Part shown: positions 1 through 64,000 of the stretch, piece by piece
Position numbering within the stretch: position 1 is the first letter of the stretch
Layout: every line of letters begins with the position of its first letter
Source of the DNA: an uncultured Eubacteriales bacterium
Lineage (GTDB): Bacteria > Bacillota > Clostridia > TANB77 > CAG-508
Assembly: GCA_949287075.1 (NCBI GenBank)
Contig: CASEEU010000052.1
Span: 7,606-71,605, forward strand
Reading direction: 5' to 3'
Length of the DNA: 64,000 nt
The notes under the pieces: generated by a model
Told to the model about the DNA's origin: nothing
Database searches by the model: none
What the model saw: the letters and a program-made list of their open reading frames with translations, nothing else
Translations under genes and position numbers: made by a program

Positions 1-1477
1 AGCATTTGATCCAAATAGTCCTTATTCTGATACAGAAACAGAGAAAAATCCAGATTATAAAGAAATATCTGTTATCTTCAAAGTAGTAGCAGAAGATCCA
101 AGTATTGGAATTATCAGAAATGAAGCAGCAATCACAGAAGATGCAGATAGTGAAGGAAATCCAGTAGATGATAGAGATTCAAAACCAGAAGATTGGGTAA
201 AATATGAAGATGATGAAGATTATGACAATATCATATTACAAGAATTTGATTTAGCATTAAGAAAATTCATCACAAAAGTAGATGAAGAAGATGTGACAAC
301 AAGAGTACCAGAAGTAAGCTATGACAGAGAACAAGACAAAATCACATATAATCATACAAAAGATCCAGTAGAAGTTATCACAGGAAATGTGGTAGAATAT
401 ACCATCAGAGTATATAACGAAGGAGATATTGCAGGATATGCACAAGAAGTAGCAGATGATATACCAGATGGATTAAGATATTTACCAGAAAATGCAACAA
501 ATATAGAATACAGATGGGTAATGTATGATGCAGAAGGAAATGTAACAGAAAATAGTGAAGAAGCAGTAGAAATTAGAACAGATTACTTATCAAAAGAGCA
601 AGAAGAGACAGAAGGAGCAAACTTACTACAAGCATTTGATCCAGAAAAAGAAATTGGAGAAGGAAACCCAGATTATAGAGATATCAAGGTAGCCTTTGAA
701 GTAGTAGAACCAAATACATCAGATAGAATCATTGTAAATTCAGCACAAATCACAGAAGATAGTGATGAGAATGGAAATCCAGTAGAAGATATCGATTCTA
801 TACCAGATGAATGGAATGATGGAGAAGATGACCAAGATAGAGAATATATCAAATTAACTTACTTTGATCTAGCATTAAGAAAATGGGTAACAGAAGCCAT
901 TGTGATTGAAAATGGAAAAGAAACCATTACACAAACAGGTCATACAGCAGAGATGGACCCAGAGCCAGTTGTAAAGGTAGAGTTATATAGAAAGAACATA
1001 AATGATGTAATCGTAAAATTTAGATACTCAATTAGAGTAACAAATGAAGGAGACATCGCAGGATATGCAAAAGAAATTACAGACTATGTACCAGAAGGAT
1101 TAAAATTTGTAGCAGAAGATAATCCAGGATGGACAGATGAAGGAAATAATATTATTTCAACAAGATTATTAGAAAACACATTATTACAACCAGGAGAATC
1201 AGCAGAAGTAGAAGTAGTATTAACATGGATAAATGGAGAAGACAACATGGGAGAGATGACCAATACAGCAGAGATATCAGAAGACTACAATGATAAAGAC
1301 GCACCAGATAGAGATTCAACACCAGACAACCAAGTACCAGGAGAAGATGATATAGATGATGCACCAGTATTGTTATCAGTAGAAACAGGACAAGAAAGAA
1401 TTTATTATGTATTAGGATTTACTGTATTAGGAACATTAGCTGGAGGATTAGCTTTAATTAAGAAGTTTGTTATATAA
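1..1477 (+). CDS. 3' part of a large cell-surface adhesin paralog (5' end lies outside the window), with DUF11-like repeat modules and a C-terminal membrane anchor
   Basis: The frame is open from base 2 (AFDPNSPYSDTE...). It contains repeated modules that start FDLALRK and carry NEGD(I/S)AGYA and DRDS(T/K)P motifs. It ends ...LLSVETGQERIYYVLGFTVLGTLAGGLALIKKFVI, which is a hydrophobic stretch followed by a KK tail. It is near-identical to the 3' end of the next gene. Confidence 0.85.
   Translation, partial: AFDPNSPYSDTETEKNPDYKEISVIFKVVAEDPSIGIIRNEAAITEDADSEGNPVDDRDSKPEDWVKYEDDEDYDNIILQEFDLALRKFITKVDEEDVTTRVPEVSYDREQDKITYNHTKDPVEVITGNVVEYTIRVYNEGDIAGYAQEVADDIPDGLRYLPENATNIEYRWVMYDAEGNVTENSEEAVEIRTDYLSKEQEETEGANLLQAFDPEKEIGEGNPDYRDIKVAFEVVEPNTSDRIIVNSAQITEDSDENGNPVEDIDSIPDEWNDGEDDQDREYIKLTYFDLALRKWVTEAIVIENGKETITQTGHTAEMDPEPVVKVELYRKNINDVIVKFRYSIRVTNEGDIAGYAKEITDYVPEGLKFVAEDNPGWTDEGNNIISTRLLENTLLQPGESAEVEVVLTWINGEDNMGEMTNTAEISEDYNDKDAPDRDSTPDNQVPGEDDIDDAPVLLSVETGQERIYYVLGFTVLGTLAGGLALIKKFVI
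239..1477 (+). repeat. About 1.24 kb segment near-identical to 8194..9471 (shared 3' end of the two tandem adhesin genes)
   Basis: The translated products align residue for residue (FDLALRKFITKVDE.. to ..KKFVI) with scattered substitutions. There is one 13-codon indel, EETEGA versus GENRQNESTQEGTASEENP. Confidence 0.8.
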
Positions 1478-1890
1478 GATAAGTACGAAAAATCTTATAT
1501 AGGGTCAAGATAAAAGTGAAGTTTTCTACACAATAAGAATTTCAATAAAAAGATAAATAAGTTTTAATGATTAGAATACAAATCTAATTGTTAAAACTTA
1601 TTTTTTTGTTAAATAAGAAAAGTATTGTGAATGTTAATGATGCCTCATTAGCTATTTCCGTACATAATGAGCCGAAGTTTTCGATGAATATAAGATAAAG
1701 ATAAGTCAAAAAAACATGAAAAGGTATGAAAGATAGGAAGATAAAAAATATTAAGAAAATGTAAAAAAAAAGAAACAAAAACGTAATAAATATCGGAATT
1801 TGTAAAATATCCGTATCCGTAAGCAAGATAAACACAAAAAAAGGTAGGAAGAAATTACAAGGAAAAAGGATATTGAAAATTAAGAGAATA

Positions 1891-1919
1891 TTGAAATATA
1901 ATTATATATATATATATAT
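1891..1919 (+). promoter_or_regulatory. Candidate sigma-A-like promoter whose spacer and -10 are made of a (TA)8 microsatellite
   Basis: TTGAAA lies at 1891..1896 and tatatatatatatatatat at 1903..1919. A 16-nt spacer would give TATATA as the -10. The SD aaggag is at 1928..1933 and the ATG at 1942. Confidence 0.35.
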
Positions 1920-1941
1920 CTAAAGATAAGGAGAGAGACAT

Positions 1942-4900
1942 ATGAAAAAACGTAAAATCATATTTACAATCACGATGTTTATATTGGTTTTAATGACAGC
2001 TTTAACAAGCAATAAAGTACAAGCTGCGCCGTTAAATCCCAATTTGTATTTTGGAATAGCAGAACTAAGAACAACAACCAATATGGGATATGCTATGGGA
2101 GACCCAGATTCAGGTGCAGAAAAAATTTGGAAAATTGTACAATATAGCAATACAAATTTTGATGATCCCACAGAAGTCAATGCATATTGTATAAAAGCAG
2201 ATACAGGTTTTTCTGATGAAAGTTCTACAGACATTTATGATGTTAGCTATAATATGAAAACAGAGAGAAAAGAAATAGCTGAACAAAATGATATTTTAAA
2301 TGGACTTGTTAATGGTGGTCAATATGATAATTTACTAGCATTAGCAGATCTCCTTTATGTAAAAGGTGTATCAACACAAGCAGAAAGACAACAACTATTA
2401 GATGTATCTGGAGCAAATGATGTTGTAGAAAAAAGTGATTTTAGAGAAGAGACAGATTATTATATTACAGATGATGAAATAGATGCTGTACAACAAGCGG
2501 CTATATGGTATTTTACAAATTATGAAGAAAATGGAAGATATGATAAATATGGTGAAACGAGTTGGATTTGGTATACGTCAGAAATGAATAAAGGAGAATA
2601 TGAAAACTTTTCATCATATAATCCTACAGGAATACCATATGCAAGTGCAACAGCAGGATATTTTAGACAACAACAAATGGTAAAACTATACGATTATTTA
2701 ATTGAAACAGCTAGAGAAAATGCTATTGAAGGTATTAATGATGAAAAAACAATATTAACTGTATATGCATCAAATGAAGATTCAGAAGCACAACCAATTA
2801 TGGAAGTTATCAAACTACCAAGAACATTTGATTTATCATTAAGAAAATATATCACAGCAGTAAATGATAAAACAGTAGCAAATACTAGAGTACCAGTCAT
2901 AGATGAAAGTACATTAGGAAATGGAACAACAGCTACATATAAACACAGAAAAGATCCTATAGAAGTAAAAACCAATGATACGATTACATATAATATCACG
3001 ATATATAATGAAGGAGAAAAAGCAGGAAGAGCAACAAAAGTAGTAGATCAATTGCCAACAGGATTAGAATTTGTTGAAGTAGTCAGTGGAAATTTCCAAG
3101 AAGAAAATTATGATGTAGAAACCAACACAATATATTTAACAAGAAAGGCTAATAATACAACAAATTTACCAGCATATGAAGTAGGAACTTTAAGTTCAGA
3201 AACCATACAAATCAAATGTAAAGTAATAGCAACAGGAGGACAAACTGATAAAGTATTAACAAATATAGCATGGATATCAGAAGAAATAGATGAAGACGGA
3301 ACAGTTATTACAAACGAACCAGGAGATGATAGAGATTCAGAGCCATCAACGATTACAACACAAACAAAAGACGAATTAGTGACAACAGATAATGGATATA
3401 TGGGAAATAGCACTAATCAAGGAAAAGATTTAACAAATGCAGAAAGTTATTTTGAAGGACAACAAGATGATGATGATTTTGAGAAAATTGTTGTTAGAGC
3501 AGTAACTAGTGTAGAAGTTAGTAAAGTTTGGGAAGATAATGGTAATCAAGATGGACTTAGAACAGATAATGTTACAGTAGAATTATTGATAGATGGTCAA
3601 CCAAGTGGACAAACAATTACATTAAAAGCTGATGAGTGGACAGGTTCATTTGAAAATTTACCAACTAAAATAGATGGAAAAGATGTTACATATTCAGTGA
3701 AAGAAACAACCAGTATTAGTGGATATACAACAAATACCAATAGTACAGATAGTACAGGAAAAAGTTTTACCATTACAAATACACATAAAATATTTGACTT
3801 AAGCTTAAGAAAATATATAACAAAAGTAGAAAATACAGATATCAACAATAGAACTCCATCAATCAATACAGACTCTTTACAAACAGGAACAACTGCAACA
3901 TACAACCACAGAAAAGATCCAGTAGTGGTAGAACCAGGAGATATGGTAATATATAATCTAACCATTTATAATGAAGGGGAAAAAGCAGGAAGAGCAACAA
4001 AGATAGAAGATCAATTACCAACTGGATTAAAATATGTTGAAGTCGTATCTGGAAACTTTGAATTAGATAGTTATTCAGAAACAGATAATTTGTTAAAATT
4101 AGAAAGAACATCAAATACAGATAATTTATCAGCATATGATGGTGGTACAACATTAGATTCAGAAACCATCCAAATAAAATGTGAAGTAACAGCAAATGCA
4201 GGAAGTGAAGATAGTATATTAACAAATGTTGCATGGATATCAGAAGCATATGATGCAGAAGATAATAAAACGATAACAACAGAGAAAAAAGCAGATACAG
4301 ATTCTGAGCCAGGAACAACACCAACAGTAGATAAAGATAGTTTAGTAACAGAAGATGATGGATATGTAGGAAATAGCGATAATAGTGGAAAAGATTTAAC
4401 AAATAGTCAAGAATATTTTGAAGGTGAGCAAGATGATGATGACTTTGAAAAAATTGTAGTAGAAGCTAGAACACAAATAACAGTAACCAAACAATGGGTA
4501 GATAATGATAACCAAGATGGATTTAGACCAAATGAGCTAAAAATAGAATTATATAAAAAAGTAGGAGATGGTGCTGAAGAATTTGTAAGAGATGCAACAA
4601 TGACAGGAACAGGAAATACATGGGCAGGAAGATTTATAGATTTACCAGTATATGAAAATGGAGAAAAAATCACATATATTGTAAGAGAGGTTAATGAAAA
4701 TGGAAATATAGATGCCTACACATCAAGTGGAGATGCAACAGAAACAAATCAGTATACAATTACCAATACGCATACAACAGAATTAACAAGTGTAAGTGTT
4801 AACAAAGTATGGAATGATAATAACAACCAAGATGGAATTAGAGCAACTAGTATACAAGTACAATTGGTAAAAGAAGTAGGAGGAGAAAAAACAGAAGTAG

Positions 4901-7900
4901 AAGACAAAATCATCACTTTATCAAATGATAATCAATGGAAAGGAACATTTGATAATTTACCAGTTTATGAAAATGGACAAAAAATTACCTATTCAGTAAA
5001 AGAAATCACAGTAGATGGATATGATGTACAAATTACATCAAATGGAGAAAACAATTTCACCATTACGAATACACATGAAACAGAATTAACTAGTATAACA
5101 GCACATAAGGTATGGTCTGACTTTGATGATAGAGATGGTATCAGACCTGATAGCGTAGAATTTGAACTATATAAAAATGGAGAACCAACAGGGATAATAA
5201 AAGAATTAACAGCAGATGACTGGACAGCTACATTTGATAACTTACCAGTAAAAGAAAATGGTCAAGAGATTGTATATACTGTAAGAGAAGTAAATGTACC
5301 AGAGGGATATTATCCAAGTGGAGGAGGAAGACCGGTAAGAGAAGGCAATGGAGAATATAATGAAGAAATACAAAACCAAGCAGAAGAACCAATAGAAGGC
5401 ACACAAGAAAACGGCTACACCATTACAAATGTACATTCAATATTTGACTTAAGTTTAAGAAAATATATTACAAAAGTGGGAGACACAGACATTACAGATA
5501 GAATACCAAATATAGATATAAATCCATTGGTAGAAGGATTTATGCAAACTGGAGATGAAACAACAGCCCATTACAAACATAAAAAGAATCCAGTAACTGT
5601 TAAAACAGGAGATAAGGTTATATATAATTTAACTGTATATAATGAAGGAGTAAAAGCAGGAATGGCAACCAAAATTGAGGACCAATTACCAATTGGATTG
5701 AAATTTGAAAGAGTAATATCTGATGATTATGAAGTAGAAAGTTATTCAGAATCAGATAATCTTTTAAAATTAAAGTTAATTGATACAAACACAAATCTAG
5801 TAGACCCTGATTTTGCGGATTATCTATTAGAACCATTTAATGGACAAGCCTTAGATTCAGTTACTATACAAATAGAATGTACAGTAACAGCAGAAGCAGG
5901 AAGCGAAAATCAAATTTTAACAAATGTGGCTTGGATATCAGAAGCGTATGATGTTGCAGGTGGTGTAACGATAACAACACAAGAACATGCAGACACAGAT
6001 TCTGAACCAGGAACAAAACCAAATGTAAACAAAGATGATTTAGTCACAACAGATGATGGATACATTGGAAATGAAAATAATAATGGAAAAGACTTAAGTA
6101 ATAGCGAAGAATACTTTGAAGGAGAACAAGATGATGATGACTTCGAAAAAATAGTCATAGAAGCGCAAACACAAGTAACAGTCAATAAAGTATGGAACGA
6201 TAACAACAACCAAGATGGAATCAGACCAGACAGTATACAAGTACAATTGGTAAAAGAAGTAGATGGAGAAAAGACAGAAGTAGAGGACAAAGTTATTACT
6301 TTATCAGATGACAATCAATGGAAAGGAACATTTGACAATTTACCAGTTTATGAAAATGGACAAAAAATTACGTATTCAGTAAAAGAAATCACAATTAGTG
6401 GTTATGCGGTGAATATTACGCAAAACAGTGAAAATAACTTTACGATTACCAATACACATACACCAGGGGTAACCAGTGTTAATATTAACAAAGTGTGGGA
6501 TGACCAAAATAATCAAGATGGAATTAGACCAGAAAGCGTAGAAATTGAGTTATTAAAAAACGGAGAACCAACAGGAACTATTGTTACATTAAGTGAAGAA
6601 AACAATTGGACAGGAACATTTAATAACTTACCAATTAAAGAAAATGGTGAAGACATTGAGTATACAGTAAGAGAAAACACACAAATAGAAGGATATACAA
6701 CAGAAATTACAGAAAACACAGAAACAGCAAGTAATACAAATGATACACAAAGTTTAGCAAATGTAGAAGAACCAGAAATCACAACACAAACTTATGCTGC
6801 CAAAGATATGGTAAGAGCTGCAGTGGCGACTGTAGAGCCAAAAAGCTTTAGAATTACCAATACACATCTTGTAGAAGAAGCATTTGACTTATCATTAAGA
6901 AAATTTATCGTAGCAGTTAGCGAAGATGAAACAATAGAAGAAAATGATATCTTAATGAATGAAGATGGTTTAACTTATGAAAGAGAACCAGTAATAGATG
7001 CATCTAAATTAAATACATCTGATGAAGACGGAAATATGATTACAACAGCAATATATCATCATACCAAAGAACCGGTGTTGGTAAAGAAAAATGATATTGT
7101 TGTATATATGTTAAGAGTATATAATGAGGGAGAACAAGATGGATATGCAGCAGAAATTAAAGATCATTTACCATCATATTTAGAATTTGTAGACGGAGAA
7201 TACAATGCACAATATGGATGGGAATTATCAGAAGATGGAAGAACGGTGACAACAAGATATTTAGAAAATAGTGTCATTGCAAAACCACAAACTGATGAAA
7301 GTGGAAATAATACATTATCTTATGTACAAGTACCAATTATGTGTAGAGTGTCAGATAGTGTAAATGCAAATGAAAATATAACCAATATCGCAGATATTAC
7401 AGAATATCAAGATAAAGATAAACAACCAGTAGAAGATAGAGATTCACAAGAAGAAAATGTACAATTACCTACAGATGAAGAATTGCCAGGATATAAAGAT
7501 GAAGAAAGTGAAAATTCTTATGTACCAGGACAAGAAGATGATGACGATTTTGAAAAAGTGTATGTAGAGGAAGATAAAGAATTTGATTTAGCTCTAAGAA
7601 AATTCATAAGTGAAGTAGATGGAACGCAATATAATAGAGCACCAAATGTAGATTTATTAGGACTAGAAAGTGGAACAACTGCTATTTATAACCATACAAA
7701 GGATCCAGTATTGGTAAAAAGAAATAGTGTGATAATCTACACAATCAGAGTATATAATGAAGGAGATATTTCAGGATATGCTGAAGAAGTAACAGACTAT
7801 CTACCAGAAGGATTAGAATTTTTACCAGATCATGAAATTAACTTACAATATGAATGGCAAGTGTCAGAAGATGGAAGATATGTAACAACAGATTATTTAT

Positions 7901-9471
7901 CAAGTGCAAAAGAAACAGAAGGTAGACAAAATGAAATACAAGCATTTGATGGACAAACACTAGACTATAAGGAAGTACAAATTGCATGTCAAGTCAAAGA
8001 TAATGTAGGAACAAATGTAAAATTAACAAACTTAGCTGAAATCACAGAAGATAGTGATGAAGATAGGGATTCAACTCCAGATAATGTAGAAATACCAAGT
8101 GATGAAGAATTACCAAATTATAAAGATGATGAAATAGAAAAAGACTATGTACCAGGACAAGAAGATGATGACGATTTTGAAAAAGTGATTGTACAAGACT
8201 TTGACTTAGCATTAAGAAAATTCATCACAAAAGTAGATGAAGGAGATGTAACAACAAGAGTACCAGAAGTAAGTTATGATAGAGAAGAGGATAAAATTAC
8301 CTATAATCATACAAAGAACCCAGTAGAAGTAGTTACTGGAAATGTGGTAGAATATACTATCAGAGTATATAATGAAGGAGACATTGCAGGATATGCTGAA
8401 GAAGTAGCAGATGATATACCAGATGGATTAAGATATTTACCAGAAAATGAAACCAATATAGCATATAGATGGGTAATGTATGATGAAAACGGAAATGTAA
8501 CAGAAAATAGTGAAGAAGCAGTGGAAATTAGAACAGATTATTTATCAAAAGAACAAGGTGAAAATAGACAAAATGAAAGTACTCAAGAAGGAACAGCTTC
8601 TGAGGAAAATCCAAACTTATTACAAGCTTTTAACGGAGAAGAAGAAATCGGAGAAGGAAATCCTGATTACAGAGATTTAAAAATTGCATTTGAAGTAGTA
8701 GAACCAAATACATCAGATAGAATCATCGTCAATTCAGCACAAATCACAGAAGATAGTGATGAAAAAGGAAATCCAGTAGAAGATATTGATTCTATACCAG
8801 ATGAATGGAATGACGGAGAAGATGATCAAGATAGAGAATATATCAAATTGACCTACTTTGATTTAGCATTAAGAAAATGGGTTACTCAAGCCATTGTGAT
8901 AGAAAATGGACAAGAAACCATTACACAAACAGGACATACAGCAGAAATGAACCCAGAACCAGTTGTAAAAGTAGAGTTATATAGAAAAAAAGTAAATCAA
9001 GTAACCGTAAAATTCAGATATTCTATTAGAATCACAAACGAAGGTGATATTGCAGGATATGCGACAGAGATAACAGACTATATACCAGAAGGATTAAGAT
9101 TTGTAGCAGAAGATAATCCAGGATGGACAGATGAAGGAAATAATATTATTTCAACAAGAGCATTAGAAAACACATTATTACAACCAGGAGAATCAGCAGA
9201 AGTAGAAGTGGTATTAACATGGATAAATGGAGAAGACAATATGGGACAAATGACCAATATTGCAGAGATATCAGAAGACTATAACGATAAAGGGGCACCA
9301 GATAGAGATTCAACGCCAGATAATCAAAAACAAGGAGAAGATGATATAGATGATGCACCAGTATTGTTAACAGTAGGAACTGGACAAGAAAGAATCTATT
9401 ATGTATTAGGATTTACTGTATTAGGAACATTAGCCGGAGGATTAGTTTTAATGAAGAAGTTTGTAATATAG
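1942..9471 (+). CDS. Giant surface adhesin of 2509 aa. Order of parts: signal peptide, thioester-type (TQxA-like) domain, alternating DUF11-like and CnaB-like repeats, C-terminal anchor
   Basis: The SD is aaggag. The signal peptide is MKKRKIIFTITMFILVLMTALTSNKVQA/AP. Cys83 lies in NAYCIKAD and Gln185 in VQQAAIWYF. At least seven modules run F(D)L(S/A)LRK(Y/F/W)...YNEGE..G....DxLPxGL...DRDSxP...(Q/E)DDDDFEK. There are several CnaB-like modules (V.K.W.D..NQDG.RP......L.K.....TF.NLP..ENG..I.Y.V.E). The C-terminus is LLTVGTGQERIYYVLGFTVLGTLAGGLVLMKKFVI. Confidence 0.95.
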   Translation: MKKRKIIFTITMFILVLMTALTSNKVQAAPLNPNLYFGIAELRTTTNMGYAMGDPDSGAEKIWKIVQYSNTNFDDPTEVNAYCIKADTGFSDESSTDIYDVSYNMKTERKEIAEQNDILNGLVNGGQYDNLLALADLLYVKGVSTQAERQQLLDVSGANDVVEKSDFREETDYYITDDEIDAVQQAAIWYFTNYEENGRYDKYGETSWIWYTSEMNKGEYENFSSYNPTGIPYASATAGYFRQQQMVKLYDYLIETARENAIEGINDEKTILTVYASNEDSEAQPIMEVIKLPRTFDLSLRKYITAVNDKTVANTRVPVIDESTLGNGTTATYKHRKDPIEVKTNDTITYNITIYNEGEKAGRATKVVDQLPTGLEFVEVVSGNFQEENYDVETNTIYLTRKANNTTNLPAYEVGTLSSETIQIKCKVIATGGQTDKVLTNIAWISEEIDEDGTVITNEPGDDRDSEPSTITTQTKDELVTTDNGYMGNSTNQGKDLTNAESYFEGQQDDDDFEKIVVRAVTSVEVSKVWEDNGNQDGLRTDNVTVELLIDGQPSGQTITLKADEWTGSFENLPTKIDGKDVTYSVKETTSISGYTTNTNSTDSTGKSFTITNTHKIFDLSLRKYITKVENTDINNRTPSINTDSLQTGTTATYNHRKDPVVVEPGDMVIYNLTIYNEGEKAGRATKIEDQLPTGLKYVEVVSGNFELDSYSETDNLLKLERTSNTDNLSAYDGGTTLDSETIQIKCEVTANAGSEDSILTNVAWISEAYDAEDNKTITTEKKADTDSEPGTTPTVDKDSLVTEDDGYVGNSDNSGKDLTNSQEYFEGEQDDDDFEKIVVEARTQITVTKQWVDNDNQDGFRPNELKIELYKKVGDGAEEFVRDATMTGTGNTWAGRFIDLPVYENGEKITYIVREVNENGNIDAYTSSGDATETNQYTITNTHTTELTSVSVNKVWNDNNNQDGIRATSIQVQLVKEVGGEKTEVEDKIITLSNDNQWKGTFDNLPVYENGQKITYSVKEITVDGYDVQITSNGENNFTITNTHETELTSITAHKVWSDFDDRDGIRPDSVEFELYKNGEPTGIIKELTADDWTATFDNLPVKENGQEIVYTVREVNVPEGYYPSGGGRPVREGNGEYNEEIQNQAEEPIEGTQENGYTITNVHSIFDLSLRKYITKVGDTDITDRIPNIDINPLVEGFMQTGDETTAHYKHKKNPVTVKTGDKVIYNLTVYNEGVKAGMATKIEDQLPIGLKFERVISDDYEVESYSESDNLLKLKLIDTNTNLVDPDFADYLLEPFNGQALDSVTIQIECTVTAEAGSENQILTNVAWISEAYDVAGGVTITTQEHADTDSEPGTKPNVNKDDLVTTDDGYIGNENNNGKDLSNSEEYFEGEQDDDDFEKIVIEAQTQVTVNKVWNDNNNQDGIRPDSIQVQLVKEVDGEKTEVEDKVITLSDDNQWKGTFDNLPVYENGQKITYSVKEITISGYAVNITQNSENNFTITNTHTPGVTSVNINKVWDDQNNQDGIRPESVEIELLKNGEPTGTIVTLSEENNWTGTFNNLPIKENGEDIEYTVRENTQIEGYTTEITENTETASNTNDTQSLANVEEPEITTQTYAAKDMVRAAVATVEPKSFRITNTHLVEEAFDLSLRKFIVAVSEDETIEENDILMNEDGLTYEREPVIDASKLNTSDEDGNMITTAIYHHTKEPVLVKKNDIVVYMLRVYNEGEQDGYAAEIKDHLPSYLEFVDGEYNAQYGWELSEDGRTVTTRYLENSVIAKPQTDESGNNTLSYVQVPIMCRVSDSVNANENITNIADITEYQDKDKQPVEDRDSQEENVQLPTDEELPGYKDEESENSYVPGQEDDDDFEKVYVEEDKEFDLALRKFISEVDGTQYNRAPNVDLLGLESGTTAIYNHTKDPVLVKRNSVIIYTIRVYNEGDISGYAEEVTDYLPEGLEFLPDHEINLQYEWQVSEDGRYVTTDYLSSAKETEGRQNEIQAFDGQTLDYKEVQIACQVKDNVGTNVKLTNLAEITEDSDEDRDSTPDNVEIPSDEELPNYKDDEIEKDYVPGQEDDDDFEKVIVQDFDLALRKFITKVDEGDVTTRVPEVSYDREEDKITYNHTKNPVEVVTGNVVEYTIRVYNEGDIAGYAEEVADDIPDGLRYLPENETNIAYRWVMYDENGNVTENSEEAVEIRTDYLSKEQGENRQNESTQEGTASEENPNLLQAFNGEEEIGEGNPDYRDLKIAFEVVEPNTSDRIIVNSAQITEDSDEKGNPVEDIDSIPDEWNDGEDDQDREYIKLTYFDLALRKWVTQAIVIENGQETITQTGHTAEMNPEPVVKVELYRKKVNQVTVKFRYSIRITNEGDIAGYATEITDYIPEGLRFVAEDNPGWTDEGNNIISTRALENTLLQPGESAEVEVVLTWINGEDNMGQMTNIAEISEDYNDKGAPDRDSTPDNQKQGEDDIDDAPVLLTVGTGQERIYYVLGFTVLGTLAGGLVLMKKFVI
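4798..5076 (+). repeat. 279-nt CnaB-like unit, near-identical copy of 6181..6459
   Basis: VNKVWNDNNNQDGIRATSIQVQLVKEVGGEKTEVEDKIITLSNDNQWKGTFDNLPVYENGQKITYSVKEITVDGYDVQITSNGENNFTITNTH differs from the second copy at only a handful of residues. Confidence 0.8.
6181..6459 (+). repeat. 279-nt CnaB-like unit, near-identical copy of 4798..5076
   Basis: The sequence is VNKVWNDNNNQDGIRPDSIQVQLVKEVDGEKTEVEDKVITLSDDNQWKGTFDNLPVYENGQKITYSVKEITISGYAVNITQNSENNFTITNTH. Confidence 0.8.
8194..9471 (+). repeat. About 1.28 kb segment near-identical to 239..1477
   Basis: See the entry for 239..1477. Confidence 0.8.
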
Positions 9472-9578
9472 AATTAAGATAAAAACGAATGTTTTTATGT
9501 AATTATAAAAGTATGTTATATGTGAAATCATAGATTTCAATGTATATCATAAAAATAAAAGGGGTAAAATAGATAAAA

Positions 9579-9608
9579 ATAGGGCATGAAAAGATGTCCT
9601 ATTTTTTT
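9579..9608 (+). terminator. Rho-independent terminator after the adhesin gene
   Basis: The stem is atagggcat / atgtcctat (one G-U pair), the loop is gaaaag, and a T7 run follows. Confidence 0.7.
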
Positions 9609-9617
9609 CATTATTTC

Positions 9618-9646
9618 TTTACAATTAAAATGGGGTATGGTATAAT
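9618..9646 (+). promoter_or_regulatory. Sigma-A-like promoter with an extended -10
   Basis: TTTACA lies at 9618..9623, followed by a 17-nt spacer and tgg-TATAAT at 9638..9646. Confidence 0.55.
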
Positions 9647-9678
9647 TTTCCATGAAAGGAACTAGAGAGGTGAAAAAT

Positions 9679-10611
9679 ATGAATCAAATTTTAGCGACTA
9701 GTAATCCAACAACTAAAAAAGCAAAAAAAAATAGTGGACCAGCAGATATCAAAACGGTTGTTAGGGTGTTTGCAATAGCAATGCTAGTATTTGGCGTATT
9801 TATGATAGGAACAGGATCTTATGCTATATATAAAGATAATGTAGATAGTAATACAGAAATTACAAAGCCAGTCATAACAGAATCACTTAATGAAGATAGT
9901 ACGGCAGTTATATTAACAGTGACACATGATAAGGCGATTGATAGAATTGAATATAGTTGGAATAATGATGAAGTACAAACAATAACAGGTAATGGAAGAA
10001 AATATATTGAACAAGAAATAGAAATTCCTGGAGGAACGAACACTTTAAATGTAAGAGCTGTTGATACACAAGGACAAGAAATTTCTACTCAAAGGGAATA
10101 TACAGTAGATGATATTATTAATTTAACAATTTCAGAAAATAACAAATTAAAAATAACAGCAGAAAGTCAAACAGAAATTGCTTATATGACGTATAGATGG
10201 GACGAAGAAGAAGAAGAAACAATTGATATCAATGCTACAATGGTAGATCAAGAAATTGATATTCCTATGGGAACACATAATATAACAATTGTTTTAGTAG
10301 ATGTTAATAATGAATCAATAACAAAAGAACAAAAGGTAATGGGAACAACAAAACCAACAATCAATGTAGAAACAGATGATACAGGAGAATATTATTTAAT
10401 TACCATTACAGATGAAACTGGATTAGAAAAAGTAGATTTAAATATTAGAGGAGAACAACGAACCATTACGGTTGAAGATGGAAAGAAAGAATTGAAATAT
10501 AAACTTAAGATTAATGATAATGATGAAAATAGATTAGAAATTACAGCATATAATGTGGATGGAATTGCTTCAGATACAGTAAAAAAGATGGCAAATAAAA
10601 CAAATCATTAA
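9679..10611 (+). CDS. Membrane-anchored protein with three roughly 75-aa Ig-like repeat modules (hypothetical)
   Basis: The start is chosen at ATG 9679 (MNQILAT), downstream of the predicted promoter and of the SD gagagg. There is one TM segment (VVRVFAIAMLVFGVFMIGTGSYAIY). Three internally similar beta-rich modules follow. Confidence 0.65.
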   Translation: MNQILATSNPTTKKAKKNSGPADIKTVVRVFAIAMLVFGVFMIGTGSYAIYKDNVDSNTEITKPVITESLNEDSTAVILTVTHDKAIDRIEYSWNNDEVQTITGNGRKYIEQEIEIPGGTNTLNVRAVDTQGQEISTQREYTVDDIINLTISENNKLKITAESQTEIAYMTYRWDEEEEETIDINATMVDQEIDIPMGTHNITIVLVDVNNESITKEQKVMGTTKPTINVETDDTGEYYLITITDETGLEKVDLNIRGEQRTITVEDGKKELKYKLKINDNDENRLEITAYNVDGIASDTVKKMANKTNH

Positions 10612-10702
10612 AAATAGGAATATGCTGGATGATAAAAGATTTCCCTACATATAAGATGGTATGTAGGGAAATAGATTAATGTACACTAAGGAAGGAAAGC
10701 AT

Positions 10703-11482
10703 ATGGATAATACGTTTTTTCATATATTAACCTATTTTGTTATTTATTCATTTTTGGGTTGGATTTTAGAAAGTATTGTGAGAACAATTTGTGAAAGAAA
10801 AATTATCAATACAGGATTTTTAATAGGACCATTTTGTCCCATATATGGATTTGGTGCTATTATCATGATATTATTTTTAGACCAATTTAAAAATAATATC
10901 ATACTTTTATTTTTCAGTTCTTTCATTATATTAAGTTTATGGGAATATATAGTAGGTGTATTGTTAGAAAAATTTTTTGCTACAAAATATTGGGATTATT
11001 CAGACCATAAATTTAATTATAAAGGTAGAATTTGTTTAACAAATTCTATAGCATGGGGAATTTTAGGTGTATTATTTATTAACTATATACACCCAACTAT
11101 TACACAGCTCTTAGAATATGTAGATTTCATATATGTAGCGATTATTACTAGTATCATAGCTATTATATTATTAATAGATGCTATTATTAGTATTATAAAA
11201 GTTAAAAACATAAAAACAACATTAGAAAAAATAGAAGAAATTAATGAACAAATTAAACAAAAATTATTAGAATTGAAAGACCGAGAAAAAATATCAGCAA
11301 ATGATAATATACAGAATTTAATAAACAATTTAAAAACACGAAGAGACAAAACGATGAGACATTTATATAGAAGAGCATACAGATTGAAAAAAGCCTTCCC
11401 AGCTATTGATACAAAAGAATTTACAGAAATATTAAATAAAAAAATAGAATTTAAACATAAAAAAGAAAAAAAGGGTGAATAA
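10703..11482 (+). CDS. Polytopic membrane protein, putative ABC-transporter type IV / CmpB-like family (PF06541-like)
   Basis: The SD aaggaagg precedes ATG 10703. The motif KYWDYSDHKFNYKGRICLTNSIAWGILGV is typical of that family as I recall it. There are several TM segments and a C-terminal Lys-rich tail. Confidence 0.6.
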   Translation: MDNTFFHILTYFVIYSFLGWILESIVRTICERKIINTGFLIGPFCPIYGFGAIIMILFLDQFKNNIILLFFSSFIILSLWEYIVGVLLEKFFATKYWDYSDHKFNYKGRICLTNSIAWGILGVLFINYIHPTITQLLEYVDFIYVAIITSIIAIILLIDAIISIIKVKNIKTTLEKIEEINEQIKQKLLELKDREKISANDNIQNLINNLKTRRDKTMRHLYRRAYRLKKAFPAIDTKEFTEILNKKIEFKHKKEKKGE

Positions 11483-11483
11483 C

Positions 11484-12419
11484 ATGGTTCAAGAAATTTA
11501 TATTATAGATGATGATGATTCATCTATCGTAATTTTTAGAGAATTATTTAAAGAAGATAAGGAATATAAATTTATTAGTGTAAAGTCAGAACAAATTGAT
11601 ATTGCTTTAAAAAATATTCCATCATTGATTATTATTAATGAAGATGCAATTGATAGAGATGTCGTAGGACTTTGTAAACAAATTAGGAGAGATGAGGATA
11701 ACACAATTACTCCTGTAATTGTGGTATCATCTAATAGTGATAAAGAGCATAGAATGAAGATACTAAGAGAATCAATTGAATATTATATTAAAAAACCAGT
11801 TGATGAAGAATATTTATATTTTACAGTCAAAAATTTAAATAGATTACTTGCAAATAACAGAAGAGTTAGTCCATTAACAGGATTACCAGGAAATGTCCAA
11901 ATACATGCAGAATTGAAAAAGAGGATATCTAATAATGAACCATTTTCTGTATTATATTTAGATTTAGATAACTTTAAAGCATATAATGATGTTTATGGTT
12001 TTGTAAAGGGAGATCAAATTATTGAATTTACAGCAGAAACTATATTAAAAGGTGTTCATAATGATTTTACTGAAGAAGTATTTGTTGGTCATATTGGAGG
12101 AGATGATTTTGTTGCCATAGTACCATCAACCAATTGTGAGAAGATATGCCAAAACATATTAGCCATATTTGATAGTAATGTGAAAAAATTCTTTACAGAA
12201 AAGGATGTAGAAAAAGGATATATTGAAGTCGAAAATAGAAAAGGTATTATTGAACAATTTCCTTTAACTTCTCTTTCAATAGGTGTGGTTGTGGCTGATC
12301 CAGGAAGATTTCATAATATATTGGAAATAGGGGAAGTAGGAGCACAAGTAAAACATGCAGCTAAATCTGTTATGGGAAGTAGTTATGCAGTAGATAGAAG
12401 AAAACAAATTAGTAATTAA
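11484..12419 (+). CDS. Response-regulator receiver plus GGDEF-type diguanylate cyclase domain, with a GGDDF variant active site
   Basis: The N-terminus is IYIIDDDD...VIVVSS...YYIKKP, which is receiver-like. The cyclase part reads PLTGLPGN...YLDLDNFKAYNDVYGF.KGD...GHIGGDDFVAI. Confidence 0.85.
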   Translation: MVQEIYIIDDDDSSIVIFRELFKEDKEYKFISVKSEQIDIALKNIPSLIIINEDAIDRDVVGLCKQIRRDEDNTITPVIVVSSNSDKEHRMKILRESIEYYIKKPVDEEYLYFTVKNLNRLLANNRRVSPLTGLPGNVQIHAELKKRISNNEPFSVLYLDLDNFKAYNDVYGFVKGDQIIEFTAETILKGVHNDFTEEVFVGHIGGDDFVAIVPSTNCEKICQNILAIFDSNVKKFFTEKDVEKGYIEVENRKGIIEQFPLTSLSIGVVVADPGRFHNILEIGEVGAQVKHAAKSVMGSSYAVDRRKQISN

Positions 12420-12485
12420 AAAGAACTTGAGTAATAAACTCAAGTTCTTTTTATGGTATAGGAAAAATTATTTTCCTATACCATA
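12420..12485 (+). terminator. Two tandem hairpins after the GGDEF gene
   Basis: The first is aagaacttgag-taataaa-ctcaagttctt followed by ttt. The second is tatggtataggaaaa-atta-ttttcctatacca. Confidence 0.75.
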
Positions 12486-12563
12486 AAAAAAGAACATTGT
12501 TCTAAAAACAAAAATCATAAATAAACTAAAATAGAAATTACAAATATTTTAGGAGTTTATTAT

Positions 12564-13284
12564 ATGAATAAGAATAAAGTAAAAAGACTTATCATGATAT
12601 ATATCATACTAATGATTAGTGTGATATATGTAAGTATTAGAAGAACAGATAGAAATATAGGGGATGCTGTTCAAGTAACAACATTACCGGTTTCTGGAAA
12701 AGTAGTCATATTAGATGCTGGACATGGTACACCAGATGAACGGTGCAGAAAGTAAAAATGGGACGACTGAAGCACAAATTAATTTACAGATTGTACTAAA
12801 AATACAACAGCTTTTAGAACAATCAGGTTGTACAGTCATTTTGACAAGATCAGATGAAAATGCGATCTATGATTTAGATGCAAAGACATTAAAACAAAAA
12901 AAGATTTCAGATATACGAAATCGTGTAAAAATCGGAAATGAATCTTCAGCAGATATATTTGTATCTATTCATTTAAATAAAATTAATGAACAACAATATG
13001 ATGGTTGGCAAACCTTTTTTAATACAAGTAATGAACAAAGTGAAGTTTTGGCAGAACAAATTCAAACAAGTTTAAATGAAACTATTCAAAAAGAAAATCA
13101 TAGGATAGCTATGAAATTAAATACAGTATATATTATGAAACATGTAGAAATTCCTATATCTATTGTAGAATGCGGTTTTCTTTCTAATCCGCAAGAAGAA
13201 CAAGAATTACAACAAGAAGAATATCAAAATCGATTGGCTTGGGGAATCTATAATGGAATTATTGGTTATTTTTCAAATTTATAA
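12564..13284 (+). pseudogene. cwlD: Germination-specific N-acetylmuramoyl-L-alanine amidase CwlD, interrupted by a +1 frameshift at about 12741
   Basis: The first ORF (12564..12755) has an N-terminal TM and ends ...VILDAGHGTPDERCRK*. The second ORF, in the +1 frame, continues GAESKNGTTEAQINLQIVLKIQQLLEQSGCTVILTRSDE.... Skipping c12741 gives GHGTPDEGAES, which matches the amidase_3 GHGGxDxGA motif without any gap. Confidence 0.8.
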
Positions 13285-13379
13285 TCATTTTTGAGATATT
13301 CTAAAGTTAAGAAAATAATGTAATAAATTAAAAAACGAGGACATATATATTAATATCATGACGATGTAGGAGGAAATAT

Positions 13380-14150
13380 ATGTTTATCGTATTTAATAAA
13401 CAAAAAATATATACATATTGTGTATCAATTATAACTGTTATTCTATTATTTTGTATGGCAGGAGTATTGACAAAAGAAAAAGAAGCACTTACCACCGCCT
13501 CTACAAATGAAAAGTTTTTACCTATCTATAAAGTACAAACAGAGGAAAATAAAGTAGCTTTAACTATGAACTGTGCATGGAATGCAGATGATATTGATAA
13601 AATACTAGAAATATTAGAAAAAAACAATGTAAAAATAACCTTTTTTATGGTAGGTGATTGGATAGAAAAATATCCAGAGGCAGTCAAAAAAATATATGAA
13701 GCAGGTCATGAAATTGGAACACATAGTGATACACATCCACATGTTAATCATTTAAGTTATGAAGAAAATATAAAAGAAATAGAAAATAGTAATGACAAAA
13801 TAGAAAAGATTACAGGAACTAGAACAAACTTATATAGAACGCCATATGGGGAATATAATCAAACAGTGATAAAAGCAGCACAAGATAAAGGATATTATAC
13901 AATTCAATGGAGTTTAGATACATTAGATTATACAGGTTTAACAGGAGATGAAATGTGGAATCGAATCAAAGATAAAATGGAAACAGGAGATATCATATTA
14001 ATGCATAATGGAACCAAGCATACTGCAGATAGTTTAGATAAGATATTAAAAAATATAAAAGAAAAAAATTTAGAAGTTGTAAAAGTTTCAGAACTGATAT
14101 ACAAAGAAAACTATACAATAGACACTAATGGAATGCAAAAAAGTAATTAA
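13380..14150 (+). CDS. pdaB: Polysaccharide deacetylase family sporulation protein, PdaB-like
   Basis: There is an N-terminal TM. The sequence then reads IYKVQTEENKVALTMNCAWNADD...VKITFFMVGDWIEKYPE...GHEIGTHSDTHPH. Confidence 0.75.
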   Translation: MFIVFNKQKIYTYCVSIITVILLFCMAGVLTKEKEALTTASTNEKFLPIYKVQTEENKVALTMNCAWNADDIDKILEILEKNNVKITFFMVGDWIEKYPEAVKKIYEAGHEIGTHSDTHPHVNHLSYEENIKEIENSNDKIEKITGTRTNLYRTPYGEYNQTVIKAAQDKGYYTIQWSLDTLDYTGLTGDEMWNRIKDKMETGDIILMHNGTKHTADSLDKILKNIKEKNLEVVKVSELIYKENYTIDTNGMQKSN

Positions 14151-14218
14151 GTATATTGTTATGTATAAAATTGGAAATAGAGGGAAAAATAAATATAGTT
14201 TTTTTAGGAGACAGGAAA

Positions 14219-14725
14219 ATGCATTTTATTGGTATTTTTTCAAATCATTCAGAATTTGAAATGATAAAACAAAATATAATAAAAATAGTAAAGCGAAAAG
14301 ATTTAGAAATCATTCATATAAGTTCTAAAAATATAGAAAATATGAAAAATATTATATTTGAAACAATAGTGTTATGTAATCAGGAAAAAATGAATCATGT
14401 ACAAAAAAATATACTCAATATAATTTGCAGTAATTGTATGTTTATTATTGTAAATGCTGATGTATTTTGTAATACGGAAATCATATCTAATAAAAAAACA
14501 AATTGTATCAGTTATGGGCTAAATCAAAAGTCTACAATAACGATTTCTAGTATTCAAGAAGATAAAGCAATTTTATCTATTCAAAGAAATATAAGAAATT
14601 TACAGCAAAAAGTTATTGAAATGGGAGAAATCAGTATAGATTTAGAACAATATAAAAGAAACAATATAGAAAATTTATTAGCAATTTTTACAGTTTATCT
14701 TATATATGGCCAAGAAATCGATTGA
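14219..14725 (+). CDS. Hypothetical protein
   Basis: The SD taggag precedes ATG 14219 (MHFIGIF...). I recognise no motif. Confidence 0.5.
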   Translation: MHFIGIFSNHSEFEMIKQNIIKIVKRKDLEIIHISSKNIENMKNIIFETIVLCNQEKMNHVQKNILNIICSNCMFIIVNADVFCNTEIISNKKTNCISYGLNQKSTITISSIQEDKAILSIQRNIRNLQQKVIEMGEISIDLEQYKRNNIENLLAIFTVYLIYGQEID

Positions 14726-14771
14726 AAAATAAAGAATTTTTACAAAAAAATTACAAATTTAACTTTTTATG

Positions 14772-14800
14772 TAGACAAAACCGGGAAAATGTTGTATAAT
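14772..14800 (+). promoter_or_regulatory. Sigma-A-like promoter with an extended -10
   Basis: TAGACA lies at 14772..14777, followed by a 17-nt spacer and tgt-TATAAT ending at 14800. Confidence 0.55.
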
Positions 14801-14867
14801 AGGTAATGTAGACTAAAAGAGGTAAAAAAATACAATTGATAAAATAAATTTTAAGGAGGAAAATAAA

Positions 14868-15572
14868 TTGGATACAAATTATTTAGAAAACAACTATTTA
14901 ACATTAGTTGGAAAAGTTACAGGAGAAAAGAAATTTAGTCATGAAATTTATGGTGAAAGATTTTATATTTTTAATTTAGAAATACCTCGTTTAAGTGGTG
15001 TATCAGACATTATACCAATTACAATTTCTGAAAGACTAATAACAGAAGATACATTAAATGAAGGACAAAAATTATTAGTAAAAGGACAATTTAGATCATA
15101 TAACAGTTATGAAAGTGAAAAGAACAGATTAATATTAACAGTTTTTGCTAAAGATGTAAAAGTTATATCTGAGGAAGAACAAAGCGAAGAAGAAAATGAA
15201 ATAACGAAAAAAGATATTGTTACCAATGAAGTTGTTTTAATTGGATATATATGCAAAAAACCAATTTATAGACAAACGCCATTTGGTAGAGAAATTGCAG
15301 ATATCTTACTTGCAGTTAATAGAGCATATAACAAATCAGACTATATTCCATGTATTGCATGGGGAAGAAATGCAAGATTCTGTCAAAATCTTGAAGTAGG
15401 TTCTCAAATAAAATTAGTAGGTAGAGTTCAATCAAGAACTTACGAAAAGAAACATGAAGACGGAACTGTTGAAACAAGAGTAGCTTATGAAGTTTCAGTA
15501 GGAAGTTTAGAAGTAATTGAAGAAAATGATAATGAAAATTCAGTTGAAACAGAAAATCAAGAAGCTGTATAA
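14868..15572 (+). CDS. SSB-like protein with two tandem OB folds
   Basis: A TTG start follows the SD aaggagga. The second half reads VVLIGYICKKPIYRQTPFGREIADILLAVNRAY...IPCIAWGRNARFCQNLEVGSQIKLVGRVQSRTY, which fits the SSB OB pattern. The first half has a similar pattern. The tail is acidic but lacks the canonical D-D-D-I/L-P-F tip. Confidence 0.6.
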   Translation: MDTNYLENNYLTLVGKVTGEKKFSHEIYGERFYIFNLEIPRLSGVSDIIPITISERLITEDTLNEGQKLLVKGQFRSYNSYESEKNRLILTVFAKDVKVISEEEQSEEENEITKKDIVTNEVVLIGYICKKPIYRQTPFGREIADILLAVNRAYNKSDYIPCIAWGRNARFCQNLEVGSQIKLVGRVQSRTYEKKHEDGTVETRVAYEVSVGSLEVIEENDNENSVETENQEAV

Positions 15573-15590
15573 AACATGAATGAAAAAATA

Positions 15591-15627
15591 AAAAGTTTGA
15601 AAAGTATAGTCTTTTCAAACTTTTTTT
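15591..15627 (+). terminator. Rho-independent terminator
   Basis: The hairpin is aaaagtttgaaaag-tatagt-cttttcaaactttt followed by a T run. Confidence 0.8.
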
Positions 15628-15644
15628 GATATAATGCAAAAGAT

Positions 15645-15892
15645 AGTTATTGTTCAGACAGATATACACAAGTGGGAAGTATTCATAAATGATTTATTAC
15701 TCGGCTCAATACGATATTTAAGAATTTGTAATATAATTTATTGAGCCTCTTTCACTCAGCCCCTCACTACGTGAGTACCGTGAACATTCCTCAATAAATT
15801 CTATAACAAATTCTAAAACATCTCCAATCACATTCGTAATTAAATCATTTATGAATACTTCCCACTTGTGTATATCTGTCTGAACAGTAACT
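15645..15892. repeat. 248-nt element that folds into one long hairpin, with 56/57-nt terminal inverted repeats and a nested 24-nt inverted repeat
   Basis: The left arm is agttattgttcagacagatatacacaagtgggaagtattcataaatgatttattac (15645..15700). The reverse complement of 15836..15892 is agttactgttcagacagatatacacaagtgggaagtattcataaatgatttaattac, which differs by 1 mismatch and 1 indel. The inner inverted repeat is gaatttgtaatataatttattgag (15722..15745) against 15790..15813. Confidence 0.85.
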
Positions 15893-15964
15893 AAGAATAT
15901 ATTACATTTACAATGTATATAAATTTAGTATAAAATAATAATAAAAGATTTGTGGAGGAGAAAC

Positions 15965-17665
15965 ATGTTTAAACGTAAAGATGAAAAAGAGAAAAAGGAG
16001 AAAAACGAGAAGATAAGAAACATATTGAGTTCTAAATGGTTTTTTGGAATAATTGCAATCATATTAATTGCCATATTTTGTATTGCTATGACACCAGTTA
16101 CATTACAAAATGATACTTTTTATACGATAAAAATAGGAGAGCAGATAACCAAAACGGGTATTGATATGCAAGATCATTTTTCCTGGCATGAAGGGTTGGC
16201 ATATACCTATCCACATTGGTTATATGATTTAATAACATACTATATATATTCAGGATTTGGTATGACAGGAATTTATGTAACGACTTGTATTTTGACTGTT
16301 ATATTGGGGATTTCTCTATATATAGTTAATACAAAAATTGCAAAAAATCAATTGATTTCATTTATATTAACAGCGATTGTTATATATATATTGAGAGGGT
16401 ATATAGCAGCAAGAGCACAATTAGCAACCTTTATTTTATTTGTATGGATTATTTATTGTATTGAAATGTTTTTGCAAAATAGAAAAATCCGATATGTGGT
16501 TGGATTGGTTATCATTTCAACATTAATTGCTAATTTACATTGTGCTGTTTGGCCATTTATATTTGTGTTGTTCTTGCCATATATAGCAGAATATGTACTT
16601 GCATTGATAGCAGAAATTGCCATATATAGAAAAGTGAATATAAAAGTCTTGAATTTTAGAATCAAGTTATTAACAAAATCAGGAAAACATGTTGATAAAA
16701 AAATAAAATTAGAAGAAAAATTACAAAATATTATTGAAAAGAATGAAAAAATAAAAATCAAAAGAGAAGAAGATTTAAAAAATCCATATAAAATTAAATT
16801 TAGTAAAAATCCAAATGTAAAATGGTTAATCTTGGTTATGATTATATGTGCATTTACAGGTTTATTAACACCATTAGGAGATACACCATATACCTATTTA
16901 TATAAAACAATGGAAGGAAATACAACGCAAAATATTAATGAACATTTACCAATGACCATTATTGATGAAACGGAAGCTTTATCAGCGATTGTAGTGATTT
17001 TAGCAATATTAACATTTACAAAAACCAAAATAAAACTTAGTGATTTATTCATGATAGGTGGTTTATGTCTTTTAATGTTAGCATCAAGAAGACAAATTAC
17101 CATGTTCTGCATAATTGGTATATTTATTGTAAATAAGATGATATGTGGATTACTTGAATTATATACAAAAAATGGATTAGAAACACTGAAAAAAATATCT
17201 ATGGATAAATTTGGATATGTTTTAATGATTCTTGTGATGCTTGCTTTAAGTTACCATTTTTATGAACCAAAACAAGATGATGAATATATAGATGATACTG
17301 CATATCCAGTACAAGCATGTGATTATATATTAGAGAATATAGATTTAGGACAAGCAAGATTTTATAATGAATATAATTATGGAAGTTATATGATATATAG
17401 AGGAATTCCAGTATTTATTGATTCTAGAGCAGATTTATATGCACCAGAATTTAGTGGAAAAGAAGAGGATATATTCATGGATTTTATCGATACATCTAGT
17501 ATAGGACAATTTTATGAAGATACATTCAAAAAATATGATATTACACATGTGATTACTTATAAAGATTCAAAAATGAATATGATTATAAAAGAAACAAAGG
17601 ATCCAAATTATAAAGAATTATATGAAGATGATTATTTTACTATATACGAAAGACTAAATGTATAA
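15965..17665 (+). CDS. Large polytopic membrane protein with a C-terminal extracytoplasmic domain, possibly a GT-C-type glycosyltransferase
   Basis: The SD ggagg precedes ATG 15965. There are about 12 hydrophobic segments, a Lys-rich loop (KLLTKSGKHVDKKIKLEEK...) and a soluble C-terminal domain of about 130 aa. The family call is only a guess from the architecture. Confidence 0.45.
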   Translation: MFKRKDEKEKKEKNEKIRNILSSKWFFGIIAIILIAIFCIAMTPVTLQNDTFYTIKIGEQITKTGIDMQDHFSWHEGLAYTYPHWLYDLITYYIYSGFGMTGIYVTTCILTVILGISLYIVNTKIAKNQLISFILTAIVIYILRGYIAARAQLATFILFVWIIYCIEMFLQNRKIRYVVGLVIISTLIANLHCAVWPFIFVLFLPYIAEYVLALIAEIAIYRKVNIKVLNFRIKLLTKSGKHVDKKIKLEEKLQNIIEKNEKIKIKREEDLKNPYKIKFSKNPNVKWLILVMIICAFTGLLTPLGDTPYTYLYKTMEGNTTQNINEHLPMTIIDETEALSAIVVILAILTFTKTKIKLSDLFMIGGLCLLMLASRRQITMFCIIGIFIVNKMICGLLELYTKNGLETLKKISMDKFGYVLMILVMLALSYHFYEPKQDDEYIDDTAYPVQACDYILENIDLGQARFYNEYNYGSYMIYRGIPVFIDSRADLYAPEFSGKEEDIFMDFIDTSSIGQFYEDTFKKYDITHVITYKDSKMNMIIKETKDPNYKELYEDDYFTIYERLNV

Positions 17666-17711
17666 GAAAACATATTATTTGTAGAATTATACAATAAAGA
17701 GAGAGGGATTT

Positions 17712-18242
17712 ATGAGGAAAGAAGAAAAGAAAAAATTAAAAAAACTATATATTGTGCTAGCTATTATGATATTTCTTATTATATTTATAGATCAATTATC
17801 TAAAGTTTTTGTTATACATTATGGAGAAATTTCAGTATTATCAGGTAATGTGATATTAAAACAATCAGAAATTTCTAATAGTTATTATGACGAAACTTCT
17901 AGAGGTGTGACGATATTAACCAATTTAGTCATTGTAGGAATTATTTTAGGGATTATAAAAAGTGATAATCAATTTGTAACCCAAAAAACAAAAATATTGT
18001 TAAGTTTTGCTTTTGCAGGAGGGGTTAGCAATATCATTGATAGACTATCTAGAGGAAGAGTGGTAGAGTTTATAAACATTGGGAATTTTCCAGTATTTAA
18101 TATAGCAGATGTTTGTATTTTAATTGGTTGGATTTCTTTTGTTGCTATATTTGCATCTTTTTCTGCAAAAGAATTATTTAATAAAAAATCAAAAACAGAT
18201 GAAAATAAAAAAGTAGAAAATAATGATCATGCCAATTCATAG
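17712..18242 (+). CDS. lspA: Lipoprotein signal peptidase II
   Basis: The motifs GGVSNIIDRL and FPVFNIADVCILIG are present. It has the typical lspA-rluD linkage. Confidence 0.85.
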   Translation: MRKEEKKKLKKLYIVLAIMIFLIIFIDQLSKVFVIHYGEISVLSGNVILKQSEISNSYYDETSRGVTILTNLVIVGIILGIIKSDNQFVTQKTKILLSFAFAGGVSNIIDRLSRGRVVEFINIGNFPVFNIADVCILIGWISFVAIFASFSAKELFNKKSKTDENKKVENNDHANS

Positions 18243-18271
18243 AAAAAAGAGAAGAAAGGATAGAACCATAC

Positions 18272-19183
18272 ATGAAGTATTTTGAAGTAGAAAATGATAA
18301 CAAAAGAATTGATGCATATTTATCAGAAAAACTTGAAGATACGTCAAGAGTAACAATACAAAGATTAATTGCTAATGCAAAAGTATTGGTAAATGGTAAA
18401 ACTGTAAAAGCATCATATAAAGTACAAGTAGGAGATACCATTCAAGTAGAAGAGGAAATTCCAGTGGAAATATCTTTAAAAGCACAAAATATTCCAGTAG
18501 ATATTATTTATGAAGATCAGGATATTATTGTTGTCAATAAACCAAAAGGAATGGTTGTGCATCCAGCCAATGGAAACCCAGATGGAACATTAGTAAATGC
18601 AATTATGGCAATCTGCAAAGACTCTTTATCAGGAATAGGAGGAGAAATTAGACCAGGAATTGTGCACAGATTGGATAAAGATACATCAGGAATTATTATT
18701 GTTGCCAAAAATGATAAAGCACATATTCACTTAAGTGAACAAATCAAGGAACATCAAGTAAAAAAGACATATATCGCTTTGGTAAGAGGAATCGTCAAAG
18801 AAAATGAAGCTACTATTAATATGCCAATTGGAAGAAGTGAAAAAGATAGAAAGAAAATGGCGGTTACTAAAAAAGGAAAAGAAGCCATTACCCATTTTAA
18901 AGTAATACAAAGATATGATAAATACACATTATTACAGGTAAATATCGAAACAGGAAGAACCCATCAAATTAGAGTTCATTTGTCACAAATCGGATATCCA
19001 ATCGTAGGTGATGAAGTGTATTCAAATGGAAAAAATGAGTGGAATGTGAAAGGACAATGTTTACATGCAAAGAGCTTGGAGTTTACACATCCAATAACAG
19101 GAGAAAAAATGTATTTAGAAGCAAAATTGCCTGAATATTTTGAAAATATTTTAAAAGATTTAGAAAATAGAAAAAGAATATAA
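18272..19183 (+). CDS. rluD: RluA/RluD-family 23S rRNA pseudouridine synthase with an S4 domain
   Basis: The motifs are HRLDKDTSGIIIVAKND and GRTHQIRVHL. Confidence 0.9.
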   Translation: MKYFEVENDNKRIDAYLSEKLEDTSRVTIQRLIANAKVLVNGKTVKASYKVQVGDTIQVEEEIPVEISLKAQNIPVDIIYEDQDIIVVNKPKGMVVHPANGNPDGTLVNAIMAICKDSLSGIGGEIRPGIVHRLDKDTSGIIIVAKNDKAHIHLSEQIKEHQVKKTYIALVRGIVKENEATINMPIGRSEKDRKKMAVTKKGKEAITHFKVIQRYDKYTLLQVNIETGRTHQIRVHLSQIGYPIVGDEVYSNGKNEWNVKGQCLHAKSLEFTHPITGEKMYLEAKLPEYFENILKDLENRKRI

Positions 19184-19234
19184 CGGACTCGAACATTTTG
19201 ATTGATAATAAATTTAATCTTAAGTTATTAGAAA

Positions 19235-19981
19235 ATGACAAATACGAAAGGAGATATACTTGTGGAAGAAATACGACTACAAAAATATCTTGCAGAAGCA
19301 GGAATTGCTTCAAGAAGAAAAGCAGAAGAGCTCATCTTACAAGGAAAAGTTCAAGTAAATGGAAAAGTGGTAACAGAACTAGGAACAAAAGTAGAGCCTG
19401 GAAAAGATGAAGTAAAGTATGAAAATAAGGTTGTACAAATCGAAAGTAAGAAAATATATATTTTATTAAATAAACCAATTGGATATGTAACAACTGTAAA
19501 AGATCAATTTGATCGTGATTCTGTTTTAGATTTAGTAAAAGTAAAAGAAAGGTTAGTACCAGTGGGAAGATTAGACATGTACACATCAGGTGCTTTAATT
19601 CTTACAAATGATGGAGACTTTGTGTATAAACTGACACATCCAAAACATGAAATTAACAAAACCTATAGCGTTACTTTAAAAGGAATTGTTAGTAAAGAAA
19701 ATATAGAAGCTTTAAAAACAGGTGTGGATATTGGCGGATATATAACAAAACCTGCCAAAGTAAAGATTTTAAAAACAGATGAAGAAAAACAAATCACAAG
19801 ACTAGAAATTATTATCCATGAAGGAAAAAACAGACAAGTAAGAAAAATGTGTGAAGCGATTGGACATAAAGTTCTTGCACTACATAGAAGTGCCATTGCA
19901 GGTATTGGTGTGAAAGATATAGAGCTCGGAAAATGGAGATATTTGTCGAAAGAAGAAGTGAAAAAAATATTACAGGATTAA
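19235..19981 (+). CDS. rluB: RsuA/RluB-family pseudouridine synthase with an S4 domain
   Basis: The motifs are RLQKYLAEAGIASRRKAEELI, GRLDMYTSGALILTNDG and GKNRQVRKM. Confidence 0.85.
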   Translation: MTNTKGDILVEEIRLQKYLAEAGIASRRKAEELILQGKVQVNGKVVTELGTKVEPGKDEVKYENKVVQIESKKIYILLNKPIGYVTTVKDQFDRDSVLDLVKVKERLVPVGRLDMYTSGALILTNDGDFVYKLTHPKHEINKTYSVTLKGIVSKENIEALKTGVDIGGYITKPAKVKILKTDEEKQITRLEIIIHEGKNRQVRKMCEAIGHKVLALHRSAIAGIGVKDIELGKWRYLSKEEVKKILQD

Positions 19982-20006
19982 AACACAAGATATACTTGTG
20001 TTTTTC
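19982..20006 (+). terminator. Rho-independent terminator
   Basis: The hairpin is aacacaag-atatac-ttgtgtt followed by ttt. Confidence 0.7.
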
Positions 20007-20135
20007 TGCATTTTGTGATTTAATATACATAATTTAATTTATATATTTTATTCTAAATTTAATCATAAATTTTAATATCAAAGAAATTTCCAAAAGTAAA
20101 ATTAAAATTTAATTTGTAAGGAGGCGACAGAAGTC

Positions 20136-20741
20136 ATATATCAATTTACATATAAAAATTATATTCAATGCATTCATAATATAAAACAATATGATTATCT
20201 GAATTTACAAGAAGAAAATGAAAAATATAACATTTCAAGAAAAAATAATTTAGACATAAGATATAGAGAAATCATTGAATATCTATTTAAAGACAAAGAA
20301 AGAATTTGTTTTTTTCTTAATTGTTTTTCAGAGATTCATAAAAAAATAGAAGAAGAAAAATTGACATATATAGATTTTTATAAAGGAAAAAAAGGCATAA
20401 AAATTATATATAAACATGCTGATAAACAAATATTTTATGTGATTATGTATCAACAAGAAATTTCTATAGATTTACCCTATTTTATTTTGCAAGAATGTAT
20501 AAAAATTATTCAGAATTGTAAGCAAAAAAACATCAAGAATACGATTATTATCCCTATTGTAATTTATGTCAAAGAAAATATATATCATTATGGAAAAATA
20601 CTGAAGCAATGTTTTCAGATAACAACTTATGATAATCATATACTAGAATTAAAATACAATGTAATGAATTTATCTAAATTTTCAAAATTACCAAAGATGA
20701 AAAATACTATATTAGAAGACTTAATATATTTAGAAAATTAG
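20136..20741 (+). pseudogene. Degenerate Rpn/YhgA-like (PD-(D/E)XK putative transposase family) ORF with no canonical start codon
   Basis: The frame is open from about 20106. A strong SD, taaggagg, lies at 20117..20124, but the first ATG/GTG/TTG in frame is TTG 20361. The product reads ...YLFKDKERICFFLNCFSEI...KIIYKHADKQIFYVIMYQQE...IIIPIVIYVKE.., which resembles the family pattern (..FL..xL.. / LLEhQS / PIIPIVLYnG) as I recall it. Confidence 0.35.
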
Positions 20742-20758
20742 ATATATTTTTATCTACT

Positions 20759-20800
20759 ATAACAAGTGAATCCCAGATATATCTAGGATTCACTTGTTAT
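20759..20800. repeat. 42-nt near-perfect palindrome (20 of 21 positions pair) with no T-tail
   Basis: The sequence is ataacaagtgaatcccagatatatctaggattcacttgttat. Only position 16/27 fails to pair. Confidence 0.85.
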
Positions 20801-20898
20801 ACTGTAATAATACACCATATCTGATTATTTTACATAAAATATATTAATGGCAGAATAAATGACAGATGTATCAAAAGATTAGAAAGGAATGAAACTAG

Positions 20899-21666
20899 AT
20901 GAAAACCATATTAGAAATAAAAAATATTTGTAAAACCTATCAAAGTAAAGAAGGAGAAATTTTAGCACTAGATAATATTCACTTTCGAGTAAAAGAAGGA
21001 GAGTTTGTATCTATTATAGGACCTAGTGGTTGTGGAAAATCTACTTTATTATCCATTATTAGTGGATTAGAAGAAAAAACAAAAGGAGAAATCTACATAG
21101 AAAATAAAAAAGTAGAAGGAATCTCAGAAGAAGTGGGATATATGTTACAAAAAGATTGTCTATTAGAATGGAGGAATATATGGAGCAATAGCATATTAGG
21201 ACTAGAACTAAAAGGAAAATTAGATGAAAAAAATAAAAGCTATGTAGAGAATTTATTAAAAAAATATAATCTTTACGATTTTAGAAATAAATATCCATCT
21301 GAGCTATCTGGAGGAATGAGACAAAGAGCAGCACTAATTAGAACTTTAGCAACAAAACCAAAGATCTTATTGCTAGATGAAGCTTTTTCAGCATTAGATT
21401 ATCAAACAAGAATCATGGTAACAAATGATATTTATTCAATATTAAGAAAAGAAAACATGACAGCTATTATTGTCACACATGATATTTCAGAAGCTATTAG
21501 TATGTCTGATAGAGTAGTAGTATTAACAAAAAGACCAGGAAAAGTGAAAGACATTCATACAATTGATTTCGAAATGGAAAATAGGAATCCTATCAATGTA
21601 AGAGAAAGTCCAAAATTTAGTGGGTATTTTAACACTTTATGGAAGGAGTTGGGTGTTGATGAATAA
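20899..21666 (+). CDS. ABC transporter ATP-binding protein (NitT/TauT, SsuB-like family)
   Basis: The motifs are GPSGCGKSTLL, LSGGMRQRAALIRTL and LLLDEAFSALD. Confidence 0.9.
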   Translation: MKTILEIKNICKTYQSKEGEILALDNIHFRVKEGEFVSIIGPSGCGKSTLLSIISGLEEKTKGEIYIENKKVEGISEEVGYMLQKDCLLEWRNIWSNSILGLELKGKLDEKNKSYVENLLKKYNLYDFRNKYPSELSGGMRQRAALIRTLATKPKILLLDEAFSALDYQTRIMVTNDIYSILRKENMTAIIVTHDISEAISMSDRVVVLTKRPGKVKDIHTIDFEMENRNPINVRESPKFSGYFNTLWKELGVDE

Positions 21667-22465
21667 TGCTTTATCACAGGAAAGAAAACAATATATCAAA
21701 CATAATCGAAAAAGAAAAATACTGGTATTTATAACACAGGTAGCAATATTAGTTGGCTTTTTAGCTATATGGGAAATATTAGCCAATATGAATATCATTG
21801 ATAGTTTTATCATGAGTCAACCAAGTAGAATATGGGAAACATTAACTAACCTGGGTTCAAATGATTTGTTAATGCATATTAAAGTAACTGTATATGAAAC
21901 AGTTGTTGGATTCTTACTAGGAACTATTTTAGGAACAATCATTGCTATTTTGTTATGGTGGTCTAAATTTCTTTCAGATGTGCTAGAACCTTATTTAGTC
22001 GTATTAAATAGTTTACCAAAAGTTGCTTTAGGACCTGTCATTATCATATGGGTAGGAGCAGGAACACCAGCGATTATTGTGATGGCAGTTGCTATTTCAT
22101 TAGTTGTTACCATATTAGAAAATTTAAATGGATTTATAAAAACAGATAAAGATTTAATTAAAATGGCAAAAACATTTAAAGCTACGAAATTTCAAATATT
22201 AACGAAAATTGTTATACCAGCCAATATTTCTACTTTTATTAATTCTTTAAAAGTTAGTATAGGACTTTCTTTAGTAGGTGTTATCTCTGGAGAATTCTTA
22301 GTATCTAAAGCAGGTTTGGGGTATTTGATTGTATATGGAGGCCAAGTATTTAAATTAGATTTGGTTATGGCAAGTGTCATTATACTTGGTATTGTGGCAG
22401 GACTTATGTATTTAGCTGTATTATTGTTAGAAAAAATCATATTGAAATCTAAAAAATTTCAATAA
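21659..22465 (+). CDS. ABC transporter permease (SsuC/TauC-like)
   Basis: ATG 21659 overlaps the upstream stop, as in a coupled operon. There are six hydrophobic segments and a typical binding-protein-dependent permease loop (AKTFKATKFQILTKIVIPAN). Confidence 0.85.
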   Translation: MNNALSQERKQYIKHNRKRKILVFITQVAILVGFLAIWEILANMNIIDSFIMSQPSRIWETLTNLGSNDLLMHIKVTVYETVVGFLLGTILGTIIAILLWWSKFLSDVLEPYLVVLNSLPKVALGPVIIIWVGAGTPAIIVMAVAISLVVTILENLNGFIKTDKDLIKMAKTFKATKFQILTKIVIPANISTFINSLKVSIGLSLVGVISGEFLVSKAGLGYLIVYGGQVFKLDLVMASVIILGIVAGLMYLAVLLLEKIILKSKKFQ

Positions 22466-22477
22466 TAAAATATGAAG

Positions 22478-22617
22478 AAAGACATAATTCTATGAAACAA
22501 AGTTACAGTTTAGCTCTTATACATTTTTATTATTTTTTACACCTTGTGTGTCGCAAAATAATAAAAATGTATAAGAGCTAAACTGTAACAAAAAAAAATT
22601 AGAAATATGTCTTTTTT
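22478..22617 (+). terminator. Very long hairpin with a 35-bp perfect core stem, ending in a T run
   Basis: gttacagtttagctcttatacatttttattatttt (22502..22536) pairs perfectly with 22555..22589 around an 18-nt loop. An outer stem, aaagacata / tatgtcttt, is followed by ttttt. Confidence 0.7.
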
Positions 22618-22747
22618 ATTTATATATAATTTTTATATTATGAAAATTGTGTTAAGATATATGGAAGAATGAGAAGATGATAAATAGTTTTTTTAGATTA
22701 AAGCAATTATATTTTTGAATTTACATAAAATAAAACCTCTAAAAGAC

Positions 22748-22775
22748 TTGTTTTTTTCGTAAATTATGGTAAAAT
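22748..22775 (+). promoter_or_regulatory. Sigma-A-like promoter with an extended -10, serving the three-gene cassette
   Basis: TTGTTT lies at 22748..22753, followed by a 16-nt spacer and tgg-TAAAAT ending at 22775. The SD aaaggag precedes ATG 22801. Confidence 0.5.
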
Positions 22776-22800
22776 ATGTATAGAGTGAAAAGGAGAAATT

Positions 22801-23910
22801 ATGTTGTTACCAGTAAAATCATTAAAAGAAGTACAAAATGAAATAAACGAGCAGTTAGGTGTGATGAAAAAATTAAATCCTCAAAATGGATATTATTTTC
22901 ACACACATGGATCAAGAGAATATAGTATACATGACACGAAAGTGGAGACAACAATGTGTCATAAAGATGATAATGAATTAATATTAGCACATTTTAAGTC
23001 TAAAAAGGGGTATAATTCTAAATTAAAAAACAGTAAGCAATTTGCTAATCACTATGCAGAGTATATCGCATATTTAATTTTAAAGCAATTAGGAAAAAAA
23101 GTTTGCAAAACGGATTTAGGAGAAATTGCCATAAGAAATAAGTATAGTAATAAAGTGATAAATATAGAAGGCGTTTTAAGTCAGTATCAAGTTACAGTGG
23201 AAGAGAATTTTAAACCATTAATGGTCATTGCGGAAAGTTATAAAAAAGAACATCCTAAAAAATATAAAGAAATGACAACACAAGGTAAAACAAATTCAGA
23301 AGATAATTATGTGAATATCGAAATTATATTAAAAACCTTAGAAGAATATTATACAAAAAATGGACAAAGTGATAAAATTCCACAAATGAGAAAAGATTTT
23401 TTTGATATGTGTATGTTTGATTTGATGTTTGCTAATAGAGATAGAAGTGATGACAATTTTGGTGTAAAAGTGAATCAACGAACAAACGAAATCAATTTTT
23501 ATGCATTATTTGATAATGAACAAATTTTAGGAATGCAAGAAGAGAAAGATGATATTGTAAGATATTTATCAAGTGACAAAGGATATCAAAAATTCAAAAA
23601 GCAAAATTTAACATCATGTATTGGTATACCAGGAAATCCAAAAAGAACAGAACCAACTGCACTGTTAATATATTTATTAGAACATTATCATGAAGAAACA
23701 ATCGATTCATTAAATGATATCGGTAGATATACATTTTCACATTTAGAAGAAGTTTTAGAAGTGTGTTCAAAACTATCTACAGAACATAAAATATTTGCCA
23801 AAAAAATATTCTTAGAGAGACAAGAAGAAATAACAGATGCACTAAAAGCGTTTCAACAAAGAAAAGAAGAAGAAAATTTAAAAGAAGATGATGATTCACT
23901 AGAATTATAA
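22801..23910 (+). CDS. HipA_C-like kinase-fold protein, paralog 1, with a variant catalytic loop
   Basis: It carries DLMFANRDRSDDNFGV...INFYALFDNEQILG, with 24 residues between the two Asp. It is collinear with the third gene: FKSKKG versus LFKPKRP, and ANHYAEYIAYLILKQLG versus ANHYGEFIGSVLAREAD. Confidence 0.6.
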   Translation: MLLPVKSLKEVQNEINEQLGVMKKLNPQNGYYFHTHGSREYSIHDTKVETTMCHKDDNELILAHFKSKKGYNSKLKNSKQFANHYAEYIAYLILKQLGKKVCKTDLGEIAIRNKYSNKVINIEGVLSQYQVTVEENFKPLMVIAESYKKEHPKKYKEMTTQGKTNSEDNYVNIEIILKTLEEYYTKNGQSDKIPQMRKDFFDMCMFDLMFANRDRSDDNFGVKVNQRTNEINFYALFDNEQILGMQEEKDDIVRYLSSDKGYQKFKKQNLTSCIGIPGNPKRTEPTALLIYLLEHYHEETIDSLNDIGRYTFSHLEEVLEVCSKLSTEHKIFAKKIFLERQEEITDALKAFQQRKEEENLKEDDDSLEL

Positions 23911-23927
23911 TAAGATGAGGTGAATAG

Positions 23928-24299
23928 ATGGAGTATTTATATTTAAAATGGGTAGATTATAAAACAAATAAAAAATATTTAATAGGTGCCTTATTTAGGG
24001 ACAAAGAAAAGGGAAAGTATTATTTTAAAATGAGTAGAAAACATGTGGAAAAAGCAATTCAAGAAAAAGTAATATCAGAAGCTTTATTACCCTTTTATGA
24101 TTTAGATAAGATTTATGAAAGTGATGAAATTTTTGCCATTTTTAAAGTGAGATTACCTAAAATTGAAACATATTCTCAAGAGGAAATGAAAGAATTATTG
24201 GAAGATTTAGAAATGGATGAATATGATGAGTTTGAGTATTTAAGGAAAACAAAGGGGATGTTGGTAACAGATAAATATATATTAGAAGAGGAGAAATAA
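23928..24299 (+). CDS. Small 123-aa protein resembling HipA N-terminal subdomain 1 (HipS-like)
   Basis: The SD gaggtg is present. The sequence reads LIGALFRDKEKGKYYFKMS...LLPFYDLDKIYESDEIFAIFKVRLPK...EYLRKTKGMLVTDKYIL. This fits the pattern vGxL...g.y.F.Y...LP...fF.nlLP...lL...G.d..G that I recall for the HipA N-domain. The stop lies 1 nt before the next ATG. Confidence 0.4.
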   Translation: MEYLYLKWVDYKTNKKYLIGALFRDKEKGKYYFKMSRKHVEKAIQEKVISEALLPFYDLDKIYESDEIFAIFKVRLPKIETYSQEEMKELLEDLEMDEYDEFEYLRKTKGMLVTDKYILEEEK

Positions 24300-24300
24300 T

Positions 24301-25350
24301 ATGTTCGAATTTAGAAATATTGATGGATTTATACCATATAAGTTCGAAACAGTGGGAGAGCTAAAAGGAAAAAGATGGTATATAGATTCTAAAAAACGTA
24401 AAACGGGATTATTTAAACCCAAAAGACCTGAATTCAAAGATCAAAAGGTGTTTTGTGCAAACCATTATGGAGAGTTTATAGGAAGTGTTTTAGCAAGGGA
24501 GGCAGACATACCAGCTTGCGAAGCAGAATTAGCACATCTTAGTAAATATTATGAACATATACATAAAGAAAGAAATCATGGAACACCAGAGGAAAAAGAT
24601 GGTTGTATCATTTATAGTCAATTAGAAAGAGAAGATATACTAGAAGCAGGAAAATTTACAATTGAGAGATTTAAAGAAAGATATAGAGAACGCTATGAAA
24701 GAATCATAAAAGATGATAAATATAAAGGAGATGTCAATGATAATGTAGAATTAGTTTTTGCCGCTATCATTTCTAGAGTAGTAGATTTTTACAGAAGGAA
24801 AGGGATTTATTCAGAAGAATTTATACAAGCCAAAATACAACAAACCAGAAAAAGAATTATAGAGATGATTGTGTACGATTGTTTATATGGAAACTATGAT
24901 AGACATGATGAGAATTGGTCTATGCAAATCAAAGGAAATGAGAATATTGATTTATATCCATTATATGACAATGAAAGAGTATTAGGTCTTTATGAAAATC
25001 AAAATTTTATTGAAGATACATTAAGGAATCAAGAAGTGGAGAAGAAAATAGATGAAAACTTCTTCTCTAGGATGCATGTACCAGGAGAAACTAAGAAAAA
25101 TTCAACATATAAAGAAATGTTAGAATATCTGATGAATACATACCCGCAAGAGACAAGAGAAATGTTACAAAAGCAATTAAGTAGACATACAGCTGAAAGT
25201 ATAAGAAAACTTTTAGAAGAATGTGAGGGCTTACCTAGTGTATATGTGGATTTTGGAACAAAAATGTATACATATAGAAATGCTTTTGCAAAAGAATTAT
25301 TAGAACGTAATAAAAATCTTGAATTATTAGAGAAAGGTCAAGAAAGATAA
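24301..25350 (+). CDS. HipA_C-like Ser/Thr kinase, paralog 2, with a canonical catalytic loop and no N-subdomain 1
   Basis: It carries YGNYDRHDENWSMQIKGNENIDLYPLYDNERVLG. The two Asp are 23 residues apart, matching the catalytic and Mg-binding Asp spacing in E. coli HipA as I recall it. GLFKPKRP resembles the HipA Lys-containing strand. Confidence 0.7.
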   Translation: MFEFRNIDGFIPYKFETVGELKGKRWYIDSKKRKTGLFKPKRPEFKDQKVFCANHYGEFIGSVLAREADIPACEAELAHLSKYYEHIHKERNHGTPEEKDGCIIYSQLEREDILEAGKFTIERFKERYRERYERIIKDDKYKGDVNDNVELVFAAIISRVVDFYRRKGIYSEEFIQAKIQQTRKRIIEMIVYDCLYGNYDRHDENWSMQIKGNENIDLYPLYDNERVLGLYENQNFIEDTLRNQEVEKKIDENFFSRMHVPGETKKNSTYKEMLEYLMNTYPQETREMLQKQLSRHTAESIRKLLEECEGLPSVYVDFGTKMYTYRNAFAKELLERNKNLELLEKGQER

Positions 25351-25358
25351 AAAATATA

Positions 25359-25392
25359 AGAATTGCTATATAACATAGTAATTCTTTTTTTA
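25359..25392 (+). terminator. Rho-independent terminator closing the cassette
   Basis: The hairpin is aagaattgctat-ataac-atagtaattctt followed by T7. Confidence 0.7.
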
Positions 25393-25467
25393 CATTATAG
25401 AAAAGTACATTTCACATATTCTAACAAGAAACATAAAATATAAGAAGAAAAAATTAGGAGGTGTGAA

Positions 25468-26487
25468 ATGAGTAAAAGAGGAAAAATTGTTCTAGTGCTA
25501 GCAATTGTGCTAATTGCAATTGTTGTTACTATTGTAGTTATAAAATGTCAAACAGGAAACAATCAAAATACTTTACAAACCATTAATGTTAGTGAAGTAA
25601 CACGTTCAGTTTTTTATGCACCACAATATGTTGCAATCAACAATGGATATTTTGAGGAAAGAGGATTAGAAATCGAATTATCTACTGGTCAAGGAGCAGA
25701 TGCCGTTATGACAAGTGTATTAGCAAATCAAGTAGAAATTGGATTTGCAGGTCCAGAGGCTTCCATCTATGTATATAACGAAGGAAAAGAAGATTATACA
25801 GAGGTATTTGCACAATTAACAAAAAAGGATGGATCATTATTGGTTTCTAGAACAGATGAAGAAAATTTTAGTTGGGAAAATTTAAAAGGTAAAACAGTGA
25901 TTCCAGGAAGAAAAGGCGGCGTACCATATATGACTTTAGAATATGTATTAAAAAAGAATGGAATCAATCCAGAAACAGATGTCATATTAGATGATAGTAT
26001 TAAATTTGACCTAATGGCAGGAGCATTTGCTGCTGGAAATGCGGACTATGTAACTTTATTTGAACCAACAGCTTCTCTAACGGAACAAGAAGGAAAAGGA
26101 TATGTAGTGGCGTCAGTTGGAGAAGAGGCAGGAGAAATACCATATACAGCTTATTTTGCTAAAAAAAGTTATATTGAGGCAAATGAAGAAATTATTCAAA
26201 ACTTTACAGATGCGATTTATGAAGGGCAAACTTGGGTAAAAGAACATACTGCAGAAGAAATTGCTACTGTTATACAAGATTTTTTCCCAGATACGAGTAT
26301 TGAAATGTTAACAGAGGCAATACAAACATATAAAGATATTGATGCATGGAATGAAACACCTGTATTGGAAGAAGAAAGTTTCAATAGACTTCAAGAAGTC
26401 ATGACATTGGCTGGAGAGCTAAAAACTCCAGCACCATATGATAAAGTTGTTAATAATGCTTATGCATTTAACAGCATTCAAAATTAA
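25468..26487 (+). CDS. ABC transporter substrate-binding protein (NMT1/THI5 / SsuA-like)
   Basis: The SD aggagg is present. There is an N-terminal anchor, then VTRSVFYAPQYVAINNGYFEERGLEIEL..GQGADAVMTSVLANQVEIGFAG. Confidence 0.85.
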   Translation: MSKRGKIVLVLAIVLIAIVVTIVVIKCQTGNNQNTLQTINVSEVTRSVFYAPQYVAINNGYFEERGLEIELSTGQGADAVMTSVLANQVEIGFAGPEASIYVYNEGKEDYTEVFAQLTKKDGSLLVSRTDEENFSWENLKGKTVIPGRKGGVPYMTLEYVLKKNGINPETDVILDDSIKFDLMAGAFAAGNADYVTLFEPTASLTEQEGKGYVVASVGEEAGEIPYTAYFAKKSYIEANEEIIQNFTDAIYEGQTWVKEHTAEEIATVIQDFFPDTSIEMLTEAIQTYKDIDAWNETPVLEEESFNRLQEVMTLAGELKTPAPYDKVVNNAYAFNSIQN

Positions 26488-26513
26488 TTTTTACTATTAT
26501 GTAAAAAAACATA

Positions 26514-26542
26514 TTGACAAATAAAACCTATAATGTTATATT
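26514..26542 (+). promoter_or_regulatory. Sigma-A-like promoter
   Basis: TTGACA lies at 26514..26519, followed by a 17-nt spacer and tgt-TATATT ending at 26542. Confidence 0.55.
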
Positions 26543-26566
26543 TACCAATAAAGGAGAAGTGATAAT

Positions 26567-26899
26567 ATGAATATGGATCTTTCTAATATTGGTAAAAGAA
26601 TACAAGCAACAAGAATGGAAAATAAAATTAGCCAAAAAGAAATGGCACATTTCTTAGGAATATCTATGAATTATATAAGCAGATTAGAAAATGGAAAAAC
26701 AAAAATAGATTTGAAAACATTTATGAAAATATGTGATTTTTTAAATATTTCTATTTATGATGTTCTAAACGAAAAAAGTGATCATATAATAGGATATATG
26801 GATAAAGAGTTATATGAGTTAATTATAAAGTGTAATCTGGAGAAACAGAAGTTTATATATAATATGGTAAAGTTATTAATAAAAAATCAAGTGGTATGA
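26567..26899 (+). CDS. XRE-family helix-turn-helix transcriptional regulator
   Basis: The HTH region is IGKRIQATRMENKISQKEMAHFLGISMNYISRLENGKT. Confidence 0.85.
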   Translation: MNMDLSNIGKRIQATRMENKISQKEMAHFLGISMNYISRLENGKTKIDLKTFMKICDFLNISIYDVLNEKSDHIIGYMDKELYELIIKCNLEKQKFIYNMVKLLIKNQVV

Positions 26900-26914
26900 A
26901 TTTGAAAATTCTGG

Positions 26915-26942
26915 AAAAAAGTCAAAAATTTGACTTTTTTTT
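26915..26942 (+). terminator. Rho-independent terminator
   Basis: The hairpin is aaaaaagtcaa-aaat-ttgactttttt. Confidence 0.7.
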
Positions 26943-27010
26943 AGATTTATAGTATACTATTTCGGTACTACTTTTTTTAAAATATAAAATATTTAAGGAG
27001 AAGGATTACA

Positions 27011-38121: not shown

Positions 38122-38655
38122 ATGAAAGTAAATAATCAAAAAGGTATTACAATAGTTGTACTAACAATAACAATTACTATTTTAATTATTTTGGCAGGAA
38201 TAACAATCTATATAGGAAAAGAATCCATAAAAAAGGCAAATCTAGAAGGATTAAAGACAAATATGCTATTAATTGAAACAAAAGCAAGAGAATTTGTTGA
38301 AAATGCAAGTTTTGACTTGGGAATAAATCCTCAAAATGCTACTGATGAAATGAAAACAAATGCACAAAATGAATTAAATGGAGAATCAAAAGGAACATTA
38401 GTGAATCCTGATGATAGTATAATCAATCAATTATTAAATATGGGAATTAGTCAAGAAGACATTAATAACAAAAATGTATATAAATTAACAACAGAAAATT
38501 TAGAAAAAATGGGAATTAATGATGTGAAATCAAATGATGAAGAAGGTTGGTATGTAATTGTGTATAATATAGATGATACAGCAGTAGAAATTTATCATAC
38601 AATTGGATATGATGGAAAATATTCGCTTACAGATATAGAACAAATAAAATTATAA
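38122..38655 (+). CDS. Small secreted or anchored protein with a pilin-like N-terminal hydrophobic segment that lacks Glu5
   Basis: MKVNNQKGITIVVLTITITILIILAGI resembles a prepilin leader (KG/ITIVV), but position +5 is Val. Confidence 0.35.
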   Translation: MKVNNQKGITIVVLTITITILIILAGITIYIGKESIKKANLEGLKTNMLLIETKAREFVENASFDLGINPQNATDEMKTNAQNELNGESKGTLVNPDDSIINQLLNMGISQEDINNKNVYKLTTENLEKMGINDVKSNDEEGWYVIVYNIDDTAVEIYHTIGYDGKYSLTDIEQIKL

Positions 38656-38692
38656 AAAAGTATGCATAATTAAAAGAAATAAAGAAAGAAGT

Positions 38693-39328
38693 GTGGAGAC
38701 AATAAAAGAAAAAGAATTTGAACGATTAACCAATTTAAAAAGTATGGAAAAAGAACTTTATGATAAGGGATTTGAATATATTTGTGGAATAGACGAAGCA
38801 GGAAGAGGACCATTGGCTGGTCCTGTTGTCGTTGCAGGAATTATTATGCCAAAAGATTCCATGATAGAAGGAGTAAATGATTCTAAAAAAGTATCAGAAA
38901 AGAAAAGAGAAAAGTTATATGATATGATTTTAGAAGAAGCAATTAGTTATTCAGTTGCTATTATTGGACAAGATGTTATAGACGAAATTAATATTTTAAA
39001 TGCAACAAAAGAAGGGGTTACAAAAGTGGTGGAAGAATTAGATGTAAAGCCCAATTTAATATTAGTAGATGCATTAACACATATTAACACAAAGGGAATT
39101 CCTTATGATTCTATTATTAAAGGAGATGCTAAATGTTATAATATAGCAGCTGCATCAATTATTGCAAAAGTAACGAGGGATAGAATTATGCGTGAATGGG
39201 ATGAGATTTATCCACAATATGGTTTTATTAATCATAAAGGATATGGAACAGCAAAACATATAGAAGCATTAAAAGAATATGGACCATGTCCAATTCATAG
39301 AAGAACATTTATTAAAAATTTTATTTAA
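38693..39328 (+). CDS. rnhB: Ribonuclease HII
   Basis: The start is GTG. The motifs are GIDEAGRGPLAGPVV and DSKK. Confidence 0.9.
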   Translation: METIKEKEFERLTNLKSMEKELYDKGFEYICGIDEAGRGPLAGPVVVAGIIMPKDSMIEGVNDSKKVSEKKREKLYDMILEEAISYSVAIIGQDVIDEINILNATKEGVTKVVEELDVKPNLILVDALTHINTKGIPYDSIIKGDAKCYNIAAASIIAKVTRDRIMREWDEIYPQYGFINHKGYGTAKHIEALKEYGPCPIHRRTFIKNFI

Positions 39329-39385
39329 AAAATTTGAAATAGAAGATAAGAAAAATGAAATTAAAGATAAAGAGAGAGTGGATTT

Positions 39386-40690
39386 ATGAATATTTTAGAA
39401 ATTATAGAAAAAAAGAGAGATAAAAAAGAATTGTCAAAAGAGGAAATTGCATATTTTATTGAGGGATATACAAATAATAAAATAGCAGATTATCAAGCTG
39501 CTGCATTCATCATGGCAGTTTATTTAAATGGAATGACGAAACAAGAAACAACTGATTTAACGATTGCAATGGCAAATTCAGGAGAAAAATTAGACTTATC
39601 AACTTTAAATGAAGTCATTGTTGATAAACATTCAACAGGAGGGGTAGGAGACAAAGTATCTTTAATTTTATTACCATTAGTTGCTTCTTTGAATGTACCA
39701 GTAGCTAAAATGTCTGGAAGAGGATTGGGATTTACAGGAGGTACTGTAGACAAATTAGAGTCTATACCAGGATATCAAACAGGTATTGACATTGAGGAGT
39801 TTATGGAAAATGTCAAAAAAATAGGGATTAGTATGATTTCTCAAACTTTAAATTTAGCGCCAGCGGATAAAAAAATATATAGTTTAAGAGATAGCATTTC
39901 CTGTGTAGAAAGCATTCCATTAATTGCTTCTAGTATTATGAGTAAAAAAATCGCAAGTGGTGCACAAAAAATTGTATTAGATGTTACTTGTGGTTCAGGA
40001 GCTTTTATGCAGTCAAAAGAAAAGGCAGAAGAATTAGCAGAAGAAATGATTGAAATTGGAAGATTGGCAAATAAAGAAACTGTATGCATACTTACCAATA
40101 TGGACGAGCCTTTGGGATATGCTGTAGGAAATTCTTTAGAAGTTATAGAAGCTATTCAATTTTTAAAAGGTGATATGCCAAAAGATATAAAAGAAGTGGT
40201 ATTAGAATTAGGAGCTTATATGGTAAAACTTGCAGGAAAAGGAGAAGACATTGAAGAAAATAAAGTGAAGTTATTAGAAAACATTCAAAATGGAAAAGGA
40301 TATGAAAAATTCATACAATTAGTAGAAAATCAAGGAGGAGATTCTTCATATATTAAAGATATAGATCTATTTCCAAAGGCAAATTATATAGAAAAAGTAT
40401 ACAGTCAAAAAAATGGTTATATACAAAGTATGAATGCAAAAGAAATTGGAAAAATTGTGTGTGATTTAGGTGCAGGAAGAATTCGAAAAGAAGATAGTAT
40501 TGATAATGCGGTAGGAATTATATTAAATAAAAAAGTTTCTGATAAAGTAGAAAAAGGAGAACTATTAGTTACCATATATGCAAATTCAAAAGAAAAATTA
40601 GAAAAAGCTAAGAAGAATTTAATAGAAGTGATTAAAGTAGAAAATAAAGAAATTGAGAAACCAAAAATGATATTGGAAATTATGAAGTAA
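39386..40690 (+). CDS. pdp: Pyrimidine-nucleoside (thymidine) phosphorylase
   Basis: The motifs are DKHSTGGVGDK, SGRGLGFTGGTVDKLESIPG and SIMSKKIA. Confidence 0.9.
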   Translation: MNILEIIEKKRDKKELSKEEIAYFIEGYTNNKIADYQAAAFIMAVYLNGMTKQETTDLTIAMANSGEKLDLSTLNEVIVDKHSTGGVGDKVSLILLPLVASLNVPVAKMSGRGLGFTGGTVDKLESIPGYQTGIDIEEFMENVKKIGISMISQTLNLAPADKKIYSLRDSISCVESIPLIASSIMSKKIASGAQKIVLDVTCGSGAFMQSKEKAEELAEEMIEIGRLANKETVCILTNMDEPLGYAVGNSLEVIEAIQFLKGDMPKDIKEVVLELGAYMVKLAGKGEDIEENKVKLLENIQNGKGYEKFIQLVENQGGDSSYIKDIDLFPKANYIEKVYSQKNGYIQSMNAKEIGKIVCDLGAGRIRKEDSIDNAVGIILNKKVSDKVEKGELLVTIYANSKEKLEKAKKNLIEVIKVENKEIEKPKMILEIMK

Positions 40691-40743
40691 AATTTTATTT
40701 TAGCATATTCTAATATTTATAAGTAGATTATTATATAGAAAGA

Positions 40744-40772
40744 TTGATATATTATGTAAAATATGATACAAT
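40744..40772 (+). promoter_or_regulatory. Sigma-A-like promoter with an extended -10
   Basis: TTGATA lies at 40744..40749, followed by a 17-nt spacer and tga-TACAAT ending at 40772. Confidence 0.6.
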
Positions 40773-40824
40773 AAATCATGGAGGCAGAAACAATGTTTTT
40801 ATCATGAGAAGGGAGGTGGACAGT

Positions 40825-40944
40825 TTGTCCACTGAGAATGTGAATGCCATTGCTTTTCGGGTGCAGTGGTTAATTCAGGATCAGGGGTATACTCCTGAAC
40901 AAGTGGAATTGATTCTTGAGTATGATGGATACTTTGAGGATTAG
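40825..40944 (+). CDS. Possible small acidic protein (39 aa) within a locally GC-rich, hairpin-rich transcript
   Basis: The SD gggagg at 40811..40816 lies 8 nt upstream of TTG 40825. The product is (M)STENVNAIAFRVQWLIQDQGYTPEQVELILEYDGYFED. The segment could instead be a structured RNA. Confidence 0.3.
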   Translation: MSTENVNAIAFRVQWLIQDQGYTPEQVELILEYDGYFED

Positions 40945-41037
40945 TTCCCCCCACTTTAGTGGGGAAAAGTAAAATCTAGAATTGAAAAACAAAATATTTA
41001 TGATATAATATATATAATTTAAGAAAGGAAGATGAGA

Positions 41038-41196
41038 ATGAAAAAGGAAAAAAAAGAGAAAAAAGAACAAGAAAAAATAAAGAAAGTAAAGAAATATGAT
41101 AAGGGAAGAATTTTTGTAAAAGTAATGGCTGGTTTTTTAGCAGTATTAATGATACTTGCAACAGCATCAACATTAATATATTCACTAATGATATAA
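41038..41196 (+). CDS. Possible 52-aa membrane protein with a Lys/Glu-rich N-terminus and one TM
   Basis: This ORF is not in the ORF track. The SD is aaagga. The product is MKKEKKEKKEQEKIKKVKKYDKGRIFVKVMAGFLAVLMILATASTLIYSLMI. Confidence 0.35.
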   Translation: MKKEKKEKKEQEKIKKVKKYDKGRIFVKVMAGFLAVLMILATASTLIYSLMI

Positions 41197-41213
41197 TAAA
41201 AAAGAGGTAAAAT

Positions 41214-42167
41214 ATGATAATTGATTTTGGAATGAATTGGGAAAATTTTTATACAGATAATATTGTGGGATATATAAAATCATTGCAAGAAAATCCATTT
41301 GAATTAATTACACTAATGATTGATTTGGCAATTGTAATATTTTTAATATATTCTTTTTTAAAAATTGTAAAAGGGTCAAGAGCATGGCAATTAATAAAAG
41401 GAATTGTATTATTAATTGTGATTACTTGGCTTAGTGGATTATTCAACTTACAAATTCTAAATTGGATTTTAACAGGCATTATGAATTTAGGTGTTATTGC
41501 TATTATTGTTATATTCCAACCAGAGTTGAGAAGAGGGCTTGAACAATTAGGAACGAATAAGTTTACAAAATTTTTTGGAATTGATAAAGATTTAGCTACG
41601 AAAACGAAAGAAGATATTTATAAAATTGTTATTGCAGCAGTAGAATTATCAAAGAATAAAATAGGCGCCTTAATTGTTATAGAAAGAGATATCAAAATAC
41701 AAGATGTTATATCTAGTGGAATACCAATGAATGCAGATGTATCTCCTCAACTAATAGTGAACATTTTTGAACCAAAAACACCATTACATGATGGCGCAGT
41801 TATTATTTCAGGAAATAAAATAGCTGCTGCTGCCTGTGTATTACCACTTGCAGATGATAATGATATAGCTAAAGAATTAGGAACAAGACATAGAGCAGCG
41901 ATTGGAATTTCAAAAGAATCTGATAGCATAGTAGTTGTTGTTTCAGAAGAAACAGGAAAAATTTCTATTGCAAAAGATGGAACTTTAATTGCAGATGTTA
42001 GTGAAGATGCTTTGAAAAAAATATTAATTACTAATGTAGTTACAAAAAGATTTGCAGTGGAAAAAAGAGAAAGAAGAAATAAGATAAAAGAGATAAGAGA
42101 GAAGTTACATAAAGAAAAAGAAGAAGAAAAAACAAAACAAGCCGAAGATAAAAAAGAGGAAGAATAA
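41214..42167 (+). CDS. cdaA: Diadenylate cyclase CdaA (membrane-anchored DAC domain)
   Basis: There are three N-terminal TM segments. The motifs are GALIVIERD, TPLHDGAVII and LGTRHRAAIGISKESD. Confidence 0.85.
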   Translation: MIIDFGMNWENFYTDNIVGYIKSLQENPFELITLMIDLAIVIFLIYSFLKIVKGSRAWQLIKGIVLLIVITWLSGLFNLQILNWILTGIMNLGVIAIIVIFQPELRRGLEQLGTNKFTKFFGIDKDLATKTKEDIYKIVIAAVELSKNKIGALIVIERDIKIQDVISSGIPMNADVSPQLIVNIFEPKTPLHDGAVIISGNKIAAAACVLPLADDNDIAKELGTRHRAAIGISKESDSIVVVVSEETGKISIAKDGTLIADVSEDALKKILITNVVTKRFAVEKRERRNKIKEIREKLHKEKEEEKTKQAEDKKEEE

Positions 42168-42190
42168 AAGTCGCATATATAGCGACTTTT
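42167..42190 (+). terminator. Rho-independent terminator
   Basis: The hairpin is aaagtcgc-atatata-gcgacttt followed by t. Confidence 0.8.
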
Positions 42191-42230
42191 ACTGTTTGTA
42201 AAGTTTACGAAAAGGAAAGGAAATAGAGCT

Positions 42231-42974
42231 GTGAGAAATATTAAATTAGTTATTGAATATGATGGAAAAGAATTTAATGGTTGGCAAAAGCAACCAACAA
42301 AACTAAATATTCAGGGAGAAATTGAAAGAGCAATCAAACAAATAACAGGGGAAGAAGTGGATTTAACAGCTTCAGGAAGAACTGATGCTGGTGTTCATGC
42401 ACTTGGGCAAGTGGCTAATTTCAAAACCAATTCTAATATACCAATTGAAAAAATTCCGATAGCATTAAATTCAAATTTAAAGAAATCAATTGTTATAAAA
42501 TCGGCAGAAGAAGTAGAAGAAAGATTTCATAGTAGATTAAATTGTAAAAGAAAAACATATCGATATATCATTAATAACTCGAAATATGGAACAGCAATTT
42601 ATAGAAATCTAGAAACACATATACCAATAAAGTTAGATATACAAAAAATGCAAGAAGCTGTAAAATATTTTGAAGGAGAACATGATTTTAAAGCATTTAA
42701 AGCAAGCGGCACTAGCAGTAAAAGTAGTGTAAGAACGATTTATCAAGCAAAAGTAATTGATGTAGGAAATGAAAGAATCTATATAGAACTAACAGGAAAC
42801 GGATTTTTATACAATATGGTAAGAATTATTTCAGGAACACTTGTGGAAGTTGGATTGGGAAAAATACAATCAAAAGATATACAGACAATCATAGAGTCTA
42901 AGAAAAGAGAAAATGCAGGGAAAACATTACCACCCCAAGGATTATACTTAGTTAATGTAGAGTATGAGAAATAG
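42231..42974 (+). CDS. truA: tRNA pseudouridine(38-40) synthase
   Basis: The start is GTG. The motifs are YDGKEFNGWQKQP and SGRTDAGVHALGQV. Confidence 0.9.
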   Translation: MRNIKLVIEYDGKEFNGWQKQPTKLNIQGEIERAIKQITGEEVDLTASGRTDAGVHALGQVANFKTNSNIPIEKIPIALNSNLKKSIVIKSAEEVEERFHSRLNCKRKTYRYIINNSKYGTAIYRNLETHIPIKLDIQKMQEAVKYFEGEHDFKAFKASGTSSKSSVRTIYQAKVIDVGNERIYIELTGNGFLYNMVRIISGTLVEVGLGKIQSKDIQTIIESKKRENAGKTLPPQGLYLVNVEYEK

Positions 42975-43093
42975 AGAACATACGTTATTGCAAAAAAAGA
43001 TAATGTGACTTTTGCTGTGTTATTCTTTATAATATGAACAAAGTTAATGGTTTATGCATAAAATATAGTAAAAAAGAAAAAAGGAGAAAGCAT

Positions 43094-43738
43094 ATGAATA
43101 CAATTTTACTTATATTTTTTGCAATACCATTGGCTGTCATTATATTTTCTATAGCATTACAAAAAATATTGAAATGTCCAGCATTAGTTGCAGGGATTAT
43201 ATTTGCAATAGGCATTATTATTACATTTATTATAGGAAATTTAATTTTATTAGCAGCAACATTGGTATATACATTTATTAGTTATATTACAGCATGGATT
43301 ACTTGTCTAATATGTAGATTTTTTAAGCATGATAACGATGATAATAATTGTTGTAGAAGAAACTGTTCTGGTAATAACAATAATGAAAATGAATTATTAA
43401 CGATAAGCAGTTGTTGTCAAAATAATAGAAATGGTGACTTATTAAGAATTAATAGTAGTTGTGCAAATGGAAATACCAATAATTTACTTACAATTAGTAG
43501 TAATCAGAATGGAAGAGATTGTTGTTGTCATGATGACAATGATAATGGATGCGGATGTCGATGTGATAGTAATGGCATAAATACAGCAAACACAATCAAT
43601 GGTGTTATCAGAATCGTAGATAATAATGGAAATACATCTTGTAATAATGATGAAATAACAACTAGAATTAATGTAGTACCAAATACTGCTAACAATGGAA
43701 GAACAGGTTGTATCTGTGGAAGATATAGAAGAAGATAA
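43094..43738 (+). CDS. Membrane protein with a Cys/Asn-rich C-terminal domain (hypothetical)
   Basis: The SD aaaggag precedes ATG 43094. There are 3 TM segments. The tail reads NCCRRNCSG..ELLTISSCCQNNRNGDLLRINSSCANGNTNNLLTISSNQNGRDCCCHDDNDNGCGCRCD...GCICGRYRRR. Confidence 0.6.
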   Translation: MNTILLIFFAIPLAVIIFSIALQKILKCPALVAGIIFAIGIIITFIIGNLILLAATLVYTFISYITAWITCLICRFFKHDNDDNNCCRRNCSGNNNNENELLTISSCCQNNRNGDLLRINSSCANGNTNNLLTISSNQNGRDCCCHDDNDNGCGCRCDSNGINTANTINGVIRIVDNNGNTSCNNDEITTRINVVPNTANNGRTGCICGRYRRR

Positions 43739-43756
43739 TCTATTAGTAAAAGTATC

Positions 43757-43790
43757 AAGGAAATTGGGAACAATCCCAATTTCCTTTTTT
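43757..43790 (+). terminator. Rho-independent terminator
   Basis: The hairpin is aaggaaattggga-acaa-tcccaatttcctt followed by a T run. Confidence 0.85.
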
Positions 43791-43798
43791 ATCTTTTT

Positions 43799-43866
43799 AA
43801 AATGTCGCACAGAAAAACGAACTCTATGCGATAAAATGTCCCATAGAAAAACGAACTCAATGAGAC
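43799..43866. repeat. Two tandem 34-bp direct repeats (29/34 identical) immediately upstream of a promoter
   Basis: The copies are aaaatgtcgcacagaaaaacgaactctatgcgat and aaaatgtcccatagaaaaacgaactcaatgagac. Copy 1 contains the inverted pair tcgca...tgcga. Confidence 0.8.
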
Positions 43867-43876
43867 AAAATTAAAG

Positions 43877-43905
43877 TTGAATTTTTATAAAAATTATGGT
43901 AATAT
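43877..43905 (+). promoter_or_regulatory. Sigma-A-like promoter with an extended -10
   Basis: TTGAAT lies at 43877..43882, followed by a 17-nt spacer and tgg-TAATAT ending at 43905. Confidence 0.55.
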
Positions 43906-43929
43906 ATATCATACGAAGAGGAGGAAAAG

Positions 43930-44784
43930 ATGTTAGAAATAATAGAAGATACAATAATAGATAGTGTAAGATTAATTCCTTTTTTATTTCTTACTTATTT
44001 ATTAATGGAATATATAGAACATAAAACCAAAGAAAAAACAAAGGATACCATAAAAAAATCAGGAAAATACGGACCATTTTTTGGAGCATTACTTGGTATT
44101 GTTCCTCAATGTGGATTTTCTGTTTCTGCTACGAATTTATATGCAGCAAGAGTAATTACCCTTGGTACATTGATTGCTGTTTATTTATCAACTTCAGATG
44201 AAATGTTACCTATTTTTTTATCAGAAGGTGTAGCAATAGATAATATTATAAAAATATTAGCTATTAAATTGGTTATTGGTATGGTAGCAGGATTTTTAAT
44301 TGATTTAGTTATACAATTAAAGAATAAGGGGAAAGAAGAAGAAGAAAAAATTATTGATTTATGTGAAAAAGAACATTGTCATTGTGAACATGGCATATGG
44401 AAGTCTGCATTAAAACATACTGTAAATATATTTATTTTTATATTTATCATAACATTTATAATTAATTTAGCAATTTATTTTATTGGAGAAGAAACAATAG
44501 CTGGATTCATGTTAGATAGACCAATATTGGGTCCAATCATATCTGGAATGATTGGATTAATTCCAAATTGTGCTTCATCAGTTATTATTACACAAATGTA
44601 TTTAGAAAACATTATATCTGTTGGTACGATGATGGCAGGTCTATTAGTTGGTGCAGGTGTGGGATTAGCAGTATTATTTAGAATAAATAAAGGTATTAAA
44701 GAAAATATAAAAATTACTGTTTTATTATATGCAATAGGTGTAATATCAGGAATAGTACTTGAGTTAATAGGATTAACAATATAA
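43930..44784 (+). CDS. Polytopic membrane protein, putative permease (ArsP_2/DUF2899-like), with a Cys/His cluster in its central loop
   Basis: There are duplicated halves, each with an (I/L)(V/I)PxC(G/A)xS motif (GIVPQCGFSVSA and GLIPNCASSVII). The central loop is DLCEKEHCHCEHG. Confidence 0.5.
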   Translation: MLEIIEDTIIDSVRLIPFLFLTYLLMEYIEHKTKEKTKDTIKKSGKYGPFFGALLGIVPQCGFSVSATNLYAARVITLGTLIAVYLSTSDEMLPIFLSEGVAIDNIIKILAIKLVIGMVAGFLIDLVIQLKNKGKEEEEKIIDLCEKEHCHCEHGIWKSALKHTVNIFIFIFIITFIINLAIYFIGEETIAGFMLDRPILGPIISGMIGLIPNCASSVIITQMYLENIISVGTMMAGLLVGAGVGLAVLFRINKGIKENIKITVLLYAIGVISGIVLELIGLTI

Positions 44785-44807
44785 AGAAGTATTCTAAGAC
44801 AATAAAT

Positions 44808-44838
44808 AAAGACTTACGATTTAATTTCGTAAGTCTTT
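44808..44838. terminator. Bidirectional terminator between convergent genes
   Basis: The hairpin is aaagacttacga-tttaatt-tcgtaagtcttt. Confidence 0.8.
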
Positions 44839-44846
44839 TATGATTA

Positions 44847-47174
44847 TTATTTCTTTTCATTTCTTTTGAAATTGATAACAACAGCATCATCATTATCAAA
44901 TAAATATCTAGAATCTGTCGTATCTGTTTGTACTGGATTGATTTCATCTCTTTCATCTTTAAAATCTAGATTTTTTAAGTCAAATTTCTTTTTAGGTGAT
45001 GTATCATCCTCTGTTGCAGTTGTAACACCATCAGAATATTTACCAAAATCAAAAGTTTTTATTTTTTGCTTTTCTTTATATTTTGACTCTAAGTATTTAA
45101 ATCTACCTGGTCCAACCATTGGTTTTCCGTTAAGACCTTTTACTTTAAATGCAGCCATTGTATTTGTTAGCATTGACTGTAATTTTCCAGGTGTAAAATA
45201 ATAAACATATGCCCATTTTGCATCACCATATTTAGATCCATACTGTGTTTTCTCTGTATCAAAATCAACTTTGTAAGTCCATTCCCTGTGTTGACCAAAT
45301 TCATCACACCACCATTTTAGTTCACTTATTTCTGCATTTCCTGTAAATACCTTGTTTGCACAGTTTGATAAAATGGTATTTCTATAATTTTCTCTAGATT
45401 TTGGTGTTTCTAATTGTGCTAAGTTTTGAGCAGAGATAATGGTTCCTACACGATATTTTCTGTACATTGTAAAGATGGCTTCAGTTGCTTTACAAATAAA
45501 ATCAGGAAATTCATCAACATATAGGAAATTAGGAACTCTTGAATTCTCTCCACCAGGTCTTCTTAAAACTGCATTTTGCATTGATATTAAGAAGAATAGT
45601 CCAAATGCTTGATGTGTTGATGATCCTAAATCACCACGTCTTGTACATACAAAAGTAATCTCACCATTTGCAAGTGCTTTATCAAAATCTATATTATTAA
45701 ATCGATTACACAAGATAGATTTGACACCAGGTAATCTTAAAAGATTATCTAATTGTGTAACTGCTGCATAAATGTCCTTTTCTGTTTGTGCTTTTGCAGG
45801 ACCATTTTTATAGAAGCATTTTCTAAAATATGCAAGTTGTACAGCATATTTTTCTTTTAAATCTTCATCATGTGCTAATATTTCACACATTTTTTCTATT
45901 AAGTCAAAATTAGTAAACATTTTTAGCATGTCTTCCATGTTAGGAAGTGCGCCTTCATTCATTCTAGGATACATTTCTTTTAGTAAAATTGCTAAATTTT
46001 CAATTGCTTGAATGATAAAGTCTTCTCTGTAAGCATCTTCTACTTCTGAATGTGCATTATTGTACATAGATTTTAAAGCAGAAGATATCGTAATAGCTAT
46101 TTTAGAAGGTTCATCATATACAAAAGGATTTAGTCCCATTGAGTTAGGATTTGATGGATCAATCATATTGTATTTAAATCCATAGTTTTCACAAACTTGT
46201 GTCATGTGTTCAATGATTTCATAATCTGGAGACATGATTTCTAATCCGATATTTCTATAGACATTTTCACCATCTAGTGGTCCTAAAATCATTTTTTTCA
46301 TATAGCCATTGAAAACAGCTTCTTTTCCTTCATTAGGTGCTAGCATTTCTAATTTAAAGTTTTGATTTAGATAGTCATTATCATATGGTCTTTTTAAATG
46401 GGCAATTCCAGTTTTTAAAGCAGTAAATCCCATTTCCTTTGAAACTTCTCTAAAAAAGAATTTTTTCTCAATATCTCTAGCAATCATTGGTTCGAAAACT
46501 AAAGATGTTTTTCCTGTTCCTGAACCTCCACATACAAATAAAGAGGAATACCTAGAAACTTCTGGGATGGTAATAACTGTTCCATAATCATGGTCTGTAC
46601 ATAAAAAGACTTCACAAGTGTAGACACCTCTATCCTTTTTAGGATCAGATAAATCAATACCAGGATAATCCCAAATAGAACGGATTTGATCTAGATTATC
46701 GTTAATACCCATATATAACCATTTAAATACTGGGAATATGGTAACAAGTGGTAAGTAAAGTGAGATACTAATAAATGCTGGTTTTACAATGTCAGAAAAA
46801 TCCGTAATTAATTCTACATAATTTGGTACTGATAAAAGGAATAACCAAGCGCCCATATTTAACCATTGGGTGAACATAGAAACAGCAATGATATATAATC
46901 CAATAACATATACATAGAATATAGCAACTTTTTTCATATTTGAAGTTGCAAATTCAGATTTCCCTGAAAATAGGAATGCAAAAATTGGGCATGCCAAAGC
47001 TAATGTATATTGGATAGGTCCCCAATAAGAATAAGATACACCAGTAAATATCATAAGAAGCATTTCCACAAGTCTATCTACGGCTAAGTATACAGTTATT
47101 AAGGTTAAAATATATGTTGCAAATGTATTTCTATTGATATTTAATTTCTTTAAAAATTTATCGATTAGCTTCAT
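44847..47174 (-). CDS. Membrane-anchored TraD/TraG/VirD4-like (type IV coupling protein family) P-loop ATPase, orphan
   Basis: There are about 5 N-terminal TM segments. The Walker A is VCGGSGTGKTS and the Walker B-like motif is NFLYVDEFPDF. GTIISAQNLAQL resembles the TraG-D_C signature (..iQs..Ql). Confidence 0.65.
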   Translation of the reverse strand: MKLIDKFLKKLNINRNTFATYILTLITVYLAVDRLVEMLLMIFTGVSYSYWGPIQYTLALACPIFAFLFSGKSEFATSNMKKVAIFYVYVIGLYIIAVSMFTQWLNMGAWLFLLSVPNYVELITDFSDIVKPAFISISLYLPLVTIFPVFKWLYMGINDNLDQIRSIWDYPGIDLSDPKKDRGVYTCEVFLCTDHDYGTVITIPEVSRYSSLFVCGGSGTGKTSLVFEPMIARDIEKKFFFREVSKEMGFTALKTGIAHLKRPYDNDYLNQNFKLEMLAPNEGKEAVFNGYMKKMILGPLDGENVYRNIGLEIMSPDYEIIEHMTQVCENYGFKYNMIDPSNPNSMGLNPFVYDEPSKIAITISSALKSMYNNAHSEVEDAYREDFIIQAIENLAILLKEMYPRMNEGALPNMEDMLKMFTNFDLIEKMCEILAHDEDLKEKYAVQLAYFRKCFYKNGPAKAQTEKDIYAAVTQLDNLLRLPGVKSILCNRFNNIDFDKALANGEITFVCTRRGDLGSSTHQAFGLFFLISMQNAVLRRPGGENSRVPNFLYVDEFPDFICKATEAIFTMYRKYRVGTIISAQNLAQLETPKSRENYRNTILSNCANKVFTGNAEISELKWWCDEFGQHREWTYKVDFDTEKTQYGSKYGDAKWAYVYYFTPGKLQSMLTNTMAAFKVKGLNGKPMVGPGRFKYLESKYKEKQKIKTFDFGKYSDGVTTATEDDTSPKKKFDLKNLDFKDERDEINPVQTDTTDSRYLFDNDDAVVINFKRNEKK

Positions 47175-47356
47175 CTAAAATATCCTTTCAAAATTTAAAA
47201 TCATACATATATATTATCCTACAAAATGGCTAAAAAAACAAGAGTTTTAGGCAAATTTATTTAATTTTTAGTAGTTCTGAACGTCATAAACTTTAGTTAG
47301 TATAAAAATTAGAAAATTGAATATACTATTATGAAAAAAGGGATGGGAGGAAAGTT

Positions 47357-47641
47357 ATGGAAAATGGATATATGAAAGAGTATGAAATAGAAAGTTTGGA
47401 GGAAAAAGAAAGAGAGGTTGAACTTATTAAAAATATTATAAAAACAAGGAGAGAACTAAAAAATGTAGATAGGAATTTTGAATATGCACAAGATGATTTA
47501 GTAGATTATTATATCTATGAAATGAAAGCCAATCAAGCAAAATTAAATCATTTAATTAAAATGGCAAAATTGAAAGGGATTACTGTAGATATGATTAATG
47601 ATATAAAATATAGACTTTCTAGTGATGAAGAAGTAGGATAG
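47357..47641 (+). CDS. Small coiled-coil protein, YaaL/DUF2508-like
   Basis: The sequence includes FEYAQDDLVDYYIYEMKANQAKLNHLIKMAK. The position next to bofA matches the B. subtilis yaaL-bofA neighbourhood as I recall it. Confidence 0.45.
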   Translation: MENGYMKEYEIESLEEKEREVELIKNIIKTRRELKNVDRNFEYAQDDLVDYYIYEMKANQAKLNHLIKMAKLKGITVDMINDIKYRLSSDEEVG

Positions 47642-47710
47642 GTCTATTTGTCCAATGGATAGCATAATAATGAGTAAGAGGTATATATGTTATCAAATTG
47701 GAGGTAGAAG

Positions 47711-47971
47711 ATGGATTTAAATATTATTACATATTTAGCCTGTATCTGTTTTATATTTATCATTGGGAGAATTTTTATTGTTCCGCTAAAAAAAATATTA
47801 AAACTAATTATTAATTCAATATTTGGTGGGCTTGTTATATATGTGATTAATTTAATAGGTGCTAATTTTGGATTTCATATAGGATTAAATATTGTCAATA
47901 GCATTATCATAGGATTACTAGGATTGCCTGGAGCGGTGTGCTTAATTATTGTAAAATTATTGATAGGATGA
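47711..47971 (+). CDS. bofA: Pro-sigma-K processing inhibitor BofA
   Basis: It is an 86-aa protein with two TM segments. It ends IFGGLVIYVINLIG..FGFHIGLNIVNSIIIGLLGLPGAVCLIIVKLL. Confidence 0.7.
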   Translation: MDLNIITYLACICFIFIIGRIFIVPLKKILKLIINSIFGGLVIYVINLIGANFGFHIGLNIVNSIIIGLLGLPGAVCLIIVKLLIG

Positions 47972-47990
47972 ATAAAAGAAAACACAAAAA

Positions 47991-48020
47991 TAGCCAAGTC
48001 AAAATCTTTTGACCTGGCTA
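47991..48020. terminator. Bidirectional terminator
   Basis: tagccaagtcaaaa pairs with ttttgacctggcta with one mismatch. Confidence 0.7.
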
Positions 48021-48031
48021 AAAGCAATCTA

Positions 48032-49873
48032 TTATTCTACTGTAACAGATTTTGCTAAGTTTCTTGGTTTATCAACATCTAATCCTTTTTCCTTTGAAAT
48101 ATAGTATGATAATAATTGCAAAGGAATAATTGATAAGATTGGTGAGATATATGTGTTAGTTTCAGGAATTTCTAACACTGTATCAAACATAGAATTATCA
48201 ATCTTTTGATTGGTGATAATCAATGTTTTCGCTCCACGAGTAATCACTTCTTGAAGATTGCTAACCGTTTTTTCAACCAAAGTAGGTTCTGTCATAATTC
48301 CTACAACGGTTACATCTTTTTCGATTAAAGCGATTGGTCCATGTTTTAATTCACCAGCTGCATAACTTTCTGAATGAATATATGAAATTTCCTTTAATTT
48401 TAAAGACCCCTCTTTAGCAACAGTTTCATCTATTCCTCTACCAATAAAGAATATATCTTTTTCTTGATAAATTCTTTTTGAGAATTGTTTAACGACATCT
48501 TCTAATTTTAAGCATTCTTCTATTTTTCTTGGTAAGTCTAAAATTTCTTTTTTTAATTCATATAATATTTGAGAATTTTTTTCTAATATTTCTGCAAAAT
48601 AAATAGCTAATATAACAATTAAAACAACTTGTGAAGTATATGCTTTTGTAGAAGCAACTGCAATTTCTGGTCCTGCATGTGTATATATAGAATAATCTGC
48701 TTCTCTTGTAATGGAACTTCCAATAACATTAGAAATAGCAAGTGTTTTTGCACCTTTTTCTTTTGACAATTTTAATGCAGCAATTGTGTCAGCTGTTTCT
48801 CCTGATTGAGAAATAAAGATGCATAAGGTTTTGTCATCAATTAATGGATCTCTATATCTAAATTCAGAAGCAATATCTACTTCAGTAGGAATTCTACAAA
48901 GCTTTTCGATAATATTTTTTCCTGCTAATCCAGCATGCATAGCTGTACCGCAAGCAACAATATAAATTTTATTTAAACTTGATAAATACTCTTTTGTGAA
49001 TTTCAATTCATCAAATTCACATTTTGAGTTTTGACTAAACTTAGCACCAATTGTTTCACGAATGGCGGTTGGCTGTTCATGAATTTCTTTTAACATGAAA
49101 TCTTCATAACCATTTTTTTCACTGCTAGCAGCATTCCATTCAATACTTTGAGTTTTTTTATCTATTTTATTTAAATCTTTATCATAAAATTCAGCAGAAT
49201 CTCTTGATAAAAATACATATTCAAAATCATTTAAAAGATAGAAGTTTCTAGTAAATGATAAAATTGCTGGTATGTCTGAAGAAATATAGTTTTCATCAAC
49301 ACCTTTTCCAATAACTAAAGGACTATCTTTTCTAACAACAATCATATTATCAGGAAAGTCTTTACAAATAATTTCTAAAGCGAAACTTCCTTTTAAATCA
49401 GAACAAGCATTTCTAACAGCAGTTAAAAATTTCATTTTTCCTGTTTCTTCGGTTTCTTTTGTATAATAGTAATGAATTAAATTTGGAACAATTTCTGTAT
49501 CTGTATCAGAATAGAATTTATATCCATTATCCATTAAAAATTTTCTTAATTCATTATAATTTTCAACTATACCATTATGAACAACACTAAATGACTTTGT
49601 ATTATCTTGATGAGGGTGAGCATTTTCTTTAGAAGGTTTTCCGTGTGTTGCCCATCTAGTATGTGCAATACCAATAGTACCTTTTAAATCATCAATACCT
49701 TTTATATTGTATAAATTTTTTACTCTTCCTTTATTTTTCATAACAACTAAACCTTCTGGTTCAATTGTTGAAATACCTGCAGAGTCATAACCTCTGTATT
49801 CCAATCTTAAAAGTCCATTGATTAAAATTGGACTTGCTTTTTGTTTTCCTATATAACCTACAATTCCACACAT
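48032..49873 (-). CDS. glmS: Glutamine--fructose-6-phosphate aminotransferase
   Basis: The start is chosen at MCGIVGYIG, where the N-terminal Cys is the nucleophile, preceded by the SD ggagg. Two SIS domains are present. The C-terminus is ...KPRNLAKSVTVE. Confidence 0.95.
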   Translation of the reverse strand: MCGIVGYIGKQKASPILINGLLRLEYRGYDSAGISTIEPEGLVVMKNKGRVKNLYNIKGIDDLKGTIGIAHTRWATHGKPSKENAHPHQDNTKSFSVVHNGIVENYNELRKFLMDNGYKFYSDTDTEIVPNLIHYYYTKETEETGKMKFLTAVRNACSDLKGSFALEIICKDFPDNMIVVRKDSPLVIGKGVDENYISSDIPAILSFTRNFYLLNDFEYVFLSRDSAEFYDKDLNKIDKKTQSIEWNAASSEKNGYEDFMLKEIHEQPTAIRETIGAKFSQNSKCEFDELKFTKEYLSSLNKIYIVACGTAMHAGLAGKNIIEKLCRIPTEVDIASEFRYRDPLIDDKTLCIFISQSGETADTIAALKLSKEKGAKTLAISNVIGSSITREADYSIYTHAGPEIAVASTKAYTSQVVLIVILAIYFAEILEKNSQILYELKKEILDLPRKIEECLKLEDVVKQFSKRIYQEKDIFFIGRGIDETVAKEGSLKLKEISYIHSESYAAGELKHGPIALIEKDVTVVGIMTEPTLVEKTVSNLQEVITRGAKTLIITNQKIDNSMFDTVLEIPETNTYISPILSIIPLQLLSYYISKEKGLDVDKPRNLAKSVTVE

Positions 49874-49954
49874 AATATAAATCCTCCATTCATGCAATCT
49901 ATAAATTGCTAATATAATTTTTGTTTATAAATATATCTCTAACTTAATAAATGA

Positions 49955-50133
49955 AAGAGATTGTTTGGAATTAAAGGTATGCAAATAAAACTTATTTATA
50001 TTGATCTTTGTTACAATATTACTACTGCTTTTTCATCAATACTTATGACCATAAGTGAAAGCCATCAGAGCATCCGCCGAATCTTTCGATAACTCTGAAC
50101 CTCGTCAACACGATAAACTGTGTCCAGGCGCTA
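49955..50133 (-). ncRNA. glmS ribozyme (GlcN6P-dependent self-cleaving riboswitch) in the glmS leader
   Basis: The minus strand reads AGCGCCUGGACACAGUUUAUCGUGUUGACGAGGUUCAGAGUUAUCGAAAGAUUCGGCGGAUGCUCUGAUGG.... The conserved cores A/GCGCC, GACGAGG and AUCGAA..UUCGGCGGAUGC are present and in the correct order. The 3' boundary is approximate. Confidence 0.85.
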
Positions 50134-50334
50134 TATATAAATGTAATACTGTCCTCCTTTCTCAAAAATTTCTTGCATACTTTTAATTTACTGCTATTAT
50201 ATTACACTAAATAAAAAAAATACGCAAGTCCTAGTTAAAAAATTTTATTTTCTTAAAATTCAAATAAAAATTATCGACTATAAAATTGTTCAAATTTTAA
50301 AAAATAGTGAAATTAGGAAAAATTTATAAAAAGA

Positions 50335-50363
50335 TTGAAAATACAAGTAAAATCATGTATAAT
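50335..50363 (+). promoter_or_regulatory. Sigma-A-like promoter with an extended -10
   Basis: TTGAAA lies at 50335..50340, followed by a 17-nt spacer and tg-TATAAT at 50356..50363. Confidence 0.6.
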
Positions 50364-50451
50364 ACAGGTATTATAAGTATTCGGAATGGGATATACATAA
50401 AAGGGAATAGGTAACCTAGAAAAGCCTAAATATAAAATAAGGGGAATAAAA

Positions 50452-50970
50452 ATGAATGTATTAATTAATGAAACAAGAATTGAAAAAAGATTAGACGAAA
50501 TGGCAAAAGAAATAGATAAAGACTACGAAGGAAGAGAAATTATTTTAATTGGTATCTTAAAGGGTTCAGTTGTCTTTATGGTAGAATTAGCCAAAAGACT
50601 AAAAACAAAAGTACAATTTGAATTTATAGAAGTATCTAGCTATGAAGGAACAGAAAGCACAGGAAAAGTAAAAATTGTAAAAGATATCAAAAATAGTATT
50701 GAAGGAAAAGATGTATTAATTGTAGAAGATATTATAGATACAGGAACAACTTTAGCATTTTTAAAAGATTACTTCCAATTAAAAAAACCAAATAGTTTAA
50801 AGATTGCAACTTTACTTAGCAAACCATCAAGAAGAACCAAAGAACTAGAAGTAGAATATATTGGATTTAGAATAGAAGACAAATTTGTAGTAGGATATGG
50901 TTTAGACTATAACCAAAACTATAGAAATTTACCATATATTGGTTATGTAGAAAGTGCAGATGAATTTTAA
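50452..50970 (+). CDS. hpt: Hypoxanthine-guanine phosphoribosyltransferase
   Basis: The PRPP-binding motif is VLIVEDIIDTGTTL. GYGLDY is also present. Confidence 0.9.
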   Translation: MNVLINETRIEKRLDEMAKEIDKDYEGREIILIGILKGSVVFMVELAKRLKTKVQFEFIEVSSYEGTESTGKVKIVKDIKNSIEGKDVLIVEDIIDTGTTLAFLKDYFQLKKPNSLKIATLLSKPSRRTKELEVEYIGFRIEDKFVVGYGLDYNQNYRNLPYIGYVESADEF

Positions 50971-50973
50971 AAA

Positions 50974-52833
50974 ATGTTTGATATAGAAGAGGAATTAAAA
51001 AAATTACCAGGAAAACCTGGTGTATATATTATGCATGATAAAGATGATAATATTATCTATGTTGGAAAAGCGGTTTCTTTAAAAAATAGAGTAAGACAAT
51101 ATTTCAGAAAAACGAATAAAACTGCTAGAATTGAAAAAATGGTTTCTTTGATTGATTATTTTGAATATATTGTTGTAGATAATGAGGCAGAGGCTTTAAT
51201 CCTAGAATGTAATTTAATCAAAAAGAATAGACCCAAATTTAATGTATTATTGAAAGATGATAAAACCTATCCCTATATAAAAATTGATGTAAAATCAGAA
51301 TATCCAGGTGTCTATTATACAAGAAGAGTGATAAATGATGGTTCAAAATATTTTGGACCATATGCCAATCCAGGTGCAGCAAAAGAAATGTTAGATTTTA
51401 TTAAAGAAAGATATAAAATCCATCAATGTAGAACATTAAAAGAAAGAACTAGACCTTGTTTAAATTATCATATAGGTAGATGTTTGGCACCATGTATGGG
51501 AAATGTAGATAAAGAAGAATATCGAAAACAAGTAAATGAAATTATTGATTTATTAGAAGGAAAAACAAATAAAGTTTTGAAAGATTTAGATTTACAAATG
51601 CAAGAAGCAGCACAAAAAATGGAATATGAAAAAGCAGCGTATTTAAGAGATAGAAAACAGGCGATAGAAAGAGCGTCAAGCAAGCAAAAAGTATCTAACA
51701 TATCAGAAAATAGTATTGATGTTATCGGAATTGCAAAATCAGAATTAGAAGTTTGTGTAGAAATCTTTTTTGTAAGAGGAAGTAAAATGATAGGAAGAGA
51801 ACAATACTTCTATAAAGATTTAAAAGATATGGAAGATAAAGAAATTCTTTCAGGATTTATTAAACAATACTATTTTGATAACCCTAATATTCCTAGTAAA
51901 ATTATGATAAGAGAAGAAATCGAAGATAAAGAAGCAATTGAAAGTTGGTTATCCACAGAATTAGGAAAAAAAGTGGAAATCAAATCTCCTAAAAAAGGTG
52001 AAAAATTAAGATTTGTAGAAATGGCAGAAAATAATGCAAGAGTAACATTAGATAATAAAGAAAAAGATAAAAGTGAAATTTTATTAGAATTAAAAGAAGT
52101 TTTAAAAATGAATATACTACCAAGAAAAATAGAAACTTTTGATATATCGAATATATCTGGAGAATATATGGTAGCTGGAATGTGTGTTATGCAAGATGGT
52201 GTTATCAAAAAGAATCTATCTAGAAGGTTTAAAATTAAAACGGTTTATGGACAAGATGATCCAAAATGTATGGAGGAAGTGATTACTAGAAGATTAAGAC
52301 ATTCTATTGAAAATCCAAATGGTGGATTTGGAAAACTTCCTGATGTTATATTTGCAGATGGAGGAATTACGCAAATACGAGCAACGAAACAAGCAATTGA
52401 AAATGTTTTCAACGAAGAAAAAGAAAAGATTATACAAGAAGATATGACAGAGCAAGATAAAAAAGAAAAACTAGACATGATAGAAAAAGAATTAGATATT
52501 AAAGTATTTGGTATGGTTAAAAATGATAAACACCAAACAAGGGCTTTAATGGATGATGATAGAAATGAATTACAGATTTCAGAAAACCTAATGAAACTAA
52601 TTACCAGATTTCAAGATACAGTTCATAATACAGCCATCACATATCACAGAAAATTAAGAGATAAAGAAATTACGAAATCAGAATTAGATGATATTAAAGG
52701 AATTGGTAAAGTCAAAAAACAAGCTTTATTAAAACAGTTTGGAAGTGTAGAAAAAATCAAACAAGCATCCATAGAGGAATTAATGAAAGTGAAAGGGATT
52801 ACAAAAGAATTAGCAGAAAAATTGAAACAATAA
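50974..52833 (+). CDS. uvrC: Excinuclease ABC subunit C
   Basis: The GIY-YIG motif is PGVYIMHDKDDNIIYVGKAVSLKNRVRQYF. A UVR domain and a C-terminal HhH (IKGIGKVKKQALLKQFGS) are present. Confidence 0.95.
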   Translation: MFDIEEELKKLPGKPGVYIMHDKDDNIIYVGKAVSLKNRVRQYFRKTNKTARIEKMVSLIDYFEYIVVDNEAEALILECNLIKKNRPKFNVLLKDDKTYPYIKIDVKSEYPGVYYTRRVINDGSKYFGPYANPGAAKEMLDFIKERYKIHQCRTLKERTRPCLNYHIGRCLAPCMGNVDKEEYRKQVNEIIDLLEGKTNKVLKDLDLQMQEAAQKMEYEKAAYLRDRKQAIERASSKQKVSNISENSIDVIGIAKSELEVCVEIFFVRGSKMIGREQYFYKDLKDMEDKEILSGFIKQYYFDNPNIPSKIMIREEIEDKEAIESWLSTELGKKVEIKSPKKGEKLRFVEMAENNARVTLDNKEKDKSEILLELKEVLKMNILPRKIETFDISNISGEYMVAGMCVMQDGVIKKNLSRRFKIKTVYGQDDPKCMEEVITRRLRHSIENPNGGFGKLPDVIFADGGITQIRATKQAIENVFNEEKEKIIQEDMTEQDKKEKLDMIEKELDIKVFGMVKNDKHQTRALMDDDRNELQISENLMKLITRFQDTVHNTAITYHRKLRDKEITKSELDDIKGIGKVKKQALLKQFGSVEKIKQASIEELMKVKGITKELAEKLKQ

Positions 52834-52859
52834 AAAGAGGGGAGTTAACTCCTCTCTTT
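52834..52859. terminator. Terminator after uvrC
   Basis: The hairpin is aaagagggag-ttaa-ctcctctcttt (one G-U pair). Confidence 0.8.
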
Positions 52860-53015
52860 GGCGTATTTGACACGCCTTTTTTTAATTTGTCCCAAAAGGG
52901 ATAGAGCAGGATAGCCACCGGCTAATTCTGCAGTAATCCTATGTGTCTGAATAATGTGATAAAGGAAGTTTCCTACTATCAGACAAACAGGAATTAGAAC
53001 AAATGCTTTTTTCAT
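52845..53015 (-). CDS. Possible 56-aa membrane peptide in the GC-rich islet
   Basis: The strong SD taggagg lies 6 nt upstream of the ATG. The product is MKKAFVLIPVCLIVGNFLYHIIQTHRITAELAGGYPALSLLGQIKKRRVKYAKERS. A candidate promoter is TTGCTA-17-tga-TATAGT, followed by a leader hairpin. Confidence 0.35.
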   Translation of the reverse strand: MKKAFVLIPVCLIVGNFLYHIIQTHRITAELAGGYPALSLLGQIKKRRVKYAKERS

Positions 53016-53136
53016 AAGATTCCTCCTAAAAAGTAAAAAAAGCCTGAACAGAGAGTCTTCTCTGTATAAGTTCGAAGATACTATATCATAAATTTGATAG
53101 GATAGCAATGATTTAAATATGATAAAGAATTTTAAA

Positions 53137-53177
53137 TAAAAAGCGGTGCCCGATTGGATTTCTCCAAATCGGACACC
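53137..53177 (-). terminator. Rho-independent terminator (minus strand) for the 96-aa membrane protein gene
   Basis: On the minus strand, ggtgtccgattt..aaatcgggcacc forms a GC-rich stem followed by gcuuuuu. Confidence 0.6.
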
Positions 53178-53183
53178 TTAGGC

Positions 53184-53474
53184 TCACTCCTTGCCGTCGT
53201 GGTTTGCAGGCTTATTTGCCAAGTGCCAGAAGATGGCACAAGACGCAAAGGCCAATGCAGCACCAATAGCTCCCGCAATGAGCCAATCTGGTGGGAAGTT
53301 CGCAATAGCGCCCAGGATTGCTCCAGGGATGCTTCCCAATGCGACTCCGATGGCTTTGGCGTTAAGTGCGATCAAGACGATCAACAAAACTACAAAAGCC
53401 AGGAGCGCAAAAATCAGACCGATGCCAACCCCTTTTCCCACCATCCGTGGGAATTTTCTTTTAAGCTTCCTCAT
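53184..53474 (-). CDS. 96-aa Gly/Ala-rich membrane protein encoded in the GC-rich islet (hypothetical)
   Basis: The product is MRKLKRKFPRMVGKGVGIGLIFALLAFVVLLIVLIALNAKAIGVALGSIPGAILGAIANFPPDWLIAGAIGAALAFASCAIFWHLANKPANHDGKE. The SD is gaggag. A candidate promoter is TTGTTT-17-TATAAT, followed by a leader hairpin ttgaggga-aaac-tccctcaa. Confidence 0.55.
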   Translation of the reverse strand: MRKLKRKFPRMVGKGVGIGLIFALLAFVVLLIVLIALNAKAIGVALGSIPGAILGAIANFPPDWLIAGAIGAALAFASCAIFWHLANKPANHDGKE

Positions 53475-53687
53475 AATGTACATACTCCTCTCACTAGGGT
53501 GGTTTTATTGAGGGAGTTTTCCCTCAACTATATATATTATACTACAAAATACCCCAAAAAACAAGTTTTGGCCGTTTTTGAAAATATATATACAAAAAAT
53601 AAGAATTTTCTGAAAAGTTATAAAAAATGAAGTAATAAATTCGAAATGAAGTGAATATTATATTATGAAAAAACAATTGGAGGAGGA

Positions 53688-53885
53688 GTGAAAATGGAAT
53701 ATACAGAAAAAGGTTTATTAAATTTAGCATTAAAAAGGACAAGTAATGAAGGAAAGGAAAAAAAGTTTAGAAAAAAATTTAATGAACACAAATGGATTCG
53801 TATGATTGTAGTATCATTGATTATATTAGCTAGTATCAATATAGTGATGATATATAATTTCTTTAAAATTTTAGAAAACATTTGA
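53688..53885 (+). CDS. Small single-TM protein (hypothetical)
   Basis: The SD ggaggagg precedes GTG 53688 / ATG 53694. The C-terminal TM is WIRMIVVSLIILASINIVMIY. Confidence 0.35.
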   Translation: MKMEYTEKGLLNLALKRTSNEGKEKKFRKKFNEHKWIRMIVVSLIILASINIVMIYNFFKILENI

Positions 53886-53935
53886 ATTTATGAAAAAAAG
53901 GAAGTATAATATGTAACAAGAAAGGAGCTAGAAAT

Positions 53936-54139
53936 ATGAGTATAAAATATAATGTTATGATACAAAAAGAAGAAGAATGGTATGTAGCAAAATGTTTAGA
54001 CAATAATGTTGCATCGCAAGGAAAAACAATAGAAGAAGCATTAAAAAATTTAAAAGAAGCATTAGAATTATATTTGCAAAATGAAGAAATTGTACAACCT
54101 AAAGAAACATATTTAACAACATTGGAGGTGGCTATATGA
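53936..54139 (+). CDS. hicB: HicB-family antitoxin (short form)
   Basis: The sequence is YNVMIQKEEEWYVAKCLDNNVASQGKTIEEALKNLKEALELYL. It overlaps the next gene by 4 nt. Confidence 0.75.
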   Translation: MSIKYNVMIQKEEEWYVAKCLDNNVASQGKTIEEALKNLKEALELYLQNEEIVQPKETYLTTLEVAI

Positions 54140-54366
54140 GTTCTAAATACCCAATACTACCTCCAGAAAAAATTATTAAGGTGATGAAAAAGCTAGGATT
54201 TAATAAAATATCACAGAAAGGAAGTCATGCTAAATACATAAATGAAAAAACTGGAAAGATATTTATTATTCCAATGCATTATGAAATTGCAAGAGGAACT
54301 TTAAAAAGCATCTTAGAACAAGCAGATATAGAATTAGAAGAATTTTTGAAATATTTAAAATCATAA
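54136..54366 (+). CDS. hicA: HicA-family toxin
   Basis: The sequence is KIIKVMKKLGFNKISQKGSHAKYINEKTGKIFIIPMHYEIARGTLKSILEQA. Confidence 0.8.
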   Translation: MSSKYPILPPEKIIKVMKKLGFNKISQKGSHAKYINEKTGKIFIIPMHYEIARGTLKSILEQADIELEEFLKYLKS

Positions 54367-54454
54367 AATTTTTAAATCATCAAATACCCTTGGAAAAATG
54401 AAAAAAATATGGTAAAATATAGCTATTCTAATAATAGGAGGAAGAGTAGTTTAT

Positions 54455-55342
54455 TTGTGCTACTTGAAAAGAATTATGAAAATAGCAAATGAATGGAAAG
54501 ATTATAAAATATTAGATATGGCAGATGGACAAAAATTAGAAAAATGGGGAAATGTGATTTTATCTAGACCAGACCCACAAATTATTTGGAAAAATAAAAG
54601 CTTCCCCAATAAATGGAAAGAAATGAATGCTGTATATAATAGGAGTAAAACAGGAGGAGGTTCATGGGAGTTTAAGAAAAAAGTGCCTTCTCAATGGCAA
54701 ATAAAATACAAAAATTTAATATTTAATATAAAACCAATGGGATTTAAGCATACAGGATTATTTCCAGAGCAAGCAGTGAATTGGGATTGGATGATACAAA
54801 AAATTGAAAGTGAAAAAAGACCAATAAAAGTATTAAATTTATTTGCTTATACTGGAGGAGCAACTGTTGCATGTTTGTCAGCAGGGGCATCAGTATGTCA
54901 TGTGGATAGTTCAAAAGGAATGACTACTTGGGCAAAAGAAAATGTAACATCTTCAAAATTGCAAGATAGGCCAGTTCGATTTATTGTAGATGATGTTGTG
55001 AAATTTGTAAATCGAGAAATTAGAAGAGGAAATACCTATGATGCTATTATTATGGATCCACCTTCATATGGTAGAGGTGCTAAAGGAGAAGTATGGCAAT
55101 TTGAAAATAATATCTATGATTTAGTGGAATTATGTACCAAGGTATTATCAGACAAGCCTTTATTTTTCTTGATTAATTCGTATACAACAGGGATATCAAG
55201 TAAAGTGTTAGAGGATATTTTACATTTAACTGTATCAAAAAAATATAAAGGAAAAATAGAATCTGGAGAAATAGGACTACCTATGGAAAATTCTAAGTTG
55301 GTCCTACCATGTGGAATTTATGGAAGATGGGAAAATTTGTAA
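54455..55342 (+). CDS. Class I SAM-dependent (rRNA) methyltransferase, PF10672-like
   Basis: The motifs are VLNLFAYTGGATVACLSAGA.VCHVDSSK and YDAIIMDPPSYGRG. The start is uncertain, either TTG 54455 or ATG 54476. Confidence 0.75.
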   Translation: MCYLKRIMKIANEWKDYKILDMADGQKLEKWGNVILSRPDPQIIWKNKSFPNKWKEMNAVYNRSKTGGGSWEFKKKVPSQWQIKYKNLIFNIKPMGFKHTGLFPEQAVNWDWMIQKIESEKRPIKVLNLFAYTGGATVACLSAGASVCHVDSSKGMTTWAKENVTSSKLQDRPVRFIVDDVVKFVNREIRRGNTYDAIIMDPPSYGRGAKGEVWQFENNIYDLVELCTKVLSDKPLFFLINSYTTGISSKVLEDILHLTVSKKYKGKIESGEIGLPMENSKLVLPCGIYGRWENL

Positions 55343-55372
55343 AAGAAAAAATAGAAATGGAAAAGGATTAAA

Positions 55373-56074
55373 ATGGAAAAATTAAAAGTCATATATGAAG
55401 ATAATCACATAATTGTTGTTGAAAAAACACCTAATATTCCTTCACAATCTGATAAAACAGGAGATATGGATATGCTAACACTGGTTAAGGAATATATTAA
55501 AGAGAAATATAATAAACCAGGAAATGTGTATTTGGGATTAGTGCATAGATTAGATAGGCCTGTTGGCGGAGTGATGGTATTTGCAAAAACATCAAAAGCA
55601 GCTTCAAGATTAAGTAATCAGGTAAGAGAAAAAGTTTTTAAAAAAGAATATCTAGCAGTGGTTGATGGAAAGATTGAAAATACAAAAGGAACTTTGATTG
55701 ATTATTTATATAAAGATGAAAGAAACAACATGAGTAAAGTAGTTCATAAAGAAAAGAAAAATGCAAAAGAAGCGAAGCTGGATTATGAAGTGTTAAAATA
55801 TAATGAAGTAAAAGATTTATCTTTAATCAAAATCAATTTACATACAGGCAGACATCATCAAATTCGTGTACAATTATCTTATTTCGGACATAGTATATTT
55901 GGAGATCAGAAGTATGGAACTAGAGGAAAAGGAAAACAAATTGCCTTATGGGCATATAAACTTACAATTGAACATCCAATAACAAAAGAGAAAATGGAAT
56001 TTAAGGATTTACCAGAACCAATGGGAACATGGTGTATATTAAAAAATGAACAGAATATGATAGAAGAAATATAG
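55373..56074 (+). CDS. RluA-family pseudouridine synthase
   Basis: The motifs are HRLDRPVGGVMVFAKT and GRHHQIRVQL. Confidence 0.85.
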   Translation: MEKLKVIYEDNHIIVVEKTPNIPSQSDKTGDMDMLTLVKEYIKEKYNKPGNVYLGLVHRLDRPVGGVMVFAKTSKAASRLSNQVREKVFKKEYLAVVDGKIENTKGTLIDYLYKDERNNMSKVVHKEKKNAKEAKLDYEVLKYNEVKDLSLIKINLHTGRHHQIRVQLSYFGHSIFGDQKYGTRGKGKQIALWAYKLTIEHPITKEKMEFKDLPEPMGTWCILKNEQNMIEEI

Positions 56075-56102
56075 TTGAAAATAAAGTTCAACTATATTTT
56101 TT
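56071..56102 (+). terminator. Rho-independent terminator
   Basis: The hairpin is atagttgaa-aataaag-ttcaactat followed by a T run. Confidence 0.8.
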
Positions 56103-56235
56103 ATATTATTTAGAATTATTTTATAAAATAAATATAAAGAAATTTTTGTAAAATAAAATGAATGTTTCACAAAATAAAACACATTTACAAATCATAAGAG
56201 TGCTACAATCGAATTGGCAAGAAGAGGTGAAGAAA

Positions 56236-56853
56236 ATGGTAGATACAATCTGCACATTCTTGACAAATAGAATAAGAAAAGAAATGCCAGAAATAGATGA
56301 TGAAAAGGCAGAAGTAATCAATTATGGACTACAAAATATAGTAGGAGAAATACCCAAAATATTCTTATTATTTATCATTTCATATATTCTGGGAATGTTT
56401 AAAGAAGTATTATTTATGTTTATAGTACTACTTCCTTATAGAGGAGCATCTGGAGGTTTTCACCTAAAAACACATTTAGGATGCATACTAGGAACAACTG
56501 TATTCTATTGTGGAAATGTATTTCTTTCACAACATATTATGCTAGATGATATAACAAAATATATTTTGATAGGAATTGCTTGGATATTTGGAATGTTTAT
56601 GATAAAGCTTTATGCACCAGCTGATACGGAAAATGTTCCTATATTATCTAAAAAAGAGAGAAAAAATAAACAAATGATAGCATATATTACATATTCAATA
56701 GGTCTTACAGCTGCTTTATTTGTGCAAGATAATGTAATTTCGAACATATTACTATTTGGTAATTTTTTACAAACTTTGACAATAACAAAATTGGCATATA
56801 GATTAACAAAAAATAAATATGGATATGAAGTGTATGGAGATGCTTCAGTTTAA
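56236..56853 (+). CDS. agrB: Accessory gene regulator B (AgrD-processing membrane peptidase)
   Basis: The SD gaggtg precedes ATG 56236. The motif is YRGASGGFHLKTHLGC, with His and Cys 7 residues apart as in S. aureus AgrB. The protein is polytopic. Confidence 0.85.
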   Translation: MVDTICTFLTNRIRKEMPEIDDEKAEVINYGLQNIVGEIPKIFLLFIISYILGMFKEVLFMFIVLLPYRGASGGFHLKTHLGCILGTTVFYCGNVFLSQHIMLDDITKYILIGIAWIFGMFMIKLYAPADTENVPILSKKERKNKQMIAYITYSIGLTAALFVQDNVISNILLFGNFLQTLTITKLAYRLTKNKYGYEVYGDASV

Positions 56854-56913
56854 CAAAGTTAAAAAACATATACCGGTGTGTTTTTAAAAATATATAATAA
56901 GGGGGAATCTATT

Positions 56914-64000: not shown

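What the first reader, a model, noticed from the sequence alone, without database searches (positions are those of the whole stretch)
22748..25392. Kinase / HipS-like / kinase cassette: a HipA-family module with two kinases and no HTH antitoxin
Three tightly packed co-directional genes have their own extended -10 promoter and terminator.

Products 1 (369 aa) and 3 (349 aa) are collinear paralogs. Both carry a HipA_C-type catalytic core.
- Product 3 has GNYDRHDENWS...LYPLYDNE, with 23 residues between the two Asp. That is the spacing I recall for the E. coli HipA catalytic Asp309 and Mg-binding Asp332.
- Product 1 has ANRDRSDDNFG...YALFDNE, with 24 residues between them and Ser in place of the His. 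It could therefore be a variant kinase or a pseudokinase.
- Both are too short to contain HipA N-subdomain 1.

The middle 123-aa protein has the pattern of that missing subdomain: IGALFRDKEKGKYYFKMS...LLPF...FAIFKVRLPK...KTKGMLVTD. Its stop lies 1 nt before the start of gene 3. This parallels HipS-HipT in the tripartite HipBST system.

The known HipBST order is hipB-hipS-hipT with a single kinase and an HTH HipB. A kinase / HipS-like / kinase arrangement without HipB is not one I know.

The placement, inserted inside an ABC transporter locus, is typical of toxin-antitoxin or defence cargo.
Basis: partly seen in the sequence, partly recalled or inferred. Interest (0 to 1): 0.8.

Follow-up and report, generated by a model that had tools for sequence, protein, structure and literature searches.

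The report
Two-kinase HipA-family cassette with HipS
A 2.7-kb three-gene unit in the chromosome of an uncultured gut Clostridia bacterium encodes two related HipA-type protein kinases flanking one very conserved HipS-like partner protein, a layout not yet described for a known family of growth-arrest (toxin-antitoxin / candidate phage-defence) modules.

Summary
Three co-directional genes (369, 123 and 349 aa) sit at 22801-25350. Products 1 and 3 are paralogs (26% identity, E 9e-24) with a short HipA/CtkA-type kinase core. The middle protein is a stand-alone HipA N-subdomain-1 (HipS-like) domain, shown by transitive profile evidence rather than a direct Pfam hit. No HTH gene belongs to the unit.

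These are hipJS (kinase then HipS) and hipIN (kinase then HipS-HIRAN), which is PADLOC candidate PDC-M03. Both are kinase-first and lack HipB. This cassette is a hipJS-type pair plus a lineage-specific second kinase placed after hipS.

The triplet is conserved in 34 of 37 species-level genomes of one uncultured Clostridia clade. It occurs in at least two chromosomal settings, between uvrB and uvrA or between an ABC permease and its binding protein. Close relatives have that ABC slot empty or filled with a different toxin-antitoxin cargo.

All three genes are under purifying selection, and the HipS-like gene is far more constrained (omega 0.01-0.09) than the kinases (about 0.25).

Most likely mechanism, inferred and not tested: two toxin-type kinases are held in check by one shared HipS-like antitoxin.

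Verdict: a new variant of a known kind, of moderate interest.

The parts
22720..22729 (+). Conserved TTTACATAAA box about 20 nt upstream of the -35 element; a candidate operator or promoter-associated site
   Evidence: Invariant in 9 window-clade species. TTTAYRTAAA is found within 130 nt upstream of the first kinase in 14 of 36 loci, against a background of 0.013 per 130 nt. A second copy lies at 20829, upstream of the ABC ATPase gene, so it may not be specific to the cassette.
22748..22775 (+). Promoter of the cassette: -35 TTGTTT (22748-22753), 16-nt spacer including the extended -10 TG (22767-22768), -10 TAAAAT (22770-22775)
   Evidence: Read from the sequence. Invariant across 9 species in a variable spacer. 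The same CTTGA...TGGTAAAAT architecture occurs upstream of the first kinase in many uvrB-context loci. It was not called by the generic scan.
22801..23910 (+). Gene 1, the upstream kinase 'U' (369 aa): a CtkA-like short HipA-fold core kinase with Ser216 in place of the D-x-H histidine and a non-canonical Gly-rich loop region
   Evidence: PADLOC PDC-M03A at E 3e-23. The family profile hits CtkA 3akj at E 8e-9. The AF2 model has pLDDT 92.4 and pTM 0.91. Foldseek gives CtkA at E 8e-11, HipT 7ab3 at 7e-5, then HipA. K66, E87, D214, R215, D238 and E240 are invariant in 51 orthologs and N219 in 50 of 51. dN/dS is 0.22-0.35. There is no Pfam HipA_C hit for this copy.
23928..24299 (+). Gene 2, 'S' (123 aa): a stand-alone HipS-like protein homologous to HipA N-subdomain 1 (Couple_hipA)
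   Evidence: It matches the N-terminal ~115 aa of PADLOC PDC-M03B at E 6e-20. Its profile hits HipS-HIRAN (HipN-type) and kinase-HipS-HIRAN (HipL-type) proteins that pass the Pfam Couple_hipA threshold. 28 of 54 stand-alone relatives hit Couple_hipA. hhalign against HipA residues 1-108 gives 92.4% probability. The profile also hits E. coli HipA residues 10-92 at E 0.023 and H. influenzae HipS 7czo at E 0.15. The AF2 model has pLDDT 84.6. The only full-length Foldseek superposition is Shewanella HipA, TM 0.57, with a non-significant E. dN/dS is 0.01-0.09.
24301..25350 (+). Gene 3, the downstream kinase 'D' (349 aa): a canonical short HipA-family core kinase whose start lies 1 nt after the gene 2 stop
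   Evidence: Pfam HipA_C scores 31.9 bits against a cut-off of 30.5, E 1.3e-7. PADLOC PDC-M03A at E 4e-26. CtkA is the best PDB sequence match. In 35 orthologs LFKP and the Asp, His and Asn of D-R-H-x-x-N are invariant; G-x-LKGKRW (LKxKLW in six), GN[YN]D and YDNE[RK] are conserved. The S-to-D gap is 0-5 nt in nearly all species. dN/dS is 0.21-0.33.
25358..25391 (+). Hairpin plus T-run that ends the transcription unit. It is the ABC operon's pre-existing post-permease hairpin and marks the right-hand insertion boundary.
   Evidence: Folds at -11.2 kcal/mol with z -5.3. It is homologous to GAATTACTAT-gtaa-ATAGTAGTTC-TTTTTT, which directly follows the permease stop at the empty site in L062.
22466..22466 (.). 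Left-hand insertion boundary, immediately after the permease stop codon (the permease gene ends at 22465)
   Evidence: Comparison of filled and empty sites. L062 and L063 have permease, a 113-nt spacer and then SBP, with no cassette.

Best explanation
This is a self-contained, horizontally relocatable HipA-family kinase module. It has its own promoter and three translationally close-packed genes.

It derives from the known kinase-then-HipS bicistron (hipJS; hipIN/PDC-M03 when HIRAN is attached). A lineage-specific duplication of the kinase added a second copy downstream of hipS.

Both kinases are short 'core' HipA/CtkA-type Ser/Thr kinases that lack HipA N-subdomain 1. The 123-aa protein is that subdomain, encoded separately.

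Proposed mechanism, by analogy with HipS-HipT and inferred only: the HipS-like protein docks on the kinase N-lobe next to the Gly-rich loop and keeps the kinase inactive. When the restraint is lost, through S depletion or a phage or stress trigger, one or both kinases would phosphorylate an essential translation factor and arrest growth. The targets of characterized HipA and HipT are aminoacyl-tRNA synthetases.

One S protein serves both kinases. That would explain why S is far more constrained than either kinase.

The downstream kinase is the canonical enzyme. The upstream one keeps the ATP-Lys/Glu pair, the catalytic Asp, the Asn and the Mg-Asp. It has a relaxed D-x-H histidine and an atypical Gly-rich loop, so it probably has altered regulation or reduced activity.

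The operon contains no DNA-binding autoregulator.
For: Shown:
- Kinase family and fold of both large proteins.
- Paralogy of the two kinases.
- HipS-like identity of gene 2 through PDC-M03B, Couple_hipA-positive relatives, hhalign and a HipA N-terminal structural superposition.
- PDC-M03 is HipA + HipS-HIRAN, i.e. hipIN (PMC13245101; PMC8262856).
- The nearest outgroups are kinase-then-HipS and kinase-then-HipS+~110-aa-extension (PDC-M03B-type) bicistrons.
- U and D together are monophyletic against the outgroup kinases in 87 of 100 bootstraps.
- The triplet is present in 34 of 37 species, 2 species have U-S only, and 1 has a decayed remnant.
- Tight S-to-D coupling.
- Purifying selection on all three genes, strongest on S.
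- Catalytic residues are invariant in both kinase families.
- Cargo behaviour: the same slot is empty in L062/L063 and holds a GNAT + MNT/HepT TA cargo in L061. The cassette also occurs in at least two other chromosomal contexts with its promoter.

From the literature: HipS neutralises HipT by direct binding at the Gly-rich loop, and HipT His212 is an active-site residue (PMC10627512). hipJS and hipIN HipS-like proteins are proposed antitoxins (PMC8262856).
Against: - No experiment exists for any member of Gerdes clade XI (hipJS, hipIN and others), so toxicity and antitoxin function are extrapolated from the distant HipBST system.
- Gene 2 itself has no direct Pfam Couple_hipA hit. The Foldseek E-values for its model are not significant.
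- In typical type II TA pairs the antitoxin evolves faster than the toxin, whereas here it is the slowest gene in the locus.
- The position that is Glu63 in HipS (Asp67 in HipA), which points into the kinase active site, aligns with a conserved Lys (K78) here. The mode of interaction may therefore differ.
- The module is long-resident and syntenic (uvrB...uvrA) across a whole clade, which is unlike patchy defence cargo.
- No complex prediction could be run, so whether S binds one kinase or both is unknown.
Confidence: 0.6

Rival explanations
1. Kinase-pseudokinase pair. The downstream kinase is the only effector. The upstream paralog has become a catalytically impaired sensor, decoy or scaffold that controls release of S or activation of D, for example on binding a phage protein. 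This would resemble tandem kinase-pseudokinase immune receptors.
For: The upstream family has lost the D-x-H histidine repeatedly: S, N, A or D in 13 of 51 orthologs, including two separate subclades. In its main clade it lacks the conserved G-x-LKGK Gly-rich loop that the downstream kinase keeps. In the window copy both features are degenerate. It is nonetheless under purifying selection (omega about 0.25), as expected for a functional non-catalytic protein. HipT His212 is an active-site residue (PMC10627512).
Against: K66, E87, D214, R215 and D238 are invariant and N219 is kept in 50 of 51 orthologs. 38 of 51 keep the His. U-S bicistrons without D exist (L032, L034). U also occupies the position of the presumed toxin in all outgroup hipJS/hipIN modules. 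These points argue that U is, at least ancestrally, an active toxin-type kinase.
Confidence: 0.15
2. Not a toxin-antitoxin system. S is an obligatory subunit that completes the kinases by supplying HipA N-subdomain 1 in trans. The three proteins would form a non-toxic regulatory kinase complex with a conserved physiological role in this clade, possibly linked to DNA damage because the cassette lies inside uvrB...uvrA.
For: S is as constrained as the ABC ATPase (omega 0.01-0.09). The module is syntenic between uvrB and uvrA in about 22 species. In four of them it starts 3-5 nt after the uvrB stop, so it is probably co-transcribed. In full-length HipA the N-subdomain is part of the active enzyme. 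Relatives of S are fused to, or neighbour, DNA-centred domains: HIRAN and a DEDD exonuclease (PMC11706625). Legionella HipBST is likewise conserved across a genus (PMC10653801 abstract).
Against: The cassette behaves as accessory cargo in the window clade: the same slot is empty or holds another TA system in close relatives. It has been lost or decayed in L042. It has moved between at least three contexts with its own promoter. The kinases evolve about five times faster than neighbouring housekeeping genes. No consistent LexA-type box was found.
Confidence: 0.2
3. A redundant tandem duplicate. One kinase is a decaying copy with no role, and the functional unit is an ordinary hipJS or hipST pair.
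For: The two kinases are paralogs. U-S-only versions exist.
Against: Both copies are intact in 34 of 37 species spanning saturated synonymous divergence. Both have dN/dS of 0.2-0.35 and invariant catalytic residues. The duplication predates the diversification of the whole clade.
Confidence: 0.05

Closest known systems
hipJS (Gerdes, Baerentsen & Brodersen 2021, mBio, PMC8262856; main clade XI, uncharacterized)
   Same: A short core HipA-family kinase is followed by a stand-alone HipS-like gene, with no HipB/HTH. Genes 1 and 2 reproduce this layout. L032 and L034 carry exactly this bicistron from the same family, and L054 and L056 are outgroup examples.
   Different: A third gene, a paralogous kinase, follows hipS with a 0-5 nt gap. 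The kinases are larger here (349-369 aa, against 279-321 aa quoted for HipG/I/J/M). By HMM hits the HipS-like protein groups with HipN/HipL-type domains.
hipIN, equal to PADLOC candidate PDC-M03 (HipA-like kinase + HipS-HIRAN protein)
   Same: Both kinases match PDC-M03A (E 3e-23 and 4e-26). Gene 2 matches the N-terminal half of PDC-M03B (E 6e-20). The gene order is kinase first, and there is no HTH.
   Different: There is no HIRAN domain, and there is a second kinase. PDC-M03 is only a candidate defence system with no validation found in the held literature.
hipBST (E. coli O127, Legionella, Haemophilus)
   Same: HipA is split into a HipS-like protein and a core kinase encoded immediately downstream and probably translationally coupled (genes 2 and 3). 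Foldseek places the gene 1 model on HipT 7ab3 at E 7e-5.
   Different: There is no HipB. An additional kinase lies upstream. The kinases are closer to CtkA than to HipT. The HipS Glu63-equivalent position is Lys, and HipS Trp65 is not evidently conserved.
CtkA (JHP0940) of Helicobacter pylori, PDB 3akj/3akk/3akl
   Same: It is the best solved structural and sequence relative of both kinases: a short HipA-fold Ser/Thr kinase with GNxDRHxxNW and a matching C-terminal helical region.
   Different: CtkA is described as a stand-alone, cell-translocating proinflammatory kinase (PDB title). No HipS-like partner or paralog pair is known to me for it.

Membership tests
HipA-family kinase (Pfam HipA_C, PF07804) | Profile match at or above the Pfam gathering score | tested here: met
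   Gene 3 scores 31.9 bits against a cut-off of 30.5, E 1.3e-7. Gene 1 has no hit itself. It is tied to the family by paralogy, PDC-M03A, subthreshold or precomputed HipA_C hits in orthologs and its fold.
HipA-family kinase | Catalytic loop D-x-H-x-x-N and a Mg-binding Asp about 23 residues downstream | tested here: met
   In gene 3 the Asp, His and Asn of DRHDEN and the Asp of YDNE are invariant in 35 orthologs. Gene 1 keeps D214, N219 and D238 but has S216 in place of the His. Across its orthologs the position reads H38/N6/S5/A1/D1, so gene 1 meets the feature only partly.
HipA-family kinase | Gly-rich (P-loop-like) loop and ATP-binding Lys in the N-lobe | tested here: inconclusive
   Gene 3 has conserved G-x-LKGKRW and LFKPK. 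Gene 1 has an invariant FK(66) but no conserved Gly-rich motif in its main clade. Loop function depends on the main chain and cannot be judged from sequence.
HipA-family kinase | HipA/CtkA fold | tested here: met
   The gene 1 AF2 model (pLDDT 92.4) matches CtkA at E 8e-11 (TM 0.74-0.77 normalised to the target), HipT at 7e-5 and HipA at about 4e-3.
HipA-family kinase | Ser/Thr kinase activity; growth arrest through phosphorylation of an aminoacyl-tRNA synthetase | not testable with these tools
   This needs expression, phosphoproteomics and in-vitro assays.
HipS / HipA N-subdomain 1 (Pfam Couple_hipA, PF13657) | Profile match to Couple_hipA | tested here: inconclusive
   Gene 2 alone has no hit at E <= 1. 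However, 28 of 54 stand-alone relatives recovered by its profile hit PF13657 (best 1.8e-8). HipN/HipL-type relatives pass the gathering score. hhalign of the family against HipA 1-108 gives 92.4% probability and E 5e-7 over 90 columns.
HipS / HipA N-subdomain 1 | Fold of HipA N-subdomain 1 | tested here: inconclusive
   The AF2 model has pLDDT 84.6, but only the top model is confident. The only full-length Foldseek superposition is Shewanella HipA 4pu4 (TM 0.57, 123 columns, probability 0.69) at a non-significant E of 0.8.
HipS | Binds and neutralises the cognate core kinase | not testable with these tools
   No multimer prediction was available. Only genetic coupling was shown, with a 1-nt gap to gene 3.
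hipBST tripartite system | An HTH HipB gene heading the operon | tested here: not met
   No HTH gene lies in or next to the cassette in the uvrB context. The XRE gene at 26567-26899 is part of the flank and is also present at the empty site in L062.
hipJS | A bicistron of core kinase followed by stand-alone HipS-like protein | tested here: not met
   Genes 1 and 2 fit, but a third conserved kinase gene follows in 34 of 37 species. Only L032 and L034 have the pure bicistron.
hipIN / PDC-M03 | Second protein is HipS-like domain + HIRAN domain | tested here: not met
   Gene 2 covers only positions ~8-114 of the 232-aa PDC-M03B profile and ends there. There is no HIRAN hit. True members such as P0151 and L055 match end to end.

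The most novel reading that the evidence does not exclude
The two paralogs form a bacterial kinase/pseudokinase immune pair that shares one HipS-like adaptor. The upstream copy has repeatedly lost the catalytic-loop His and the Gly-rich loop. In this reading it is a non-catalytic sensor or decoy whose engagement, for example by a phage factor or a DNA-damage signal, releases the canonical downstream kinase from HipS and arrests translation. That would be a three-part logic not known for any Hip system, and it would be convergent with eukaryotic tandem-kinase immune receptors.
Probability: 0.12. Interest if true: 0.75.

Novelty: new variant of a known kind. Interest (0 to 1): 0.5.

Why it matters
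Gerdes et al. catalogued ten HipA-family gene organizations. None has two kinases, and their whole clade XI (hipJS, hipIN and others) has no characterized member.

This cassette would be an eleventh organization. It raises a concrete, testable question: can one HipS-like protein control two diverged kinases?

It also offers a natural series for dissecting what HipS-like proteins and the D-x-H histidine do. The series runs from U-S-D through U-S only to a decayed remnant, and it includes His-retaining and His-lacking upstream kinases.

The unusually strong constraint on the small protein is the reverse of the usual toxin/antitoxin rate pattern. This hints that the small protein does more than plug an active site.

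The practical impact is modest. The hosts are uncultured gut Clostridia, and the system belongs to a known family.

Tried and rejected
- Direct sequence searches of gene 2 and of its narrow family profile against PDB found nothing relevant. Only the broadened profile reached HipA and HipS, and only marginally.
- Foldseek with the gene 2 model gave no significant E-value.
- Scanning viral contigs for the cassette found none, so there is no evidence of phage carriage, although PHROG families exist for distant relatives.
- The broad alignment A3 was too diverse for the metagenome scan. A narrower alignment (A4) was used instead.
- The first tree script timed out. The second tree was saturated at depth: U monophyly had only 21 of 100 bootstraps and D appeared paraphyletic. 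Only the U+D-versus-outgroup split (87 of 100) is used.
- LexA-type boxes (GAAC-N4-GTTY) were sought near uvrB and the cassette and in the window. None was consistent, so SOS control is not claimed.
- The Rfam matches of the upstream palindrome to microRNA precursor families are long-hairpin artefacts below the gathering scores.
- No direct repeats bracket the Hip cassette in the window or in L009. The 21-nt, 81% match in L009 is probably chance.
- The generic promoter and terminator scan found no more sites than shuffled sequence. Conservation was used instead.
- The downstream XRE HTH gene was considered as a missing HipB and rejected, because it belongs to the flanking locus.


Full report
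OBSERVATION. The window holds three co-directional ORFs at 22801-23910 (369 aa, 'U'), 23928-24299 (123 aa, 'S') and 24301-25350 (349 aa, 'D'). U and D are collinear paralogs, with 26% identity over 294 residues and E 9e-24. The quoted motifs and Asp-to-Asp offsets (23 in D, 24 in U) are correct. The S stop codon lies 1 nt before the D start, and both S and D have good ribosome-binding sites. The region's GC content (23-31%) does not stand out from its surroundings.

THE KINASES. D passes the Pfam HipA_C gathering threshold (31.9 bits against 30.5). U does not hit HipA_C itself. Both proteins match PADLOC PDC-M03A (E 3e-23 and 4e-26), and both have CtkA of H. pylori as their best solved relative. 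A profile of 51 U orthologs plus the window D sequence raises the CtkA match to E 8e-9.

An AlphaFold2 model of U is confident (pLDDT 92.4, pTM 0.91). It superposes on CtkA (E 8e-11, target-normalised TM 0.74-0.77), then on HipT of the E. coli HipBST complex (7e-5), and then on HipA.

CATALYTIC RESIDUES. In 35 D orthologs, LFKP and the Asp, His and Asn of the D-R-H-x-x-N loop are invariant, and G-x-LKGKRW (LKxKLW in six), GN[YN]D and YDNE[RK] are conserved. In 51 U orthologs, K66, E87, N212, D214, R215, D238, E240 and Q241 are invariant, and N219 is kept in 50. The His of D-x-H is the exception: it reads H in 38, N in 6, S in 5, A in 1 and D in 1. The losses fall in the window subclade and, separately, in the most divergent subclade. 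The main U clade also lacks the conserved Gly-rich motif.

In HipT the equivalent His212 lies in the active site and contacts the phosphorylated Gly-rich-loop serine (PMC10627512). U is therefore a conserved protein that very probably still binds nucleotide. Its regulation or catalysis differs from D. The window copy is among the most degenerate.

THE MIDDLE PROTEIN. S alone has no Pfam hit and no PDB sequence hit. It does match the N-terminal ~115 residues of the 232-262-residue PDC-M03B profiles (E 6e-20).

A profile search of 1.84 billion representatives found 167 relatives in two size classes. The ~220-250-aa class carries Couple_hipA (above the gathering score) plus HIRAN, which is the HipN architecture. 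Two larger hits are HipA_C + Couple_hipA + HIRAN, the HipL architecture. Of 54 stand-alone relatives, 28 hit Couple_hipA.

The broadened profile aligns to residues 10-92 of E. coli HipA (E 0.023) and to H. influenzae HipS (E 0.15).

The AF2 model of S has pLDDT 84.6. Its only full-length structural superposition is on Shewanella HipA (TM 0.57), although the Foldseek E-value is not significant.

Taken together, S is a HipS-like stand-alone N-subdomain-1. The homology is well supported transitively and weakly supported directly.

WHAT WAS ALREADY KNOWN. Gerdes et al. (PMC8262856) defined ten Hip organizations. These include hipJS (core kinase, then HipS), hipIN (core kinase, then HipS-HIRAN) and hipBST. 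None has two kinases, and clade XI has no characterized member.

PDC-M03 is hipIN. A protein positive for HIRAN and Couple_hipA matches PDC-M03B end to end (E 8e-81), and its partner-type kinases match PDC-M03A (PMC13245101). The 'no HipB, kinase first' aspects are therefore known. The second kinase is the new element.

DISTRIBUTION AND EVOLUTION. Thirty-seven species-level genomes carry an S relative. All are uncultured gut Clostridia from chicken, rabbit, ruminant, mouse and human samples, and one is a 1.8-Mb closed MAG. Among them:
- 34 have kinase-S-kinase, some cut by contig ends.
- 2 (L032, L034) have U-S only, in another context and with no D remnant.
- 1 (L042) has only a frameshifted S remnant.

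Metagenome contigs extend the triplet down to 55% S identity. Below about 38% identity the neighbours are kinase-then-HipS or kinase-then-HipS+~110-aa-extension (PDC-M03B-type) bicistrons. U and D together separate from those outgroup kinases in 87 of 100 NJ bootstraps. Deeper resolution is unreliable. The duplication is therefore specific to this lineage and predates its diversification.

SELECTION. Against ten related species, dN/dS is 0.22-0.35 for U, 0.21-0.33 for D and 0.01-0.09 for S. For comparison it is 0.02-0.07 for the ABC ATPase and about 0.17 for ComEC. Across the deeper uvrB-context species, S keeps 73-80% identity while the kinases keep about 50%. None of the three is a pseudogene. 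S is the most constrained gene in the neighbourhood.

GENOMIC SETTING. There are two main contexts.

In about 22 species the cassette lies between uvrB and uvrA. In four of them U starts 3-5 nt after the uvrB stop.

In 11 species, including the window, it lies in the block YhgA-like / ABC ATPase / permease / [cassette] / SBP / XRE-HTH / NlpC-P60 / ComEC. Two of those species lack the ABC genes altogether.

Close relatives show that the permease|SBP junction is a cargo slot:
- L062 and L063 have a contiguous operon with a 113-nt spacer.
- L061 has a GNAT gene plus an MNT/HepT toxin-antitoxin pair in the same place, bracketed by an exact 15-nt repeat of the hairpin's 3' half.
- L060 has yet another arrangement.

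At the empty site the permease stop is followed directly by a hairpin plus T-run and then the SBP promoter. The hairpin after D in the window is that same element. The cassette is therefore inserted between the permease stop and the operon's own hairpin.

The XRE gene is part of the flank and is not a HipB. The cassette's promoter (CTTG[A/T]TTTTT...TGGTAAAAT) is invariant in nine species. It recurs in many uvrB-context loci, so it travels with the unit. No recombinase or terminal repeats were found, and there were no viral copies.

MECHANISM (inferred). The best-supported model is two toxin-type core kinases restrained by one shared HipS-like protein. By analogy with HipS-HipT, S would dock beside the Gly-rich loop. 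Release of that restraint would lead to phosphorylation of an essential translation factor and growth arrest.

The following observations support this model:
- The family relationships described above.
- The existence of U-S-only versions, and of kinase-first outgroups in which the upstream kinase is the presumed toxin.
- The near-universal 0-5-nt coupling between S and D.
- The accessory, slot-hopping behaviour shared with a bona fide TA cargo.
- The extreme constraint on S, which a dual-partner requirement would explain.

The following argue for caution:
- Nothing in clade XI has been tested.
- The rate pattern is the reverse of typical antitoxins.
- The HipS Glu63 / HipA Asp67 position is a conserved Lys in S.
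- The module is stably syntenic across a clade.

The rivals are a kinase/pseudokinase sensor-effector pair (0.15), a non-toxic heteromeric signalling kinase possibly tied to DNA repair (0.2), and a redundant duplicate (0.05, contradicted by conservation).

VERDICT. Its novelty claim needs trimming, because hipJS and hipIN/PDC-M03 are the closest known systems and already lack HipB. What remains new is the conserved kinase-HipS-kinase architecture with a hyper-conserved HipS-like protein and an upstream kinase with a relaxed catalytic-loop histidine. This is a new variant of a known kind, with interest about 0.5.

Noticed in passing
window 22461-22631 (core 22502-22589): A ~170-bp palindromic element lies just after the permease stop. 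It has perfect 35-nt inverted arms with an 18-nt loop, nested in a second imperfect inverted repeat. One arm sequence also has an exact match in L036, which like the window has an enlarged spacer; the other window-clade relatives lack it. It may be a small inserted hairpin element. Its Rfam microRNA matches are artefacts.
   Followed up: partly
L061:4380-6000, L062:5880-6000, L060; window 22466 / 25358-25391: The permease|SBP junction of this ABC operon is a variable cargo slot. It is empty in L062 and L063. In L061 it holds GNAT + MNT/HepT, bracketed by an exact 15-nt direct repeat (TAGTAGTTCTTTTTT) of the terminator hairpin's 3' half. In the window it holds the Hip triplet. The hairpin may be the recombination target.
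   Followed up: partly
window 22720-22729 and 20829-20838: The box TTTACATAAA (a TTTAYRTAAA near-palindrome) is conserved upstream of the cassette promoter. It is about 30-fold enriched upstream of the first kinase across loci. It also occurs about 60 nt upstream of the ABC ATPase gene. It may be the site of an unidentified regulator or a general promoter element.
   Followed up: partly
window 20361-20741: A truncated YhgA/Rpn-like (Transposase_31) ORF of 126 aa, against 208-224 aa in most relatives, sits in an 18-22% GC stretch. It always flanks the window-type cassette locus, and in L008 and L012 it is directly adjacent to the cassette. It may be linked to the relocation of the cassette.
   Followed up: no
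L038, L040, L041, L043 (about 6900-6940); about 22 loci overall: In most species the cassette lies inside the uvrB...uvrA pair. In four species the upstream kinase starts 3-5 nt after the uvrB stop, so co-transcription with a DNA-repair gene is likely. No consistent LexA box was found.
   Followed up: partly
P0152 (306 aa, from the representative search): This protein is a fusion of an RNase_T/DEDD exonuclease domain with a Couple_hipA (HipS-like) domain. It fits the reported adjacency of DEDD deoxydinucleases to HipA-HIRAN operons (PMC11706625) and suggests a functional link between HipS-like domains and nucleases.
   Followed up: no
L001:5786-6826 (also L002-L004, L026): An extra 346-aa gene lies between a shortened uvrB (510 aa) and the upstream kinase. 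It has weak similarity to the C-terminal part of PDC-M03A (E 6e-5) and to AbiEi (E 1.5e-3). It may be a third, degenerate kinase-like paralog.
   Followed up: no
L005:9635-10027, L019, L033: A 128-152-aa ORF with no Pfam or PADLOC hit follows the downstream kinase in some uvrB-context species. It might be an accessory component.
   Followed up: no
window gene 2 residue K78 (codon at 24159-24161): In the hhalign alignment the conserved RLPK Lys of S aligns with HipA Asp67, the 'LLPD/E' position. That position equals HipS Glu63, which points into the HipT active site. The nearest hipJS/hipIN-type relatives have Asp there (RLPD). This is a charge reversal specific to the two-kinase clade.
   Followed up: no
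window 49988-50143 (-): A glmS ribozyme (88 bits, E 6e-19) lies upstream of the 621-aa ORF at 48032-49897. This is ordinary.
   Followed up: no
window 1942-9471 (+): A very large ORF of 2509 aa. It was not examined.
   Followed up: no
L062:12145-12789: A HicA/HicB toxin-antitoxin pair lies downstream of ComEC in the relative with the empty ABC slot. This chromosomal neighbourhood accumulates TA cargo.
   Followed up: no
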